Below are positions 1 through 64,000 of a stretch of DNA of 64,000 nt, piece after piece; the stretch's first letter is position 1, and each line of letters begins with the position of its first letter. The position numbers and the translations under genes were made by a program. Location of the stretch: positions 1 through 64,000 of the forward strand of contig CDROCS010005920.1 of the NCBI GenBank assembly GCA_977020255.1, read 5' to 3'. The DNA is from Obrimoposthia wandeli. Taxonomy: Eukaryota. The notes beneath the pieces are model-generated. The model searched no databases, was not told where the DNA came from, and saw only the letters and a list, made by a program, of their open reading frames with translations.

Positions 1-1
1 T

Positions 2-1086
2 CTTGCTGAGCAGTTCAAACTGGCATTAGATCGCCAGTTCGCTAAACGTGCAGAATCCCTTAAGCCTTATGATGAAGCACAAGGTGACTTGTTCAATGAA
101 GTCGAGCAAGAAGCAACGGCGCCTGAGCAGACAGAAGTGGTTACCACTTCAGGTAAGAAGGTGCGTGGTAAGCGTAAACCTCTGCCGAAAGATCTCCCTC
201 GCGAACGTATCGTTCTTGATCTCACCGATGAAGAGAAAGTCTGCGCATGCTGCCAAGGCAAGTTACACAAAATCGGTGAAGATGTCAGTGAAAAACTTGA
301 ATTCATTCCCGCGGTATTGAAAGTACTGGAGTACGTTCGCCCTAAATATGGCTGTCGGCAATGTGAGCAACATGCACAAAGCGTTGCGATAAAACAACAG
401 CCCGCCCCGACAGCGCTTATCCCGAAAAGCTATGCCACAGAAAGCTTGCTCGCCAATATTATCCTTGGTAAATACCTGTATGCCTTACCGCTTTATCGTC
501 AGGAAACGCTGTTTTCACAGGCGGGTATCGATCTCCCTAGAACCACAATGGCGCGTTGGGTGATGCAGGTCAGCGAGTGCTTTACACCGTTGTATCAACG
601 GTTAAAAGAGATGTTACTGAATCAAACCGTCGTTCAGGCAGACGAAACACCACTCAATGTGCTCAAAGAAAATAAGCAATGTTATATGTGGGTTTACTGC
701 TCGGGTGCTGACTCCCCCAAGGCTTCGCTTGAGGGGGTGAAAAATATCGTATTGTTCGACTACCAAAACAGTCGGGCACGGGCTTGCCCCGAGGCTTTCC
801 TCGGGAAATATAACGGCTATCTGCAAACAGATGGTTATAAAGCGTATGACGGTCTCGCTTATGTTGAAAATCTAGGGTGCATGGCACACGCTCGTCGTAA
901 ATTTATGGATGCCAAGAAGCTGCAAGGAAAAGGAAAAACAGGTAAAGCGGATATTGTTCTGGCTAAAATCCAGAAACTTTACGCACTGGAGTCGAGAATA
1001 AAAGGCTTCACTGCTGCCGAGCGATTAGTTGAGCGACAAGAACATGCAATCCCGCTGCTGGATGACTTATCCCAATGGCTTAGCAA
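2..1086 (+). pseudogene. tnpC: IS66 transposase TnpC, N-terminal part (open from window edge)
   Basis: CACCQGKLHKIGEDVSEKLE zinc finger, QADETP, LQTDGY, GCMAHARRKF motifs. Confidence 0.92.
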
Positions 1087-3176
1087 ATCGAGTAGGGTGA
1101 GGCGTTACCGCCTCATCCCTCTCACAGAACCGTACGTACGGACCTCGTATACGGCTCCTGTAGTCTTCTATTCCCTATCTTACAGGGAGCAAGATCCCTG
1201 TTTTCACTTCGTCTATCGCATATAAGCCAACTTCCTTGAACCATTGATTCGGCATGGCATAGTGGGATAAGGGACTCGCGGCATTTTTCCATGAGTCCAT
1301 CGTCATAAACTTGAATGGCGGCTTATAACCAAGCTGTTTCAATCTCCGATGCAATTTCATCGGCTTCTTCCACAGCTTTAATTGTAAACGCCTCGATCCG
1401 CCTTATCCATCCCGCCAATTGGGTTAGCTTTCGGCTTATATTCGCTATCTTAAAGTAGTTGACGGTTCCTCCAGAACAGGATTCAGTTCTTTAAGCACCA
1501 TGGCTAAGTTCTTTCCACTGTTTAGTCAGGTGAGCCGCTTTACTTTGGCTTCCGTGGTTGAACTTCTTTTCTTGTATCCGTGTAGAGAGTGTGACCTATC
1601 ACAACTTTGCCAAGAAATTTAACCCCTTCGTCACTGTGGAGCGATGAGTTTTGCGTTCATTCACTGTTAGCTTCAGTTGCTTTTCAAGATATGACTGGCG
1701 ACTTTTCTCGCATGCTCGGCGGCAGCTTGCGTTGCAGCACAAAGATCGAATATCATCCGCATATCGCACTATTCGGTGCTTACGCTTCATCATTTCTTGA
1801 TCAAACTCATCTAAGTATATATTGGCAAGTAACGGACTAATAACGCCACCTTGTGGGCTTCCTAGTACACTTTTTCTGCCAACCAAATCACCTATCATGA
1901 CCCCACTTTTCAGGAATTTATCTATCAGCCTTAGAGCTGCCGTCTGTGATACGTCGTTTGACTGATTGGATGATCAAGTCATGATCGAGCATATCAAAGC
2001 ATTTCGATAGATCATATCTACCACATGTCGACGCCCATACTGGCGTATAAACATCGTAGCTTTACTTATTGCCTGATGACGCTCCTACCCAGACGATATC
2101 CATAACTTGATGGATGAAAGGATGGATCAAAAATTGGTGTCATGATATTCGATAGACATTGTTGAACAATTCGATCTCGAACCGTTGGAATCCCAGTAAC
2201 CTAATGCCTCCATCGTCTTTAGCGATCTCAACACGTTTTACGGGGCGCGCTTGGTAGCGCTTTTCTTGCAGTTCAAGCAGTAACTGTTTCACGTTACTTT
2301 CAGATCTTGCGCAAAATCTTCCACACTGCCCGTCTACGCCGGGAGCGCCTTTGTTTTTCCACACTTTTCTGAATCCCTCATAGAGCTTGCATTGAAAGCA
2401 GGCGTCCATACAGGCTGTAATATATTCGCACGGTTACCGTCTCACACCACTTGCCATTCGCTACTTCCAGTCAGTTCGGTTTGTTTCGTCACCTAGTTAG
2501 GTGTTCTAGCATTTCGCAATCTGCCCAACCCGCCTTCTTGCCTCCAATGAGTAGGAATGACTACTCCCTATGTGCAGCTCCTAGCCATCGCGCCGATTTC
2601 ACTCTTTGCCATTGGGAGGATGCCCCGCCTAATCGGCAGCTTGTGCACCTGTTTTGGTCTTTCGCTTCTTTTCAGTGTATTAAAAAGATTACTTCCCCCT
2701 TCGCAACCCACATAACTTTTTGGCATATATTTAGCTCCAACAAACACGTTGCTGCTGGTCAGTTCAGTTTTATCCTCCACACCATTACTGGGTTTCACTG
2801 GCTGAACTTTACTCACTACTACGGGTTCATCTGCCACCTCACACCAACATAAGCCTTGAATCACTTCTTGTGCTTATGCTTCCAGCCTTATGCTGGAGTT
2901 GATGCCAGGCTTCCTCGGTTACTGCACCAGTCCCTGTTAGAGATCCCATCCCTTTCACGTGATTGGTTTGTCTGAGTATCGTGCTATTGCGGACACTTAC
3001 CCACCAATCCCGCCACATATGGGTTCACTTGCGTTATGTACCTCTAACTTCCTATGGCTTCCTTCAGACCTCATCGTTGGCCAATGACGCCCTTGCCATT
3101 CGGATTATCTTCCCCTCAGTCTGGGTGATTCTGCTTTCTTTCAAGCAGACGGGTTTGCTGGCTTCGCCGAGCAAAC
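1087..3176 (-). mobile_element. Group II intron (2090 bp) inserted antisense in IS66 tnpC
   Basis: Minus-strand 5' end GTTTGCTCGG; 3' DV GAGCCGTATACGAGGTCCGTACGTACGGTTC and DVI ending CTACTCGAT; removing 1087-3176 restores the frame W-L-S-K-Q-K-V-V-S-S-S-Q-L-G-K-A. Confidence 0.93.
1175..2409 (-). pseudogene. ltrA: Intron-encoded reverse transcriptase/maturase, frameshifted into at least 3 pieces
   Basis: KGAPGVDG, GSPQGGVISPLLANIYLDEFD, RYADD and a maturase-like C-terminus in ORFs 2140-2409, 1599-1898, 1175-1360. Confidence 0.9.
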
Positions 3177-3510
3177 ACAAAAAGTCGTCTCGTCGAGTCA
3201 GCTAGGAAAGGCAATAAAATATGCGGTGGGTCAATGGCCTAAACTGATACGTTATGTCGACGATGGGCATTTATCTATTGATAACAATCGAGCTGAACGA
3301 GCAATCAAACCACTGGTTATCGGGAGGAAAAACTGGCTATTTTCTGATACCCCTAGAGGTGCGGGTGCTAGCGCGATGCTTTACAGCATCATTGAAACAG
3401 CAAAAGCTAACGACCTTATCGTGTATGACTACCTGGTTAAATGCATGAAAGAGCTCGCTAAGTCAGTGCCTGATATCGAATCACTTCTTCCGTGGAACGC
3501 CACATACTAA
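3177..3510 (+). pseudogene. tnpC: IS66 transposase TnpC, C-terminal part
   Basis: LGKAIKYAVGQWPKL...IDNNRAERAIKPLVIGRKNWLF...LLPWN. Confidence 0.92.
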
Positions 3511-3901
3511 AATGCCCCGTGGGTTCATGGGGCGCATACCTTCATGGATATATAATGCGGTCTTTCTTTTGAGGCTTCAACACTAAATCAATAGGTTAGT
3601 GAAAAAGCTAATGGATTAGATTGTTCTGTGCGGCATAACTTGTAGGTTTGCTGGTTTTGGATAACTTCTAGTAGGCAAAACGCACGCTCTCAAAGTTGTA
3701 AAGATTGTTTACTCTAACTAACTTTGGGGCAAATTCTTGTTAGCACGCCGGCTAAAAGTGACGGTGCAATGTCACAGCTGGCAGTATTCCGATAGTTTCC
3801 AACCCGCCAATATTATCAGGCATGCACTTTATGAAAAGTTCACATGCGAAATTCGAGCGATGAAACAAAATATTCTGTATAGGTTGTTTTCATACTTTAA
3901 A

Positions 3902-4492
3902 TCATTTCTGGCTGTGTATTGGATGCAACTCGATATGCGCTTGCTTGGTCTTTTGATTACATTCTTTCAACTCTGCGAAAAACAATTTTGTACCATTGAT
4001 GAGCTCAATCAGTAAAGAAACCGACCCATGCTCAATCAACATCGATATCGGTGCAATCTGCTTTCCGTTCGCCTCAAAACAATTCTCTAGATGCTCCTTC
4101 AAAATATAAATAACACCAGGCTCAGTCTTAACTGACTCATCAAATATCTTCGAATCAAACCCGTGCTCATGTAACAATATGTTGAGTAAATCATACAAAC
4201 TCTGTGCATCATTTGCTTTCGCCTGGTAATCCAAAGACAGGGTATAGAGTTCATTCAGCTTCGCTTCCAAATCTCCCCCTTTGCGCTGGCCCGCCAAAAC
4301 CATTCGCTTAATGTCACCCTTGATAACTTTGTATTCGGATTGCTTTAGTTTCGGTTTGAGGTATTTACACAAAAGCGTGTTGCGCTTAGCCAAAGGCACA
4401 AAATGATCATTACTTGCCACTTGGCCATACAGGTGCAACAAACTATTTTCGATCACATCAGAGAGGAGTTGGTGATAATTTTCTTTAGACAA
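3902..4492 (-). CDS. DUF2913-like Vibrionaceae plasmid/island protein
   Basis: 196 aa; N-terminus YHQLL..VIENSLLHLY..V....FVP..KRN.LL.KYLKPK matches my recollection of the family. Confidence 0.7.
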   Translation of the reverse strand: MSKENYHQLLSDVIENSLLHLYGQVASNDHFVPLAKRNTLLCKYLKPKLKQSEYKVIKGDIKRMVLAGQRKGGDLEAKLNELYTLSLDYQAKANDAQSLYDLLNILLHEHGFDSKIFDESVKTEPGVIYILKEHLENCFEANGKQIAPISMLIEHGSVSLLIELINGTKLFFAELKECNQKTKQAHIELHPIHSQK

Positions 4493-4753
4493 AACGATGA
4501 GTACTCACAACAAATGGAATTCAACCTACAAGGAGAAATGGGGGCGATCTCCTCAAAAATCAATCGATATAAAACTAGCAGCATAATGAGATAAGAAAAG
4601 TGATCGTTTTAGCGCTTTGGGGTTAAAAATGAACTAAACCGTAACTTGGGTTTTTGAACACAACTTAGTCACAAAAAATGTGGATAGTTTTGGCGTAGTA
4701 AAGATATGTTTTTGAAGGGTAGGGGGCATGATTTCAATTGGATAATGTTCGCC

Positions 4754-4781
4754 GGTGATGATTATGTACATTATGTAAAAT
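4754..4781. other. dif/cer-like XerCD recombination site
   Basis: GGTGATGATTA-TGTACA-TTATGTAAAAT; 11-6-11 layout; XerD arm 10/11 to TTATGTTAAAT. Confidence 0.55.
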
Positions 4782-4816
4782 GCGGGCGCTTTAGTGAAAA
4801 TTAACTGTAACTTGAT

Positions 4817-5677
4817 GGTTCTGTCGCATCTTGGTGCTCAATAAATAACAATTCTTACCATTATCACCCGTTTGACGAACGGATGACAAATTAACAGGCC
4901 TATCAGAGATGATAGGCCTGTTCCTTTATCTATCTTGAGATCCCCGATGCCCCTGAATTTCGCCAACAAACAGTTTCCTTCCGCCACTATTCTAATGGCG
5001 GTCCGCTGGTATATGGCCTACAAGCTCAGTTACCGGGATATCGAGGAGCTATTGGCAGAGCGCTGGGTTCAAGTTGACCACGCAACTATCCATCGCTGGG
5101 TGTTGGAATATGCCCCTCAGCTGGAAGCCGCGTTCCGTAATAGCAAGAAGCGTGCTGTTTCTGGTTCGTGGCGAATGGATGAGACCTACATCAAAGTCAA
5201 AGGTCGCTGGTTCTACCTCTATCGCTCTGTCGATAAATTCGGTGACACCATCGATTTCATGTTAACTGAAAAACGGGATGAAGCCGCCGCCAGAAGCTTC
5301 TTTAATAAAGCAATAGGACAGCATGGTTTACCTGAGAAGGTGGTCATTGATAAGAGTGGTAGTAACGCCGCCGCTCTAGATACCTTGAATTGGCAGATTT
5401 GGTTTGCTGGCATAATCGGCGGATTTATTGAGGTACTCCAAGTGAAGTATCTTAACAATATCGTGGAGCAAAGCCACCGGGCGGTAAAATGGAAGATGCG
5501 TACCGCGCTAGGATTCAAATCTATTGAGGGGGCTGAGGCGAGTATCGCCGGTGTTGAGTTATGGCAGATGAAAAATGCTGGAGATATGCCGATTTGGGAG
5601 CAATTTTATTCCCTAGCGGCCTAACTGTATCTGGGGATAGGTGTTTCTACATTCTAATTCCAAGATGCGACAGAACC
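4817..5677 (+). mobile_element. IS6-family element (type A)
   Basis: Perfect 18-bp IRs GGTTCTGTCGCATCTTGG / CCAAGATGCGACAGAACC around a DDE transposase. Confidence 0.95.
4947..5624 (+). CDS. IS6-family transposase
   Basis: LSYRDIEE, WRMDETYIKVKG, VIDKSG, YLNNIVEQSHR. Confidence 0.92.
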   Translation: MPLNFANKQFPSATILMAVRWYMAYKLSYRDIEELLAERWVQVDHATIHRWVLEYAPQLEAAFRNSKKRAVSGSWRMDETYIKVKGRWFYLYRSVDKFGDTIDFMLTEKRDEAAARSFFNKAIGQHGLPEKVVIDKSGSNAAALDTLNWQIWFAGIIGGFIEVLQVKYLNNIVEQSHRAVKWKMRTALGFKSIEGAEASIAGVELWQMKNAGDMPIWEQFYSLAA

Positions 5678-5733
5678 CCTCAAGGAGTCCTCGCCTAACT
5701 TCACCTACCAGCAAAGCATGTAACCCTATTGGC

Positions 5734-6542
5734 GGTTTTGTCGCAGAGTTTAGTCTAACTACACGCGCACTGATTTTCAGATACAATTAGGCTGCAAGCG
5801 CGTAAAATTCATCCCAAACAGATAAACATTCAGGGTTGTCGAGCTGTCCATTTTTAATCATCGACCACAGCTCCACGCCAGCGAGTGTGGCCCTTGCTCC
5901 TTCGTCTGATTTCCATCCTAAACATTGATTCATTTTACCTTTCACTCTGCGGTGGCTTTGCTCGACGATATTGTTCAGATACTTGATTGAAAGAATTTCA
6001 ATTAGACTCAGCATGTGCCCGTTATTCCAAAGCCCAACATTGATATGATGCAGTGCTAACGCGTTGGAATGGCTGCCGTCAATAACCACTTTCTCCGGTA
6101 TTGCATATTGGCCGATGGCCTTTCGGAAAAAGGCTCTCGCCGCTTTTTCGTCCCGCTTATCACGCAGTAGAAAATCAATCACATCACCGTACTTATCAAC
6201 GGCCCGGTAGTAATATTTCCATTGGCCCTTGACGTTGATATAGGTCTCGTCCATCCGCCACGAAGACGCGACTGACTTTTTCACTTGTCGGGCTCGATGT
6301 TCCAGTAAGGGGGCATATTTGAGTACCCAGCGGTTCAATGTTGAATGGTCAACATTGATGCCACGCTCTGCCAATATCTCTTCAATTTCACGGTAGCTCA
6401 GCTTGTAGGAAAGATAGTAACGAACAGATTGCAGTATGATCTCAGAAGGAAAATGACGGCCTGTGAATTTAATGGTCATAATGTTGGAAGTGACGAATGT
6501 TGATGAAGATCATAACTTACTACTCCAGCTTGCGACAGAACC
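5734..6542 (-). mobile_element. IS6-family element (type B), apparently intact
   Basis: Ends GGTTTTGTCGCA / TGCGACAGAACC around the transposase. Confidence 0.95.
5787..6479 (-). CDS. IS6-family transposase
   Basis: FTGRHFPSEIIL, WRMDETYINVKG, YLNNIVEQSHR. Confidence 0.95.
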   Translation of the reverse strand: MTIKFTGRHFPSEIILQSVRYYLSYKLSYREIEEILAERGINVDHSTLNRWVLKYAPLLEHRARQVKKSVASSWRMDETYINVKGQWKYYYRAVDKYGDVIDFLLRDKRDEKAARAFFRKAIGQYAIPEKVVIDGSHSNALALHHINVGLWNNGHMLSLIEILSIKYLNNIVEQSHRRVKGKMNQCLGWKSDEGARATLAGVELWSMIKNGQLDNPECLSVWDEFYALAA

Positions 6543-6830
6543 GAAGATACTAAGATCTACCCTACGCATGAGTACACCCTTTCCAATTTAAAATTTGCTC
6601 AAGAGGTAGAGCCAGACAATAAAGCTATCTCTGAATACTACTCACAATGTGAACGAAAATTAAGCAATGGTGAAATCACCCTACCAAGCAAGCTAACTAC
6701 TGAGCGAAAAATTAACCCGTTTTTGCGAACTCAGGTTCCTGGAGTGATAAATCAAGTGAAGTCTCGCATAAGCAAGGCTGATAGTGCATCTGTATTTGTC
6801 GCGCTACGTGAATGGAAAGATGGGTTTTAA
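6543..6830 (+). pseudogene. gloB: Hydroxyacylglutathione hydrolase (glyoxalase II), C-terminal 95 aa; 5' part removed by IS6
   Basis: My translation: EDTKIYPTHEYTLSNLKFAQEVEPDN...ITLPSKLTTERKINPFLR...VFVALREWKDGF*; not in the ORF track because it has no start. Confidence 0.85.
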
Positions 6831-7244
6831 CCACTTAAAGCTTCTAACTAAGGCTAGTAGACGAGTATTATTTGCAGCCAAATTTGATAGAGATTACAAG
6901 AGTGAGAGTAATATAGCTGGGAGTATGCTCTTCACTGTTTCCAACCCACTAACAATTGATTGTAGCGTATTTCGGTGATTGCTATCGCTCAGTTCCCCCT
7001 GTGTCAAACTCTGTTTTCGTCTAGATATTTAAAGAGATGACTATGTCAGCTAACCCCGTTCCAATTGATATGAAAACGAAAGGTCAAACTGATTGTTACC
7101 ACCTTATAATTGGTCTCATCGAAGAATTCATCTTTTGAGTTGAGAGTGCACCTTTAAATCCCGGTAGAATGTAGGTTCTGAAGCTATGTAAATCCCTTAA
7201 TCTATAAGCATAGTTACGATGACATTAAGAGGAAGATTTGCATA

Positions 7245-7355
7245 CTCTGTGCGCAATACGGCCAAACACCAACTCAAAGAATGCCAGGGTCAAAATTTTC
7301 ACAAAAAATTAACATTGTGGTATTATGTTACCACCATGCCCTCTCGCTCTGCGGT
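7245..7355 (+). repeat. Diverged inverted copy of the RHH gene 3' end and downstream DNA (partner about 10869-10975)
   Basis: CACAAAAAATTAACAT(T)GT(G/A)GTATTATGTTACCACCAT(G/A)CCCTCTCGCTCTG shared; AKHQLKE peptide in both. Confidence 0.85.
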
Positions 7356-7409
7356 TATATTGTTTAACGAATATTCAATGCATCAATATAACAGGCGAGA
7401 TAGAAACTT

Positions 7410-7805
7410 ATGTCACAAATTATTCACACTATGATTCGGGTACTCAACCTAGATCGGTCTATATCTTTTTATACTAAAGCTCTGGGGCTGGAAGTCGCAG
7501 GGCAGTTTGAATTTGATTCTTTTACTCTTACCTACCTAAGAGACCCAATATCTGGGCACGAAGTTGAGTTGACCTCAAATCACAATAGAAAGCAACCATA
7601 TGAGCATGGTGACGCCTATGGTCATGTCGCGATTTGTGTTGATGATATTGAAGAAAGTTATCAAAGATTAGTCGAACTCGATCTCCAGCCGACGCCGATA
7701 AAATCCATGGAACATAATAATAAGCTTATGGCGACCTTCTTTTTCTTGACGGATCCCGATGGTTATAAAATCGAGTTTCTTCACAAAGTAGGACGTTTTC
7801 AATAA
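7410..7805 (+). CDS. VOC/lactoylglutathione lyase (glyoxalase I)-like protein
   Basis: HTMIRVLNLDRSISFY, ELT.N, YGHVAICVDD, FLTDPDGYKIE. Confidence 0.88.
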   Translation: MSQIIHTMIRVLNLDRSISFYTKALGLEVAGQFEFDSFTLTYLRDPISGHEVELTSNHNRKQPYEHGDAYGHVAICVDDIEESYQRLVELDLQPTPIKSMEHNNKLMATFFFLTDPDGYKIEFLHKVGRFQ

Positions 7806-7811
7806 TACGAA

Positions 7812-8351
7812 ATGACACGGGAGGTCAAAGTCATGAACGGGAATAAATTCAGCCGCAGAAAATTTTTGAAACTTTCTAGTATCAGTGCATTTTCCGCGAT
7901 GACACTTTGCATATCAGGGTACTCATTGGCGGGTCAGAACTGGGAATTGATGACACGCAATCTTGGTAAGAATGAAGGGCAATTATTACTGCAATTATGT
8001 AAGCGGATCTATCCACACCCAGGCCTGGAAAATTTCTTTTACGGAGCGTGTGTTGAAAGCATAGATGCAAAACTATCGGGCGAGCGCCTGCAGATTTTTC
8101 GTAATGGCTTAGCGACGCTTAGTAAAGTGAAATATGGTGAGCTTTCAACCCAGGAACAGGACGCGATATTAAAAAGGATAGAAAAAGAAACTTTTTTCCA
8201 AACTGTGCGCTCCGATATGGTGGTCTCTCTATATAACAACCCAAAAATTTGGGGACGCTTAGGATATGAGGGGGCGTCATTTTCAAAAGGTGGTTATATC
8301 AACCGAGGATTTAATGATATTGACTGGTTACCAAGAGTAAACAAGGAGTGA
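7812..8351 (+). CDS. Tat-exported gluconate-2-dehydrogenase subunit-3-like protein
   Basis: SRRKFL twin-arginine signal; LYNNPKIWGRLGYEGAS..KGGYI.RGFNDIDWL tail. Confidence 0.8.
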   Translation: MTREVKVMNGNKFSRRKFLKLSSISAFSAMTLCISGYSLAGQNWELMTRNLGKNEGQLLLQLCKRIYPHPGLENFFYGACVESIDAKLSGERLQIFRNGLATLSKVKYGELSTQEQDAILKRIEKETFFQTVRSDMVVSLYNNPKIWGRLGYEGASFSKGGYINRGFNDIDWLPRVNKE

Positions 8352-8355
8352 GCAA

Positions 8356-9927
8356 ATGGCTAGTTTTCAGTTATCAGATAATAGTGTAGTGGTGGTTATA
8401 GGTTCTGGTGCGGGTGGTGGAACATTGGCAAATGAACTCTGCCAAAAAGGTATAAGAGTTGTTTGCTTGGAAGCCGGAACGCACTTGAATTACCTCAAAG
8501 ATTTCAAAAATGATGAATGGCACATGTTCAACAAAGAGGCGTGGCTCGATAAAAGAACGACCTCTGGCAGCTGGGAGGTGGCTAAGGACTTCCCCAATTT
8601 ACCAGCATGGATATGTAAGACTGTTGGTGGTTCGACGCTTCATTGGGCTGGGGCGAGCCTTCGCATTCAAGAGCATGAGTTTAAAACATTAAGTCATTAT
8701 GGTGAAGTAAAAGGCGCCACACTGCTAGATTGGCCGATCACTCTTCAAGAGCTAGAACCATACTATGATAAGGCTGAGTACAAGATGGGGGTTACCAGAA
8801 CTAATGATATCCCGGGTCTTCCTGGCAACAACAATTATAAAGTTATGGAAGCAGGTGCGCGCAAGCTGGGTTATAAGCGAGTCCACACAGGAAAGATGGC
8901 GATTAACTCTAAGCCTCGAGATGGGAGGCCGGGTTGTCAACAGCTTGGCTTCTGTTTCCAAGGCTGCCGAATGTCGGCAAAGTGGTCAACTTTGTATACC
9001 GAAATCCCTAAAGCTGAAGCCACGGGTAACTTTGAATTAAGAGCTCAATCAACGGTACTGCGAATTACGCATAACGAGCAAGGTTTAGTGGATGGGGTGC
9101 TTTATGCCGATAAAGATGGCAATCATCATCATCAAAAAGCTAAAATCGTATGCCTTGCTGGTAATTCCATCGAAAGCCCAAGAATTCTTCTGAATTCAGC
9201 TTCAAGTATGTTCCCTAGTGGCCTGGCAAATAGCTCGGGTGAGGTGGGTAAGAACTACATGCGCCATATGACAGGTTCTGTGTACGCAGAATTTGATAAA
9301 CCGGTCAATATGTACCGTGGAACAACAATGGCCGGAATTATCCAAGATGAGTCTATTCATGATCCTAGCAGGGGTTTTGTGGGGGGCTTCGAAATGGAAA
9401 CACTCTCTCTAGGGCTACCATTCTTGGCGGCATTCCTGAAGCCCGGAGAATGGGGGCGTGATTTTTCCAGTACAATGGAGCAGTATGAGAACATGGCGGG
9501 TATGTGGCTGGTAGGAGAGGATATGCCTAGGTCGACCAACCAGGTTACACTCAATATGGACGAAAAAGATCAACATGGACTCCCTGTCCCCAATGTTCAT
9601 TATGACGATCATCCCAATGATGTTGCAATGCGTAGCTATGCTTATAAAAAAGGTGAGCAGGTGTATGAAGCCGTGGGAGCAGTGAAAACTCACCGCGTGG
9701 TTCCATATCCTTCAACTCATAACCTCGGAACAAATCGCATGAGCGAGAAAGCGAGAGACGGTGTCGTCAACCGTTGGGGACAGGCTCATGATATAAAGAA
9801 CCTATTTATCTCCGATGGTAGTCAATTCACTACCGGATCGGCTGAAAATCCAACATTAACCATCGTTGCTCTTGCTATACGACAAGCAGATTATATTGCG
9901 AACCAGATGTCTACAAAGCAACTCTAA
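8356..9927 (+). CDS. GMC-family FAD oxidoreductase
   Basis: IGSGAGGG FAD motif, VGGSTLHW, CQQLGFCFQGC, HNLGT.RM, ENPTLTIVALA. Confidence 0.92.
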   Translation: MASFQLSDNSVVVVIGSGAGGGTLANELCQKGIRVVCLEAGTHLNYLKDFKNDEWHMFNKEAWLDKRTTSGSWEVAKDFPNLPAWICKTVGGSTLHWAGASLRIQEHEFKTLSHYGEVKGATLLDWPITLQELEPYYDKAEYKMGVTRTNDIPGLPGNNNYKVMEAGARKLGYKRVHTGKMAINSKPRDGRPGCQQLGFCFQGCRMSAKWSTLYTEIPKAEATGNFELRAQSTVLRITHNEQGLVDGVLYADKDGNHHHQKAKIVCLAGNSIESPRILLNSASSMFPSGLANSSGEVGKNYMRHMTGSVYAEFDKPVNMYRGTTMAGIIQDESIHDPSRGFVGGFEMETLSLGLPFLAAFLKPGEWGRDFSSTMEQYENMAGMWLVGEDMPRSTNQVTLNMDEKDQHGLPVPNVHYDDHPNDVAMRSYAYKKGEQVYEAVGAVKTHRVVPYPSTHNLGTNRMSEKARDGVVNRWGQAHDIKNLFISDGSQFTTGSAENPTLTIVALAIRQADYIANQMSTKQL

Positions 9928-10048
9928 TCATGCTGTCATAGCGAAGCACTACGGCTTTTTATTCGATCAGGGCGTCTTTAAGTAGGCGCGCTCTCCTGAC
10001 TTTAAGGTCAGCTTTTGCTGGGCATTTTCGCTGCATTATCGGTTTTTA

Positions 10049-10066
10049 GGTTCTGTTGCAAATTTG
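10049..10066 (+). mobile_element. 18-bp IS6-family IR stub
   Basis: GGTTCTGTTGCAAATTTG directly followed by a second IS6 end. Confidence 0.7.
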
Positions 10067-10868
10067 GGTTCTGTCGCAAGCTGGAGTAGTAAGTTATGAT
10101 CTTCATCAACATTCGTCACTTCCAACATTATGACCATTAAATTCACAGGCCGTCATTTTCCTTCTGAGATCATACTGCAATCTGTTCGTTACTATCTTTC
10201 CTACAAGCTGAGCTACCGTGAAATTGAAGAGATATTGGCAGAGCGTGGCATCAATGTTGACCATTCAACATTGAACCGCTGGGTACTCAAATATGCCCCC
10301 TTACTGGAACATCGAGCCCGACAAGTGAAAAAGTCAGTCGCGTCTTCGTGGCGGATGGGTCGAGACCTATATCAACGCCAGGCGGGCCAATGGAAATATT
10401 ACTACCGGCCGTTGATAAGTACGGTGATGTGATTGATTTTCTACTGCGTGATAAGCGATTGAAAAAGCGGCGAGAGCCTTTTTCCGAAAGCGCCATCGGC
10501 CAATAAATACCGAGAAAGTGGTTATTGACGGCAGCCATTCCAACGCGTTAGCACTGCATCATATCAATGTTGGGCTTTGGGAATAACGGGCACATGCTGA
10601 GCTCCAATTGAAATTTTCAATCAAGTATCTGAACAATACTGTCGAGCAAAGCCACTGCAGAGTGAAAGGCAAAATGAATCAATGTTTGTGATGGAAATCA
10701 GACGAAGGAGCAAGGGCCACACTCGCTGGCGTGGAGCTGGTCGATGATTAAAATGCAGCCTGACAACCCTGAATGTTTATCTGTTTGGGATGAATTTTAC
10801 GCGCTTGCAGCCTAATTGTATCTGAAAATCAGTGCGCGTGTAGTTAGACTAAACTCTGCGACAAAACC
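10067..10868 (+). mobile_element. IS6 type-B copy, inverted relative to 5734-6542; transposase frameshifted
   Basis: Same ends as the 5734 copy; identical for the first ~290 bp, then many 1-nt indels. Confidence 0.93.
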
Positions 10869-10932
10869 CCACAGAGCGAGAGGGTATGGTGGTAACATAA
10901 TACTACATGTTAATTTTTTGTGTTTTTTAGCT

Positions 10933-11235
10933 CTAGTATTCTTTGAGTTGATGTTTTGCGATGTTAAGCACTTCCACAGGTTGAGTCAGGTACATGACAC
11001 ATGAGCATCTTAGTAATGATGTAAAATTCGTGATCTCACCATGCATAAGAGAGGCTTCATCATACAAGAGCGAAAGAAAACGTCCTGTTGTAATATCCTG
11101 CTTCTCAGCAATATCATCAATTATGGCCCAAAACTTAGCCTCCAATTTGATGCTTGTAGACAGGCCACCGATACGGACAGAACGCGATATGGACTTATAA
11201 TTTTCTGGTGATTGTCCCGCAAAAACATAACACAT
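10933..11235 (-). CDS. Ribbon-helix-helix (RHH_4-like) protein
   Basis: Y....RSVRIGGLSTSIKLE..FW.I.D.IA...NFTSLLRC.C; RBS AAGGAGG before ATG at 11235. Confidence 0.85.
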   Translation of the reverse strand: MCYVFAGQSPENYKSISRSVRIGGLSTSIKLEAKFWAIIDDIAEKQDITTGRFLSLLYDEASLMHGEITNFTSLLRCSCVMYLTQPVEVLNIAKHQLKEY

Positions 11236-11544
11236 AATCAACTCCCTCCTTTATGAGCCTCAATTACTACCAATATACAATCCTAAACTTCAAAAGTAGG
11301 AAGATTGAATAGTTGAAATGGCAAACTCCAAGCTACCAACATTAGCATTGATTAATGGGACTTTATCAGTTCTTTGTTGTAAATGTGTCCACTTCTGTGA
11401 TCACAAGTACTTGTAGTACGGATCACTGTGCTGAAGATTCAAAGCGAAAACAGGCATCAAACTTACTTTTCTTAAAGCAAAGCTCATGTTATCGAAATAG
11501 CGTGAACAAATAGGGCCTACTCTGATCTCTTGCTGTTTATTCTG

Positions 11545-11712
11545 TGGATACAGAAAACCACGGGGTTACGCTCACTGCAAATTCTGCTCGGTCACGCCAG
11601 CCTCAACACCACGGCTCGGTACACCCGAATGACACACATTAAACAGCGTGACGCTGCTCTGGCCATCAATCGATTGGCCGATGCATTAACCTTGATGTGG
11701 GAGGCGGTATGA
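11545..11712 (+). pseudogene. Tyrosine recombinase C-terminal fragment (partner of the IS91-like tnp)
   Basis: LRSLQILLGHASLNTTARYT; stop overlaps the tnp start. Confidence 0.8.
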
Positions 11713-12529
11713 GTGCGTTTATTGAACTACTTCGGGTGAATAAAGATGAGCTGAACGCCAACATGGCGCTCAAATCAGCAACGACATTCGCAACGTTATC
11801 TCTGCTATGTTGCGGTGTAAAACCGAACAGCAAGGTCGCTCGCAATGGTTTTGTGCTCACTGCCATCACGATGACCGATTACCGCTCTCTTGCGGTCATC
11901 GACATTGCCCACAATGCCAGCACCGCACCACGTCTGATTGGTTGTTGCGTCAAAAACAAAAGCTACTACCCACACACTACTTTATGACCACCTTTACCTT
12001 GCCATATCAACTGAGAATACTCGCTCGAAAACAGCCGAAAGCGCTGTATAAACTCATGTTCTCGGTTGCGTCGGGTGTACTGAAAAGCTTTGCTCAAAGA
12101 CAACAAAAAGGAACGCTAGGTTTTACCGCCGTGCTGCATACCCACAGTAGGCAACGTAACCTACATCCACACTTGCACATTATTATTGCAGGCGGAAGGT
12201 ATGACTCATCCAAACAAGTATGGCATAAGAGCAACAAGCAGTACTTGTTCAACGCCTTTGCCCTGGCCAACGTCTGGCGAGCACGGTTGCTGGCGGCGAT
12301 AAACCAGCACCCACTCCTGTGGCTACCCCAGAATATTCCCAAGCAATGGGTGGTTGACTGCCGATGCGTCGGTTATGGCGAGCCTGCACTGGAATACCTA
12401 TCTCGTTATCTCTACCGAGGTGTGCTGCCTGACAATGACATCATCAACATCGAAGAAAACAGTGTGACCTTTCGCTATTTAGACAGCAGCACCAACACAA
12501 AGAAAGCACGCACGTTACCCACTTTTGAG
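11709..12529 (+). pseudogene. IS91-family HUH/Y2 transposase; frameshift near 11754, 3' end cut by IS6
   Basis: C..C....LSCGHRHCPQCQ zinc domain, LHTHSR..NLHPHLH HUH, YLSRYLYRG. Confidence 0.88.
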
Positions 12530-13389
12530 GGGTCTGTTGCAACTAATCAGGTAAGGCAGAGCGACCCCAGTGATGGGCTCAATGATTACTGGTAAACAAC
12601 CTCAACATTGAAGAGGCGATTCATGAAGGCGGATCTCTCCCGCACAAGAGTTTTACGTTCATCATGACGTAACCAACAATCAAATTGCCCCTTGTTCAAC
12701 ATCCGTAATGATTCGAATCCTTGGATAGTTGACCAGGCTCGCTTTCGTATTTTAAACCCACCGGTAGCGACAACGAGTTTCTTTATTGGGGCGTGATCAG
12801 ACTCGATACCGTTATTGAGGTACTTCACTTGCCGCTGCTCGACATCCGCTCGCAGTCGTCCCTCCTTCTTCAAGCGAGCAATCGCATTGGCGTATGAGGA
12901 ATGTTTGTCGGTGTTTAATGTTTTAGGCTGATTGTCTACGTCGTAATATCTCAGGCAACGCCTAAGAAACTGATAAGCGGCTTCTTTATTACGTTTGTGG
13001 GAGAAATAGAAATCCAGCGTCTCGCCTTGTTTATTGATAGCACGGTAAAGGTAGTGCCATTTCCCCTTCACTTTTACGTAGGTTTCATCGAGCTGCCACG
13101 AAGAGTCTGTCCGGATAAATTGATGGCGACGTAACTTCTTACGTAATATCGGGGCATATTCAATGAACCAACGATAAATGGTCGAACGATTAACCGAAAT
13201 CCCCCGCTCTGCCAGCATGTCACTGAGGTTTGCGTAACTCATCGGTGTTGAACCATACCACCGAAGGCACCAAAAGATGATTTCAGGGGCGAAGTGTTTC
13301 CATTTGAATTCGGGGTTGGTCATCGAGTTGCTGGATTGGATGGGAAAGAAGGAATTCTGAGCCCAGACTGAATTATTTGCAACAGAGCC
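12530..13389 (-). mobile_element. IS6-family element (type C)
   Basis: Ends GGGTCTGTTGCAA / TTGCAACAGAGCC. Confidence 0.93.
12586..13323 (-). CDS. IS6-family transposase (likely start MTNPEFKWKHF)
   Basis: WQLDETYVKVKG, LNTDK, YLNNGIESDHAPIK. Confidence 0.92.
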   Translation of the reverse strand: MTNPEFKWKHFAPEIIFWCLRWYGSTPMSYANLSDMLAERGISVNRSTIYRWFIEYAPILRKKLRRHQFIRTDSSWQLDETYVKVKGKWHYLYRAINKQGETLDFYFSHKRNKEAAYQFLRRCLRYYDVDNQPKTLNTDKHSSYANAIARLKKEGRLRADVEQRQVKYLNNGIESDHAPIKKLVVATGGFKIRKRAWSTIQGFESLRMLNKGQFDCWLRHDERKTLVRERSAFMNRLFNVEVVYQ

Positions 13390-13513
13390 AATGGAATAAG
13401 CCATGTCCGCATGGATGAAGATAATAGACTTTAATATATATTAAATTTCATTAATTTTACACTGTATTATATATATAAACTATAATACACTGTTTTTTAT
13501 TGAGGGGTTTAAT

Positions 13514-13795
13514 ATGAAAAATTTACTTTTGTTAGCTTTTATTGCTATAGGTTTGACTGGCTGTTCAGGCATTCATCAGTCAGATGAAACATTTGATGCA
13601 CATGCTGAAAGTGTCAATGTTTTATTTTTACAATTTCCAGGTGGGGATACTCAAGAACGAGCAATGGAATTAGTTCCTGATAATGCTGATGTCATCACGG
13701 TTAAGTCAACAGTTTCAGATACATCATCATTCCTTGGTGTGCTAAACCGAATTATTGGCGTTGATCAAACGAAAATTGCTGGTGTAATTAAATAG
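13514..13795 (+). CDS. Small lipoprotein, unknown function
   Basis: Lipobox LTGC; RBS GAGGGG; 93 aa. Confidence 0.8.
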   Translation: MKNLLLLAFIAIGLTGCSGIHQSDETFDAHAESVNVLFLQFPGGDTQERAMELVPDNADVITVKSTVSDTSSFLGVLNRIIGVDQTKIAGVIK

Positions 13796-13833
13796 AGCAT
13801 CAATTATGTTTTATTTTCGATCTCAATAATAAA

Positions 13834-13952
13834 GGTTCTGTCGAAATAGAGTTTTTTAGCCAAATTTAAAATCGATTGAAAACAGATGGTTAAAAAATGA
13901 AAAAACGTTCAAATTTGCTATTTGCGACAGAGCCAAACTTTGCGACAAAACC
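13834..13952. mobile_element. 101-bp IS6-ended miniature element (13834-13934) plus 18-bp IS6 IR stub (13935-13952)
   Basis: GGTTCTGTCG-AAATAG ... CTATTTGCGACAGAGCC, then AAACTTTGCGACAAAACC. Confidence 0.7.
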
Positions 13953-14153
13953 TGATTGTATTAGATGAACTTACAGCGAGGAAGTCGCAACCGCAGGTTG
14001 ATGCCCTTGATTAAATTTCAACAGTGGCTGAGCCCTTTCAGAATAAGGGGTTTTCATGATCTTATCCTGATTCATCGTGCGTATCTATTCAACCAAAAGT
14101 ATTCACCTGCTATTTACCACTATAGATAGGTAGATAAACAAATAAGGAACGAC

Positions 14154-15116
14154 ATGAAATATCTATATTTATTGCCTTTGAGTATTGTATTCAATAGCTC
14201 TGTTTATGCTGAACTTGGAGAGTTAGGATTCAGCGGTGAAGTCAGTGTTTTGGCGGGCATTGGCCATGAGAAAAACAACACAAGTTCTGAAACCAAAAAA
14301 GGCAAACTAAATAGTGATGGAGAAACAGACTCATCGGTTATGTTCATACCTCTGGGTCAGCTACTTTATACTTTTGGTGATGAAAACAATCACCAATTTT
14401 ATCTGGGTACGGCCAGAGAAGACATTATCGAAGGGATAGTGGCTGTCGAGTTAGGTTATTCCTATGGCTTCGACGACTCGAGTATCTCGTTTGGTTACTT
14501 ACCCTCAATTGCTAATGGCGAAGTGTGGGAAGACCCTTATTTAACCAATTCAGCTAAGAAGAGTACGAAAATAAAAGGCAGCACTTATCGGTTTCAATAT
14601 GACAACATTTTAGATACTGGGTTATCCGCCGATTTGGCCGTTTATAACCAAGATGTAGAGAACGAAAAATCAGGCAGCGCACTAACAAGCAATAAGCAGC
14701 TGTTACAACGCGATGCAAAAGGATACCGCATCAGCGTTTCAAATGGATTTGGTATCAGTGAATCTTCTTATATTGAACCTTCCTTTTCTTACCAACGGCA
14801 TTCTGCCGACGGTAAAGCTGTCTCTTTTGACCAATATGGAGTATCACTAACTTATGTGTATTTTTTAGATAATCATGCATTCTCCATTAACGGCGACTAC
14901 GCGATTTCCCAATATGATGCTCAAAATCCACTATTCAATAAAACACAAAAAGACAACAGTTACGGCATAAATGTTGGTTATGAATACAGTGAGTTTATGG
15001 GGTGGGAAGACTGGGGGTTCACGGCTCTGGCAGGATATTCAAATCAGACGTCCAACATAAAATTCTATGACGCTACGGATTACTCAGCCGGTGTAGGTCT
15101 CACCTACCATTTTTAA
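14154..15116 (+). CDS. DUF2860-like outer-membrane beta-barrel protein
   Basis: Signal peptide, GFSGEVS, PLGQLLYTFG, terminal aromatic (YHF). Confidence 0.8.
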   Translation: MKYLYLLPLSIVFNSSVYAELGELGFSGEVSVLAGIGHEKNNTSSETKKGKLNSDGETDSSVMFIPLGQLLYTFGDENNHQFYLGTAREDIIEGIVAVELGYSYGFDDSSISFGYLPSIANGEVWEDPYLTNSAKKSTKIKGSTYRFQYDNILDTGLSADLAVYNQDVENEKSGSALTSNKQLLQRDAKGYRISVSNGFGISESSYIEPSFSYQRHSADGKAVSFDQYGVSLTYVYFLDNHAFSINGDYAISQYDAQNPLFNKTQKDNSYGINVGYEYSEFMGWEDWGFTALAGYSNQTSNIKFYDATDYSAGVGLTYHF

Positions 15117-15149
15117 TGGTAAGGAATATTGAAATTCCTTACCATTAAA
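15112..15149. other. 16-bp-stem hairpin matching the IS91-like oriIS end; also a plausible terminator
   Basis: TTTAATGGTAAGGAAT-ATTGAA-ATTCCTTACCATTAAA; core near-identical to 41383-41414. Confidence 0.65.
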
Positions 15150-15229
15150 TAAGTAATTGCAAAAACAAGCAGTTACTTCATTTTTATCAGTCATATACAT
15201 TCAAAAATATTATTTGAAAGTAAGGTAGA

Positions 15230-15733
15230 ATGAATATTAAATTTACACATATTTTAGCCACACTTGTTGTCGTTTTTTCTACAGCATCACAAGCTTCAAC
15301 CACTAAGTTTGGTAACTGGTATTATTCCGATACATACCAGACATTTGTTTCACAAGAAGTGACTCATGAACTGCCTAAGCAAGCTGAGATCTATCAAATT
15401 GCTAGCTCTAACGAGCTTAATGTTGGCTTTATTTTTCAAAGCCAAGCATGTATTGGAAAAGTAGGTGAATATGATTCAGCTGGTGCATATTTAATCAATA
15501 CAAAACGTATAAACATGGCGTATCAATGTATCAGTAATAACACTGTACGTTTATTCCCAGTTATTAAACGTGAGCGTAAGTATGTGATTAATGAATTCAA
15601 AACCCAGTCGCTAGTTTGCATCAAGCCAACCAAAGAATTGAAAAACGACCCGAACAGTATTTCACTATGTGTTTCTGGCTCTGGGTTTAGTAACGCCTAT
15701 CATGCACTTTCAATGGCTTTGTTGCAACACTAA
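15230..15733 (+). CDS. Secreted hypothetical protein; last ~6 codons supplied by the IS903-like IR
   Basis: Signal peptide ...ASQA; several Cys; stop lies inside the IS end. Confidence 0.7.
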   Translation: MNIKFTHILATLVVVFSTASQASTTKFGNWYYSDTYQTFVSQEVTHELPKQAEIYQIASSNELNVGFIFQSQACIGKVGEYDSAGAYLINTKRINMAYQCISNNTVRLFPVIKRERKYVINEFKTQSLVCIKPTKELKNDPNSISLCVSGSGFSNAYHALSMALLQH

Positions 15734-16834
15734 AACTTTGTGGTCTTTTGATACGGTTAGGCGACTCGGTAGCTATTGGGCATCCCGAGCAGAGTAAAGC
15801 GATTTAAAATAGAGCAGCCGAGTAACATTTCCTTTGACTGGTTTTCAATCTTTCTGCTGTGTAATGTATTGCCGATTATCTTCTTGTAACGTTGCATCGC
15901 CGTTTCTGAGACGTTCCTTTTTCCGTATTGCCGCACGCTCTGCCAACCGATAATGCCAAGGGCGAAGCAACCTATCAGGTTGCTCATCCTCTTTGGATGA
16001 TGGACTTCATCAGCAAACGTATTGTCTTTCGGCGGAATAACAATCTCAGCCTCCGGGAAATGCTCCTCTAATGTCTGGTACACCGCATTGGTATCATACA
16101 TTTTGTCGGCACTGACGTGCTCGACATCCGTAATGATGGACTGACATAACGTCCCGACAACCTGATCATCCATGGCGTTTTTATCGGTGAGGACTGCACT
16201 TTGAATGAAGTGAGCCTCATCAACAGCGAAATGCGCCTTTCGCCAGCTACGTTTTGCATTAACCTTATGTTTTTCTTGATGCCATTCATCCTTCCCGAAC
16301 CGCTTGAGCCCCGTTGAATCAATGGCTATTGCTGCAATTTTGTCATCTGGCCTTTCATGCTTTCTAAATCGTGGCACCGTAAGATTAAGTTGCTTCAGCC
16401 GCTTTGACAGCAGCGTATAATCAGGGCATCGAAGGTTGGTCATGCCAAACTTCATCAGTAAACTATCAATCAACCCTTGAGCTTGACGTAGAGGAAGTTT
16501 ATACACCAATCGGATGTAATGGCAGGCTTCAATGGTGCTGTCAGGATACTTCACAGAAGAGCCAGTACCATCATAAATACGAATGTCATGCTGCCAATGT
16601 TTGATGATATCGTCAGATATCCAAATGTCGAACCGCCCACGTTGCCTGAGAGCCTGGTTATACTCCCGATAGTTATTTAAGGCGTAGGTATGCTTCTTAA
16701 AATGATGGCGTTTTTTGTCATTGTGTTTGTAAGGCATGTGTTAAATAGCGAACCAGTCTAAAGAGGTTCGCCATGATAACTGAACTCAGTGCCAATGGAA
16801 TAATTGAGCGTTATCTGAGCGATTCAACAAAGCC
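15715..16834 (-). mobile_element. IS5-family, IS903 subgroup element
   Basis: IRs GGCTTTGTTG at both ends; flanks not duplicated. Confidence 0.92.
15757..16737 (-). CDS. IS903-like transposase
   Basis: YNQALRQRG, IAIDSTGLK..G..EW, RSWRK.H, SADKMYD, ETAMQRYK. Confidence 0.93.
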   Translation of the reverse strand: MPYKHNDKKRHHFKKHTYALNNYREYNQALRQRGRFDIWISDDIIKHWQHDIRIYDGTGSSVKYPDSTIEACHYIRLVYKLPLRQAQGLIDSLLMKFGMTNLRCPDYTLLSKRLKQLNLTVPRFRKHERPDDKIAAIAIDSTGLKRFGKDEWHQEKHKVNAKRSWRKAHFAVDEAHFIQSAVLTDKNAMDDQVVGTLCQSIITDVEHVSADKMYDTNAVYQTLEEHFPEAEIVIPPKDNTFADEVHHPKRMSNLIGCFALGIIGWQSVRQYGKRNVSETAMQRYKKIIGNTLHSRKIENQSKEMLLGCSILNRFTLLGMPNSYRVA

Positions 16835-17030
16835 AGAAAGTGCAGAAGACAAGATTATCGAGCTAACTTTGTTGAATCCTCACTCTACATTGATGCAACT
16901 GATGAAAGAGTTAAAACAACACAATATCACCGTGAGTATCGGCACGATTAAAAACATTTGAAAGGAAGAAAAACTCAACACCAGAGAGCTTAGGATCAAA
17001 AAATCACAATCGATGAATATCGACGTGTAA
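16835..17030 (+). pseudogene. HTH / IS481-like protein fragment
   Basis: EDKIIEL.L.NP...ELKQHNITVSIGTIKNI*KEEKL with an internal TGA. Confidence 0.45.
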
Positions 17031-17144
17031 GGTAAAAAGTATCAATCATGACTAGAATGTAAGAGCATGACAGAATCGATTGGTACTTATCCCGTCAAGT
17101 TCCCTCAGTAATGACACTCGATTGTTTGGATTAGTAACAGGGAA

Positions 17145-17235
17145 GGTTCTGTCACATCTTTAAATTGGAATGTAGAAATACTTCTTTTCAGATACAATTA
17201 GCCCGCTAGGGGGCATTGTTGCAACACTAAAACTT
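17145..17235. mobile_element. IS6 type-A right-end remnant (17145-17211) abutting a 24-bp IS903 end stub (17212-17235)
   Basis: Similar to the reverse complement of 5610-5677; GGCATTGTTGCAACACTAAAACTT matches 15715-15738. Confidence 0.75.
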
Positions 17236-17277
17236 GATGAATAAAAGATGTAAGATTAATTTATCGGTATAAAAAGC

Positions 17278-18018
17278 TTAGCCAAGAATGACCTCAACGC
17301 CACACTTACTAAGAAACGCTAGATCGCTCTCTCCAGCACGATTATCAGTAAGGAGTATAGAAATTTGTTCAGTACTGCCAATTGTCGATGGGAAAATTTG
17401 CCCAAATTTGCTTGAATCAGTCAAAATAATATTGCGGCGCTGCTTGGCTAAAATGATTGAAGCAATCTCTGATCGCATCATATCACGACTGGTGAATCCA
17501 GTATCTTGGTGGAAGCCGTCGACACCAAGGAAAGCTGTACTAAAGTGAATATTTTCGATGCATAGTTTGGTCAATGGCCCAACTAAACTTTCTCCCTGAT
17601 GCTGATAAACTCCGCCAAGTAAAATGATATTGGCAGAGGTGTTGCGAATCAGATTCGCAATGTAAGCAGATGGCGTAATAATAGTGACATCGCCTCGCTC
17701 TGCTAGGATTCTCGCCAATAACGCATTAGCGCTACCGCCTTCGATCAATACGGTTTCGCTTTGCGCGACTAAATCAGCCGCCATATTTGCCAGAGACTGT
17801 TTAATATCAAAACAAACCTCGAGGCGATTATCAATGTCGTCATTTTGTAGTGCAGTTGCCGCGCCATGTACTCGTTTTAAATAATTTTGTTGCTCTAAGA
17901 AATTGAGATCTTGACGAATGGTTACTCCAGATACACCAATAAGATTGGATAGGTCAGTCACCTGGACACGCTTACGATCATTAACGATTTGTAGGATTTC
18001 ATTCTGTCTAGGATTCAT
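17278..18018 (-). CDS. yciT: DeoR/GlpR-family regulator, YciT-like
   Basis: MNPRQNEILQ..HTH GVS.VTIRQDL..LE, VLIEGGS.N, FHFSTAF.G.DG-like sensor motifs. Confidence 0.88.
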   Translation of the reverse strand: MNPRQNEILQIVNDRKRVQVTDLSNLIGVSGVTIRQDLNFLEQQNYLKRVHGAATALQNDDIDNRLEVCFDIKQSLANMAADLVAQSETVLIEGGSANALLARILAERGDVTIITPSAYIANLIRNTSANIILLGGVYQHQGESLVGPLTKLCIENIHFSTAFLGVDGFHQDTGFTSRDMMRSEIASIILAKQRRNIILTDSSKFGQIFPSTIGSTEQISILLTDNRAGESDLAFLSKCGVEVILG

Positions 18019-18063
18019 TTTTGGTTCTCGAAAAGGAAGAAACTCTATTATATAGTCTCTTCC

Positions 18064-18075
18064 TTTCATTTGAAA
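18064..18075. promoter_or_regulatory. Candidate YciT operator TTTCA-TT-TGAAA
   Basis: Palindrome upstream of yciT; same core at 21489 and 23337. Confidence 0.55.
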
Positions 18076-18092
18076 CCTAAGTGCAACTTAAG

Positions 18093-20516
18093 TTATAAAT
18101 CATGTTCTGTACGTGCAATTATGTCATCCTGAGCATCAGGAGATAATGCCGTAAAGAATGCAGAATAACCCGCGACGCGTACAACAAGATCACGGTATTG
18201 CTCTGGGTTTTCTTTTGCTGCTAACAAGGTATCACGCGATACGATATTGTACTGAACATGCCAACCTTTATGGTGGTTAAAGAAAGTGCGAATTAACATT
18301 GAAAGCTTTATCTTATCGTTCTCTGACTCTACTGCGGCGGGGCTTAACTTCTGGTTAAGTAAGACGCCACCAAGAATCTTGTTCGCTTGAATCTTACCTA
18401 CCGAGTTATAAACCGCTGTTGGACCTAAACGATCTGAGCCAGATGATGGACTTGATCCTTCTGCTAATGGTGTTTTTGCTTGGCGGCCATCAGGCGTTGC
18501 CATCGTCGATGCGCCAAATGGAACGTTAGCCGAGATAGATGATGTACCAGCGTAGTAACCACCTCCAATAGGTCCGCGGCCATTACGCGTGTTGACAAAA
18601 TTATCTAGCTCATTAATGTATACTTGGTACGCTTCTACCAGTAGTGAATCGACTGAATCATCATCATTACCAAACTTAGGTGCAAAATTTAGAATGCGTT
18701 GACGAAGCTGCTCTTGCTCTGAGGATCCAAAGTTTTCTGCCAGAGCTTTAGCAAGATCTGGTTGAGATATTTGAGCATCATCGAACACCATGTGCTTAAT
18801 TGCGGCAAGGCTGTTACCAAGGTTTGCAATACCAACTTGTAGGCCTGATACCCAATCGTATTTAGCCCCCCCTTCTTTGACTGTTTTACCTCGTACTAGA
18901 CAATTATCAACTAATGAAGAACAGAAGATATCTTGCACTTGCTGTTCAAGAACAGTATCTACCACTGTATCAATCTCGATAGATTTACGTGTGTAGTAAC
19001 GTACTTGGTCTGCCCAAGATTCCATAATTTCATCAAAGTTGGTAAAGCTGCCTTCTGCTAATGACTTAGTGTGGGGCAGGAATGTCTTACCAGACGTCGT
19101 ATCTTGACCCTTATTTAGAGCTGCAAGCAGGATACGAGCAAAATTTATGAAGCTCATACCCGTACAGCGATAGCCCCACTTCCCAGGAACAGCGGTCTCA
19201 ATACAACCGATTGATGCGTAGTTGTATGCATCTTCTTTTTCAACGCCAAGCTTAATAAATTCAGGAATGACTATTTCATCGTTGTTGAACGCAGGCATAC
19301 CAAAACCACATTTGATTACCTCGATACAGCCCATCAGGAATTCTTGGTTCAGACCTTCGTGGTAACGAACACTTAGATTTGGCTGAGTTGAGCGAAGCTG
19401 ACCACAAGACTCCAGGATTGTCCAAGACAGTTGGTTTACTGCATCTTCTGGTTTATCGTTTTCATTAAGTTTTTGACCACCTATACATACGTTCTGGTAT
19501 AATGGAGAGCCTGCGGATGCTTTTGAGTGTGCGCCAGAGCGGATCTTATTCACTTCTAAAAGTTTTAACCAACAACTTTGTAGTAGCTCAAGTGCAAAAC
19601 CTTTCTTAAGCTTGCCGCTTTCAATGTCTGCAACATAGTAGCGATTTAGAAATTGGTCCATGCGACCAAATGATACTGAATGACCATTCGATTCGATTTG
19701 CAGCATGAGCTGAACGAAGTAGCTTAGCTGTAGTGCTTGCCAAAAGTTTTCTGGTGCGTGGTATGCAACATGGCGACAGTTTTCAGCAATCGTTTCAAGC
19801 TCTGTTTTGCGATCTGCACGAGTCTCTGTTTGTGCCATTTCAGCGGCAAGTGTTGCGTAGCTAGCCATATGACATTGAATAGCTAAAAGAACAATTTCAG
19901 TTGCCTTATAGAATTGCTCTTTTTTAAGACCTTCAAATGTTGAAACATCATTTTCAGTACGGAACAGACGAACTTCTTCGATAAGACCATTCATACCTAG
20001 CTCAAGAATTTTTTCATTATCGACTGCAAGGTGAGCATCGCCAGAGGTCATATTGCCTTCAGCTTTTATGATAGTTGTTGCTAGGATATCTTGTTGTTCA
20101 TCAGTAAATAGACCATAACAACGGTCTTGAACCGTCTTACCATTCCAGTATGGGGTTAATACATGAATGATCTCTTTATCTTCAGCTGTAACACTAAAGC
20201 CTGCACCAGGGCGATCAGCTAAGTCATCAATCTCAGCTTCAATCCAACGTACAGTGTATTCTGGAAAAATTGGCGCTGCGCGTAGTTTGCTTGCTTGGTT
20301 ACCAACAACCAGCTCGTCATTCTTAATCCAAATTGTACGTGTTTCTAAGTGCTCTTTTAGCGCAATTGCACGTTGAATTATTACAGGTTTATCTTCGTTT
20401 TCCTTGTAAGCCTTGGTGTAAGCTTGTGCACGTTCAGTACAAATTGGCGGCGTTAAAATATTAATCAGTTCAGATTTATGCGCTTTGATGCGCTCAGGTA
20501 GGAAATTTAAGTCCAT
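18093..20516 (-). CDS. ybiW: Glycyl-radical enzyme YbiW/PflF type (1,5-anhydroglucitol-6-P ring-opening enzyme by homology)
   Basis: N-terminus closely matches E. coli YbiW (RAAPIFPEYTV.WIE.EIDDLADRPGAGF, KAEGNMTSGDAHLAV); Cys loop SIGCIE; Gly loop RVAGYS. Confidence 0.93.
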   Translation of the reverse strand: MDLNFLPERIKAHKSELINILTPPICTERAQAYTKAYKENEDKPVIIQRAIALKEHLETRTIWIKNDELVVGNQASKLRAAPIFPEYTVRWIEAEIDDLADRPGAGFSVTAEDKEIIHVLTPYWNGKTVQDRCYGLFTDEQQDILATTIIKAEGNMTSGDAHLAVDNEKILELGMNGLIEEVRLFRTENDVSTFEGLKKEQFYKATEIVLLAIQCHMASYATLAAEMAQTETRADRKTELETIAENCRHVAYHAPENFWQALQLSYFVQLMLQIESNGHSVSFGRMDQFLNRYYVADIESGKLKKGFALELLQSCWLKLLEVNKIRSGAHSKASAGSPLYQNVCIGGQKLNENDKPEDAVNQLSWTILESCGQLRSTQPNLSVRYHEGLNQEFLMGCIEVIKCGFGMPAFNNDEIVIPEFIKLGVEKEDAYNYASIGCIETAVPGKWGYRCTGMSFINFARILLAALNKGQDTTSGKTFLPHTKSLAEGSFTNFDEIMESWADQVRYYTRKSIEIDTVVDTVLEQQVQDIFCSSLVDNCLVRGKTVKEGGAKYDWVSGLQVGIANLGNSLAAIKHMVFDDAQISQPDLAKALAENFGSSEQEQLRQRILNFAPKFGNDDDSVDSLLVEAYQVYINELDNFVNTRNGRGPIGGGYYAGTSSISANVPFGASTMATPDGRQAKTPLAEGSSPSSGSDRLGPTAVYNSVGKIQANKILGGVLLNQKLSPAAVESENDKIKLSMLIRTFFNHHKGWHVQYNIVSRDTLLAAKENPEQYRDLVVRVAGYSAFFTALSPDAQDDIIARTEHDL

Positions 20517-20518
20517 GA

Positions 20519-21418
20519 TTAGCCTCGTATAGTGACGTTGAGTTGAGTATGTTCGTTTGCGTATTGTTGTGCTTTTTTCAATAGTTCTGAATTATTTAGT
20601 GGTTTATCTGAGCACAGGTACGGCATATCAAGTAAACGATATTTGTTGATGCCTAGAGTGTGATAAGGCAGTAAGTGAAGCTCTTTACAGTTTTCAAGTG
20701 AAGCTGCAAAATCGATAATCTCTTTCAGTTCTTCATTGGTATCATTAAAACTTGGAACAACAGGTACACGAATAACGATACGCTTAGCTATTGGCGCTAA
20801 TTTATGAAAATTCTCTTTGATTCGTTTTAACGAGCCTTTTGCCCAGTCTAAAAATTTTTCTTCATCAGTATGTTTTAAATCAACAAGCCAGCAATCAATG
20901 AAAGGTGCTACTTTTTCGACGTTCTTCCAAGGCACGTGCATGCAGGATTCAATCGCTGTCGAAACGTCATTGTCTTTCAGATTTTTCGCAATCTCAGCGA
21001 CAAGGTTTGCTTGCATTAACGGCTCGCCACCAGAGAAAGTAACACCGCCATTACTTTGCTCATAAAACGGGCTATCTTTCATTAGACTATCAAACAGCAT
21101 TTCTGCTTGGGCATCTTCGCCACAAACACTGAGAGCTTGAGTAGGACAAATGTCTCGCAGTGCAATGATCTGCTCGTCACTGATCGCCTTACGATTAATG
21201 ATGACCTTCCCGTTGTCGCGCTGTATAGCGTCACAAGCATTACTACAAAGCTGGCAATGTTCTAAGCAGTTCCGTTCATCAAACAGTAATGAATATTTTT
21301 CACTACGGCTTTCAGGGTTCTGACACCAAGGACAAGCAAGGCTACACCCCTTTAAGAACAAGATAGAGCGAATACCATCGCCATCATGGGTTGAGAATCG
21401 TTGAATGTTGAAATACAT
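20519..21418 (-). CDS. ybiY: GRE activating radical-SAM enzyme YbiY/PflE
   Basis: FNIQRFSTHDGDGIR, CxxxCxxC (CSLACPWC), ferredoxin insert, GGVTFSGGEP. Confidence 0.92.
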   Translation of the reverse strand: MYFNIQRFSTHDGDGIRSILFLKGCSLACPWCQNPESRSEKYSLLFDERNCLEHCQLCSNACDAIQRDNGKVIINRKAISDEQIIALRDICPTQALSVCGEDAQAEMLFDSLMKDSPFYEQSNGGVTFSGGEPLMQANLVAEIAKNLKDNDVSTAIESCMHVPWKNVEKVAPFIDCWLVDLKHTDEEKFLDWAKGSLKRIKENFHKLAPIAKRIVIRVPVVPSFNDTNEELKEIIDFAASLENCKELHLLPYHTLGINKYRLLDMPYLCSDKPLNNSELLKKAQQYANEHTQLNVTIRG

Positions 21419-21486
21419 GCCGCGTACCTTTTATTGCAGCAGAACTTTCTTTTTTTACTCTGCTTTCACTATATGAAATTAACACC

Positions 21487-21500
21487 ACTTCAAATGAAGT
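21487..21500. promoter_or_regulatory. Candidate YciT operator ACTTCA-AA-TGAAGT, with a CRP-like site ATGATATAGATCAAT just beyond
   Basis: Palindrome about 70 bp upstream of ybiY. Confidence 0.55.
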
Positions 21501-21570
21501 CGCGATGATATAGATCAATAAAGTTAAAAGTAACTAGATCTATAGTTATCCCAACAAAAAAACTGCGTTT

Positions 21571-22576
21571 TAATGTAATGAACCAGCCCATCAAACTATA
21601 GTTTTGATTAATAAGTAATTAAGTGGAAGGCAGGGTGATCATTATTAACTTACTGGGTGTTGATTATGATGGGGAATATGTTTTAAAAAAGCGATTATCA
21701 AGAGATGTACTGACTGAATATATCGCTAACACTCCACCATACAAGATCGTCATAGAATTTTGTGGAAGGCCAGAGTTTAACTACATGGCTATATAGTTAA
21801 ACTCATTCGTTCTCAATTTGTAAAACCGTTTGTTAAAAAAATAATGCTGAAGCCATCACGAAACAGCCAGTAGACCATCAGCCGACTTGTTAAAGGCTGC
21901 ACTGCATTGATTAAAGAAATAAGAAGCCTCAAACTTGGGTTATGAAATTACCATTCCTATAGGGGCTACAAAGGTTAAAAAATGTTTTTTGATTATTTCC
22001 AATGAAAATAATGAGCTGACTGGGACCTCTCGTAAGTTCATGAATAATTTCTACAGTAAGTTAGTCCAAATTGAAGACAAATTGAAATATTCAGAAAAGA
22101 AGGTCAAACAGACCTGTAGGAAAAATGAAGGCTACCGCCGACCCCAGTGTCGGGAAATTAACAGCTATGATTTCCGCGGTTCCAAATCCCAATGTATTTA
22201 AGAATAGTCGGCACATGTCCGCATGGCTTAGTACCCAGACAGCATTTTAGCGGAGACAAGCAAACGTTGTTGGGTATAAGCAAGCAAAAAGTGGCAGCCT
22301 AATACACTATATTAGATAGCTTGATATCAACTTTATAGTGGGTATTTCAATAATTTTGCGTTAGTTAATTTTAGATAATTAAACATAGGTCATACTTGCT
22401 TTTCTAAAACTAAAACCTGTTTTGCGATACGGTCCTAGAGCCAATTTTGATAATGGTAGAAGAGTACGGATTTACATCAGGGCACAAATTTAACTTAGAT
22501 GCTGAATATACGACTGCACCTTAGATTATACCAACATCACTAAAAATTAACGTGTAAATAGGAATGGTTCATACAC
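21571..22576 (+). mobile_element. Heavily decayed IS110-family (IS1111 subgroup) element with both ends
   Basis: Left end TAATGTAATGAACC; remnant INLLG.D..VLKKRLSR, FVKPFV; right end GCTGAATATACGACTGCA...GGAATGGTTCATACAC. Confidence 0.7.
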
Positions 22577-22609
22577 TCGTAAATTTTAGGGGGTATTGAG
22601 CTACCCATT

Positions 22610-23135
22610 TTAATCCATCGTTCCACACCAGTGAAGGTAGCTCTTGCACCGTCACCTGATTTCCATCTAAGCATTGATTCATTTTATTTTTCACTCTGCG
22701 GTGGTTTTGTTCAGATACTTGATTGAAAGAATTTCAATTAGACTCAGCATGTGCCCGTTACTCCAAGACCAATATTGATATGATGCAGTGCTAACGTGTT
22801 GGAATGGTTGTCGTAAATAATCACCTTTTCTGGTTTTTAATGTTGCCTTATGGCACTTTTGATTACTTTTTATCTAATTTAATACGCAGTAGAAAATCAA
22901 ACAGCACACCAATCAACCAACGGCTCGATAGCAATATTTCCACTGTTCTCTTACATTTATATACGTTTCCTCATCTGCCACAAAGAAGCTACAAACTTCT
23001 TCTTTCTCCGATCTCTCAACTAAAACAATGGCGCATATTTGAGTGCCTGTCGGTTCAATGTCGAGAATATCTCACTCTGCCATAATCTCTCCGATTTCAC
23101 TATAAGCAAAGGTACTAACGAACAGTCTTGTATAT
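22610..23135 (-). mobile_element. Decayed IS6 type-B remnant
   Basis: Patchy identity to 5787-6479. Confidence 0.75.
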
Positions 23136-23274
23136 GAATTATGAAGGACAGTCTCGGGCTGAGAATGGATTGTCACGCGATTTAACTGGGTTAAAAGATT
23201 CCGTGATCATAATTCATCGAGTCGCGTTGTAAAAAATAAATTATCAATTTTGTAACTAGCATACTCAGTGTTAA

Positions 23275-23333
23275 AAACTGTGATTTGGACTAAATAATGA
23301 AACTATGATTTGGACTAGACAATGAAACTGTGA
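23275..23333 (+). repeat. 25-bp tandem repeat, about 2.4 copies, in the promoter of the PtsG paralog
   Basis: AAACTGTGATTTGGACTAAATAATG / AAACTATGATTTGGACTAGACAATG / AAACTGTGA. Confidence 0.9.
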
Positions 23334-23336
23334 CTG

Positions 23337-23394
23337 TTCACTTGAAATAAAAAATGCCATTAAACTTACAATTGAAGCTTTGATCGAAATCAAA
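23337..23394. promoter_or_regulatory. TTCA-CT-TGAA operator candidate (23337-23346) and CRP-like site TTTGA-N6-TCAAA (23379-23394)
   Basis: Direct motif reading. Confidence 0.55.
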
Positions 23395-23468
23395 ATGTGA
23401 CATATATGAAATCAGGATACTTCCACTCGAAAGCATTAATGCAAAAATACTAATTACAAGAGGTCACT

Positions 23469-24860
23469 ATGAACATATTTAGCGAAATGCAAAAAATGGG
23501 ACGGAGTCTGATGTTACCGGTAGCTTGTATGCCAGCTGCAGGTATTCTATTAGGTATCGGCGGTAATTCTGAAGTGGCTAAGTTTCTGCCAGATTTAGTC
23601 GCTCAGATTATGACAGAAGCTGGGTTAGGCGTATTTTCCAATATGGCTCTTTTATTTGCTATTGGGGTCTCATTAGGTTTTTCAAAAAATGATGGCGTTG
23701 CAGCGCTAGCTGCTGTACTAGGCTACTTAACTATGTCAAGAGTGCTAGCGGTTATAGCACCAGGAACAGATACAGGTGTATTTGGTGGAGTTATTATGGG
23801 TTTAGCAGCAGCCGAACTGTTCAATCGATATCATACTATTAACTTACCAACCTATTTAGGATTTTTTGGAGGTAAGCGATTTGTTCCAATAATTACATCT
23901 TTAGCTGCGTGTGTAATAGCCGCGATAATAGCTGTTATTTGGAAACCTATTGGATCCGGTATTGCGGAATTTTCACACTGGGCAGCATACCAATCACCCA
24001 ACATTGCATTTGGAATTTACGGTGTTGTGGAACGTTCACTTATTCCTTTTGGGTTACATCATATTTGGAACTCAGCATTCTTTTATGAAGTGGGTCAATT
24101 CACGACAGCCGCTGGTGAAATAGTAAAAGGAGAAATCCCACGCTACTTAGCTGGCGATCCAACGGCAGGAAACTTAGCAGGTGGCTATTTATTCAAGATG
24201 TTTGGACTTCCAGCAGCTTGCCTTGCGATGTATGTTACAGCGAAGAAAGAAAATAAAATATTAGTAGCATCAATCCTTGGTTCAGCGGCTTTAACATCTT
24301 TCCTAACTGGCATTACTGAACCGATTGAGTTTGCTTTTATGTTTGTAGCACCATTACTTTATGTCGTTCATGCATTATTGTCTGGATTAGCATTCGTAGT
24401 GCTTATCGAACTCGGAGTAAAACATGGTACTACATTCAGCCATGGTCTATTTGATTTTACTCTACTATATGGAAACTCAACTAAAGGCTGGTTAATACCT
24501 GTCATCGGCTTAGCATATGCGGCATTATATTTTGTGGTTTTTGTTGCTCTAATTAAAGCATTTAATTTAAAAACGCCAGGACGAGAAACTACAACAGAGC
24601 AGATTAGAGAAAAATTCGATACTTCAAGTGATGGCTTAGCAAAAGAAATTCTTCTTGCGTTTGGAGAAAAAGATAACATCAAAGATTTGGATGCGTGTAT
24701 CACTCGCCTTCGTATTACCGTATTAGATAAGTCTAAGGTAAATGTACTACAACTAAAAAACCTTGGTGCTGCTGGTGTTTTTGAAAATGACTGCAATTTT
24801 CAAGCTGTTTTTGGTACACACTCTGAGATAATCAAAGGACAAATTGAAAATCTCACTTAG
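23469..24860 (+). CDS. PTS glucose-family EIICB (PtsG paralog)
   Basis: MQKMGRSLMLPVA.MPAAGILLG, LGFFGGKRFVPI, PFGLHHIW, GITEPIEF, EIIB DACITRLR. Confidence 0.93.
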   Translation: MNIFSEMQKMGRSLMLPVACMPAAGILLGIGGNSEVAKFLPDLVAQIMTEAGLGVFSNMALLFAIGVSLGFSKNDGVAALAAVLGYLTMSRVLAVIAPGTDTGVFGGVIMGLAAAELFNRYHTINLPTYLGFFGGKRFVPIITSLAACVIAAIIAVIWKPIGSGIAEFSHWAAYQSPNIAFGIYGVVERSLIPFGLHHIWNSAFFYEVGQFTTAAGEIVKGEIPRYLAGDPTAGNLAGGYLFKMFGLPAACLAMYVTAKKENKILVASILGSAALTSFLTGITEPIEFAFMFVAPLLYVVHALLSGLAFVVLIELGVKHGTTFSHGLFDFTLLYGNSTKGWLIPVIGLAYAALYFVVFVALIKAFNLKTPGRETTTEQIREKFDTSSDGLAKEILLAFGEKDNIKDLDACITRLRITVLDKSKVNVLQLKNLGAAGVFENDCNFQAVFGTHSEIIKGQIENLT

Positions 24861-24886
24861 TGTAGTGGTACGGTGAGCTTAGCCAC

Positions 24887-25645
24887 CTAATCAGATAAGA
24901 CAGATCTAACCAGTAATGAGGAATTATTACTGGTAAACAGCCTCAATATTAAAGAGACTATTCATAAAGGCGGAGCTCTCCCGCACTAGGATTTTACGTT
25001 CATCATTGCGCAACCATAAGTCAAACTGACCCTTATTTATCATCCGTAAGGACTCAAATCCCTGAAGCGTTGACTAAGCGCGTTTTCGTACTTTGAACCC
25101 ACAGGTAGCGACAGTGAGCTTCTTAATAGGCGCATGATCCGATTCGATACCATTATTAAGACATTTCACTTGTCGCTGCTCGCCATCTGCTCATAATCGC
25201 CCCTCTTTTTTCAAGCGAGCAATGGCATTGGCGTATGAGAAATCTTTGTCAGTGTTTAATGTTTTAGGCTGACTGTCTAAGCCGTAATATCTCAAGCAGC
25301 GCCGAATAAACTGATAAGCAGCCTCTTTATTACGCTTGTGGGAAAAGTAGAAATCGAGGGTTTCACCCTGTTTTTTGATGGCACGGTAAAGGCAGTGCCA
25401 TTTCCCCTTCACTTTGACTTAGGTTTCATCAAGTTACCATGAGGAGCCTGTCCGGATGAATTGATGTCGACGTAATTTCTTACTTAATTTAGGAGCATAG
25501 GCATATTCAATGAACAAACGATAAATGGTCGAACAATTCACCGAAATCCCTCGCTCTGCCAACATGTCACTGAGGTTGGCATAGCTCATTGGTGTTGAAC
25601 TATACCATCGTAAGCACCAAAAGATGATTTCAGGAGAAAATTTTT
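24887..25645 (-). mobile_element. Decayed IS6 type-C copy
   Basis: Homologous to 12530-13389, with stops and frameshifts. Confidence 0.88.
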
Positions 25646-25649
25646 TTCG

Positions 25650-25876
25650 GGAGCCAAATGCCGCGGTACCGCAGGCGAGCATCTTCGTGACATTATCTAT
25701 GACTGCTTCACGAACGTGACCGATGTGCTTATTGAGGAACGTCAGCCATTCCTGTTGTCAATTGAAAAAGGCTTTGAGTAGTTTGTCTGGATGAATAGAC
25801 AGGAAGATACCTGTCTATTCTTGTTATGAACAGTAAAACTAACAGGTCGTTAGTTGCTACGCAGGCAGCCTATGTT
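25650..25876 (-). mobile_element. IS91-family terIS end and transposase 5' fragment
   Basis: Minus strand (G)AAC-ATAGGCTGCC; KMLACGTAAFGS; homologous to 33068-33300. Confidence 0.8.
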
Positions 25877-25882
25877 CCTATA

Positions 25883-26518
25883 TTAAAATTTCAAGTTTAA
25901 AATTTCAACATAGGATTGCTCTTTCACCTTTAAGGTATTACCTCGCTCTAAAATTAACGTTAGTGATTTATCTCTATAACCATTATTTATCTCTTTTAAT
26001 ATTTCAGTAATTAAATTTAATTCATGTGAATAACCAGAACGAATATCACCAATTTTAGTCATTTTTTCAGTTTGCTTCAAAACTCTATCAGTTAAACGAT
26101 CGCTTCTAATACTCAAAGCATAATACTTATCGATTAAAAGAGCATTGTCGGTATAACCGTGTCTAATAGTATGTAGCATTGAAATTACTTTTTTTAAATT
26201 GTCAATTATTTTGTATAGTTTCTCAAGTGATTTTTCATTAATATTCCCACTGTCCAAGTAGTCAGAAGTAATATCATTTCTCATCATATTCAATCTGTTA
26301 CGGAATTTATTTAACGTCAGGAGTATTGCTGTGACATTATTAGAATCGCCATTTGGCATATTATCTTGGTCATAGACAACACTATTATCTTTATATATCT
26401 CAAATATTTCATTATGAGTTAATAACAGGGTTTCTTGGCCAATCAGTTGACTATCTGCATAGACAATATTTGTTTTAAGAAAAAGAGACAACAACAAGCA
26501 CGATGTGATTTTTTTCAT
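25883..26518 (-). CDS. Secreted alpha-helical hypothetical protein (211 aa)
   Basis: Signal peptide ...IVYA; AT-rich; no family recognised. Confidence 0.75.
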   Translation of the reverse strand: MKKITSCLLLSLFLKTNIVYADSQLIGQETLLLTHNEIFEIYKDNSVVYDQDNMPNGDSNNVTAILLTLNKFRNRLNMMRNDITSDYLDSGNINEKSLEKLYKIIDNLKKVISMLHTIRHGYTDNALLIDKYYALSIRSDRLTDRVLKQTEKMTKIGDIRSGYSHELNLITEILKEINNGYRDKSLTLILERGNTLKVKEQSYVEILNLKF

Positions 26519-26628
26519 TTGTAATGTTTCATCATTAAAGTAATGTAAAGTGTGAGTATAATGTAATTAAACATCAACGTGGTCGGACTTCATATATATG
26601 ATTAGAAGAAACCTAATCTGCCATCCAT

Positions 26629-27236
26629 GGCATTATTACAACACTAAAATTTTGTGGTCTTTTGATACGGTTAGGCGATTCGGTAACTATTGGGCATTTC
26701 GATATGGGTGAAGCTATTTAAAATAGAACAACCGAGTAATATTTCTTTTGTCTGGTTTTTCATACTTTATAAAGCGTAGCCCCGTGAGATTGAGCAGCTT
26801 AAGCCGCTTTGATAACAGCGTATAATCCGGGCATTGAAGGTTGCCCATGCCGAGATTCATCAGTAAGTTTTCAATGAAGCCTTGAGCTTGACTTAGCTGA
26901 AGATTATACACCAATTAGATGTAGTCGCAGGCTTCAATAGTACTGTCCGGATATTTAACGAAGAGCCGATACCGTCATAAACACGAGTGTCGTGTTGCCA
27001 ATTGTTGATGATATATTCATAAATCCAAATATCGAACTGCCTGCGTTGCCTGAGAGCCTGGTTGTACTCATGATAGTTATTTAACGCGTAGGTATGCTTC
27101 TTAAAATGATGGCGTTTTCTGTCATTGTGTTTATAAGGCATGTGTTAAATAGTGAACCAGTTTAAAAAGGTTCGCCATGATAACTGAACTCAGTGTTAAT
27201 GGAGTAGGGGTATTATCTGAGCGCTTCAACACTGCC
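26629..27236 (-). mobile_element. Internally deleted IS903-like element
   Basis: Both ends plus the 5' and 3' parts of the tnp homologous to 15715-16834; 608 vs 1120 bp. Confidence 0.85.
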
Positions 27237-27407
27237 TAACCTAGAGCTGCGTTCCGGTTCACTATAAAAAATATTTTATTATGAATGTTGTTTTTTTATT
27301 GATTCATTTCAAATTTTAAAGTAACCTTCTGGGTAGTTAGTCCCGAATGGGAATGTATTTTTTGGTTCCTTTTTGGATAGGGCGCCATTCAACATCGGAT
27401 GATTTAA

Positions 27408-27860
27408 ATGAAAAAATTAGCATTTTTACTGATCGGTGTGCCTTTGAGTTCTAGCATTGTTTTCGCTAACACATGATGATATACGAAGTTCATATACCTA
27501 ATGGATATTAAGATAATATCATTGCGATTTACATTACAATAAAGAACCTTAAAAATAGATTAAGTATGGTGAGAGGTGAAATGAATACTGATGATATTTA
27601 CAGTGACCACGATAAGTGATAAGGCAAGAGAAAAAATTAATTAATCGATGGGTTGGTTAATATTACGAATAAGTTAAATAAAGTAAGGAAAGGATTTATT
27701 GACAATAACAGACATAATCGATAAACACTCCCCCTTTAGTCTCAATAGTGTACCTAGAATAATAGATAAGACGGTTAAAATGGTTGAGGTTGGTGATGTT
27801 CAATCTGGTTATGCACATGAATTAAATTTCAGACCATCAATTTAAAATTAGAGTTCTAAT
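27408..27860 (+). pseudogene. Decayed paralog of the 25883-26518 secreted protein
   Basis: MKKLAFLL..SSSIVFA signal; pieces NIIAIYITIKNLKNRLSMVR, KVRKGFIDN, KTVKMVEVGDVQSGYAHELN align to the intact gene. Confidence 0.8.
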
Positions 27861-28647
27861 GAAGATAAAGCAGGTTTTCTTATTCTGCTAACAACAAAAG
27901 TTACTCTCAATGAAAAATAATCTTACTTACTTTAGTTCTTCCACCTATTCAGCGCCATTAGGCACCGAAAACACAGTTACACTAGGAAATTAGCCATAAC
28001 AATACTTGGTTTAACTGTCATTACACTTCATCAGTTCTTGTGTAAAAAGATTATAGCGAGTGTATTGCTGAGAGTGCGTTATCTGGTTTCACAGCACTAG
28101 CCGTGATTGTTATTGATGACATAGGACAAGTTCTACAAATCGAACTTGTAAACTAAATTATGGGTGCACTAAATCCTGTTCGCTGTAATAACTGAAATTT
28201 GGACGTTGAATGAATTATCATCTCAGTTGTAGTTACTGTTTTACCTACCAAAAACATATTAAAATCCAAAGAAGTATAATTGAACGGTTATTTATACACC
28301 GTTGTAGAATGAAATATTTTTGCCAAAATTGTCAACAATATTTTTATATAAGGTATTACAAATAATGAGACAGAAAGCTATCACCATAACCCTATTTTTC
28401 ATTTTAGTTGCATCTCTTTTTTTCAGCCTTATTTGGTTAACAGAAACGATAAGTAATAACTTTGAGAATAGTAATGTCGATATAATTTTATTTGATAAAA
28501 AAGTTTTTTTTAAGTGCCACATTCTTTGCTAGTACGACCATTTAAAATGGTTATCATCACTCATATAGTTAAACGTTACAATTTTTTTATTAACTATTCA
28601 GCACGCAGAAAAATATTAATCAACCCCATATTGATAGTGATTAGGGT

Positions 28648-28750
28648 TGTTATGTCGCAAACTGGAGTGCTGAGTCGACAACCTTGAAAGGTTATCTGTT
28701 TGGGAGCAATTTTACGCGCTAGCAGCCTAATTGTATCTAAAAATCAGTAC
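28648..28750 (+). mobile_element. IS6 left end fused to a tnp 3' end (internal deletion)
   Basis: TGTCGCAAACTGGAGTGCT then DN..RLSVWEQFYALAA*. Confidence 0.65.
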
Positions 28751-28764
28751 TTTTGTATTTCGTA

Positions 28765-28920
28765 ATAACTTTTCGACACAATCAGTAAACGTGACTTTAA
28801 GGAAGCTATTGACCAATTTTTTACTGTCACTCTTCCAGAGATCGTAGGCTCATTGACGTATCGACTTAATGATAACTTGAAGGTACTCAAGCCTGAATCG
28901 TCAAGTTGATTGGCGTAGAT
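28765..28920 (+). mobile_element. IS630-family 3' remnant
   Basis: SKRDFKEAIDQFFTVTLPEI..L..RLNDN..VLKP.SSS* resembles Vibrio IS630 C-termini as I recall them. Confidence 0.6.
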
Positions 28921-28949
28921 ATATATCAAATTACTTAAAAGAGATTTTT

Positions 28950-31382
28950 ATGCAAAAAATATTATTAACATTGTTAATTACCTTGAGTTTGGTGTTATAT
29001 GGCTATGCTAATGACAGTGAAATGACAAAAAGTCCATCCGGTGAATCAGCTATTCAAAATAGTTTACAAGCCGAAACAAAAATCAAATTTGATTTAATTT
29101 CTGATCCATCAAACCCAATAGTTGTTACTCCAACATTCCTAGCCATGGATTCGGCTGATGGTACGCTAAGTACAGATGGGAACCTTAGTACTAGTCGTTA
29201 TTCAACTAATACAACTGACCCAGCGATAGCATTAGGAAAAACGGATGGGTGGAGTACCAGTCAACCTTTCGTAATTGAGTTTACAGGTAATGCTCTTGAT
29301 GAAAAAACAGTTGGAAATTGCTTTTTCTTAATTGAGTCACGAAATCCTACGAAAGAAAATTCTACCCAAGAAGCAATAAAGCTCTCCGCTGCTGATGGTG
29401 ATTTTATAGTATCAGCCTCAGGCAATAAACTGACTGTATTATTGATAAAGCCCCTTAAAGCTTCGACAAATTATATGTTTGCTATTACTGATGACTTAAA
29501 AGATGACCAAGGTAACAGTGTAGGCATGTCTAACTCTTATGCTTTACTCAAATCAACAAAAAAAACGCAATTAGATGCATTAGTACCTGTACAAGAAATT
29601 ATTCAGGCGACTGAAAAAGAGTTCAATACAATAGGTGTAGCAAGTAGTAATATTATTTTTACCAGTTGGTTTACTACACATTCTGTTGGCAACACACTTT
29701 ATGCGACCAAAATAGCAATCGCCCAAGGATTAGCTATTAATAATCTTTCTGCAATTTGGAAAGACAACGCAAACCCGAATGACGTAGACCTATCAAAAGC
29801 TTATAAGATCAACACCACAGGCTTAACTACAGAAGATTATGCAACAGCACTCGAGAATGACGTAAATTTTACTAAATATTTAGATGAGAAAACAGGTATA
29901 AAAAAATCAAAATTATTAACTATTTATTCAGAAAACCCAGATACAATTAATGTCACATCGGGGTCAGTTAATTTACCTTACTTTCTTGAGACAGGAACAG
30001 GTTGGGCAAGTACTTCTTTCAAATCTGCCGTACCAAGCTTGGTTAAACTATCCAGTATCCTTACTATCCCAGATAGTGCAGATGCACAAATTATAAGTTC
30101 ACAATTAATTAAAAAAGGCATTAATCCTGCGTTATTGGCAACAGACCAAGCTGAGAAATTGAAGTTGATTGGGCTCACACTCAATAAAGCTGACGGTACA
30201 ATGCTTGATGAAGAAAGACTTATGACTAAATATAGTCCAGTACCACAGATAAAATCTATGGAAACAGTGCCTTTCCTATTATTTACTCCAGCAATATCAG
30301 CCGCCCCATTACAAGTTGTTATTTATCAACATGGTATTACTTCAGTTAAAGAAAATAGTTATTTTTTTGCTAAAAATCTAGCAGCAAATGGTATTGCTGT
30401 TATTGCAATCGATAATCCACTTCATGGTTCACGTAGTCTTGATGATCAACGTTCAGCTAATGCTAATATCCAAGCTTATTTAAATCTTGGTAATTTAACT
30501 GTAGCCCGCGATAATATTCGTCAAAGTATTCTAGATATTATAGGGCTAAGAGTCGCATTAACTGTGTCTCAGAAAGCGGGAATATTTGTAGCTAATTCAG
30601 AGTTAAGTAAATTAGCACCCAATAGGCTATCTACTAGATCTAATACCTCATTTTTAGGCCACTCTCTAGGCGGTATTGTTGGTGCTCCAGCAGTTGTTGC
30701 TGCTAATCGAAATCTAGGTAGTGATGACGAAGATGTACTATTTAACTTTAAAAGTAGCGCTTTTGCTAATTCTGGTGGTGATATTGGCAATCTACTCTTT
30801 GGCTCTGAATCTTTTGGATCACTTATTAAGCACAACTTAATGCTAAATCGCATGGCTGAATATCAAGATTATGTAAAAACTGCTTGTACCAATATTTCAA
30901 CTGAAGGTTGGGAAAATAAGTGTTTTGATAATTTCTACAAAGTTGCTTCTATAACAACTAAAGCTGAAATGGATAGTACATTCGCTTCATTTATCTATGT
31001 TGCTCAATCGATTGTGGGTACCGTCGATCCAATTAATGTTTCTCAATTAAAAGATACCAGCGGTAAAGAGATCCTTGCAGATACACCAATGTATATGATG
31101 CAAGTTACAAACGATGATACGGTCCCTAATAAACTAGAAGCAGCGCCGTTAGCAGGTACAGAACCAATGGCAAAATTATTTGGTCTAACTTCGTTAGCTG
31201 AAACAACAACGGGGAACAAACATTTTGGCAAGTTCAATAAAGATGGAAATGGTACGCACAATACAATAGTGGCACCAGGAGCTGAAGACCTACTTACACA
31301 TAAAGAGATCCTATTGCAGCTAATTCAGTTCTATACACTAGATGGAACTATCGTTAATATAGATACTGCTTTTCTTGAGTAA
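28950..31382 (+). CDS. VolA/Pla-1-family lipase/lysophospholipase; lipobox Cys absent
   Basis: LGKTDGWSTSQP, QHGITS.KE, ID.PLHGSR, GHSLG nucleophile, D.TVPN, H near the C-terminus. Confidence 0.9.
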   Translation: MQKILLTLLITLSLVLYGYANDSEMTKSPSGESAIQNSLQAETKIKFDLISDPSNPIVVTPTFLAMDSADGTLSTDGNLSTSRYSTNTTDPAIALGKTDGWSTSQPFVIEFTGNALDEKTVGNCFFLIESRNPTKENSTQEAIKLSAADGDFIVSASGNKLTVLLIKPLKASTNYMFAITDDLKDDQGNSVGMSNSYALLKSTKKTQLDALVPVQEIIQATEKEFNTIGVASSNIIFTSWFTTHSVGNTLYATKIAIAQGLAINNLSAIWKDNANPNDVDLSKAYKINTTGLTTEDYATALENDVNFTKYLDEKTGIKKSKLLTIYSENPDTINVTSGSVNLPYFLETGTGWASTSFKSAVPSLVKLSSILTIPDSADAQIISSQLIKKGINPALLATDQAEKLKLIGLTLNKADGTMLDEERLMTKYSPVPQIKSMETVPFLLFTPAISAAPLQVVIYQHGITSVKENSYFFAKNLAANGIAVIAIDNPLHGSRSLDDQRSANANIQAYLNLGNLTVARDNIRQSILDIIGLRVALTVSQKAGIFVANSELSKLAPNRLSTRSNTSFLGHSLGGIVGAPAVVAANRNLGSDDEDVLFNFKSSAFANSGGDIGNLLFGSESFGSLIKHNLMLNRMAEYQDYVKTACTNISTEGWENKCFDNFYKVASITTKAEMDSTFASFIYVAQSIVGTVDPINVSQLKDTSGKEILADTPMYMMQVTNDDTVPNKLEAAPLAGTEPMAKLFGLTSLAETTTGNKHFGKFNKDGNGTHNTIVAPGAEDLLTHKEILLQLIQFYTLDGTIVNIDTAFLE

Positions 31383-31469
31383 GCTTTGTTGACATATTCT
31401 ATATACGCTTATTTTCGTGAAATGGTCAACTTACTTATACAGGTTGACCATTTTTAGGTAGGTATTAAT

Positions 31470-31580
31470 GGGGATTGTTGCAAAAATGTAAATATCGGCT
31501 CAAAACTCCTTATTTCCCATCTAATCTAGCGATCCAATGATTAACCACTAATTTAAATGGAAACATTGAGCCCTATCCAA
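31470..31580 (+). mobile_element. Decayed IS6 type-C left end
   Basis: GGGATTGTTGCAAAAATG...TTTCCCATC...AAATGGAAACA matches the reverse complement of 13300-13389. Confidence 0.7.
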
Positions 31581-31926
31581 AAACATAACATCCTATCTCA
31601 CTAGTTGGTGGCTACAATATTACTAACGGTATTTCTAGCTCGAATACGTATAACTGCGGTATTGATGTCAGTGGTTATAATATGACAGCTACACTACAAT
31701 GGGAGGCCACTAAACCTTTACTTGTGGTTCTTGGTGATCGTTTAATTATGTGTTGAGTGACTCAACAGGTCCATTTGAACTGGATCTCACCCAATGTATT
31801 GAAGATGCACTACCTCATATTCTTGAACACCTTGAAGTAGCTAATAGCTACTCATTTAATTAAATTTGGTTATTGAAGGTCGGTTTATGAAAAACCAGTA
31901 TTTAACATACAATCTCATTAATAAAT

Positions 31927-32625
31927 ATGGGGATAATGATTATCTTCCATATTTTTAATCAACTTCCTGGTTTCTGGGGTACTAAAGATAAAGATTCTGT
32001 CTTTGTTTTTGCTAATTCAGAATATGGTAAAATAATTGGTGTTGATCATCATTTAGATTGTGTTGGGCGCACAGATTTTGATATGCCAAGCCCAACCATT
32101 GAATGGGCCCCATCATTTCAAGAACAAGATTTACAAGTAATAGATTCCGGAAAGTGTATGCGGGTTCTTGATATCCACCCTTATTCAGATGGGCATTGGC
32201 GTGCACATTTATTCACAAAGATACCGTGGAAAAATGAGGAAAACAAAATAGTTGGGACTATTTTTTCTGGTACCGAGCTAACAGATACCGTTACTCTAGA
32301 AGTTGGCCATTTGATTTGCCAAGCTGCCGGTTTTAGTAAAAAGACTCAGGTTTCATTTAGTTTAGATTTACATAATCAAAAAGTAGCCATTAATACTCGG
32401 GAATCTGAAGTGCTTTTTTTATTACTCTATGGAAAAAAAACTCAGTATATTGCAAGAGGGTTGAATATTTCAGTGAAAACAGTAGAGAACCATGTACTTC
32501 ATTTACGTGAGAAATTCAATGCTTACTCAAAAGCTGAATTAATCGATCTAGCATTAGATTTAGGTTTTGGATCGTATATACCAGAAAGCCTGTTAACAAA
32601 ACAATTATCTGTAATACTAAAATAA
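31927..32625 (+). CDS. vqmA: VqmA-like PAS + LuxR-HTH regulator (true start may be 31888 with a frameshift near 31945)
   Basis: QLPG.WG.KD..SVFV.AN, GRTDF.MPSPT, VLDIHPY.DG.W.AH.FTK.PW, RESEVLFLLLYGKK, IDLALD.GFGS.IP..LL.KQLSV all match V. cholerae VqmA as I recall it. Confidence 0.85.
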   Translation: MGIMIIFHIFNQLPGFWGTKDKDSVFVFANSEYGKIIGVDHHLDCVGRTDFDMPSPTIEWAPSFQEQDLQVIDSGKCMRVLDIHPYSDGHWRAHLFTKIPWKNEENKIVGTIFSGTELTDTVTLEVGHLICQAAGFSKKTQVSFSLDLHNQKVAINTRESEVLFLLLYGKKTQYIARGLNISVKTVENHVLHLREKFNAYSKAELIDLALDLGFGSYIPESLLTKQLSVILK

Positions 32626-32643
32626 TAAAGAGGCTAATATTTT

Positions 32644-33067
32644 ATCGGGATAGGGCGAGGCCTCGCAGCCTCGCTTCCCCCCACACCACCCAGCATACGG
32701 ATCCGTACTGGACGGTTCAAACAGTTAAGTGAGTGATAATGTCTGTAGCCCTATTGCAGCAAACCAAGAATTGGACAATGTTCGACTTAACGTCGGCGTA
32801 CAACTCATTCGCCAGTATTTCTTAGAGGATGCTTTGTATAGAGCCGCGGCTCTATACAAAGCACCTCTCGAAACCAGTTATTTTAATCGGCGCTTTGCCG
32901 TTTTCTGTTGAAATCACATCAAGTCACGAAGCCGTCTTCTTATCCATTTATCAAAACCTCTAAAGTAGATTGGTTTAACTAAAATACTGTCGCCACCCTC
33001 TCAGAGACGTGTTAATCTTTACATCAACGAGCAATCGTGTTTCTTTGTTAATTGTTTAACTTCCAAT
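32644..33067 (-). mobile_element. Class C-type group II intron 3' remnant (maturase tail, DV, DVI)
   Basis: DV GAACCGTCCAGTACGGATCCGTATGCTGGGTGGTG, end CCTATCCCGAT; decayed LRGW.QYF..DKWIRRRLR..KKYWRMS.TP.L...L.NSWF..IGL. Confidence 0.85.
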
Positions 33068-33756
33068 AACATAGGCTGCCTACGGAAGCAACCAACGATC
33101 TGTTAGTTTACTGTTCATCTATAGGCATAGACAGGTATCTTCCTGTCTATGCCTATAGATGAACCACTCAAAGCCCTTTTCAATCGACAGCAGGAATGGC
33201 TGACGTTCCTCAACAAACACATCGGTCACGTTCGTGAAGCGGTCATTAAGAATGTCACGAAGATGCTTGCCTGTGGCACTGCAACATTTGGCTCCCGAAA
33301 ATATACGTGCTCCAACACTCGCTGCTCCCACATCAAATTGATCAACCAAACCTGTAAGTCCAGAGCCTGCAATAGTTGTGGCACCAAAGCCACAGGGCGC
33401 TGGGTGCAAACTCCGCAATATGTCCTTCCTGATTGTGAATGGCAACACATCACCTTCACGATGCCCGGTTATGCCGCGATGCTGAAAGGGTATGTGAATG
33501 TTGACCCGTTTGAATGTGTGCTGTGCCAAAATCGGTTAGTTTTCAATGGGTATAGAGTCGGAACGCCGCTCTCCGAGTTGACGGCTTCGACGTTAGTGCA
33601 GGTGAGTATGCTGCCGGCCTGATGGCCGGTACGGAATAGGTGTATTCAAACGACGATAAAAAGGCAATATCTGTTTAATAATGCGCCGTTGAATGGCGAC
33701 GAAAAAAGTGCGGGCAATAACAGAGGTGAAAAAAGTCAGTTTGTGCCATGCTATGT
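33068..33756 (+). mobile_element. IS91-family element with an in-frame internal deletion of the catalytic domain (ORF 33149-33622); oriIS tip missing
   Basis: terIS AACATAGGCTGCC; zinc domain QTCKSRACNSCG..HITFTMP fused to GYAAMLKG..DPFEC. Confidence 0.85.
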
Positions 33757-33977
33757 TAGCGATATATTCAACGAATATATCTCATGATAATCGCTTTTTT
33801 AAAACAGCGTTACCATTATAATCAACATCATGAAGTTGAAAAACATTCTTGGCAATATCAATACCCAGTAAATTAATCATCATCATTCCATCTCCCACTT
33901 ATCAATTAATTGCTTATTATTGTCACCATAATCATAGCCTGACGGGGCGTTATGGAGTGGGATGGTTCATTACATTA
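33750..33977 (-). mobile_element. IS1111-type left end and tnp 5' fragment
   Basis: TAATGTAATGAACC end; INLLGIDIAKNVFQLH; inverted homolog of 37183-37400. Confidence 0.85.
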
Positions 33978-33984
33978 GAGCCAA

Positions 33985-34713
33985 CTAAATGCCAACTTTT
34001 AATAAAGAGCTAATTTCTATAGGCTTACTATAAAGAAACCCTTGATGTAATCCTCTGTATCTCAGTAATTCATAATGTTGATATTCTGTTTCTACACCTT
34101 CAAATATAAAACGACTGATACCAAATTCAGATAGAGAAGTAATAAAGTTTGACATCTTGGAAGGACTATCTAGGTAATTATAGAGAACGCTTTTATCAAA
34201 TTTAACAATATCCCAATCTGCAAAACTTAACGTATTTCTTGGAATTTCGTCTGATAAAAAATCATCAAGCCATATTTTATGCCCTGATTTTTTTATGTCA
34301 CGAATTGTCTTGATTAATCGACATCGTTCATATTTTTCTGTTGGTATTGTAGTTAGTTCAAATGCAATTTTTTTCGTTAGACTTTTAATTGTATCATTAA
34401 TAAAAACATTGTCCGCCATCACTTCTGACGAGCAATTAATAGAAAATAATACTAATTTTTCATTGGAAATTCTATTTATTTCATTTACTTGATGTCGTAT
34501 TATCTCTTTTATTACATCGTTAGATATGTTTTTAAAAAACAACTCATTATCTATATGACCATTTTTAAATTTAGTAAGGAACTCAAATGCAAAAATTTTA
34601 TTTGTTCTAGGGTTAACTATTGGTTGAAGCATGAATTTGAAATATGATATTATATTTTTTTTGTCATCAATCATTTTGTAATGGTTGTTTTTTGTTAATG
34701 TTGTGTAGTGCAT
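33985..34713 (-). CDS. Stand-alone EAL-domain protein
   Basis: QPIV, EFL, SIN, FEL, WLDDF, VKFDKS, EGVET, QGFLYSKP. Confidence 0.9.
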   Translation of the reverse strand: MHYTTLTKNNHYKMIDDKKNIISYFKFMLQPIVNPRTNKIFAFEFLTKFKNGHIDNELFFKNISNDVIKEIIRHQVNEINRISNEKLVLFSINCSSEVMADNVFINDTIKSLTKKIAFELTTIPTEKYERCRLIKTIRDIKKSGHKIWLDDFLSDEIPRNTLSFADWDIVKFDKSVLYNYLDSPSKMSNFITSLSEFGISRFIFEGVETEYQHYELLRYRGLHQGFLYSKPIEISSLLKVGI

Positions 34714-34723
34714 AACTCACTTC

Positions 34724-35137
34724 TTATTCGTTCCAGACATCTATTGTCATAGATTCTAATTTATATTTAAGTAGCTGTGATTTTAAGTTTTTTATTTCCA
34801 ACTCATAAAGACGATTACAATCAATACGTTTTCTCTTATTTCCAATTGGTATAACAATTTGAGCATAAATCCCTATTTTATCTTTTCCTTTAATATTTCG
34901 ATTATAGTTGCGATTAGTCGATAATATTTGATCATGATCATTATCAATTTTCATTCCCATCAAGCCTGTCTGTATGTACATATCAGATGCAATAGTCGAT
35001 TCGCATGTTGTGCCATCACTTGTTGAAATACGATCATACCCAGAGGGGATTGTTGCACTTGGTATATCTAATGATTCCGCAAAACTAATACTATGATAAA
35101 AAAACATAAAGATTAACACGTAAAAAAAACATCTCAC
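34724..35137 (-). CDS. Secreted two-Cys protein with a C-terminal coiled coil
   Basis: Signal peptide; DRISTSDGTTCES, GIYAQIVIPIG, RIDCNRLYELEI. Confidence 0.8.
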   Translation of the reverse strand: MRCFFYVLIFMFFYHSISFAESLDIPSATIPSGYDRISTSDGTTCESTIASDMYIQTGLMGMKIDNDHDQILSTNRNYNRNIKGKDKIGIYAQIVIPIGNKRKRIDCNRLYELEIKNLKSQLLKYKLESMTIDVWNE

Positions 35138-35138
35138 T

Positions 35139-35522
35139 TTACTTATCCTTAATTAATTTTTTTATCTTATCTTTGGGATAATATAATTTTATCTTTGTGC
35201 ATATTCGCGTTCTCAAGTTACTTCCATTCTTAGGGATAGATACTGAACATAGCTTATACTCATTAAGCTTTGATGCTGGTATCCCATTGATAATGATTGA
35301 GTATTTTCGATAATCGCCTACTCCTACTTTGATATTACTATCAATAATTTTACCATCGAGCTCTATATCAAAATATGTTGTTGTTTTATCTTGACTTCCA
35401 ATTTCAATTTTAATTTTTTGGCTACCAGTCAGACTTATTGCTTTAAAATTTATTGGTGATTGTGAGTGAGAAAAAACTATTGAACTAAAAAGCAAGCTAC
35501 ATAATGTAATTATTATCTTCAT
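35139..35522 (-). CDS. Secreted two-Cys beta-rich protein (chaperone-like?)
   Basis: Signal peptide, HSQSP, KLCSVS...RTRICTKI; ATGA overlap with the upstream gene. Confidence 0.78.
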   Translation of the reverse strand: MKIIITLCSLLFSSIVFSHSQSPINFKAISLTGSQKIKIEIGSQDKTTTYFDIELDGKIIDSNIKVGVGDYRKYSIIINGIPASKLNEYKLCSVSIPKNGSNLRTRICTKIKLYYPKDKIKKLIKDK

Positions 35523-36415
35523 GGATTACATGTTACTGTTGTTTTAATCTGGTATTTACCTGATTTTAATTGATTTTTTTGTAATGATACAAATGGGCTC
35601 ATTGTAATTACTCCAGAGCTATTGATTGAATAACTACTATTGACAAGTACACGATGATTACTACTTAAATCTTCATGATGTGCTCTAATAGAACTCCTAC
35701 CTAATGGTGATATTTTTTTATTCATAACGTAATAATATTCAAGATTATTTTCGAATTCTTTTTTTATTGATCTTGAAAACCTATTCCCTTTATGATCTTT
35801 ACCTGATACTTTACTATCGAATGATAAACTTTTAGCAGAGTCAGTATCGTAAATAAATGTTGCATTATTTGTATTAGTGTAATCGTTGAATGATATCCCA
35901 CCTCTAGCATCAATAACAGATAATCGACAATAATTTGATTGAGTAACTTCGATAAAATTAATAGATAATTCATCAGTACCATTTACTTTTAATCTAAGAC
36001 TTTCTGCATGTTGACTTTTCATAATAAAAAAAATAGTTTTAGTTTTATCATCGTCACCATTTAGGAAAAAATCAACTTCAAAAGTTTCACCAGCATATAC
36101 CCTCCGAATAGGTTCCTCCCCTTCGGGTTGATATAAAAATATTGAAGAATCTCCTGCTGAAAGGACATTGATTTTAAATGTTTTAGATTTTATTTTTTTA
36201 TATGAAATAGTTAAAAAAGCACCTTTCATTAAGAATGTATTTTCATTAAATGTAAATTGTTTAGGAATTATATGATTATTTGTACTGTATTTTATAGTGT
36301 AATTTGAATTGTATATTTCTTTTTGCTCAGAAGACGATGTTATCGTATGACTTTGAGCTAAAAAGGAACATGACAAACTATATACACTGAAGCTCAGCCG
36401 TAACAATGTATTCAT
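35519..36415 (-). CDS. Secreted two-domain adhesin/pilin-like protein (298 aa)
   Basis: Signal-like N-terminus; C-terminal domain bounded by SNYCRL and SGKYQIKTTVTCNP. Confidence 0.72.
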   Translation of the reverse strand: MNTLLRLSFSVYSLSCSFLAQSHTITSSSEQKEIYNSNYTIKYSTNNHIIPKQFTFNENTFLMKGAFLTISYKKIKSKTFKINVLSAGDSSIFLYQPEGEEPIRRVYAGETFEVDFFLNGDDDKTKTIFFIMKSQHAESLRLKVNGTDELSINFIEVTQSNYCRLSVIDARGGISFNDYTNTNNATFIYDTDSAKSLSFDSKVSGKDHKGNRFSRSIKKEFENNLEYYYVMNKKISPLGRSSIRAHHEDLSSNHRVLVNSSYSINSSGVITMSPFVSLQKNQLKSGKYQIKTTVTCNP

Positions 36416-36902
36416 ATTTACCTTTTGATAAATCTATTCTATCAACTTGTGGAGCACTAAGAATAACTTTTATCTTATCTGAAGTATTAATAGAATTAAC
36501 ATATCCACTTTGTTTTGATGAACTAAGATCAGAAACTGTTGTATCTATAGCTATATCATAACTTGAATTAGCTGTTTGTGTTGATATTTTAAGTGCCATT
36601 TTTTTATCACCAAATGAGCCTTGGTCAACGCCATGCCTCGGACTTAATGAGGAATTACTTTCTAACTCAAAACTAATATCAGCATCATTCGTGGCACTAT
36701 TCGTATTAAAGGCAAGAATATGATATTTATCAGCATCTGAATCGCCTTTAAATGAAATACCTTTATTTATACCAATGGTCTCAGCGGTCATCTCGCAAAT
36801 TTCATCAACAGTTTCACTAAATCGCATACTAACAGCTTTGCTTTGAAGTGGTAAGAAACACATACTCATGATAACACTAATTTTCATCCAATTTAAAAAC
36901 AT
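36378..36902 (-). CDS. Secreted pilin-like subunit (174 aa)
   Basis: Signal peptide ...SKA; VSMRFSETVDEIC...GKYEYIVTAELQCI, a fimbrial-subunit-like pattern. Confidence 0.72.
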   Translation of the reverse strand: MFLNWMKISVIMSMCFLPLQSKAVSMRFSETVDEICEMTAETIGINKGISFKGDSDADKYHILAFNTNSATNDADISFELESNSSLSPRHGVDQGSFGDKKMALKISTQTANSSYDIAIDTTVSDLSSSKQSGYVNSINTSDKIKVILSAPQVDRIDLSKGKYEYIVTAELQCI

Positions 36903-37182
36903 ACTTTTATTACCTTACATCTAATCCCACAATGAACCATACCAAAAAATACCTTCCCAAAAGGGACGGGTCGGATCTTACCTCTAAATATGATATGGAT
37001 CAACAAACAAAATGGAGTTTATATATTTTATTTATAATTACTCCGTTAACCATAAACAGTAATGATTGCTTTTGAGTTGAATGAAAATCATAAAGGAAGT
37101 CATCAGTTTGTGAAAAACTGCTGTTTTTAAAATGAGAATTAATCGTTGAATTGTCGAAATCAAGACTTCTTAATACGGGGCT

Positions 37183-37838
37183 TAATGTAATGAACCATAG
37201 CGTCACGTCAGGCTATGATTATGGTGACAATTAATAAGCAATTAATTGATAAGTGGGAGATAGAGTGATGATCATTAACTTACTGGGTATTGATATTGCT
37301 AAGAATATGTTTCAACAGCATGGTGTTGACTGTAAGGGTAAAGCGGTTTTAAAAAAGCGATTATCAAGAAATAAACTGGCCGAATATATCGCTAATATAC
37401 CACCGTGCACGATCGTCATGGAGTCTTGTGGAGGAGCCAACTATTGGCCCGCGTCTTCCAACGGTCAGGACATACAGTGAAACTCATTAGTACTCAGTTC
37501 GTAAAACCGTTTGTTAAACAAACAAAAATGATGCGAATGATGCTGAGGCCATAACAGAGGCAGCCAGTAGGTTATCAATGCATTTCGTACCAATCAAGCA
37601 GATTGAACAACAAGATATACAGTCTCTACATCGAATTAGAAGCCAATTAGTTAAAAATAGAACGGCATTGATTAACGAAATAAGAGGGCTCAATTTGGAA
37701 TACGGCATTACTATTCCAACAGGGGCATCAAAGGTAAAAACTGAATTATGTTCCATTATTTCCAATGAAAATAATGAGCTGACTGTGGCCTCTCGTGAAT
37801 TCATGAATGATCTCTACAATGAGCTCGTCGAAATTGAT
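37183..37838 (+). mobile_element. IS1111-type IS110 element, 5' half, frameshifted
   Basis: GIDIAKN.FQ, VMESCGGANYW, FVKPFVK..KNDANDAEAI, QQDIQSLHRIR. Confidence 0.88.
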
Positions 37839-37930
37839 AGTCATAATGCGAAAGCTAATGAGTGCAGGCGGAGATCATAACTTAGCACTCCAGTTTGCGA
37901 CACAACCAGGAATATTGAAATTCCTTACCA
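37830..37930. mobile_element. IS6 left-end stub (minus, to 37907) followed by half of an oriIS-like hairpin (37908-37930)
   Basis: Reverse complement GGTTGTGTCGCAAACTGG...ATGACTATCAATTTC; then AGGAATATTGAAATTCCTTACCA. Confidence 0.7.
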
Positions 37931-38157
37931 CTAAAGTTATTGGATGATTTTGATTTATCGTGGTTGTGTCGCCGTAATTAACGTAACACCCGTAATGAGT
38001 CTCGCGGATAAACAACCACCAAGGTTGAATACTGATTCACCTCTTGATTGAAGAAAGACCATTTGTGCAGCTTTATCTCGCAGATGACGGATTTATACAA
38101 TACCCCAAAGTCCCCCTCTTGTACTATAACTTCCAACATCAAACAGGAAGCTCTATT

Positions 38158-38466
38158 ATGTCTAGCATCTTCAAAGCCGCTTTTATTTTTATCGCACCCG
38201 AAGCCGACCCCTCCCGCGATTGCTCTTGGGTGCGTACCGAAGAAGTACACGTAAAAACCATTGCGGTTTCAAGTTATAAACAAGCTTGCAAGCTAATTGA
38301 CTCATTAGTTAAAGAAGGTATTCAAGCCATTGAACTCTGTGGTGGGTTTGGCCATCAAGGGGTCGCAGATGTAGTAAAGGCAGCCAATTCGCGTTTGCAT
38401 GTGGGTGTTGTACGCTTTGACAAACATCCTTGTTTGGACTTTGCCAGCGGTGATGAGTTATTCTGA
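38158..38466 (+). CDS. DUF6506-like small protein
   Basis: KAAFIFIAPEADP, GIQAIELCGGFG, VGVVRFD.HP. Confidence 0.78.
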   Translation: MSSIFKAAFIFIAPEADPSRDCSWVRTEEVHVKTIAVSSYKQACKLIDSLVKEGIQAIELCGGFGHQGVADVVKAANSRLHVGVVRFDKHPCLDFASGDELF

Positions 38467-38544
38467 TCCACATATAAAACATCAACGGCACCACCTCTAA
38501 TACCGACATTATGATCGCAAGAGGTGGTAGGTAACATAGAAATC

Positions 38545-39342
38545 ATGTATACGCGACAAATCAAACCAGCACATCAATTGAGTCCATATATTGCCCATTT
38601 TTGGTTTTGGGAGCAAAACTATACCTTAGCACTCCCTGATATGTTACCTGGGACCGGGGTTGAGATGCTGTTCAACTTCGGAGATGCATTAACAATACAA
38701 ACCGATCAACAATCGCGACTTTTCTTTGGTGACGCTGTCGTGATCTGCCCACGAAAATCACGTATTCAGATCCAGCCAACGGGCGTAACAAAAACACTTT
38801 CAATACGTTTTCGCTCAGCTGGATTTTTCACCCTCTTTGGATTGCCCTTAACTGAACTATCAGATCAAATAATCCCGACAAGTCAATTATTACCCGCTAG
38901 TTTACTAACACACCTTGTCGAATCAAAAAGCGATATTACGAAGGTTACCTTGCTAGAACAATGGCTACTACAACAAATGGTTAAGATCAAAAATCAAGAT
39001 TCTGCACTACAATGGGCCATCGATAAGATTTATTACCAATATCACAATGACAGCATTAATGAAGTCAAAAAACAGTTAAAATGTAGTGAGAGAACATTTC
39101 AACGAAAATTCAAAATATTCACGGGAGTAGATGCAAAGTACTTTGAGCGAACCGCACGATTTCAATCGGCACTAAAAACGCTGTTAGCGGCTCATTCAAA
39201 CCAATATATAACAGTTGCACTCGATCATGGTTACTGTGATCAATCGCATTTTATTAAAGACTTTAAATATTATACTCAGGTGACACCAAGCGAATATCTG
39301 ACTGAAAGGAATTTTTATTTAAACTACTATACAACAACCTAA
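38545..39342 (+). CDS. AraC-family regulator
   Basis: P...L..YIAHFW N-domain; SERTFQRKF, GYCDQSHFIKDFK. Confidence 0.9.
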   Translation: MYTRQIKPAHQLSPYIAHFWFWEQNYTLALPDMLPGTGVEMLFNFGDALTIQTDQQSRLFFGDAVVICPRKSRIQIQPTGVTKTLSIRFRSAGFFTLFGLPLTELSDQIIPTSQLLPASLLTHLVESKSDITKVTLLEQWLLQQMVKIKNQDSALQWAIDKIYYQYHNDSINEVKKQLKCSERTFQRKFKIFTGVDAKYFERTARFQSALKTLLAAHSNQYITVALDHGYCDQSHFIKDFKYYTQVTPSEYLTERNFYLNYYTTT

Positions 39343-39420
39343 TTATTAAAACCAATAATCAAGCTATAAAGAGCTCTATCGCTAAGTTCTGAAGGCTGAT
39401 CTGCTTGGAAGCAGTTTTAA

Positions 39421-39487
39421 GCACTAGCAGCCTAATTGTATCTGGAAATCAATACGCTGTAATTATTAACAACTTTGCGACACAACC
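39421..39487 (+). mobile_element. IS6 right-end stub
   Basis: GCACTAGCAGCCTAATTGTATC...CTTTGCGACACAACC. Confidence 0.75.
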
Positions 39488-39622
39488 AGAAAACTCAAGA
39501 AGGAATATACACGCGATTTTTGTTCGTTGATTAAAATGTTATATTTCATCTCTGGTAAGATTTGTTATCTTCATTTTTTAGTGTAAATTGAGATTTAAAC
39601 TAAATAACTATATGAAATTAAA

Positions 39623-40297
39623 ATGAATAAAGAAGCCACAACTGCCGGACAAGCTGTTTACTCAAAAAAAGTACTTTCAATATACGATTTCTGGGTTTTG
39701 GGTGTGTCTAATCACTACCTTTGGAAATGTCCAACACGATTTATTAGTGAGTTATTTTCAAAACAAGTATCATCTAATCACTTAGATGTTGGTGTAGGAT
39801 CTGGTTATTATCTTAAGCATTTTTTACCTCAAACAACAAAGCGTATTGCTCTGTTAGATTTGAATAAAAATAGCCTTGACACGGCATCAAAAACAATTAG
39901 TCATTTTCAGCCAGAAGTTTATTGTGGAAATGTACTTGAGCCTCTTGAATTAAATATTCAAAAATTCGATTCTATTAGTGTTAACTATTTACTTCATTGT
40001 TTACCTGGAAATATAGCCGAAAAATGCGTTACATTTAAGCATTTAAAAAGTCATATGAATGATGGCGCAATATTGTTTGGTAGTACAATTTTGGGTAAAG
40101 GTACGACTCAAAACTTTTTCGCTAAAAAATTAATGGGTGTTTACAATAAGAAAGGGATATTTAGTAATCATAACGATGACCTTGATTCGCTGTTGATATC
40201 ATTAAACGAACATTTTACTGATGTAAGAGTGGAATTATTAGGGTGCGTAGCGTTATTCTCAGGTAAAAAATATAATCAGGTAACTAAAGGTCTTTAA
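39623..40297 (+). CDS. Class I SAM-dependent methyltransferase
   Basis: HLDVGVGSG motif I, LLDLN, FDSISVNYLLHCLPG. Confidence 0.88.
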   Translation: MNKEATTAGQAVYSKKVLSIYDFWVLGVSNHYLWKCPTRFISELFSKQVSSNHLDVGVGSGYYLKHFLPQTTKRIALLDLNKNSLDTASKTISHFQPEVYCGNVLEPLELNIQKFDSISVNYLLHCLPGNIAEKCVTFKHLKSHMNDGAILFGSTILGKGTTQNFFAKKLMGVYNKKGIFSNHNDDLDSLLISLNEHFTDVRVELLGCVALFSGKKYNQVTKGL

Positions 40298-40306
40298 CCC
40301 TCAGCC

Positions 40307-41094
40307 GGTTCTGTCGCAAACTGGTGCGGTAGGTTATGATCTTCGTCATTACTCACCACGTCGAATCCTATGACTATCAATTTTTCAAGCCGACATTTTC
40401 CGTCAGAGATAATCCTTCAGTTGGTTCGGTACTATCTCTCTTATAAATTGAGTTACCGTGAAATTGAAGAAACCTTTGCAGAACGAGGTATCAATGTTGA
40501 TCACTCAACATTGAATCGCTGGCTGATTCAATATGTGCCATTGCTAGAACATCGAGCTCGCCACGAAGAAACCAGTGCTTCTTCGTAGCGAATGAATGAG
40601 ACCTATATCAACGTCAAAGGTCAGTGAAATTATTACTACCGAGCCGTTGATAAATATGGTGATGTGATTGATTTTCTACTGCGTAATAAGCGAAATGAAA
40701 ATGCGGCTAGAGCCTTTTCCCAAAAGGCCATCGGCCAACACGGATTACCTAAAAAGGTGATGATTGACGGCAGCCATTCTAACACGTTAGCACTGCATCA
40801 TATCAATGTTGGGTTTTGGAATAACAGGCACATGCTGAGTCTAATTGAAATCCTTCCAATCAAGTATCTACACAATATTGTCGAGCAAAGCCACCGCAGA
40901 AATGAACCAGGCTCTAAATCTAACAAAGGAGCCAAGGCCACATTAGCTGGTATAGAACTGTGGTCGATGATGAGGAATGGGCAGCTCGACAACCCTGATG
41001 GTTTATCTCTTTGGGATGAATTTTACGCGCTAGCAGCCTAATTGCATCTAAAAATCAATACGCTTGTACTTCAGTAGAACTTTGCGACAGAGCC
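40307..41094 (+). mobile_element. IS6 type-B-like element, transposase disrupted
   Basis: Ends GGTTCTGTCGCAAA / TTTGCGACAGAGCC; internal stops. Confidence 0.9.
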
Positions 41095-41414
41095 CCTTGC
41101 CCGGTTATGCCGTGATGCTGAAAGGGTATGTGAATGTAGACCCGTATGAATGTATGTTGTGCCAAAGTCGGTTGGTTTTCAATCGGTATCGAGCCGGAAC
41201 GCCGCTCTCAGAATTGATGGCTTCGACCTTGGTGCTGGTGAGTATGATGGCCGGACCGAGATAGGTGTATTCAAATAACGGAGAAATGGCAATATGTATT
41301 TAATAATGCAGCATTGAATGGCGACGAAAGAAACGCGAGCAATCACAGAGGTAAAAAGAGTTTATTTGCGCCAGCCTATGTTGATGGTAGGAAATATTGA
41401 AATTCCTTACCATC
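41095..41414 (+). mobile_element. IS91-family 3' fragment with oriIS hairpin
   Basis: LPGYAVMLKG..DPYEC, homologous to 33465-33756; ends GATGGTAGGAAATATTGAAATTCCTTACCATC. Confidence 0.8.
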
Positions 41415-41552
41415 GAGGACAGATTATCGTAGATGAATCGTTGCCAGTTTGGGATCGCTTTTACGCAATCACTTTATAATCGTGTCTAAAATTCGGCACA
41501 CTTGCACTTAGCCAAAACTTTGCGACAGAACCGAATTTTTTGCAAAAACGCC
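41415..41552. mobile_element. IS6 3' remnant (to 41532) plus a 20-bp type-C IR stub (41533-41552)
   Basis: GQI..ESLPVWDRFY; CTTTGCGACAGAACC; GAATTTTTTGCAAAAACGCC. Confidence 0.65.
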
Positions 41553-41620
41553 AGATAATTTACTAATTCTCTTTCTCACCTATTTGTAATAAATTTGTTA
41601 AACAGCCAAACTGTATAAAT

Positions 41621-41691
41621 AGGTTGGCCATGATAACTGAACTCAGTGTTAATGAAATAATTAAGCATTATCTGAGCACTTCAACAACGCC
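41621..41691 (-). mobile_element. IS903-like left-end stub
   Basis: GCCATGATAACTGAACTCAGTG...TTATCTGAGC..TTCAACAACGCC matches 16770-16834. Confidence 0.75.
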
Positions 41692-41708
41692 ATTTAGCAT
41701 TATTGTAA

Positions 41709-42176
41709 TTAATGATTTTTAACGCCAATAAGAGCTTTTTCTAATAGAATAAGTAAGGTATTGTACTCATCAATACTTAAAGTACGCAAATAAGCAGCCT
41801 TTCTAACATTGGTCACTTCTTGAACGACATTGAATTTATCTAGACCTTCTGCCGTTATAACTAAATATACTTGACGACGATCCTCTTTATCTGTACGGCG
41901 TACTATATATTTTTTTTCTACTAAATCTTGAATTAACCGTGAAACTTGGCTTTTTCCACCAATCAAATTATGTTCCGTCACTAACTCAGATTGGTGTACC
42001 CCTCTCTCCAAGTCCTCTTGTGCTTTAGTTAATATCCAAGCCTGCTCAGAGTTAAAATTTAGCTCTGACACCTTAAATATAGCTTCGTATTTTTGCTTTG
42101 ATATCGTAGCAATTTGATAACAAAGCATACCGATGAGATTGTCTCGACCATGTTGGTCTAAAAGCTCAGTTATCAT
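41709..42176 (-). CDS. MarR-family regulator
   Basis: QSEL...KSQVSRLIQDL..K.YI.R..D..DRRQV...IT.EG. Confidence 0.9.
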   Translation of the reverse strand: MITELLDQHGRDNLIGMLCYQIATISKQKYEAIFKVSELNFNSEQAWILTKAQEDLERGVHQSELVTEHNLIGGKSQVSRLIQDLVEKKYIVRRTDKEDRRQVYLVITAEGLDKFNVVQEVTNVRKAAYLRTLSIDEYNTLLILLEKALIGVKNH

Positions 42177-42393
42177 TTTTTGATATATCCTACAATCATC
42201 TCAAAAGAAAAGATTTCATTTGGTATTATTCTAGCGGTATTTTTTTCAAACAGAATAATATGAGTCAAAAAAATAACGATAATGCAACCAAGATCACATT
42301 TTAATAAAAATGATAGGTATACTTTGAATTTCGCCTCTCTATATTATTAGGCTTTAGTGTTAGGTAATCAGTACATTTTGTTGTTGTTTTAAG

Positions 42394-43240
42394 GGGTCTG
42401 TTGAAAATTAATTAGATAAAGCAGATCTACTCAGTGATGGGTTCAATGATTACTGGTAAACAACCTCAACATTGAAGAGACGATTCATGAAGGCGGATCT
42501 CTCCCGCACCAGGGTTTTACATTCATCATGACGTAACCAACAATCAAACTGGCCTTTGTTCAACATCCGTAATGATTCGAATCCTTGAATAGTTGACCAG
42601 GCTCGTTTTCGTATTTTAAAACCACCGGTGGCTACAACAAGCTTCTTGATAGGGGCGTGATCAGACTCGATACCATTATTGAGGCACTTAACTTGCCCTG
42701 CTCGACATCCGCTCGCAGTCGTCCCTCCTTCTTTAAGCGGGCAATCGCATTGGCGTATGAGGAATGTTTGTCGGTGTTTAACGTTTTAGGCTGATTGTCT
42801 ACGTCGTAATATCTCAGGCAACGCCTAAGAAACTGATAAGTAGCTTCTTTATTATTACGCTTGTGAGAGAAATAGAAATCCAGCGTCTCGCCTTGTTTAT
42901 TGATAGCACGGTAAAGGTAGTACCATTTCCCCTTCACTTTGACGTAGGTTTCATCAAGCTGCCACGAAGAGTCTGTCCGGATGAATTGATGGCGACGTAG
43001 CTTCTTACGTAATACTGGGGCATATTCAATAAACCAACGAAAATGGTCGAGCGATTAACCGAAATCCCCCGCTCTGCCAGCATGTCGCTGAGGTTCACGT
43101 AGCTCATTGGCGAAGGCACCAAAGGATGATTTCAGGAGCAAAGTGTTTCCATTTGAATTCGGGGTTGGTCATTGAGTTGCTAGATTAGAGAGGGAAAAGA
43201 AGGGATTCTGGGCCTTGGTTAAATTTTTTGCAACATATAT
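42394..43240 (-). mobile_element. IS6 type-C copy, frameshifted
   Basis: High identity to 12530-13389. Confidence 0.9.
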
Positions 43241-43388
43241 GAACCAGTTTGAGCTGAAGCAGATTTTTTTGTAAAAATTCGAGTAAAAAGCTGTCGTTAT
43301 CATAACTTATCAAGTCACTTTACGACAAAACTTTAATAAAGGTATAATCTTTTGATATCTTCTTTTTTCAAAAGCAACTAGGTGTCAA

Positions 43389-43727
43389 ATGAAACTTATT
43401 GCCGTTACTGCTTGTATCAGTGGTGTTGCACACACATATATGGCCGCTGAGCAGCTGGAAAAGCTGTGCCGAAAAAAAGGTTTTCATATTAAGATTGAAA
43501 CTCAAGGAGCATTAGGCGTAGAGAATACTTTAAGCTGTGAGGATATTGACGCTGCAGTAATCGTCATCATTGCTGCTGATATCAACATAGAAGGTTTTGA
43601 GCGTTTCCAGCGTAATCGAATTATTAAACTATCGATAAAAACTCTCTTGAAAAATCCAAATGTCATTTTGTTTACCATTGATAAAATACGGAATGCTCCA
43701 CCGTCAACCGTTATTGAAATTACTTAA
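43389..43727 (+). CDS. frwD: PTS fructose-like EIIB, FrwD type
   Basis: AVTACISGVAHTYMAAEQLEKLC..IETQGALG.EN.L. Confidence 0.88.
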   Translation: MKLIAVTACISGVAHTYMAAEQLEKLCRKKGFHIKIETQGALGVENTLSCEDIDAAVIVIIAADINIEGFERFQRNRIIKLSIKTLLKNPNVILFTIDKIRNAPPSTVIEIT

Positions 43728-44582
43728 CTGGCTTCGATATTGAACCCGATATTCTGTCGGAGATCTACCTGTATTTAGACGGAAAATCCGACAAAAGTAA
43801 TTGCTATCACTAAATCCACAACGATGTGCTACTTCTTTTACTTTCATATCGTATCGCTGTAATAAATATTTGGCCCTTTCGAGGCGTGTTTGATTGAGGT
43901 ATGCATTGAAACGTATTTTCCCTTCTCGATGAAACAACTGCGATAAATAATTGGCTGATATATAAAATTGTGTAGCCACTAATTCTCTGGTTAATGGCTC
44001 TTGATAGTGTATCTTAATATACCCGCGAATTGCTTCGAATAACGTTTGACTACGCGAGAGGGTCTCTGGAGGGTGCTGAATAAGGTCTAGAGCATGACTC
44101 AGCAGCGCGCTGACAAGTAAACATGCAGTAAATTGATCTTCAGGATGCTTGGTGAGCTCTTCCAACGATCTAAGAATGAATGTTCCGATACGAGGGCCTC
44201 GTCGTTGAACACTCTCCTTACTTAGCACCTTGAAATTTTCGCCATCCCAGTGAAAAATACTGAATCCTAAGGTTTGTTTACCAAAAAGTAAGCTCAATAT
44301 CGTTGCGGGCTGCTGCCAATCAGCTTTATTCCAACTAAATGAAGGGAGAAACAACGCCTGTCCAAAAGTCAATTTTTCCGTATAGCTTTGTCCTTCACCG
44401 CCAATGTCCATAGGCACTACACCCTTGATGACTAATTCTAATCGGGGGAAATTGACCTGATAGGCTAACTCCGGTGGCTCTGATTGGTTTCCGGCAAAAA
44501 ACACTTGATTTAACTGAGTCGGATCATGAACGAAACGGTTCAACTCTTCATAAAGAAGTAGATCGTGAATTTTTGTAATCAT
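43704..44582 (-). CDS. yijO: AraC-family regulator YijO type
   Basis: YQVNFPRLELV, SLLFGKQ.LGFS, QRRGPR.G..I; convergent overlap with frwD as in E. coli. Confidence 0.88.
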   Translation of the reverse strand: MITKIHDLLLYEELNRFVHDPTQLNQVFFAGNQSEPPELAYQVNFPRLELVIKGVVPMDIGGEGQSYTEKLTFGQALFLPSFSWNKADWQQPATILSLLFGKQTLGFSIFHWDGENFKVLSKESVQRRGPRIGTFILRSLEELTKHPEDQFTACLLVSALLSHALDLIQHPPETLSRSQTLFEAIRGYIKIHYQEPLTRELVATQFYISANYLSQLFHREGKIRFNAYLNQTRLERAKYLLQRYDMKVKEVAHRCGFSDSNYFCRIFRLNTGRSPTEYRVQYRSQLSNFNNG

Positions 44583-44797
44583 TTGTTAGCCATTAGCACC
44601 TAAGTTTAACGTTAATTTTTTAACGGTTTAACTATAAATATTATAATATAGAAATTAATAAACCACAGTTAATGAGATCATCATTAGCATTCCAGCTTCT
44701 GAAAAATAAAGGGTCCATAATGTTTATCCTTCATTTTTCAGTGCACTCTGATCACATCAGAGCTGTATAACCACGGTCTGACGTGACACGATGCGCA

Positions 44798-45097
44798 TTA
44801 GCTGATTGTATAGTCCAATACAATAATATCTTCCAGAACAGGACGAAAGATAGACTTTAGCGCATCATGTTTTTGATGAGACAAATAGGATTGTCTACTA
44901 GCTTCGTCACGGAAGGTCATCAGCACGCAGTGTGTATAACCGCGATTTTTACCTTCAGGACTGTCATTTTCACCCAATTCAACGGTTTCGATACCCTCGA
45001 TAGCCTCTGGGAGAATAATAAAAGCGTCTTTTACAGCATCAATTTGTGATTGTGGCACATTGGATTTGAATTTAATTAGTAAAATATGTCGGATCAT
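44798..45097 (-). CDS. Dabb (stress-responsive A/B barrel) protein
   Basis: MIRHILLIKFK, GENDSPEGK..GYTH, YL.H..H, IIVLDY. Confidence 0.9.
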   Translation of the reverse strand: MIRHILLIKFKSNVPQSQIDAVKDAFIILPEAIEGIETVELGENDSPEGKNRGYTHCVLMTFRDEASRQSYLSHQKHDALKSIFRPVLEDIIVLDYTIS

Positions 45098-45248
45098 ATT
45101 GAATACTCTCTTTTTACATTTTGTGTAAACTAAATTTATACTCTTACTTCTGAAGAGTGTTGGGAATATTAACTTACCTTTCGAAGCTCAATGTGAATTG
45201 ATATAAATCTGCAAACCAAATAGTGAAAGGTAGCTAAATTTTTAGATA

Positions 45249-46013
45249 TTAAACGTCTAAAAGCCATTTTTGGGCTGGAGTCAACTTACTCTCAGTCGCA
45301 TGAGTTAACCACCTTTTCTGATCTTGCTGCTGGTGATCATTTCTATCAGCATACAACCCGTGTAATACACGCCGACGAGTTCCAGCTTTGTTTATAGTAC
45401 CACCATGCCAAGTATGAGCATTAAAAATCAAGACACTTCCTGCAGAGCATTCCCAAACCACTTCATTAGGATGAGCTTGATTAAGATCATCTAATACGTC
45501 TTCAGGGAGGTCTGGACAATTATGTGTTCCAGGAATAATTCGAGGTGAACCATTCTCTGCACTTAAATCATCAACAGCCCAAAGCGCATTGACTAAATGA
45601 ACTTTAGGAAAATCTGGACGCGGTTTTTTCCAATCACCATGAAGTGGTTGATGCCCTCCATCTGGGTGTGCTTCACGAGCATTTAAACTTGAGATCTTAA
45701 ACTCTCCTTGGAATATGTGCTTGCATACAGCTAGAACAAGTGGATGAGCCCATACTTTTTCCCATACCGTCCCTTTGTTAATTAAGTTAGCTATTCGTGT
45801 CACCTTCTCTTCTGTATGGTGCTCAATAGCCAATTTACTGCCTTCATTTTCAACTTGTTTATCAAAATTTCGGCGCATTTCACTTAGCCAATCAGGATCG
45901 ATAACATTTGGAACAACTACAAATCCATTAGTATCTAGTTCATCTATCATTTGTTGTGTTAGCGTCATGTCTGCTCCAAGTGCAGATAAATGTTGTTGAG
46001 CAAGTGCTGACAT
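45249..46013 (-). CDS. Phytanoyl-CoA dioxygenase-family Fe(II)/2OG enzyme
   Basis: GFVVV, QPLHGD (HxD), WAVDD...ENGS..IIPGTH, FNAHTWHGG..N. Confidence 0.88.
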   Translation of the reverse strand: MSALAQQHLSALGADMTLTQQMIDELDTNGFVVVPNVIDPDWLSEMRRNFDKQVENEGSKLAIEHHTEEKVTRIANLINKGTVWEKVWAHPLVLAVCKHIFQGEFKISSLNAREAHPDGGHQPLHGDWKKPRPDFPKVHLVNALWAVDDLSAENGSPRIIPGTHNCPDLPEDVLDDLNQAHPNEVVWECSAGSVLIFNAHTWHGGTINKAGTRRRVLHGLYADRNDHQQQDQKRWLTHATESKLTPAQKWLLDV

Positions 46014-46417
46014 AATATGTTCCCATTAGGTATGTTATTAGAGTGTGATAATACTTAATTAGAGCATCTATTAATGTAGGGGAAATGTTAGAATAACTGG
46101 ATATATGTTGACTTAGCGATAGAACGTGATCTCAATATTAAAGAGACTATTGACCTGAAAGTAAATTTTTCTTGCATCGGGTATGATGCTCATAACTACG
46201 TAACCAATAATCAAATTGAACTTTATTTATCATCGTAATAACTTGAATCGTTGACTATGTACATTTTTGTATCTTTAACCCACTAATAGTAATAGTGAAC
46301 TTCTTAATCAGCATTCAAGTGCTTCTCAGTGTTTAACGTGCCTACGTCGTAATGTTTCGACAACGTCTAGAAACTGAGAAGCGGCTTTCTGGCATAAAAA
46401 TAGAATTACAATGTTAT

Positions 46418-48304
46418 TTAAACAACAAAAGTAAATACTTTTTCATTCAATTTTATAGCTTGGTTACTTAGCACTTCTGCTTGACTACGAGCTGCAACAG
46501 CACCTTCTACAAGCTGATCTGTTACGTCTTTAATTGTGGTTGTATTTAATGTAATTTCACTTGTTACATGCGTTTGTTCTTCTGCTGCAGTAGCTATTTG
46601 TGTCGCCATATCACTAATTAAAGCCACTGAGTCGTTAATCTGCTCTAATGCTACTGTTGCTTGGTCTGCGTCGTCTACCGAACATTGCGCAAGCTGAGAG
46701 CTTGTTTCCATCAAGGCAACCGCTTTCGATGTTGTCTGTTGTAATGTCGCAATCATACTCTGAATTTCTTCAGTCGATGTATGAGTACGTTGAGATAACA
46801 CGCGTACTTCATCAGCCACAACAGCAAAACCTCGCCCTTGTTCACCCGCTCTTGCTGCTTCAATTGCAGCATTCAATGCCAATAAGTTTGTCTGTTCTGC
46901 AATACCTTGAATAGTAGATAAGATACTGTTGATGTTCTGAGCATGATCATTCAACTCACTAATCACAGTCGTTGCCTGATTCACTTCTTCTGCTAGATTG
47001 TTGATAGACACTCGGCTTTGTACAACTAACTCACGACCACTGTTTGTATACTCTGTCGAAACTTGTGCTGCACGCGCTGTTTGCTCTGCATGAGACGCAA
47101 TTTCTTGTGTAGCTGATGCCATTTCCGTTACCGCGGTGGCAACCATGCTGATTTCATCTTGCTGACGACTTAACTCATCAGCCGACTTATTCGCTCGGAA
47201 TTCACTTTCTGCCGAAGCCTGACTCAGCTCAACACCTTGGCTGCGAATATGACCAATAAGACCCTGTAAACTTGCTGTAAACTGGTTAAAATTACGGGCT
47301 AATTCACCGACCTCATCGTTAGAATCAATATTAATACGTTGAGTTAAATCACCACCGCCTTGTGCAATGACAGCCAGTGCTTTAGATACTTGCTGTAACG
47401 GTTTAAATAAATACACACAAAATAGGTTAAACAGAAACGCACAAATAACCACAACCAATAGCGTCATGAATATCTGTTCATATAATGAGCTGTAAAGAGG
47501 CGCGGCAACAGAATTATAATCAATAACAATAACTGTACTTAGACTTGTACCTTGAATTGGCTTAACAAACACATAGCTTTCATTACCTGTAATATTTTCT
47601 TTTTCAACTAGGCCTTCTCGCGCTAAACGTTTTAGCATTGAATAGGTTAAACCACGGTCTTGTGCACTAACAGATTGATTCAATAAAGACGTATCTGCGT
47701 GCGCAAAAAAATTACCTTCATCATTTACGATAAACATGTAGCCTTCACCAGGCAATACCACATCATCAAGTTGCTTGATGATATCTGACATTTCGACATC
47801 AGCACCTAGAACGGTCTGCTGCCCAAAAATAGAAATTGCTTTCCCCATAGAAACAACATTTGACCCTGTGGCCGCTGCAACGGTCGGATTTTCTATCGTC
47901 ACTTTACCATTAAGGTTAATCGCATTTTGATACCATTGCCATTGGCGAGGATCATTATCACCTGATGGTAAGATAACGTTATTTGCATTCACTTGTGTAC
48001 CATCAGAAAAAGCTAAAAAAACATTATCAAACCCTGCTGAATCGCGAACCTGCTGAAGATGTTGACCAAGCGTGTCTTGTGAAATATTCACAGGTATAGC
48101 GGAAAGTACTGTTCCTTTCGACTCTAACCAATTAGAAACATAATTATTGTACGAAGAAGCTGTACCATTAAGTTGCTTATTAATGTCACTATCTAAACGA
48201 CCTAGCGACGATAAAAAAGAAAAAGCAGTTACAAGTAAACCGCCGATAATGATTGCAATACTTGCAGAAAGAGCCAACTTTATTCTGAGTGTCATATTAA
48301 ACAT
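46418..48304 (-). CDS. Methyl-accepting chemotaxis protein (dCache-HAMP-MCP)
   Basis: 2 TM, YDPR.W.WY-like Cache motif (NDPRQWQWY), [34 protein letters not shown]. Confidence 0.95.
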
Positions 48305-48600
48305 TGTATAACCTAATGATTTATAAAAGGCAGTGAATTGCCTAAAAATTTGCTAGTAAAAACTAGTGCATTATCTTCCGAGCATTTTATATAACGTTAT
48401 ATGGCGATTTATGATATATTTTTTTCATTACTGTGTCCGCTAGTATCAAGAAACACCTTCTTGTAATAGGTCGTTTCAAATATTAAAATAAGTTTTATAC
48501 TAGACTCAATTATTCATAATTAACATTACGATTATTTACCAATATTTATTACAGTACCATAGGATAGGCCTGCCACATCTCATTATTTTTAATAGCCACC

Positions 48601-48638
48601 TTTAATGGTAAAAAATATTTAAACCCCTTACCATTAAA
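48601..48638. terminator. Hairpin downstream of gldA, degenerate oriIS-like
   Basis: TTTAATGGTAA-N16-TTACCATTAAA, same arms as 15112. Confidence 0.5.
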
Positions 48639-48658
48639 TATATTTTTGAATGGATTTT

Positions 48659-49747
48659 TTATTTTTCACTACCAATACAATGTGCTGTCAAAATAGCTGA
48701 CAATACAGCATTTGGCGTTACATCAAATGGCATATTATGAATTGTTTCTCCTTCTGCGCAGGCAGCTTCGGCAACGTCCCTTAAATTATCAAGATTAATA
48801 TTTTTTATCCCCATATCGGTTAAATTAGTTGGTAACCCAACGCTTTTACAGAAATTAATAACTATATTAATTTCATCCATAGGTGCATTCTCAAGTACCA
48901 GTTGTACTAATGTACCAAAAGCGACTTTTTCACCATGGTATAGATTGTGGCATTCTTCTAGTTTGGTTAAGCCATTATGTATAGCATGGGCTGCGGCAAG
49001 ACCACTGCTTTCAAAACCAATACCACTTAGATATGTATTAGCTTCAACAATATTATCAACGGCTTTTGAAGACAGTCCGTTTTCGACAGCAATTTTGGCT
49101 TTCATACCATCAGCTAGTAGCGTTTCATAACACAGTTTGGCTAATGCTTGAGCTGAACGAGTCGGTGCACCACCGGCCATAGTCATTTTTCCCGAGATTG
49201 CATTAGCCCGAGCTTCAAAATGAGTAGAAAGTGCATCACCCATACCGGCCACCAATAAGCGAACAGGTGCCTGAGCAATGATCTTTGTATCCATGACCAC
49301 CATATTTGGATTGGTTGGTAGTAGCAAGTACTCGCTAAACTCACCTTCAGGCGTATAAATAACAGCAAGCGCACTCGTTGGTGCGTCAGAAGAGGCAATC
49401 GTAGGCACTAAAACGACCGGAATTTTATTGTAGAAAGCAATGGCTTTAGCTGTATCGAGTGTTTTTCCACCACCAATACCAATGACCACATCAGCATTGG
49501 CATTTTTGCTAATATCTAATAAGCGATTAATTTCAGGCTGAGAACATTCGCCATTAAATAGTTCCATTGTTAATGTCATGCAAGTGTTTTGGAAACTACT
49601 GTCCACGGTTCCGCCAACTAAGCCAGTAACAAACTCATCAGCGATAGCTATCGGTGCATTACCATAAGGCTTCACGTATTTAGCGAGTGAAGAAAGCACA
49701 TTTTCACCTTGAATATACTTACCCGGGCTGATAATTATTTTGTCCAT
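48659..49747 (-). CDS. gldA: Glycerol dehydrogenase (hydroxyacetone reductase)
   Basis: SPGKYIQG, GGGKTLDTAK, GMGDALST.FEA, AAAHAIHNGLT, HGEKVAFG. Confidence 0.95.
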   Translation of the reverse strand: MDKIIISPGKYIQGENVLSSLAKYVKPYGNAPIAIADEFVTGLVGGTVDSSFQNTCMTLTMELFNGECSQPEINRLLDISKNANADVVIGIGGGKTLDTAKAIAFYNKIPVVLVPTIASSDAPTSALAVIYTPEGEFSEYLLLPTNPNMVVMDTKIIAQAPVRLLVAGMGDALSTHFEARANAISGKMTMAGGAPTRSAQALAKLCYETLLADGMKAKIAVENGLSSKAVDNIVEANTYLSGIGFESSGLAAAHAIHNGLTKLEECHNLYHGEKVAFGTLVQLVLENAPMDEINIVINFCKSVGLPTNLTDMGIKNINLDNLRDVAEAACAEGETIHNMPFDVTPNAVLSAILTAHCIGSEK

Positions 49748-49826
49748 TTTTTTTCCTTTTTAATTTATAACTAAAATGATTAAATATTCCGCAATTTTTT
49801 CAAATGGTTTACATATGACTTCTTAA

Positions 49827-50756
49827 CTATTTTTTCAAAATACCGACAAATCGATCTTGTTCACAAACTATTAAAGCTGAAATTTTTTTCTCCTCCATCA
49901 ATTCCAATGCTGCATGAATCGATGTATCGGGAGTCGTCGTGATCGGTAGTGGAGAACTAATACTAGAAGCGTCTAAAACAAAAATTTCTTTTTGGTACTT
50001 TTCTATCGCTCGGCGCAGGTCACCATCAGTGATCACTCCCACAACCTCTTGATGTTCAACTACGAGGGCTAGACCTAGTTGCCCTGTCGAAATGACGGTT
50101 ATTACCTCTACAAGTGTGGTTTGACAACTAACAATCGGTAGGTTCTCAGTGATCATGTCATCACTGACCCGACCTAATAAGCGCCGACCCAGACTACCGC
50201 CAGGATGAAAGCGGGCAAAATTTTCGGGCCTGAATTGCCTTGCTTGCATTAAAGCGACTGTCAGTGCATCGCCCATGACTAAAGTGGCAGTTGTCGATGC
50301 GGTTGGTGCTAATTGGAAAGGACAAGCTTCCTGAGGAACTGAAATATTAAGATGGCAATGTGAATTACTAGCTAAAGTCGACCACTGTTTACCAGTAATA
50401 GCGATAATCTGATTATTGTTTTCTCGCAAGAAAGGAAGTAACTTAAGTACTTCATCGGTTTCGCCTGAATTGGAAATGGCGATAAAGATATCTTCAGATT
50501 TCACCATTCCCAGATCACCGTGGAAAGCTTCGGCAGGATGCATGAAAAAGCTAGGTGTACCGGTACTGGCTAACGAGGCGGCTATTTTTTTTCCAATAAT
50601 ACCTGACTTTCCCATTCCACATACAATGGTTCGGCCTTTTGTGGCTAGGATCATATTAACCGCTTGAGTAAAGTCGTCACCCAGATTATCCGCCATGAAT
50701 TGAAGACCACTGATCTCAGCTTGAATAACTTCTTTTGCAGTGTCTAATCGACTCAT
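49827..50756 (-). CDS. KpsF/GutQ-family sugar-phosphate isomerase (SIS + 2 CBS)
   Basis: GMGKSGIIGKKIAA, HPAEAFHGDLG, SGET, APTASTT, FHPGGSLG. Confidence 0.92.
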   Translation of the reverse strand: MSRLDTAKEVIQAEISGLQFMADNLGDDFTQAVNMILATKGRTIVCGMGKSGIIGKKIAASLASTGTPSFFMHPAEAFHGDLGMVKSEDIFIAISNSGETDEVLKLLPFLRENNNQIIAITGKQWSTLASNSHCHLNISVPQEACPFQLAPTASTTATLVMGDALTVALMQARQFRPENFARFHPGGSLGRRLLGRVSDDMITENLPIVSCQTTLVEVITVISTGQLGLALVVEHQEVVGVITDGDLRRAIEKYQKEIFVLDASSISSPLPITTTPDTSIHAALELMEEKKISALIVCEQDRFVGILKK

Positions 50757-51241
50757 GGCTTACCCTCTTCTGATTTTTCGTCTTGGCTTAGAAAACTGTT
50801 TAACACATCAATAATAAGCTGATGGTCTTCTGCCTGAGGCAGTCCTGAGATACTGATTGCACCTACGATTCCGACGTTACGAATGGTCAGCGGAAATGAA
50901 CCACCATAAGGAGCATATTCTTTAGGATCGACTAAAGAGCGCTCTTCAATAGTTTTACCTTTGGCCTTACATGCGTTGCCCATATACCAAGAGCTACACT
51001 GATAGCGTTTTACCACATTACGCTTACGTCGGATCCACTCAGAATTATCTATGGTGGTACCCTGCATGGCATAGAAAAACAAACATTGACCGTTGAACGT
51101 AATATCAATCGTAATATTGACTTCGCGTTGCTCAGCCAGTACTTTAATTGCTCCACCTAACTCCCAAGCGCGTTGGTGATTAAAGAAGTGAAATTGAAGA
51201 TGCTGTTCCTGTGCTGCGATTTCATTAAGTATGTCGTTCAT
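50753..51241 (-). CDS. UPF0303 / GlcG-HbpS-like (heme-degrading domain) protein
   Basis: DN..WIRRKRNVV.R...SSW, GGSFPL, VGAISISGLPQ.EDH. Confidence 0.85.
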   Translation of the reverse strand: MNDILNEIAAQEQHLQFHFFNHQRAWELGGAIKVLAEQREVNITIDITFNGQCLFFYAMQGTTIDNSEWIRRKRNVVKRYQCSSWYMGNACKAKGKTIEERSLVDPKEYAPYGGSFPLTIRNVGIVGAISISGLPQAEDHQLIIDVLNSFLSQDEKSEEGKP

Positions 51242-51281
51242 ACCATTCTCTTATTTATTAGAATTTGAAACTACCAACATG

Positions 51282-52322
51282 CTATAGATAGATCCGACGC
51301 TCTTGCTCATCGCTTCGATAGGCAGCTTCGATGATTTCAATGACAGCTAGTGCTTCTTTGGCTAAAACAGGTAATACAGAGCCGGTTCTGATCGCATCTG
51401 CAACTTGAAAGTAGAATTGCTCGTAACCTCCATGGCAAGTCGGAATGATTTCATTATGGGGTTGTTCATCAGAAATATAGCCAGCACAACCATACAACGC
51501 GGGCTTATCAACGCCCCACTCTAGACTCTCTGGGCCAATACTTTGTCGCAGAAGATCCTCTTGAAGATCCATGCCGTATTTTATGAAAGAACCTTTGTCG
51601 CCAAAGATTTGAAAACGTGGGCCGGGTGTTGTACTTAGGCAGTTACCATGCAAGATCACTTCTCGTGTCGGGTAGCTCAGGATGAGATGGAAATGATCAA
51701 CAGCTTGAGTTCCTATACGTTGATATCGCAAATGGGCATCAACAGAATCAGGCATACCAAAAAGCTGCAAAGCTTGATCTATCAGGTGTGAACCTAGGTC
51801 ATACAAAATTCCAGAGCCAGGCTCATCACGTTCTCGCCAACGTTCCTTAACATGTGGGCGATAACGGTTGTAATTGGAAATAAAAGTATGAACCTCACCT
51901 AATTTGCCTTTATCCATTAATTTTTTGATAGTAACAAAATCGCCATCAAAACGACGACTCTGATAAACTGTCAACAGTTTGTTCTGTTCTTTTGCTAATT
52001 GAATCAGTCTTTCACCTGAAGCACTATTAATCACGAAGGGTTTTTCAACCACAACATGTTTGCCTGCTCTAAGAGCCATCGCGGCCATAGCGTAATGTTT
52101 TTCGTTCGGGGTTGCGATGACGACAAGTTCTACCTCACTTTCTGTCAATACATTTTCAATGCTGCTATAAACTTCAACCTGAGGTAACACCGCTTTAACC
52201 TTGTCTGAGTTGCTTGATACAACGGCGGTTAAGTCCAGAGTAGGAACGGATTGAATCACAGGTGTTTGAAAGTAACGCCCGGATATTCCAAAACCGATGA
52301 GGGCTGTTTTGATTGGGTTCAT
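51282..52322 (-). CDS. Gfo/Idh/MocA oxidoreductase (YdgJ/IolW-like)
   Basis: LIGFG.SG, IATPN..H, GKHVVVEKP, YQSRRFDGDF, LYDLGSHLIDQ. Confidence 0.92.
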   Translation of the reverse strand: MNPIKTALIGFGISGRYFQTPVIQSVPTLDLTAVVSSNSDKVKAVLPQVEVYSSIENVLTESEVELVVIATPNEKHYAMAAMALRAGKHVVVEKPFVINSASGERLIQLAKEQNKLLTVYQSRRFDGDFVTIKKLMDKGKLGEVHTFISNYNRYRPHVKERWRERDEPGSGILYDLGSHLIDQALQLFGMPDSVDAHLRYQRIGTQAVDHFHLILSYPTREVILHGNCLSTTPGPRFQIFGDKGSFIKYGMDLQEDLLRQSIGPESLEWGVDKPALYGCAGYISDEQPHNEIIPTCHGGYEQFYFQVADAIRTGSVLPVLAKEALAVIEIIEAAYRSDEQERRIYL

Positions 52323-52448
52323 TCTGTTCTCGACACATGTTGAATTGGACATTGCTATATGAGAACAAAACATTCCCACAATATATCGCTTTGGAAAATA
52401 TAAGGTGGCATCCATATATGGAATGTCGCCATCTTATTTGTCACTAAT

Positions 52449-54959
52449 TTATTGCTCTAATTCAGTTTTAAGAATCTGCTCAACTTGCTCGACAGATTGA
52501 GCATCTAGCAAATTCTGTCGAAACTGTTCGTGCATAATACGACGGGCTAATTTTGAGAAAATTTTCATGTGCTGATCACCGGCCGCATGCTTGTTCAAGG
52601 TTAACATAATGACAAACTGCGCTTCGTCATCGCCCCACAAGATAGGTTTAGCCAGCCTTGTCACACTGATCGTCGACTGCTCAATGTGCTCACTTTTGGT
52701 ATGGGGAATAGCAAAGCCAAAGCCCAAACCGGTTGAGAACACATCTTCTCTTGCCCATAAATCGTCAGCCAACTTATTTTGATATCGGCAGCGACCGGCT
52801 AGGAACAGATTATCAGTCAGAGTCTTGAACACTTCTTCTTTGCTTCGTAGTTCAGCGTCAAGGGTAATGCACTCTTTGGTGATTAATGGTGCGTCAGTCT
52901 GCTCCATACGAAATTGAGCCAGCAGGTGTTCCACTTCTAACGTGGTGCGGCAGTTCATTGCTTTGTTAAGTAGTTGACGGCATAAACGGCTATCAAGCTT
53001 GGCGATACGCTCTTTCGTCGCCGGAATGCTGGGTGCACTCATACTAATTTCATCTAAACCCAGACCAACCAGTAATGGCAGAACCGACCCTTTGGCCCCT
53101 AATTCGCCACATAAACCAATCCACTTTCCATGACGGTGAACTTCTCTTACGACATGATCCAGAGTACGTAAAAATGCTGGGTTCAAGCTATTGTAGGTCT
53201 TTGTAACTTTGGCATTGTCACGATCGACGGCCATTAGATATTGGGTCAGGTCATTTGAGCCGATAGAGAAGAAGTCAATTTCTTCGCAGCACTGATCAAT
53301 AATGAAAGCGACAGATGGTACTTCCAGCATAATGCCCAATGGAATTTTTTCATCAAATGGGAGCTTTTCTTTACGAAGCTCCTGACGGACTTCGGCTAAT
53401 ACATCTTTCACCCAGAGGATTTCTTCAACAGATGAAATCATCGGAATCATGATTTTTAACGGGCCGTGGGCTGATGCACGTAAAATACTGCGTAGCTGGG
53501 TTTTGAATAGCTCGATAAACTCTTCGTAAATTCGTACTGCACGGTAGCCTAGAAATGGGTTTTTTTCTGCTGGGATCTTCAAGTAATCAACGGGCTTATC
53601 GCCACCGATATCGATAGTCCTTACGATAATAGGCTTGTCATTTGCCGCTTCAATCGCCTGACAAAAAATATTGTAGAGTTCGTCTTCATCCGGCGCGCTG
53701 GTGCGGTCCATGTAAAGCATTTCGGTACGGAAAAGGCCAACACTTTCTGCACCATTATTGAATGCCGGTTTGGCTTCAATAGCGTGTGCAATATTGGCGG
53801 CAATTTCAATTTTTATACCATCAGCCGTCTGACCTTGCTGCTCACGAAATAGGCTTTGTCGTTCAGCCACAATATTTGCAACTCGTTGCTCTTCTTGATA
53901 GTAACGAGTGACTTGTTCATTAATTTCAGTAACAACTAAGCCAAGATCGCCATCAAGCAAGACTTCTGAATCGAGATAGTCGGTGACAGAATTTTCATCA
54001 ATGCCAATCAGGGTCGGAATACCAAATGAACGAGCAAGGATAACCGTGTGTGATGTGCTGCCACCATGGGTGAGCATTAGCCCTTTCAACAGGCTCTTAT
54101 CTAGTTCCAGAAATTGGCTGGGTGTTAAGTCATCGGCCAAACAGATCGATGGCCCAGTAAGTATGAGCTTATTATCAAAGTGCTCTTCGCCATACACCGC
54201 TTGCAGCAACTGAAAACAGATATCACGAATATCCAGTTCACGCTCCCTCAGATAGCTGCTCGAAGAGTTCTGAAGTTGTGCGCAATAGTATTGAGCCGTG
54301 GCGATAATTGAGTTGGCACAACTCTGTTTGTCTTCACTCAGGTTCTGTCCCAGTTTTACACGAAACTCCTCATCGTTAAGAATAGATAAGTGTGCTTCAA
54401 TCACAGCAACTTCTGTACCTGCACCAACTTTCTTTTGTAAGGTGAGTGAGGAAGCCACTTTTTCAAGACCTTGAGCCAGCATGACTTGCTCTTCATCGTT
54501 GCTACGAGCAGATGGCAAATCGGTAAGTGCATCAAAGTTAATACTTCCCACACGCAGCAACTTACCTTGACCAATGCCCGTACTAACGGGACGTCCGCGA
54601 ACCAAACTAGGATTTAGATTGCTCAGGTTACGAGGAAGCGGTTCAAATTCACCATCATCACTCTCCGCGATTTCAAGCGCCTCGTCACAATGGGGGAATT
54701 CCTCTTTAATAAACCTGGTTAGCCGCTCAAATGCTGCGGCTTCATCTTCACCCTCAATGGTGATTAAACATTTATCACCATTGAGAGTATCGGTACCAAT
54801 AAGTGATAAAACACTTTTTGCGTTACCTACCACACCAGTGCGCTCATTTCTCCAATTAATAGCTGCTTTAAATTCATTACACAAAGCTTCTATATTGCTA
54901 GCAGGACGAGCATGTACACCATTAGGCAGCTCGCAGGAAAAGGTCAGGGTCTTAGCCAT
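52449..54959 (-). CDS. ptsA: Multiphosphoryl transfer protein HPr-EI-EIIA (PtsA/FrwA)
   Basis: LPNGVHARPAS, TSHTVILARS, GLFRTEML, DFFSIGSNDLTQY, AIPHTKS. Confidence 0.95.
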   Translation of the reverse strand: MAKTLTFSCELPNGVHARPASNIEALCNEFKAAINWRNERTGVVGNAKSVLSLIGTDTLNGDKCLITIEGEDEAAAFERLTRFIKEEFPHCDEALEIAESDDGEFEPLPRNLSNLNPSLVRGRPVSTGIGQGKLLRVGSINFDALTDLPSARSNDEEQVMLAQGLEKVASSLTLQKKVGAGTEVAVIEAHLSILNDEEFRVKLGQNLSEDKQSCANSIIATAQYYCAQLQNSSSSYLRERELDIRDICFQLLQAVYGEEHFDNKLILTGPSICLADDLTPSQFLELDKSLLKGLMLTHGGSTSHTVILARSFGIPTLIGIDENSVTDYLDSEVLLDGDLGLVVTEINEQVTRYYQEEQRVANIVAERQSLFREQQGQTADGIKIEIAANIAHAIEAKPAFNNGAESVGLFRTEMLYMDRTSAPDEDELYNIFCQAIEAANDKPIIVRTIDIGGDKPVDYLKIPAEKNPFLGYRAVRIYEEFIELFKTQLRSILRASAHGPLKIMIPMISSVEEILWVKDVLAEVRQELRKEKLPFDEKIPLGIMLEVPSVAFIIDQCCEEIDFFSIGSNDLTQYLMAVDRDNAKVTKTYNSLNPAFLRTLDHVVREVHRHGKWIGLCGELGAKGSVLPLLVGLGLDEISMSAPSIPATKERIAKLDSRLCRQLLNKAMNCRTTLEVEHLLAQFRMEQTDAPLITKECITLDAELRSKEEVFKTLTDNLFLAGRCRYQNKLADDLWAREDVFSTGLGFGFAIPHTKSEHIEQSTISVTRLAKPILWGDDEAQFVIMLTLNKHAAGDQHMKIFSKLARRIMHEQFRQNLLDAQSVEQVEQILKTELEQ

Positions 54960-55099
54960 AAGTTGTTTCCTCAGAAATTGTTCAATCTCACTGGATTTGA
55001 ATGAATACGTGCTTTACCACAAAGAATAGTGTTTGAAGCAGAAGCAAACTATGGGACATTTCTACGAAACACTAGACAAATGTTACAACCTCTCTGCTA

Positions 55100-55255
55100 T
55101 GTGATCTCGTTCAAATTTGTTATTAAAAATATACTCCTTGTAATAATGAATTATCCCAAACTCATCGTTAAATGGTAATTCATTGATATTTATTGTTTAA
55201 ACACGTTTAACAAGTAAGCGATGCTTACTTGTTAATTTACGTGAGTCAGATCACC
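55100..55255. promoter_or_regulatory. Two CRP-like sites (55100-55115, 55240-55255) and a 13-bp-stem palindrome (55207-55235) in the ptsA/frwC divergent promoter
   Basis: TGTGA-N6-TCAAA; CGTGA-N6-TCACC; TTAACAAGTAAGC-GAT-GCTTACTTGTTAA. Confidence 0.65.
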
Positions 55256-55424
55256 CTTTCACTAAGATCTAACAATAATCCAGTAAATCGTATTTTTATC
55301 TTCTCTTTATAAGGGCTCATTTCTCACATTATTAAATACGAACAAATAGATTTCCCTACATTAATTATTAAAATAATTCTGATCAAATTGTTAAGTTTGA
55401 TCCCCTGTACCTAAGGAGAGCATC

Positions 55425-56504
55425 GTGAATGACCTCATCAAAATCTTAAAAAACACTAGGCAACACCTAATGACAGGTGTTTCACATATGATCCCGTTTG
55501 TTGTTGCCGGCGGCATCTTATTGGCAGCATCTGTAATGCTTTATGGTGAAGGTGCTGTACCTGAAAATGGAACCTGGCTTCATGACTTATTCTTTATCGG
55601 TGTCGCCGGCTTCCAACTTATGGTTCCTTTTCTGGCCGCTTATATTGGCTACTCGATTGCTGACCGCTCAGCATTAGCACCATCGGCCATTGCCGCCTTT
55701 GTCGGTGCAAATATGTACAACACTGGCTTTTTCGGTGCCATTTTTGCTGGCCTGCTCGGTGGTATTGTTGTTTTCTATTTGAAGAAGATAAAAGTACCGT
55801 CATTTGCACGTTCAGTGATGCCAATCTTCGTCATTCCTATCATTGGTACTTTTATTACTGCTGGTGCAATTGTCTGGGGGATCGGTGCACCTATAGGTGC
55901 AATGACAGCATCATTGACTGAATTCCTAAAAGAAATGCAAGGCTCCAGCATTGTAGTGTTGGCTATCATCATAGGGTTGATGATCTCCTTTGATATGGGC
56001 GGACCGGTTAATAAAGTCGCCTATGCGTTCGTTATTCTTTGTGTAGGTGAAGGCCTTTACGATGTTGCCGGTATTAGTTCCGTTGCTGTCGCAGTTCCAT
56101 CTGTAGGTATGGGCCTCGCCACCTTCCTAGGTAAAAAATTGTATGACGATAGTGAGCGAGAAGCTGGTCGTGCTTCCATTCTGATGGGTACGATGGGTAT
56201 CACTGAAGGGGCTATCCCATTTGCTGCCGCCGATCCGTTACGTGTACTTCCTTCAATCATGATTGGTACCGCTTGCGGTGCTGCGACTGCCGCCGTATTA
56301 GGAGTTAAAAGCTATGCCGCCTGGGGTGGCCTGATTGTGTTACCCGTGGTTGATGGCCGCTTTGGGTTCATCATTGCACTGGCTGTTGGTTCGGTTTCAA
56401 CTGCATTAATCGTGAATTTTCTTAAGAAATATACTCGTCAGACACAATCCAAAGTAGACCCAAACCACTCAGGTGAACTGGACCTAGATATTGATATTGG
56501 TTAA
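55425..56504 (+). CDS. frwC: PTS fructose-like EIIC
   Basis: RQHLMTGVSHMIPFVVAGG, FDMGGPVNK, GITEGAIPFAAADP. Confidence 0.92.
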   Translation: MNDLIKILKNTRQHLMTGVSHMIPFVVAGGILLAASVMLYGEGAVPENGTWLHDLFFIGVAGFQLMVPFLAAYIGYSIADRSALAPSAIAAFVGANMYNTGFFGAIFAGLLGGIVVFYLKKIKVPSFARSVMPIFVIPIIGTFITAGAIVWGIGAPIGAMTASLTEFLKEMQGSSIVVLAIIIGLMISFDMGGPVNKVAYAFVILCVGEGLYDVAGISSVAVAVPSVGMGLATFLGKKLYDDSEREAGRASILMGTMGITEGAIPFAAADPLRVLPSIMIGTACGAATAAVLGVKSYAAWGGLIVLPVVDGRFGFIIALAVGSVSTALIVNFLKKYTRQTQSKVDPNHSGELDLDIDIG

Positions 56505-56583
56505 GGCTTCCAGTCACATTTTCCAGCGTTCTCTAATCGCTGGGTACAAAACAAAATTTATTGCTACTTATTGAAAGGTAAAT

Positions 56584-56916
56584 ATGATGAAAAAAGTTAT
56601 TGCTGTTACCGCTTGCCCATCTGGCGTTGCTCATACCTATATGGCTGCAGAAGCAATTGAAACTTCAGCTAAGGCTAAAGGCTGGGAATGCAAGGTAGAA
56701 ACCCAAGGCTCAATTGGTATTGAAAATGAATTGACCGACGATGAAATAACTGCGGCAGATATTGTGATCCTCACCAAAGATATTGGTATCAAAGGCGAAG
56801 ATCGCTTCCAGGGTAAAACCGTTGTCCGCGTTGGTGTGAGCGATGCAGTTAAACGTGCAGATGCTGTAATGGCTAAAATTGAAGCGCACTTTACCAAAGT
56901 AGATGCAAACGCTTAA
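56584..56916 (+). CDS. frwB: PTS fructose-like EIIB
   Basis: AVTACPSGVAHTYMAAE, KVETQGSIG. Confidence 0.92.
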   Translation: MMKKVIAVTACPSGVAHTYMAAEAIETSAKAKGWECKVETQGSIGIENELTDDEITAADIVILTKDIGIKGEDRFQGKTVVRVGVSDAVKRADAVMAKIEAHFTKVDANA

Positions 56917-56936
56917 ACACTTTGCTATCAAATCTG

Positions 56937-56960
56937 TCAGTAGGGCCCTGCCCCTACTGA
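56937..56960 (+). terminator. Intercistronic hairpin between frwB and pflD
   Basis: TCAGTAGGG-CCCTGC-CCCTACTGA, no clear U-tract. Confidence 0.5.
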
Positions 56961-57017
56961 AACATAACAATAATAATATCTATTAATCATAGTCAGTCAG
57001 ATCAACTGGAGCGTTTT

Positions 57018-59327
57018 ATGAGTACAGCCCGGATCAATCACCTTAAATCTTCCCTTTTTGATGCCAAGCGTGAGATTTCTCTCGAACGAGCACTTCTATA
57101 CACAGAAAGTCATCAGCAGACCGACGGTGAACCAACACTCATTCGTCGAGCTAAAGCTACATCTCATGTGATGGACAATGTTGAGATCTCCATTCGGGAA
57201 AATGAGCTCCTCGCAGGTAACCGCACAGTAAAACCTCGCGTAGGGATAGTGTCACCTGAAATGGACCCCTATTGGATCGACAAAGAGCTGGATATTTTTC
57301 CTTCTCGCCCACAAGACAAGTTTGATATCTCCGAGCAAGACAAAAATATCTATCGCCAGCAGTTGCTACCGTATTGGTCACAACGCTCGATGAAGGATTT
57401 TATCAATAGTCAATTTCCTGATGAGATCCGAGAAGCAACCAGCCAGAAAGTATTTTCAGTTAACCAGACTGACAAAGGCCAAGGGCACATCATCATTGAC
57501 TATGATCGTCTGTTGGAAAATGGTTTGGGTCGCCTTACCGATGAGATGACAACGTTAGCAACACAAAATCCAGGTAACCATTTCTACACGGCAGTTCAGT
57601 TGTTACTCGAAGCAAGCACCCGACACATCTGCCGCTATGAGCAATTAGCCCAGGAGATGGCTGATAGCCTTGAGCATGAAGGAAAAATGGAACGCGCTGC
57701 TGAATTAAAGCACATTGCTGAAATCTCGGCCAAAATAGCTATTGAGCCGCCAGAAACATTTTATGAAGCATGCCAGTTATTCTGGTACATGAACATTATT
57801 CTGCAATACGAATCCAATGCGAGTTCTCTTTCTCTGGGCCGTTTTGATCAGTACATGTTGCCATTTTATCGCGCATCACTAGATGCAGGTGAAGATCCAG
57901 CCTTCCTGCAAGAGTTACTGGAAAGTCTGTGGGTTAAGATGAATGACATTGTGCTGTTGCGTTCGACAAACAGTGCCAAGTTCTTTGCCGGGTTTCCAAC
58001 CGGATACACGATATTGCTTGGTGGATTGAACGAAACAGGTCATAGCGCCGTCAACGAACTATCTACTCTATGTCTGGACTCTTACCAAAATATTCAACTG
58101 CCTCAGCCAAACTTAGGTGTGCGTATCAACGAACTGATCGACCGTCAGTTCTTACAAAAAACCGCTGAAACCATCCGATTGGGGACCGGTATACCTCAAA
58201 TATTTAATGACGAAGTGGTGGTACCTGCCTTCCTGAACCGTGGTGTCTCTCTCGAAGATGCCCGTGACTATTCTGTCGTGGGTTGTGTGGAATTATCTAT
58301 TCCGGGTAAGACTTATGGCTTGCATGATATTGCGATGTTTAATCTACTTAAAGTCATGGAGCTGGTTCTTAAGCGTAATCAACATAACTCGGACGTGAGT
58401 TATGACAGCTTGGTTGAACAAATTCGTGACGATATCTGCCACTACGTAAAACTGATGGCTGAAGGCTCGAATATTTGTGATATTGGCCATCGAGATTGGG
58501 CTCCAGTACCACTTCTTTCCTCTTTCATCAATGACTGTATCGAAAATGGACAAGATATTACTAACGGTGGAAGTCGTTATAACTTCTCGGGCGTACAGGG
58601 GATAGGTATCGCTAACCTGTCAGATTCACTTCATGCACTGAAGAAATTTGTGTTCGAAGAGAAACGCATGAGCTACGCAGATTTCATTGAAACGCTGGAC
58701 TGCAATTTCGAAAATGAAGGTGGAGACAAAGTCCGTGCTCGACTGATCAATCGTTACGAGAAGTTCGGTAATGACATCGATGATGTAGACATGATCAGTG
58801 CCGACTTATTACGCCTGTTCTGTAAAGAAGTCGAGCAATACGATAATCCACGTGGTGGTAAATTTACCCCCGGTTCGTATACCGTCTCAGCCCACATACC
58901 ACTCGGGCAAGTGGTGGGTGCTACACCTGATGGACGGTTAGCGAAAGAGCAGCTGGCCGACGGCGGTCTGTCACCTATGCTCGGTCAAGATCAGACCGGA
59001 CCGACCGCGGTACTCAAGTCAGTCAGCAAACTTGATAACTATCTGTTGTCCAATGGCAGCCTGCTCAACGCCAAGTTTACGCCAAGCACACTTGAAGGTG
59101 AGCAAGGCATTAACAAGCTGTGTGATTTCTTACATGCATTCATGAAGCTTAAGTTACAGCACATTCAGTTTAACGTGCTCAACGCTGACACGCTCAAAAA
59201 AGCACAAGAAAATCCAGGAGATTATGCTGGTTTGGTGGTACGAGTTGCCGGGTACAGTGCGTTTTTTGTTGAGTTGTCCAAAGAAATCCAGGACGACATT
59301 ATTCGTCGAACTGCCCATGAGCTGTAA
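57018..59327 (+). CDS. pflD: Glycyl-radical enzyme PflD type (1,5-anhydromannitol-6-P ring-opening enzyme by homology)
   Basis: REISLERALLYT.SH.QT.GEP, NQTDKGQGHII, VVGCVELS, RVAGYSAFFVEL. Confidence 0.93.
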   Translation: MSTARINHLKSSLFDAKREISLERALLYTESHQQTDGEPTLIRRAKATSHVMDNVEISIRENELLAGNRTVKPRVGIVSPEMDPYWIDKELDIFPSRPQDKFDISEQDKNIYRQQLLPYWSQRSMKDFINSQFPDEIREATSQKVFSVNQTDKGQGHIIIDYDRLLENGLGRLTDEMTTLATQNPGNHFYTAVQLLLEASTRHICRYEQLAQEMADSLEHEGKMERAAELKHIAEISAKIAIEPPETFYEACQLFWYMNIILQYESNASSLSLGRFDQYMLPFYRASLDAGEDPAFLQELLESLWVKMNDIVLLRSTNSAKFFAGFPTGYTILLGGLNETGHSAVNELSTLCLDSYQNIQLPQPNLGVRINELIDRQFLQKTAETIRLGTGIPQIFNDEVVVPAFLNRGVSLEDARDYSVVGCVELSIPGKTYGLHDIAMFNLLKVMELVLKRNQHNSDVSYDSLVEQIRDDICHYVKLMAEGSNICDIGHRDWAPVPLLSSFINDCIENGQDITNGGSRYNFSGVQGIGIANLSDSLHALKKFVFEEKRMSYADFIETLDCNFENEGGDKVRARLINRYEKFGNDIDDVDMISADLLRLFCKEVEQYDNPRGGKFTPGSYTVSAHIPLGQVVGATPDGRLAKEQLADGGLSPMLGQDQTGPTAVLKSVSKLDNYLLSNGSLLNAKFTPSTLEGEQGINKLCDFLHAFMKLKLQHIQFNVLNADTLKKAQENPGDYAGLVVRVAGYSAFFVELSKEIQDDIIRRTAHEL

Positions 59328-60195
59328 CGATGTGCCTGCAGCGACCCAAAAACACAATGAGCAAATGGGGCGTGTATTTAATATTCAGCGCTATTCGCTC
59401 AATGATGGCCAGGGTATTCGCACTGTAGTGTTTTTCAAGGGATGCCCGCTGAGTTGTCCTTGGTGTGCTAACCCGGAATCACGCTCACCGAAACAACAAG
59501 TGATCAAGCGGGAGGCAAAGTGCATTCATTGTGACGTTTGTGTACTTGATACAAAAGAAAGCATTGATGAGTGCCCAAGTGGTGCCCTAGAGGTTATCGG
59601 TAACGACATGACGTTAGATGAGATTGTCGCTGAAATTGAAAAAGACAGCGTCTTTTTCCGCACCTCCGGTGGTGGCGTTACCCTGTCTGGGGGCGAGGTA
59701 ATGGCTCAAGCCCCTTTTGTTATCGAACTCGCGAAACGTCTCAAAGCGTTGAATTATCCAGTCGCGATAGAGACCACGGGACAAGGCAATCAAAAGCATT
59801 TATTAGCATTGGGAAATTTGTGCAATGAAGTGCTGTTTGACTTCAAAATCATGAATGCAGAACGAGCAAAATCTATCACGGGGATTGATTTGCCAAAGGT
59901 ACTCGATAACTTTAAGGCATTGATTAGAGCGGGTGTGAATGTAACCCCTCGTTTACCTCTCATTCCAGGCTATACCCTAGATTTGATAAATGTAGATCAG
60001 GTATTACGATTCTTACAACCTTTTGAACTCAAAGAGATGCATTTACTACCCTTTCACCAATACGGGGAAAACAAATACGACAATTTAAATTTAAATTACT
60101 TATTAAAAGACGTACGGGTTCCATCTCCAAGTGAAATTGAAGCGATCCGCCGTCACGTAGAAGCCGCAGGCTATCAAATCATTATTGGAGGTTAA
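59317..60195 (+). CDS. pflC: GRE activating radical-SAM enzyme
   Basis: FNIQRYSLNDGQGIR, CPLSCPWC, DECPSGAL, GGGVTLSGGE; overlaps the pflD stop. Confidence 0.92.
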   Translation: MSCNDVPAATQKHNEQMGRVFNIQRYSLNDGQGIRTVVFFKGCPLSCPWCANPESRSPKQQVIKREAKCIHCDVCVLDTKESIDECPSGALEVIGNDMTLDEIVAEIEKDSVFFRTSGGGVTLSGGEVMAQAPFVIELAKRLKALNYPVAIETTGQGNQKHLLALGNLCNEVLFDFKIMNAERAKSITGIDLPKVLDNFKALIRAGVNVTPRLPLIPGYTLDLINVDQVLRFLQPFELKEMHLLPFHQYGENKYDNLNLNYLLKDVRVPSPSEIEAIRRHVEAAGYQIIIGG

Positions 60196-60200
60196 TTCTG

Positions 60201-61061
60201 ATGAAAAAGAAAATTTTACTTACGGGTGCCAGCGGTTTTTTCGGTACGCGATTTATTAAAGCGTACCAGCACCAATTTGAGGTTCATGCAACAGATGTTA
60301 AACAATTAGACATCACAAATAACGAACAAGTGATGACAATTTTTGCTGACATCAAGCCTGACTATGTTATCCATGCCGCTGCCATTGCCGTTACGGACTT
60401 TTGCAATAAAAAACCAGAGCTTGCCCATAAAGTCAATGTACAAGGCGCGATCAACGTTGCCAAAGCTTGTCGTAAAATGGGCAGCAAACTGGTCTTTATC
60501 AGTACCGAACAGGTGTTCAACGGTAACAAAGAGCTTGGTCCCTATACGGAAAACGACGTTCCTGAACCAGATACAGTTTACGGCCAAAACAAATTAGAAG
60601 CGGAAGGAAAATTAAAAGAGATTTTAGATGAGCTTTGGACTATTCGATTCACTTGGTTATTCGGTTTACCTGAACGCCAGACTAATATCAATCCAAATGT
60701 AGTTTGGAATACGCTGCAAAGCCTTATTTCAGGGACAAAAATGTTAGAGCGGACCGATGAATTCCGTGGCCTGACCTATGTTCACGAACTAATTGATCAG
60801 TTTGATAAAATATTTGAAATCCCTTACGGCACCTACCATGTTGGTGCCCAGAATGACCTAAGCCGCTATGAGATTACGCGTCACATTCTAGTTAAGCTTG
60901 GGCAAGAAGATCGCTTAGACCAACTACTTGAAGGTATCGATACCCCAACTGTACGTGATATTCGCCTTGATACATCTAAGATCGCCTCACACGGCATTAC
61001 TTTTACTGACAGCCGTGAAGCAATCAATAACTGCTTGGGTGAATTTAGTTTTAATATTTGA
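60201..61061 (+). CDS. RmlD-like extended SDR NAD(P)-dependent reductase
   Basis: TGASGFFG, HAAA...D.C, ISTEQVF.G, YGQNK (YxxxK), G.YHV. Confidence 0.85.
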   Translation: MKKKILLTGASGFFGTRFIKAYQHQFEVHATDVKQLDITNNEQVMTIFADIKPDYVIHAAAIAVTDFCNKKPELAHKVNVQGAINVAKACRKMGSKLVFISTEQVFNGNKELGPYTENDVPEPDTVYGQNKLEAEGKLKEILDELWTIRFTWLFGLPERQTNINPNVVWNTLQSLISGTKMLERTDEFRGLTYVHELIDQFDKIFEIPYGTYHVGAQNDLSRYEITRHILVKLGQEDRLDQLLEGIDTPTVRDIRLDTSKIASHGITFTDSREAINNCLGEFSFNI

Positions 61062-61088
61062 TTATTTTTAATATTTGGAGTTTAAACA

Positions 61089-61766
61089 ATGATTTACATG
61101 CTAGACACTGCAAACCTTGACGCTATCGCTAAAGCTGTAGATTTTTATCCTCTTGCAGGGGTTACAACCAACCCATCGATTATTGCGAAAGAAAATCGCC
61201 CACTACGTGATATTTTATTCGATATCCGCGAAATTATCGGTCACTTGCGAATGTTACATGTGCAAGTAATTGGTAAAACAGCAGATGTGATGGTGAAGGA
61301 AGCCAATATACTGCATAATATTGATGAAAACTTAATAATCAAAGTACCTGTAACAACTGAAGGTATGAAAGCTATTCGTTTGCTTGCAGCAGATGGTTTT
61401 CGAGTAACAGCAACTGCAATTCTTACTCCACAACAAGCACTTATGGCTGCAGTTGCGGGAGCTGAGTTTTTAGCCCCTTATGTTAATCGCTTAGATAACA
61501 TCTGCGGTGATGGTGTAAAAGTTACGAAAGAAATGGTTCAGCTACTTGACCATTACAACCTGAGTTCAAAAGTTTTGGCTGCATCATTCAAAAATGTTCA
61601 GCAAGTTCAAGATGTAGCAAAGGTTGGTGCGCAATCCATTACTGTCGCCCCTGACGTATTTGATTTACTCATTCAGCATCCATTAACTAATTCAGGTGTT
61701 GCTAGTTTTACCAGTGACTGGGAAAGTGTTTACGGCAAAGGAACGACAATTTTAGATATAATCTAG
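61089..61766 (+). CDS. fsa: Fructose-6-phosphate aldolase (FSA, not transaldolase)
   Basis: LDTAN, GVTTNPS, IKVP Schiff-base Lys; FSA-type Gln (HVQV) and Tyr (APYVNR) instead of transaldolase Glu/Phe. Confidence 0.9.
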   Translation: MIYMLDTANLDAIAKAVDFYPLAGVTTNPSIIAKENRPLRDILFDIREIIGHLRMLHVQVIGKTADVMVKEANILHNIDENLIIKVPVTTEGMKAIRLLAADGFRVTATAILTPQQALMAAVAGAEFLAPYVNRLDNICGDGVKVTKEMVQLLDHYNLSSKVLAASFKNVQQVQDVAKVGAQSITVAPDVFDLLIQHPLTNSGVASFTSDWESVYGKGTTILDII

Positions 61767-62111
61767 CTCGATTAAAAACCTTTAGTGATCTAATAAAGCA
61801 TTTTAGTGCTAAAAGAAGATGTAATATTTTCTTTTTAAATGAAGCTTATTAGATGTTATCTGATTACCACCGAACCTCAGCTAATTTAAGTAGACGCTGA
61901 GGCATCGGTACAGTTTTAATACTCGAATAAATTAGCTGTTCCATCATATTTTCTACGTTGAATCATCGATTAAACTTAACTCTGCGAGGTAACGCACAGA
62001 TGCCTGTTATTAATAGCGTGATACGTACCATACATGTAATTTCATATATTACTAATCATGGTATTAACTCATTTGAAAAATGGTAGCTCCACACAGTCGC
62101 AATTAGTAATA

Positions 62112-62510
62112 TCAAGCAGGCCAGTCACAGTTTTGTAGTACTACTTTATAGCCATCAATATCCTTAAATGATTTACCTACTCGATCCCAATATGGGTTAT
62201 ATGACTCTACCACAATAAACCCAGCATCAATCATACTTCGACAGGCTCTTTCCCATTCTCGGCTACATGGTAAGTAAAACACCAAAAAATTATCCTGTAT
62301 TAATGTATTACCAACTTTCATTCCATGAGAATGAGAGAACTCAAGATGGTAGAGGTGCTTAGGATGACCCAAAACCATACCGTCAAATTCATCTTGATTT
62401 TTAAATTGCGCAAGTACTTCAAAGTTCAGCGCTTTTCTGTACATCAAAGATATTTCTTTTAAGTTATCAGTAAGTCTTACTACTCGTAAAATTGTATCTT
62501 TAGGGATCAT
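62112..62510 (-). CDS. VOC/YycE-like protein
   Basis: LRV.R.TDNL, FDG.VLG, YHLEF, LVFY, YW...G..F.D.DGY.VVLQN. Confidence 0.85.
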   Translation of the reverse strand: MIPKDTILRVVRLTDNLKEISLMYRKALNFEVLAQFKNQDEFDGMVLGHPKHLYHLEFSHSHGMKVGNTLIQDNFLVFYLPCSREWERACRSMIDAGFIVVESYNPYWDRVGKSFKDIDGYKVVLQNCDWPA

Positions 62511-62664
62511 AACTTTATCCTTGGGTATTGGTCATCTGTCCAATGAATGCAGTAATTAAATGCTGGCAGTTCATTATTATACAAAGATTCAACATAGCTA
62601 ACCGGACGAGCTGTACACTATTTTGAAGGCCGCTCGCAAGAAATAGTCAGAAGTCAACTGCATA

Positions 62665-63128
62665 TTTACCACAAAGGATAGTGCCTGAAGACAAAAGTAA
62701 ATATGGGATATTTCTACGAAATACTAGACAAATGTTAAATTCTTCCTGTTATGCGACCTTGTTCAAATTTACAATTGAAAATATACGCTTTGTAAATAAG
62801 GTATTATCCAAAATTAATCAGTTAAAGATAATTCATTGCTTAAATACATTTAACGGGTAGTAATATTTATATCAACATTTACGTGACTCAGTTCACCCTT
62901 CCACTAAGGCCTAACAATACTCCAGTAAATCGTATTTTTATCTTCTCTTTATGAGGTTTGATTTCTCACATTATATAATTAAGAACAAGCAGATTTCCTC
63001 TATATAAATTATTCAAATAATTTTGATAAAATTGTAACCCACTGAACTTAAGGAGAGTGTCATTAATGATCTCATAAAATATCTAATGGTAAGTGTTTCA
63101 ATATAGCCCTGTTTGTTATTTCCGGCGC
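62665..63128 (+). repeat. Diverged duplicate of the ptsA/frwC intergenic region plus decayed first codons of frwC (partner about 55013-55515)
   Basis: Collinear blocks TTTACCACAAAG, CTAGACAAATGTTA, CCAGTAAATCGTATTTTTATCTTCTCTTTAT, TAAGGAGAG. Confidence 0.9.
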
Positions 63129-63243
63129 CTCTCTACATTCGTACCATCATACATGACCGTCACTTTAGTGATTATTGAATTGTATACGTTGTAAATTTTT
63201 TGCTAAAACAGACATACAAACTAATTTGAAGGATTCAACTTTT

Positions 63244-64000
63244 ATGCAGTGCAAATCAGGTTTACGTGACGTATTTTACGTTTCTGTCGGTACAGCCATT
63301 ACATCTGAAACACTCGGACATGCTGTTCTTGGGCAATTCCCTATCAAAACTCGTCAAATAGCTTTACCTTTTATCGATACTACAGACCGAGCGTATCATG
63401 TAAGACAAAAAATTAATCAATCATTTGAATCTAGTGGTGTTAAACCGCTTGTTTTCTATACCATTGCTCAGCCGGAACTGAAAAACATTATCGAACAGAG
63501 CCAAGGCTATTTATATGATGTATTCAATGTACTGATTGAGCAATTAAAAAAGGATCTACAACTTACACCTCAACCACAGTTTCAACGAGTACACAGTATC
63601 AATAAAGACATTACCAGTTATCAGAATCGCATTGCTGCAATTGAATATACTTTAGCTCATGATGATGGGGTCTCACTGAATAATCTCGATCAAGCGGATA
63701 TTATTTTACTTGGTGTTTCTCGCAGTGGAAAAACACCAACCAGCCTGTATTTAGCAATGCAATTTGGTATCCGTGTTGTTAACTACCCATTCATCGCTGA
63801 AGACATGACAAGTCTAAAGTTACCTAAAGCTATTGAACCTTATCGCTTTAAAACCTATGGATTAACTATAAATATTGAGCGTCTGATTACCATTCGGCAT
63901 GAACGTTACGCAAACAGCAATTACGCTAGCGAGCAGCAATGTAAAAACGAATTGAATAAAGTTGAAGCCATGTTTCGTCATGAAGCCATCCCGTACCTCA
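63244..64000 (+). CDS. ppsR: PEP synthase regulatory kinase/pyrophosphorylase, runs off the window end
   Basis: My translation: VFYVS.GTAITSETLGHAVL.QFP...AAIEYTLAHDDG...ADIILLGVSRSGKTPTSLYLAMQFG. Confidence 0.92.
   Translation, partial: MQCKSGLRDVFYVSVGTAITSETLGHAVLGQFPIKTRQIALPFIDTTDRAYHVRQKINQSFESSGVKPLVFYTIAQPELKNIIEQSQGYLYDVFNVLIEQLKKDLQLTPQPQFQRVHSINKDITSYQNRIAAIEYTLAHDDGVSLNNLDQADIILLGVSRSGKTPTSLYLAMQFGIRVVNYPFIAEDMTSLKLPKAIEPYRFKTYGLTINIERLITIRHERYANSNYASEQQCKNELNKVEAMFRHEAIPYL

Follow-up and report, generated by a model that had tools for sequence, protein, structure and literature searches.

The described system closest to the locus analyzed here is the anhydroglycolysis locus of Escherichia coli, in which the genes are ordered gldA-fsaB-ptsA / frwC-frwB-pflD-pflC-frwD / yijO, with no SDR gene among them. 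In two published accounts, both of which draw at this point on their citation of Ma et al. 2024, PflD is presented as the C-O lyase that converts 1,5-anhydromannitol-6-phosphate (AM6P) to 1-deoxyfructose-6-phosphate (PMC13450708, PMC12441222). The latter compound is cleaved by FSA-type aldolases to glyceraldehyde-3-phosphate and hydroxyacetone, and the pathway as reviewed comprises a PTS, PflD, FSA, and GldA, without a step of the SDR type (PMC13450708, PMC12441222). E. coli, from which the SDR is absent, is reported to grow on both 1,5-anhydromannitol (AM) and 1,5-anhydroglucitol (AG) (PMC12441222). AM is described as nonphysiological in mammals (PMC12441222), and the literature searched states no natural source for it.

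Two further groups of enzymes are relevant. In Sinorhizobium, a 1,5-anhydro-D-fructose (AF) reductase, AFR (EC 1.1.1.292; PDB entries 2GLX and 4KOA), reduces AF to AM with NADPH, and its family, Gfo/Idh/MocA, is the only one with a proven AF-to-AM reductase (PMC12441222). Our literature search returned no documented PTS uptake of AF, no mention of phosphorylated anhydrofructose, and, a 2025 review aside, no link between anhydrofructose and glycyl-radical enzymes (GREs). The second group consists of RmlD (dTDP-4-dehydrorhamnose reductase) and related proteins, which are ketoreductases acting on ketones of pyranose rings (PMC4832382, PMC9741107). The roles of the catalytic triad have been described for RmlD (PMC4832382), and TvRED of Trichomonas vaginalis is an NADPH-dependent 4-ketoreductase of UDP-4-keto-6-deoxyglucose (PMC9741107).

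An SDR gene within the PflD operon

The window, by which we mean the whole 64-kb stretch of DNA analyzed, encodes orthologues of every component of the E. coli locus, namely, PtsA, FrwC, FrwB, PflD, PflC, FrwD, YijO, FSA, and GldA (Table 1). Its PflD is 74% identical to that of E. coli (8YJO) and is a true orthologue. In contrast to E. coli, the locus also contains genes for an SDR, a UPF0303 protein, a Gfo/Idh/MocA oxidoreductase, a KpsF-like isomerase, and a PhyH-like oxygenase. The genes run in the order frwD, AraC/yijO, PhyH-like, MCP, gldA, KpsF/GutQ-like, UPF0303, Gfo/Idh/MocA, and ptsA; divergent from the ptsA side follow frwC, frwB, pflD, pflC, the SDR gene, and fsa. The frwD gene lies away from the position behind fsa that it usually occupies. 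The genes for GldA, the PhyH-type oxygenase, the UPF0303 protein, and the KpsF-like isomerase had been absent from the initial annotation of this DNA and matter for its interpretation.

Table 1. Genes of the PflD locus in the window and the basis of each assignment
Feature	Coordinates	Strand	Basis
FrwD-type second PTS EIIB	43389..43727	+	NF007747, 136 bits; 50% to E. coli FrwD
AraC-family regulator, YijO orthologue	43704..44582	-	55% to E. coli YijO
PhyH-like Fe/2OG oxygenase	45249..46013	-	TIGR04436, weak match; 66-75% to c10/PF05721 family in 15 loci
GldA, hydroxyacetone/1,2-propanediol dehydrogenase	48659..49747	-	57% to E. coli GldA; NF006941, 542.5 bits
KpsF/GutQ-family sugar-phosphate isomerase	49827..50756	-	TIGR00393, 328 bits
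UPF0303/HbpS-like protein, recurrent partner	50753..51241	-	PF03928, 105.6 bits; NF002696, 200 bits
Gfo/Idh/MocA oxidoreductase, YvaA/YdgJ type	51282..52415	-	Pfam domains; NF008607, 350 bits
PtsA, fused HPr-EI-EIIA, divergent from frwC	52449..54959	-	Pfam HPr, PEP-utilizers, EIIA_2; 66% to E. coli PtsA
FrwC-type PTS EIIC	55425..56504	+	NF007787, 576.2 bits
FrwB-type PTS EIIB	56584..56916	+	NF007783, 183.7 bits
PflD, AM6P C-O lyase, GRE	57018..59327	+	NF007437, 1463.7 bits; 1290.6 bits to 8YJO
PflC, radical-SAM activase of PflD	59317..60195	+	NF007483, 418.1 bits; 53% identical to E. coli PflC
RmlD-like extended SDR, 286 aa	60201..61061	+	ORF; PF04321, 164.9 bits; AF2 model; own clade
FSA-type aldolase (1-deoxyfructose-6-phosphate cleavage)	61089..61766	+	PF00923, 177.6 bits; NF009299, 220.7 bits (cutoff, 214)

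For pflC, the alignment with E. coli PflC begins at 59317, downstream of the earliest ATG in the ORF (59224). Position 59317 is most likely the true start, giving a protein of 292 aa and an 11-nt overlap with pflD, as in E. coli. The pflC stop codon (TAA, 60193-60195) is followed by 5 bases (60196-60200) and then by the ATG of the SDR gene, which has a GGAGG sequence ∼9 nt upstream; the SDR gene ends with a TGA codon at 61059-61061, and 27 bases separate this stop from the ATG of fsa. The encoded protein matches the Pfam model RmlD_sub_bind over residues 4 to 279 (2.8e-48; 164.9 bits against a cutoff of 27) and is therefore not the product of a chance ORF. It carries GASGFFG at residues 9 to 15 and YGQNK at residues 127 to 131, with S101 completing the catalytic triad. 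A scan covering nearly all ORFs of at least 140 aa in the 64-kb window detected neither rmlA, rmlB, or rmlC nor any gene for a glycosyltransferase or another polysaccharide function. The initial annotation had reported the 5- and 27-bp spacings, intact GxxGxxG and YxxxK motifs, a window free of rmlABC and other polysaccharide genes, and a described PflD pathway without an SDR-type step, and the coordinates, residues, ORF scan, and reviews given above agree with it on these points.

A second GRE cluster (18093-21418) encodes the AG6P lyase, a genuine YbiW (1,270 bits to 8ID7), and an activase, with no SDR. The window thus possesses both lyases, PflD and YbiW, and the SDR occurs only in the PflD operon. 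The other ORFs encode IS transposases, a lipase, regulators, and a GMC oxidoreductase (8356-9927). A link between the GMC oxidoreductase and the GRE systems was considered and dismissed, as the enzyme in the window is only 26% identical to the one adjoining a GRE in another locus (L077) and appears generic.

In a single marine-sediment metatranscriptome, short contigs with 90 to 98% identity to the window span the junctions between pflC and the SDR gene (60112-60379) and between the SDR gene and fsa (60996-61200). These bridging contigs from an RNA library are consistent with a single transcript covering pflC, the SDR gene, and fsa, DNA carry-over being an alternative source. A scan for promoters and terminators gave matches at or below the expectation from shuffled sequence.

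Separation of the SDR from RmlD

The SDR resembles RmlD in being an extended SDR of approximately 290 aa with a GxxGxxG motif and an S/T-Y-K triad, and its AF2 model (pLDDT, 85.5) has the RmlD fold, with TM scores of 0.83 to 0.88 to RmlD-type structures. In Foldseek comparisons, RmlD itself (PDB entries 1KBZ, 3SC6, and 4WPG) gave TM scores of 0.83 to 0.86. RmlD reduces a pyranose-ring ketone beside the carbon bearing the ring oxygen, as is predicted for the SDR. However, the two are only 22 to 28% identical, the C-terminal 50 residues of the SDR are unaligned to the RmlD model, and the SDR sits in a PTS/glycyl-radical catabolic operon rather than in an rmlABC context. The best solved match, at 5.6e-51 over the full length with ∼33% identity and TM scores of 0.86 to 0.88, is a T. 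vaginalis protein labeled RmlD (9GPI and 9GSC), for which a literature search found no papers and which is probably TvRED (TVAG_357160). This protein falls into the same non-RmlD superclade as the SDR, defined by an S-S-D/E-Q motif, but on a distant DQ branch, and it has neither the clade-specific residues E103, N109, T125, N130, W146, and W169 nor the operon context.

On the RmlD equivalog model TIGR01214, the SDR scored 152.6 bits (aligned residues 4 to 237) against a cutoff of 224.05. Four representatives with the STDYVF motif scored 258 to 320 bits, above the cutoff, whereas six relatives with an S-S/T-D/E-Q motif scored 113 to 131 bits. Relatives of the SDR were sought exhaustively among 1.84 billion cluster representatives; matches aligned over the full length down to ∼28% identity, whereas typical RmlDs aligned only to about residue 230 to 240. 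In a maximum-likelihood tree of 141 sequences, a branch with 99% SH-aLRT support divides an RmlD group (26 rows) from an EQ/DQ group (115 rows), and the pflD-linked SDRs form a clade of their own, also with 99% support. Clustering with true RmlD, which the initial annotation had named as one outcome that would speak against its reading, is not what the tree displays, and its placement of the protein outside the RmlD of polysaccharide synthesis is upheld by the score below the equivalog cutoff, the 99% branch, and the clade-specific residues.

These residues were compared among 93 members of the SDR clade, 84 DQ-group sequences, and 14 RmlD sequences. G9, G12, G15, S101, Y127, and K131 are invariant in the clade and universal in all of the groups compared, as are R149, W152, and R252. 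Eleven positions are invariant and private to the SDR clade: A63, F67, E103, N109, T125, N130, W146, F150, W169, R238, and D253. Where RmlD has STDYVF, the SDR has STEQVFNGN, such that E103 (100% of the clade) replaces an Asp found in 100% of the RmlD and DQ groups, and Q104 occupies the position of the RmlD Tyr. R222 and R255 are likewise invariant in the clade without being strictly private to it, with Arg222 present in 43% of RmlDs and Arg255 in 25% of the DQ group. Since the private changes lie at or beside the catalytic motifs, they point to a changed substrate. Judged by sequence, the SDR is not an RmlD but belongs to a separate, tightly conserved family, hundreds of members of which carry the label dTDP-4-dehydrorhamnose reductase in databases.

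Genomic context of the SDR family

The best 120 matches to the SDR (58 to 86% identity) come from Photobacterium, Vibrio, Aeromonas, Pseudovibrio, and Clostridia. Neighboring genes within 10 kb were counted in 80 genomic loci encoding an SDR orthologue of 50 to 86% identity, a set that includes Gammaproteobacteria (Vibrionaceae, Endozoicomonas, and Hahella), Alphaproteobacteria (Pseudovibrio and Cohaesibacter), many Clostridia, and Spirochaetes. A PflD-like GRE is present in 59 of the 80 loci, distributed over four phyla, and reaches at least 55% identity in 51 of those; an activase occurs in 61, FSA in 51, the UPF0303 protein in 41, and a Gfo/Idh/MocA protein in 26 of the 80. The SDR gene is co-oriented with its pflD, pflC, and fsa neighbors, usually starting 3 to 60 bp after pflC and ending 17 to 60 bp before fsa. 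The GRE nearest to the SDR is of the PflD type (AM6P lyase) in 56 loci and of the YbiW type (AG6P lyase) in 2. In Spirochaetes, the place of the PTS is taken by an ABC transporter together with a ROK-type sugar kinase, and the SDR gene still adjoins the GRE gene; in L077, the ROK kinase and SDR genes overlap at the 3' end of the latter. The Spirochaete GREs are only ∼40% identical to PflD, and their specificity is uncertain. The conserved synteny supports the proposal of the initial annotation that this is a new catabolic enzyme, one that belongs with the PflD operon.

Sugar-uptake contexts extend to relatives at 46 to 53% identity, which occur in PTS-GRE-SDR-FSA, Man-PTS-SDR-DeoC-PMI (phosphomannose isomerase), and ABC-ROK kinase-GRE-SDR arrangements. 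The relative at 46% identity has the order PTS-GRE-activase-SDR-FSA, and below ∼40% identity the sugar context is gone. Approximately one-quarter of the 80 loci have no GRE within 10 kb. Some of these are truncated contigs, and others carry a small Gfo-DeoR-HAD-UPF0303-SDR module amid housekeeping genes, which also form the flanks of the GRE-less Clostridial loci. In a gut Eubacterium, a relative of 49% identity lies in a Man-PTS-SDR-DeoC aldolase-PMI cluster without a GRE, and there is thus no known route in that cluster to consume AM6P. Keto-hexose phosphates of other kinds may therefore be substrates in the wider clade.

Several loci separate the SDR from the lyase and the aldolase. The arrangement IIC-IIB-SDR-IIB-AraC-PhyH-PMI, with an intact SDR of 285 aa and no trace of pflD, pflC, or fsa within 20 kb, occurs in Vibrio sp. 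Of14-4 (L025) and in V. hepatarius (L028), whereas a related species, V. zhanjiangensis (L024), possesses the complete gene set. From this comparison, the genes flanking the SDR gene were lost and the SDR and PTS genes were kept. Conversely, among metagenomic PflD loci of the E. coli type, none of 57 contains the SDR, and neither does a Vibrio-type contig (L088) with the order UPF0303-PtsA / FrwC-FrwB-PflD-PflC-FSA-FrwD / YijO. An SDR without pflD, pflC, and fsa in two Vibrio species, along with PflD and FSA without an SDR elsewhere, places the SDR outside the core lyase and aldolase chemistry. On the evidence of these gene arrangements, the SDR is an accessory to the PflD operon that would work with the uptake system, independently of the lyase and aldolase. 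Because E. coli is reported to grow on AM and AG without it, the SDR must add a substrate to the pathway.

Candidate reactions and their consequences

The best-fitting mechanism is the one suggested in the initial annotation, reduction of AF-6-phosphate (AF-6-P) to AM6P, a reading of the genome context that we consider about evenly balanced between right and wrong. The identity of the substrate, the stereochemical outcome, and the reaction direction are our inferences. The Frw-type PTS would import and phosphorylate AF; the SDR, as a ketoreductase with the RmlD fold and NAD(P)H as cofactor, would have departed from nucleotide-sugar biosynthesis and, through its triad of S101, Y127, and K131, would convert the ketone at C2 of AF-6-P to an axial alcohol, yielding AM6P. 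This product would be opened by PflD to 1-deoxyfructose-6-phosphate, FSA would cleave the latter to glyceraldehyde-3-phosphate and hydroxyacetone, and GldA would reduce the hydroxyacetone. A ring-ketone reductase beside a PTS and a manno-specific lyase fits such a conversion. A comparison of the substrates also favors it: when AF-6-P is traced starting at its ring oxygen (O-CH2-C(=O)-CHOH-CHOH-CH-CH2OPO3), the ketone and phosphate would be placed much as they are in the 4-keto-6-deoxyhexose-1-phosphate part of the RmlD substrate. The universal R252 and the further conserved arginines would fit a phosphate site without a nucleotide.

Other observations count against AF-6-P. TvRED, the closest characterized relative, uses UDP-4-keto-6-deoxyglucose, and a nucleotide-free substrate would therefore be unprecedented in the RmlD fold family. 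The GRE-less cluster of the gut Eubacterium hints at another or broader substrate. In addition, the Gfo/Idh/MocA neighbor, another candidate for the role of AF reductase, belongs to the family of the proven AF-to-AM reductase; its similarity to the Sinorhizobium enzymes is distant (E values of ∼1e-11 to 1e-12), and its best matches are uncharacterized proteins of the YvaA/YhhX type. The SDR showed no homology to the known AF reductases (the Gfo/Idh/MocA AFR and AKR1E), 2GLX and 4KOA matching the neighboring Gfo family. Sinorhizobium AFR performs the reaction proposed for the SDR, but with an unrelated fold and on the free, unphosphorylated sugar, and its product enters a hydroxylation pathway that is aerobic and ends in mannose. 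Were the proposal true, the SDR would be a nonhomologous, phosphate-dependent counterpart of AFR.

Alternatively, the SDR might reduce another keto-hexose-6-phosphate, such as glucosone-6-phosphate to mannose-6-phosphate or a 3-keto intermediate supplied by the Gfo/Idh/MocA protein, with AF-6-P at most a side substrate. PMI genes, which accompany the SDR gene in 8 loci of Vibrionaceae and again in the GRE-less Eubacterium cluster, favor this explanation, as do the Gfo/Idh/MocA genes already counted. However, most loci have neither a PMI nor a Gfo gene within 10 kb, and an ordinary hexose phosphate as product would leave unexplained both the phylum-spanning insertion of the SDR gene between pflC and fsa and the bias toward the AM6P lyase; we regard it as unlikely. 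Linkage to a manno-specific lyase could also be read as the mark of a 2-epimerase, which would convert AG6P and AM6P into each other through a transiently oxidized form, acting by itself like GalE or with the Gfo/Idh/MocA protein and thereby feeding abundant AG to PflD, and the extended-SDR superfamily does include redox epimerases. Yet the window and one other locus (L001) encode a YbiW or YbiW-like second GRE that takes AG6P directly, all characterized RmlD-clade enzymes are reductases, and in the GRE-less Vibrio loci a manno form that then requires PMI would be a detour. This combination renders an epimerase quite improbable.

As a reductase of small carbonyl end products (hydroxyacetone or methylglyoxal), the SDR would replace or supplement GldA, in keeping with its position next to fsa, which recalls that of gldA next to fsaB in E. 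coli, and with the finding that most SDR-bearing loci have no gldA within 10 kb. We rejected a substitution of GldA by the SDR because a GldA is encoded in the window itself, with gldA and the SDR gene also found together in six other loci, and because the SDR outlives the loss of the aldolase and hence of hydroxyacetone; its full substrate domain and many conserved arginines likewise make an acetol reductase unlikely, and we would give such a role very little credence. Alternatively, the SDR could be an ordinary nucleotide-sugar 4-ketoreductase of the RmlD or TvRED type whose operon position is meaningless. The RmlD_sub_bind match and the RmlD fold agree with this, as does the reduction of a UDP-4-keto sugar by the closest relative of solved structure (PMC9741107), and a score outside the RmlD model is by itself compatible with a nucleotide-sugar substrate. 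Against it stand the synteny kept in four phyla, a window lacking rml and glycosyltransferase genes, the sub-cutoff equivalog score, the separate clade, and the altered substrate-contact residues, and we find this reading the hardest of all to believe.

Returning to AF-6-P reduction, the neighboring genes permit a broader and more tentative reading, in which the SDR would be the first member of the RmlD fold to use a plain sugar phosphate, leading from PTS-imported AF to AM6P, from which two exits would be chosen according to oxygen. Under anoxic conditions, AM6P would leave through PflD, FSA, and GldA. Under oxic conditions, the PhyH-type Fe/2OG oxygenase would hydroxylate C1 to give mannose-6-phosphate, which PMI or the KpsF-like isomerase would convert to fructose-6-phosphate. 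The PhyH-type family occurs in 15 loci as well as in the window and follows AraC in Vibrio loci, and PMI occurs in 8; the placement of oxygenase and PMI genes after AraC suggests a putative oxygen-dependent bypass. Such a bypass would parallel the Sinorhizobium route from AF through AM to mannose (PMC12441222).

If reduction of AF-6-P is the true function, the SDR would give the PflD pathway its missing entry point, from AF to AM6P. Anhydrofructose is the primary product of the α-1,4-glucan lyases of algae and fungi and a side product of GH31 glucosidases. AF released by these lyases would then be the natural feedstock for a pathway whose one known starting sugar to date is the rare anhydromannitol, which would fit its spread among bacteria that are, judged by their names, largely marine or sediment dwelling. 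The finding could also extend engineered routes from starch to 1,2-propanediol, an application reportedly described by Ma et al. in 2024. For the protein family, the SDR would be the first RmlD-fold enzyme to act on a nucleotide-free sugar phosphate, which bears on how its many relatives are annotated.

SDR loci with and without glycyl radical enzymes

Of the genes that accompany the RmlD-like extended SDR gene, one encodes a UPF0303/HbpS-like protein, which co-occurs with it at 41 of 80 loci. In proteobacteria the UPF0303 gene adjoins ptsA, and in several Clostridia it lies immediately upstream of the SDR gene. Several Clostridia have a compact module ordered Gfo/Idh/MocA, DeoR, Cof-type HAD phosphatase, UPF0303, and SDR. 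No glycyl radical enzyme (GRE) was found within 10 kb of this module at the Clostridial loci tabulated below. A gut Eubacterium-type contig (L082) carries an SDR relative at 49% identity in a cluster ordered GntR, mannose-family PTS (IIA, IIB, IIC, and IID), SDR, DeoC-family aldolase, phosphomannose isomerase, and C_GCAxxG. This cluster contains no GRE of any kind and may represent a different, nonradical keto-sugar pathway. Spirochaete loci encode the SDR together with a divergent PflD-like GRE, and in place of a PTS they have an ABC transporter plus a ROK-family kinase; at one such locus (L077), the kinase gene shares 20 nt with the end of the SDR gene.

Coordinates of features in the window and at related loci
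Feature	Location	Coordinates	Strand
IS elements	window	89-1225, 4935-6479, 11807-13404, 15757-16737, 33149-33622	
GMC oxidoreductase and small upstream ORF	window	7812-9927	+
DeoR regulator, YbiW, and activase	window	17278-21418	-
PtsG-type IIBC, near YbiW cluster	window	23469-24860	+
frwD and AraC regulator	window	43389-44582	
PhyH-type Fe/2OG oxygenase (PF05721)	window	45249-46013	-
Methyl-accepting chemotaxis protein, within ptsA-side gene string	window	46418-48304	-
UPF0303/HbpS-like ("heme-degrading domain") protein	window	50753-51241	-
Oxygenase stretch, V. zhanjiangensis	L024	13131-15155	
Oxygenase stretch, Vibrio sp. Of14-4	L025	12514-14519	
Oxygenase stretch, V. hepatarius	L028	11896-13900	
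Methyl-accepting chemotaxis protein, Clostridium	L033	4962-6290	-
Gfo-DeoR-HAD-UPF0303-SDR module	L045, L050, L053, L059, L063, L065	~5-10 kb, SDR upstream side	
Spirochaete SDR/GRE/ABC/ROK loci	L076	10128-14231	
	L077	9998-11831	
	L078	11104-15567	
GMC oxidoreductase adjoining GRE, Spirochaete	L077	5537-7436	-
Eubacterium-type cluster	L082	4196-10962	

Other genes of the window

The window holds a second anhydro-sugar cluster, whose YbiW is a true orthologue of the 1,5-anhydroglucitol-6-P lyase (1270 bits to 8ID7) and which includes no SDR. Some GMC pyranose oxidases convert anhydroglucitol to anhydrofructose by oxidation. GMC oxidoreductases are encoded both in the window and beside the GRE of one Spirochaete locus; since the two share only 26% identity, this link is, on sequence grounds, probably a coincidence. 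Clostridium sp. C8-1-8 and C. manihotivorum each have a gene for a methyl-accepting chemotaxis protein immediately upstream of pflD. Such genes, here and in the window, may serve chemotaxis to the pathway substrate.

Displaced regulator and linked oxygenase

In E. coli, and in the Vibrionaceae loci other than this one, frwD and the AraC regulator come after fsa, a position that corresponds to 61766-62112 in the window; here they instead lie 17 kb off, beyond the ptsA operon. The many IS elements in the window suggest an IS-mediated rearrangement. After this regulator (the YijO orthologue), 15 loci from Vibrionaceae and Hahella carry a gene for a PF05721 oxygenase, often followed by one for a type I phosphomannose isomerase. 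Where pflD, pflC, and fsa have been lost, the oxygenase gene is still kept, along with the SDR and PTS genes. The PhyH-type oxygenase may provide an oxygen-dependent route from 1,5-anhydromannitol-6-P to mannose-6-P.
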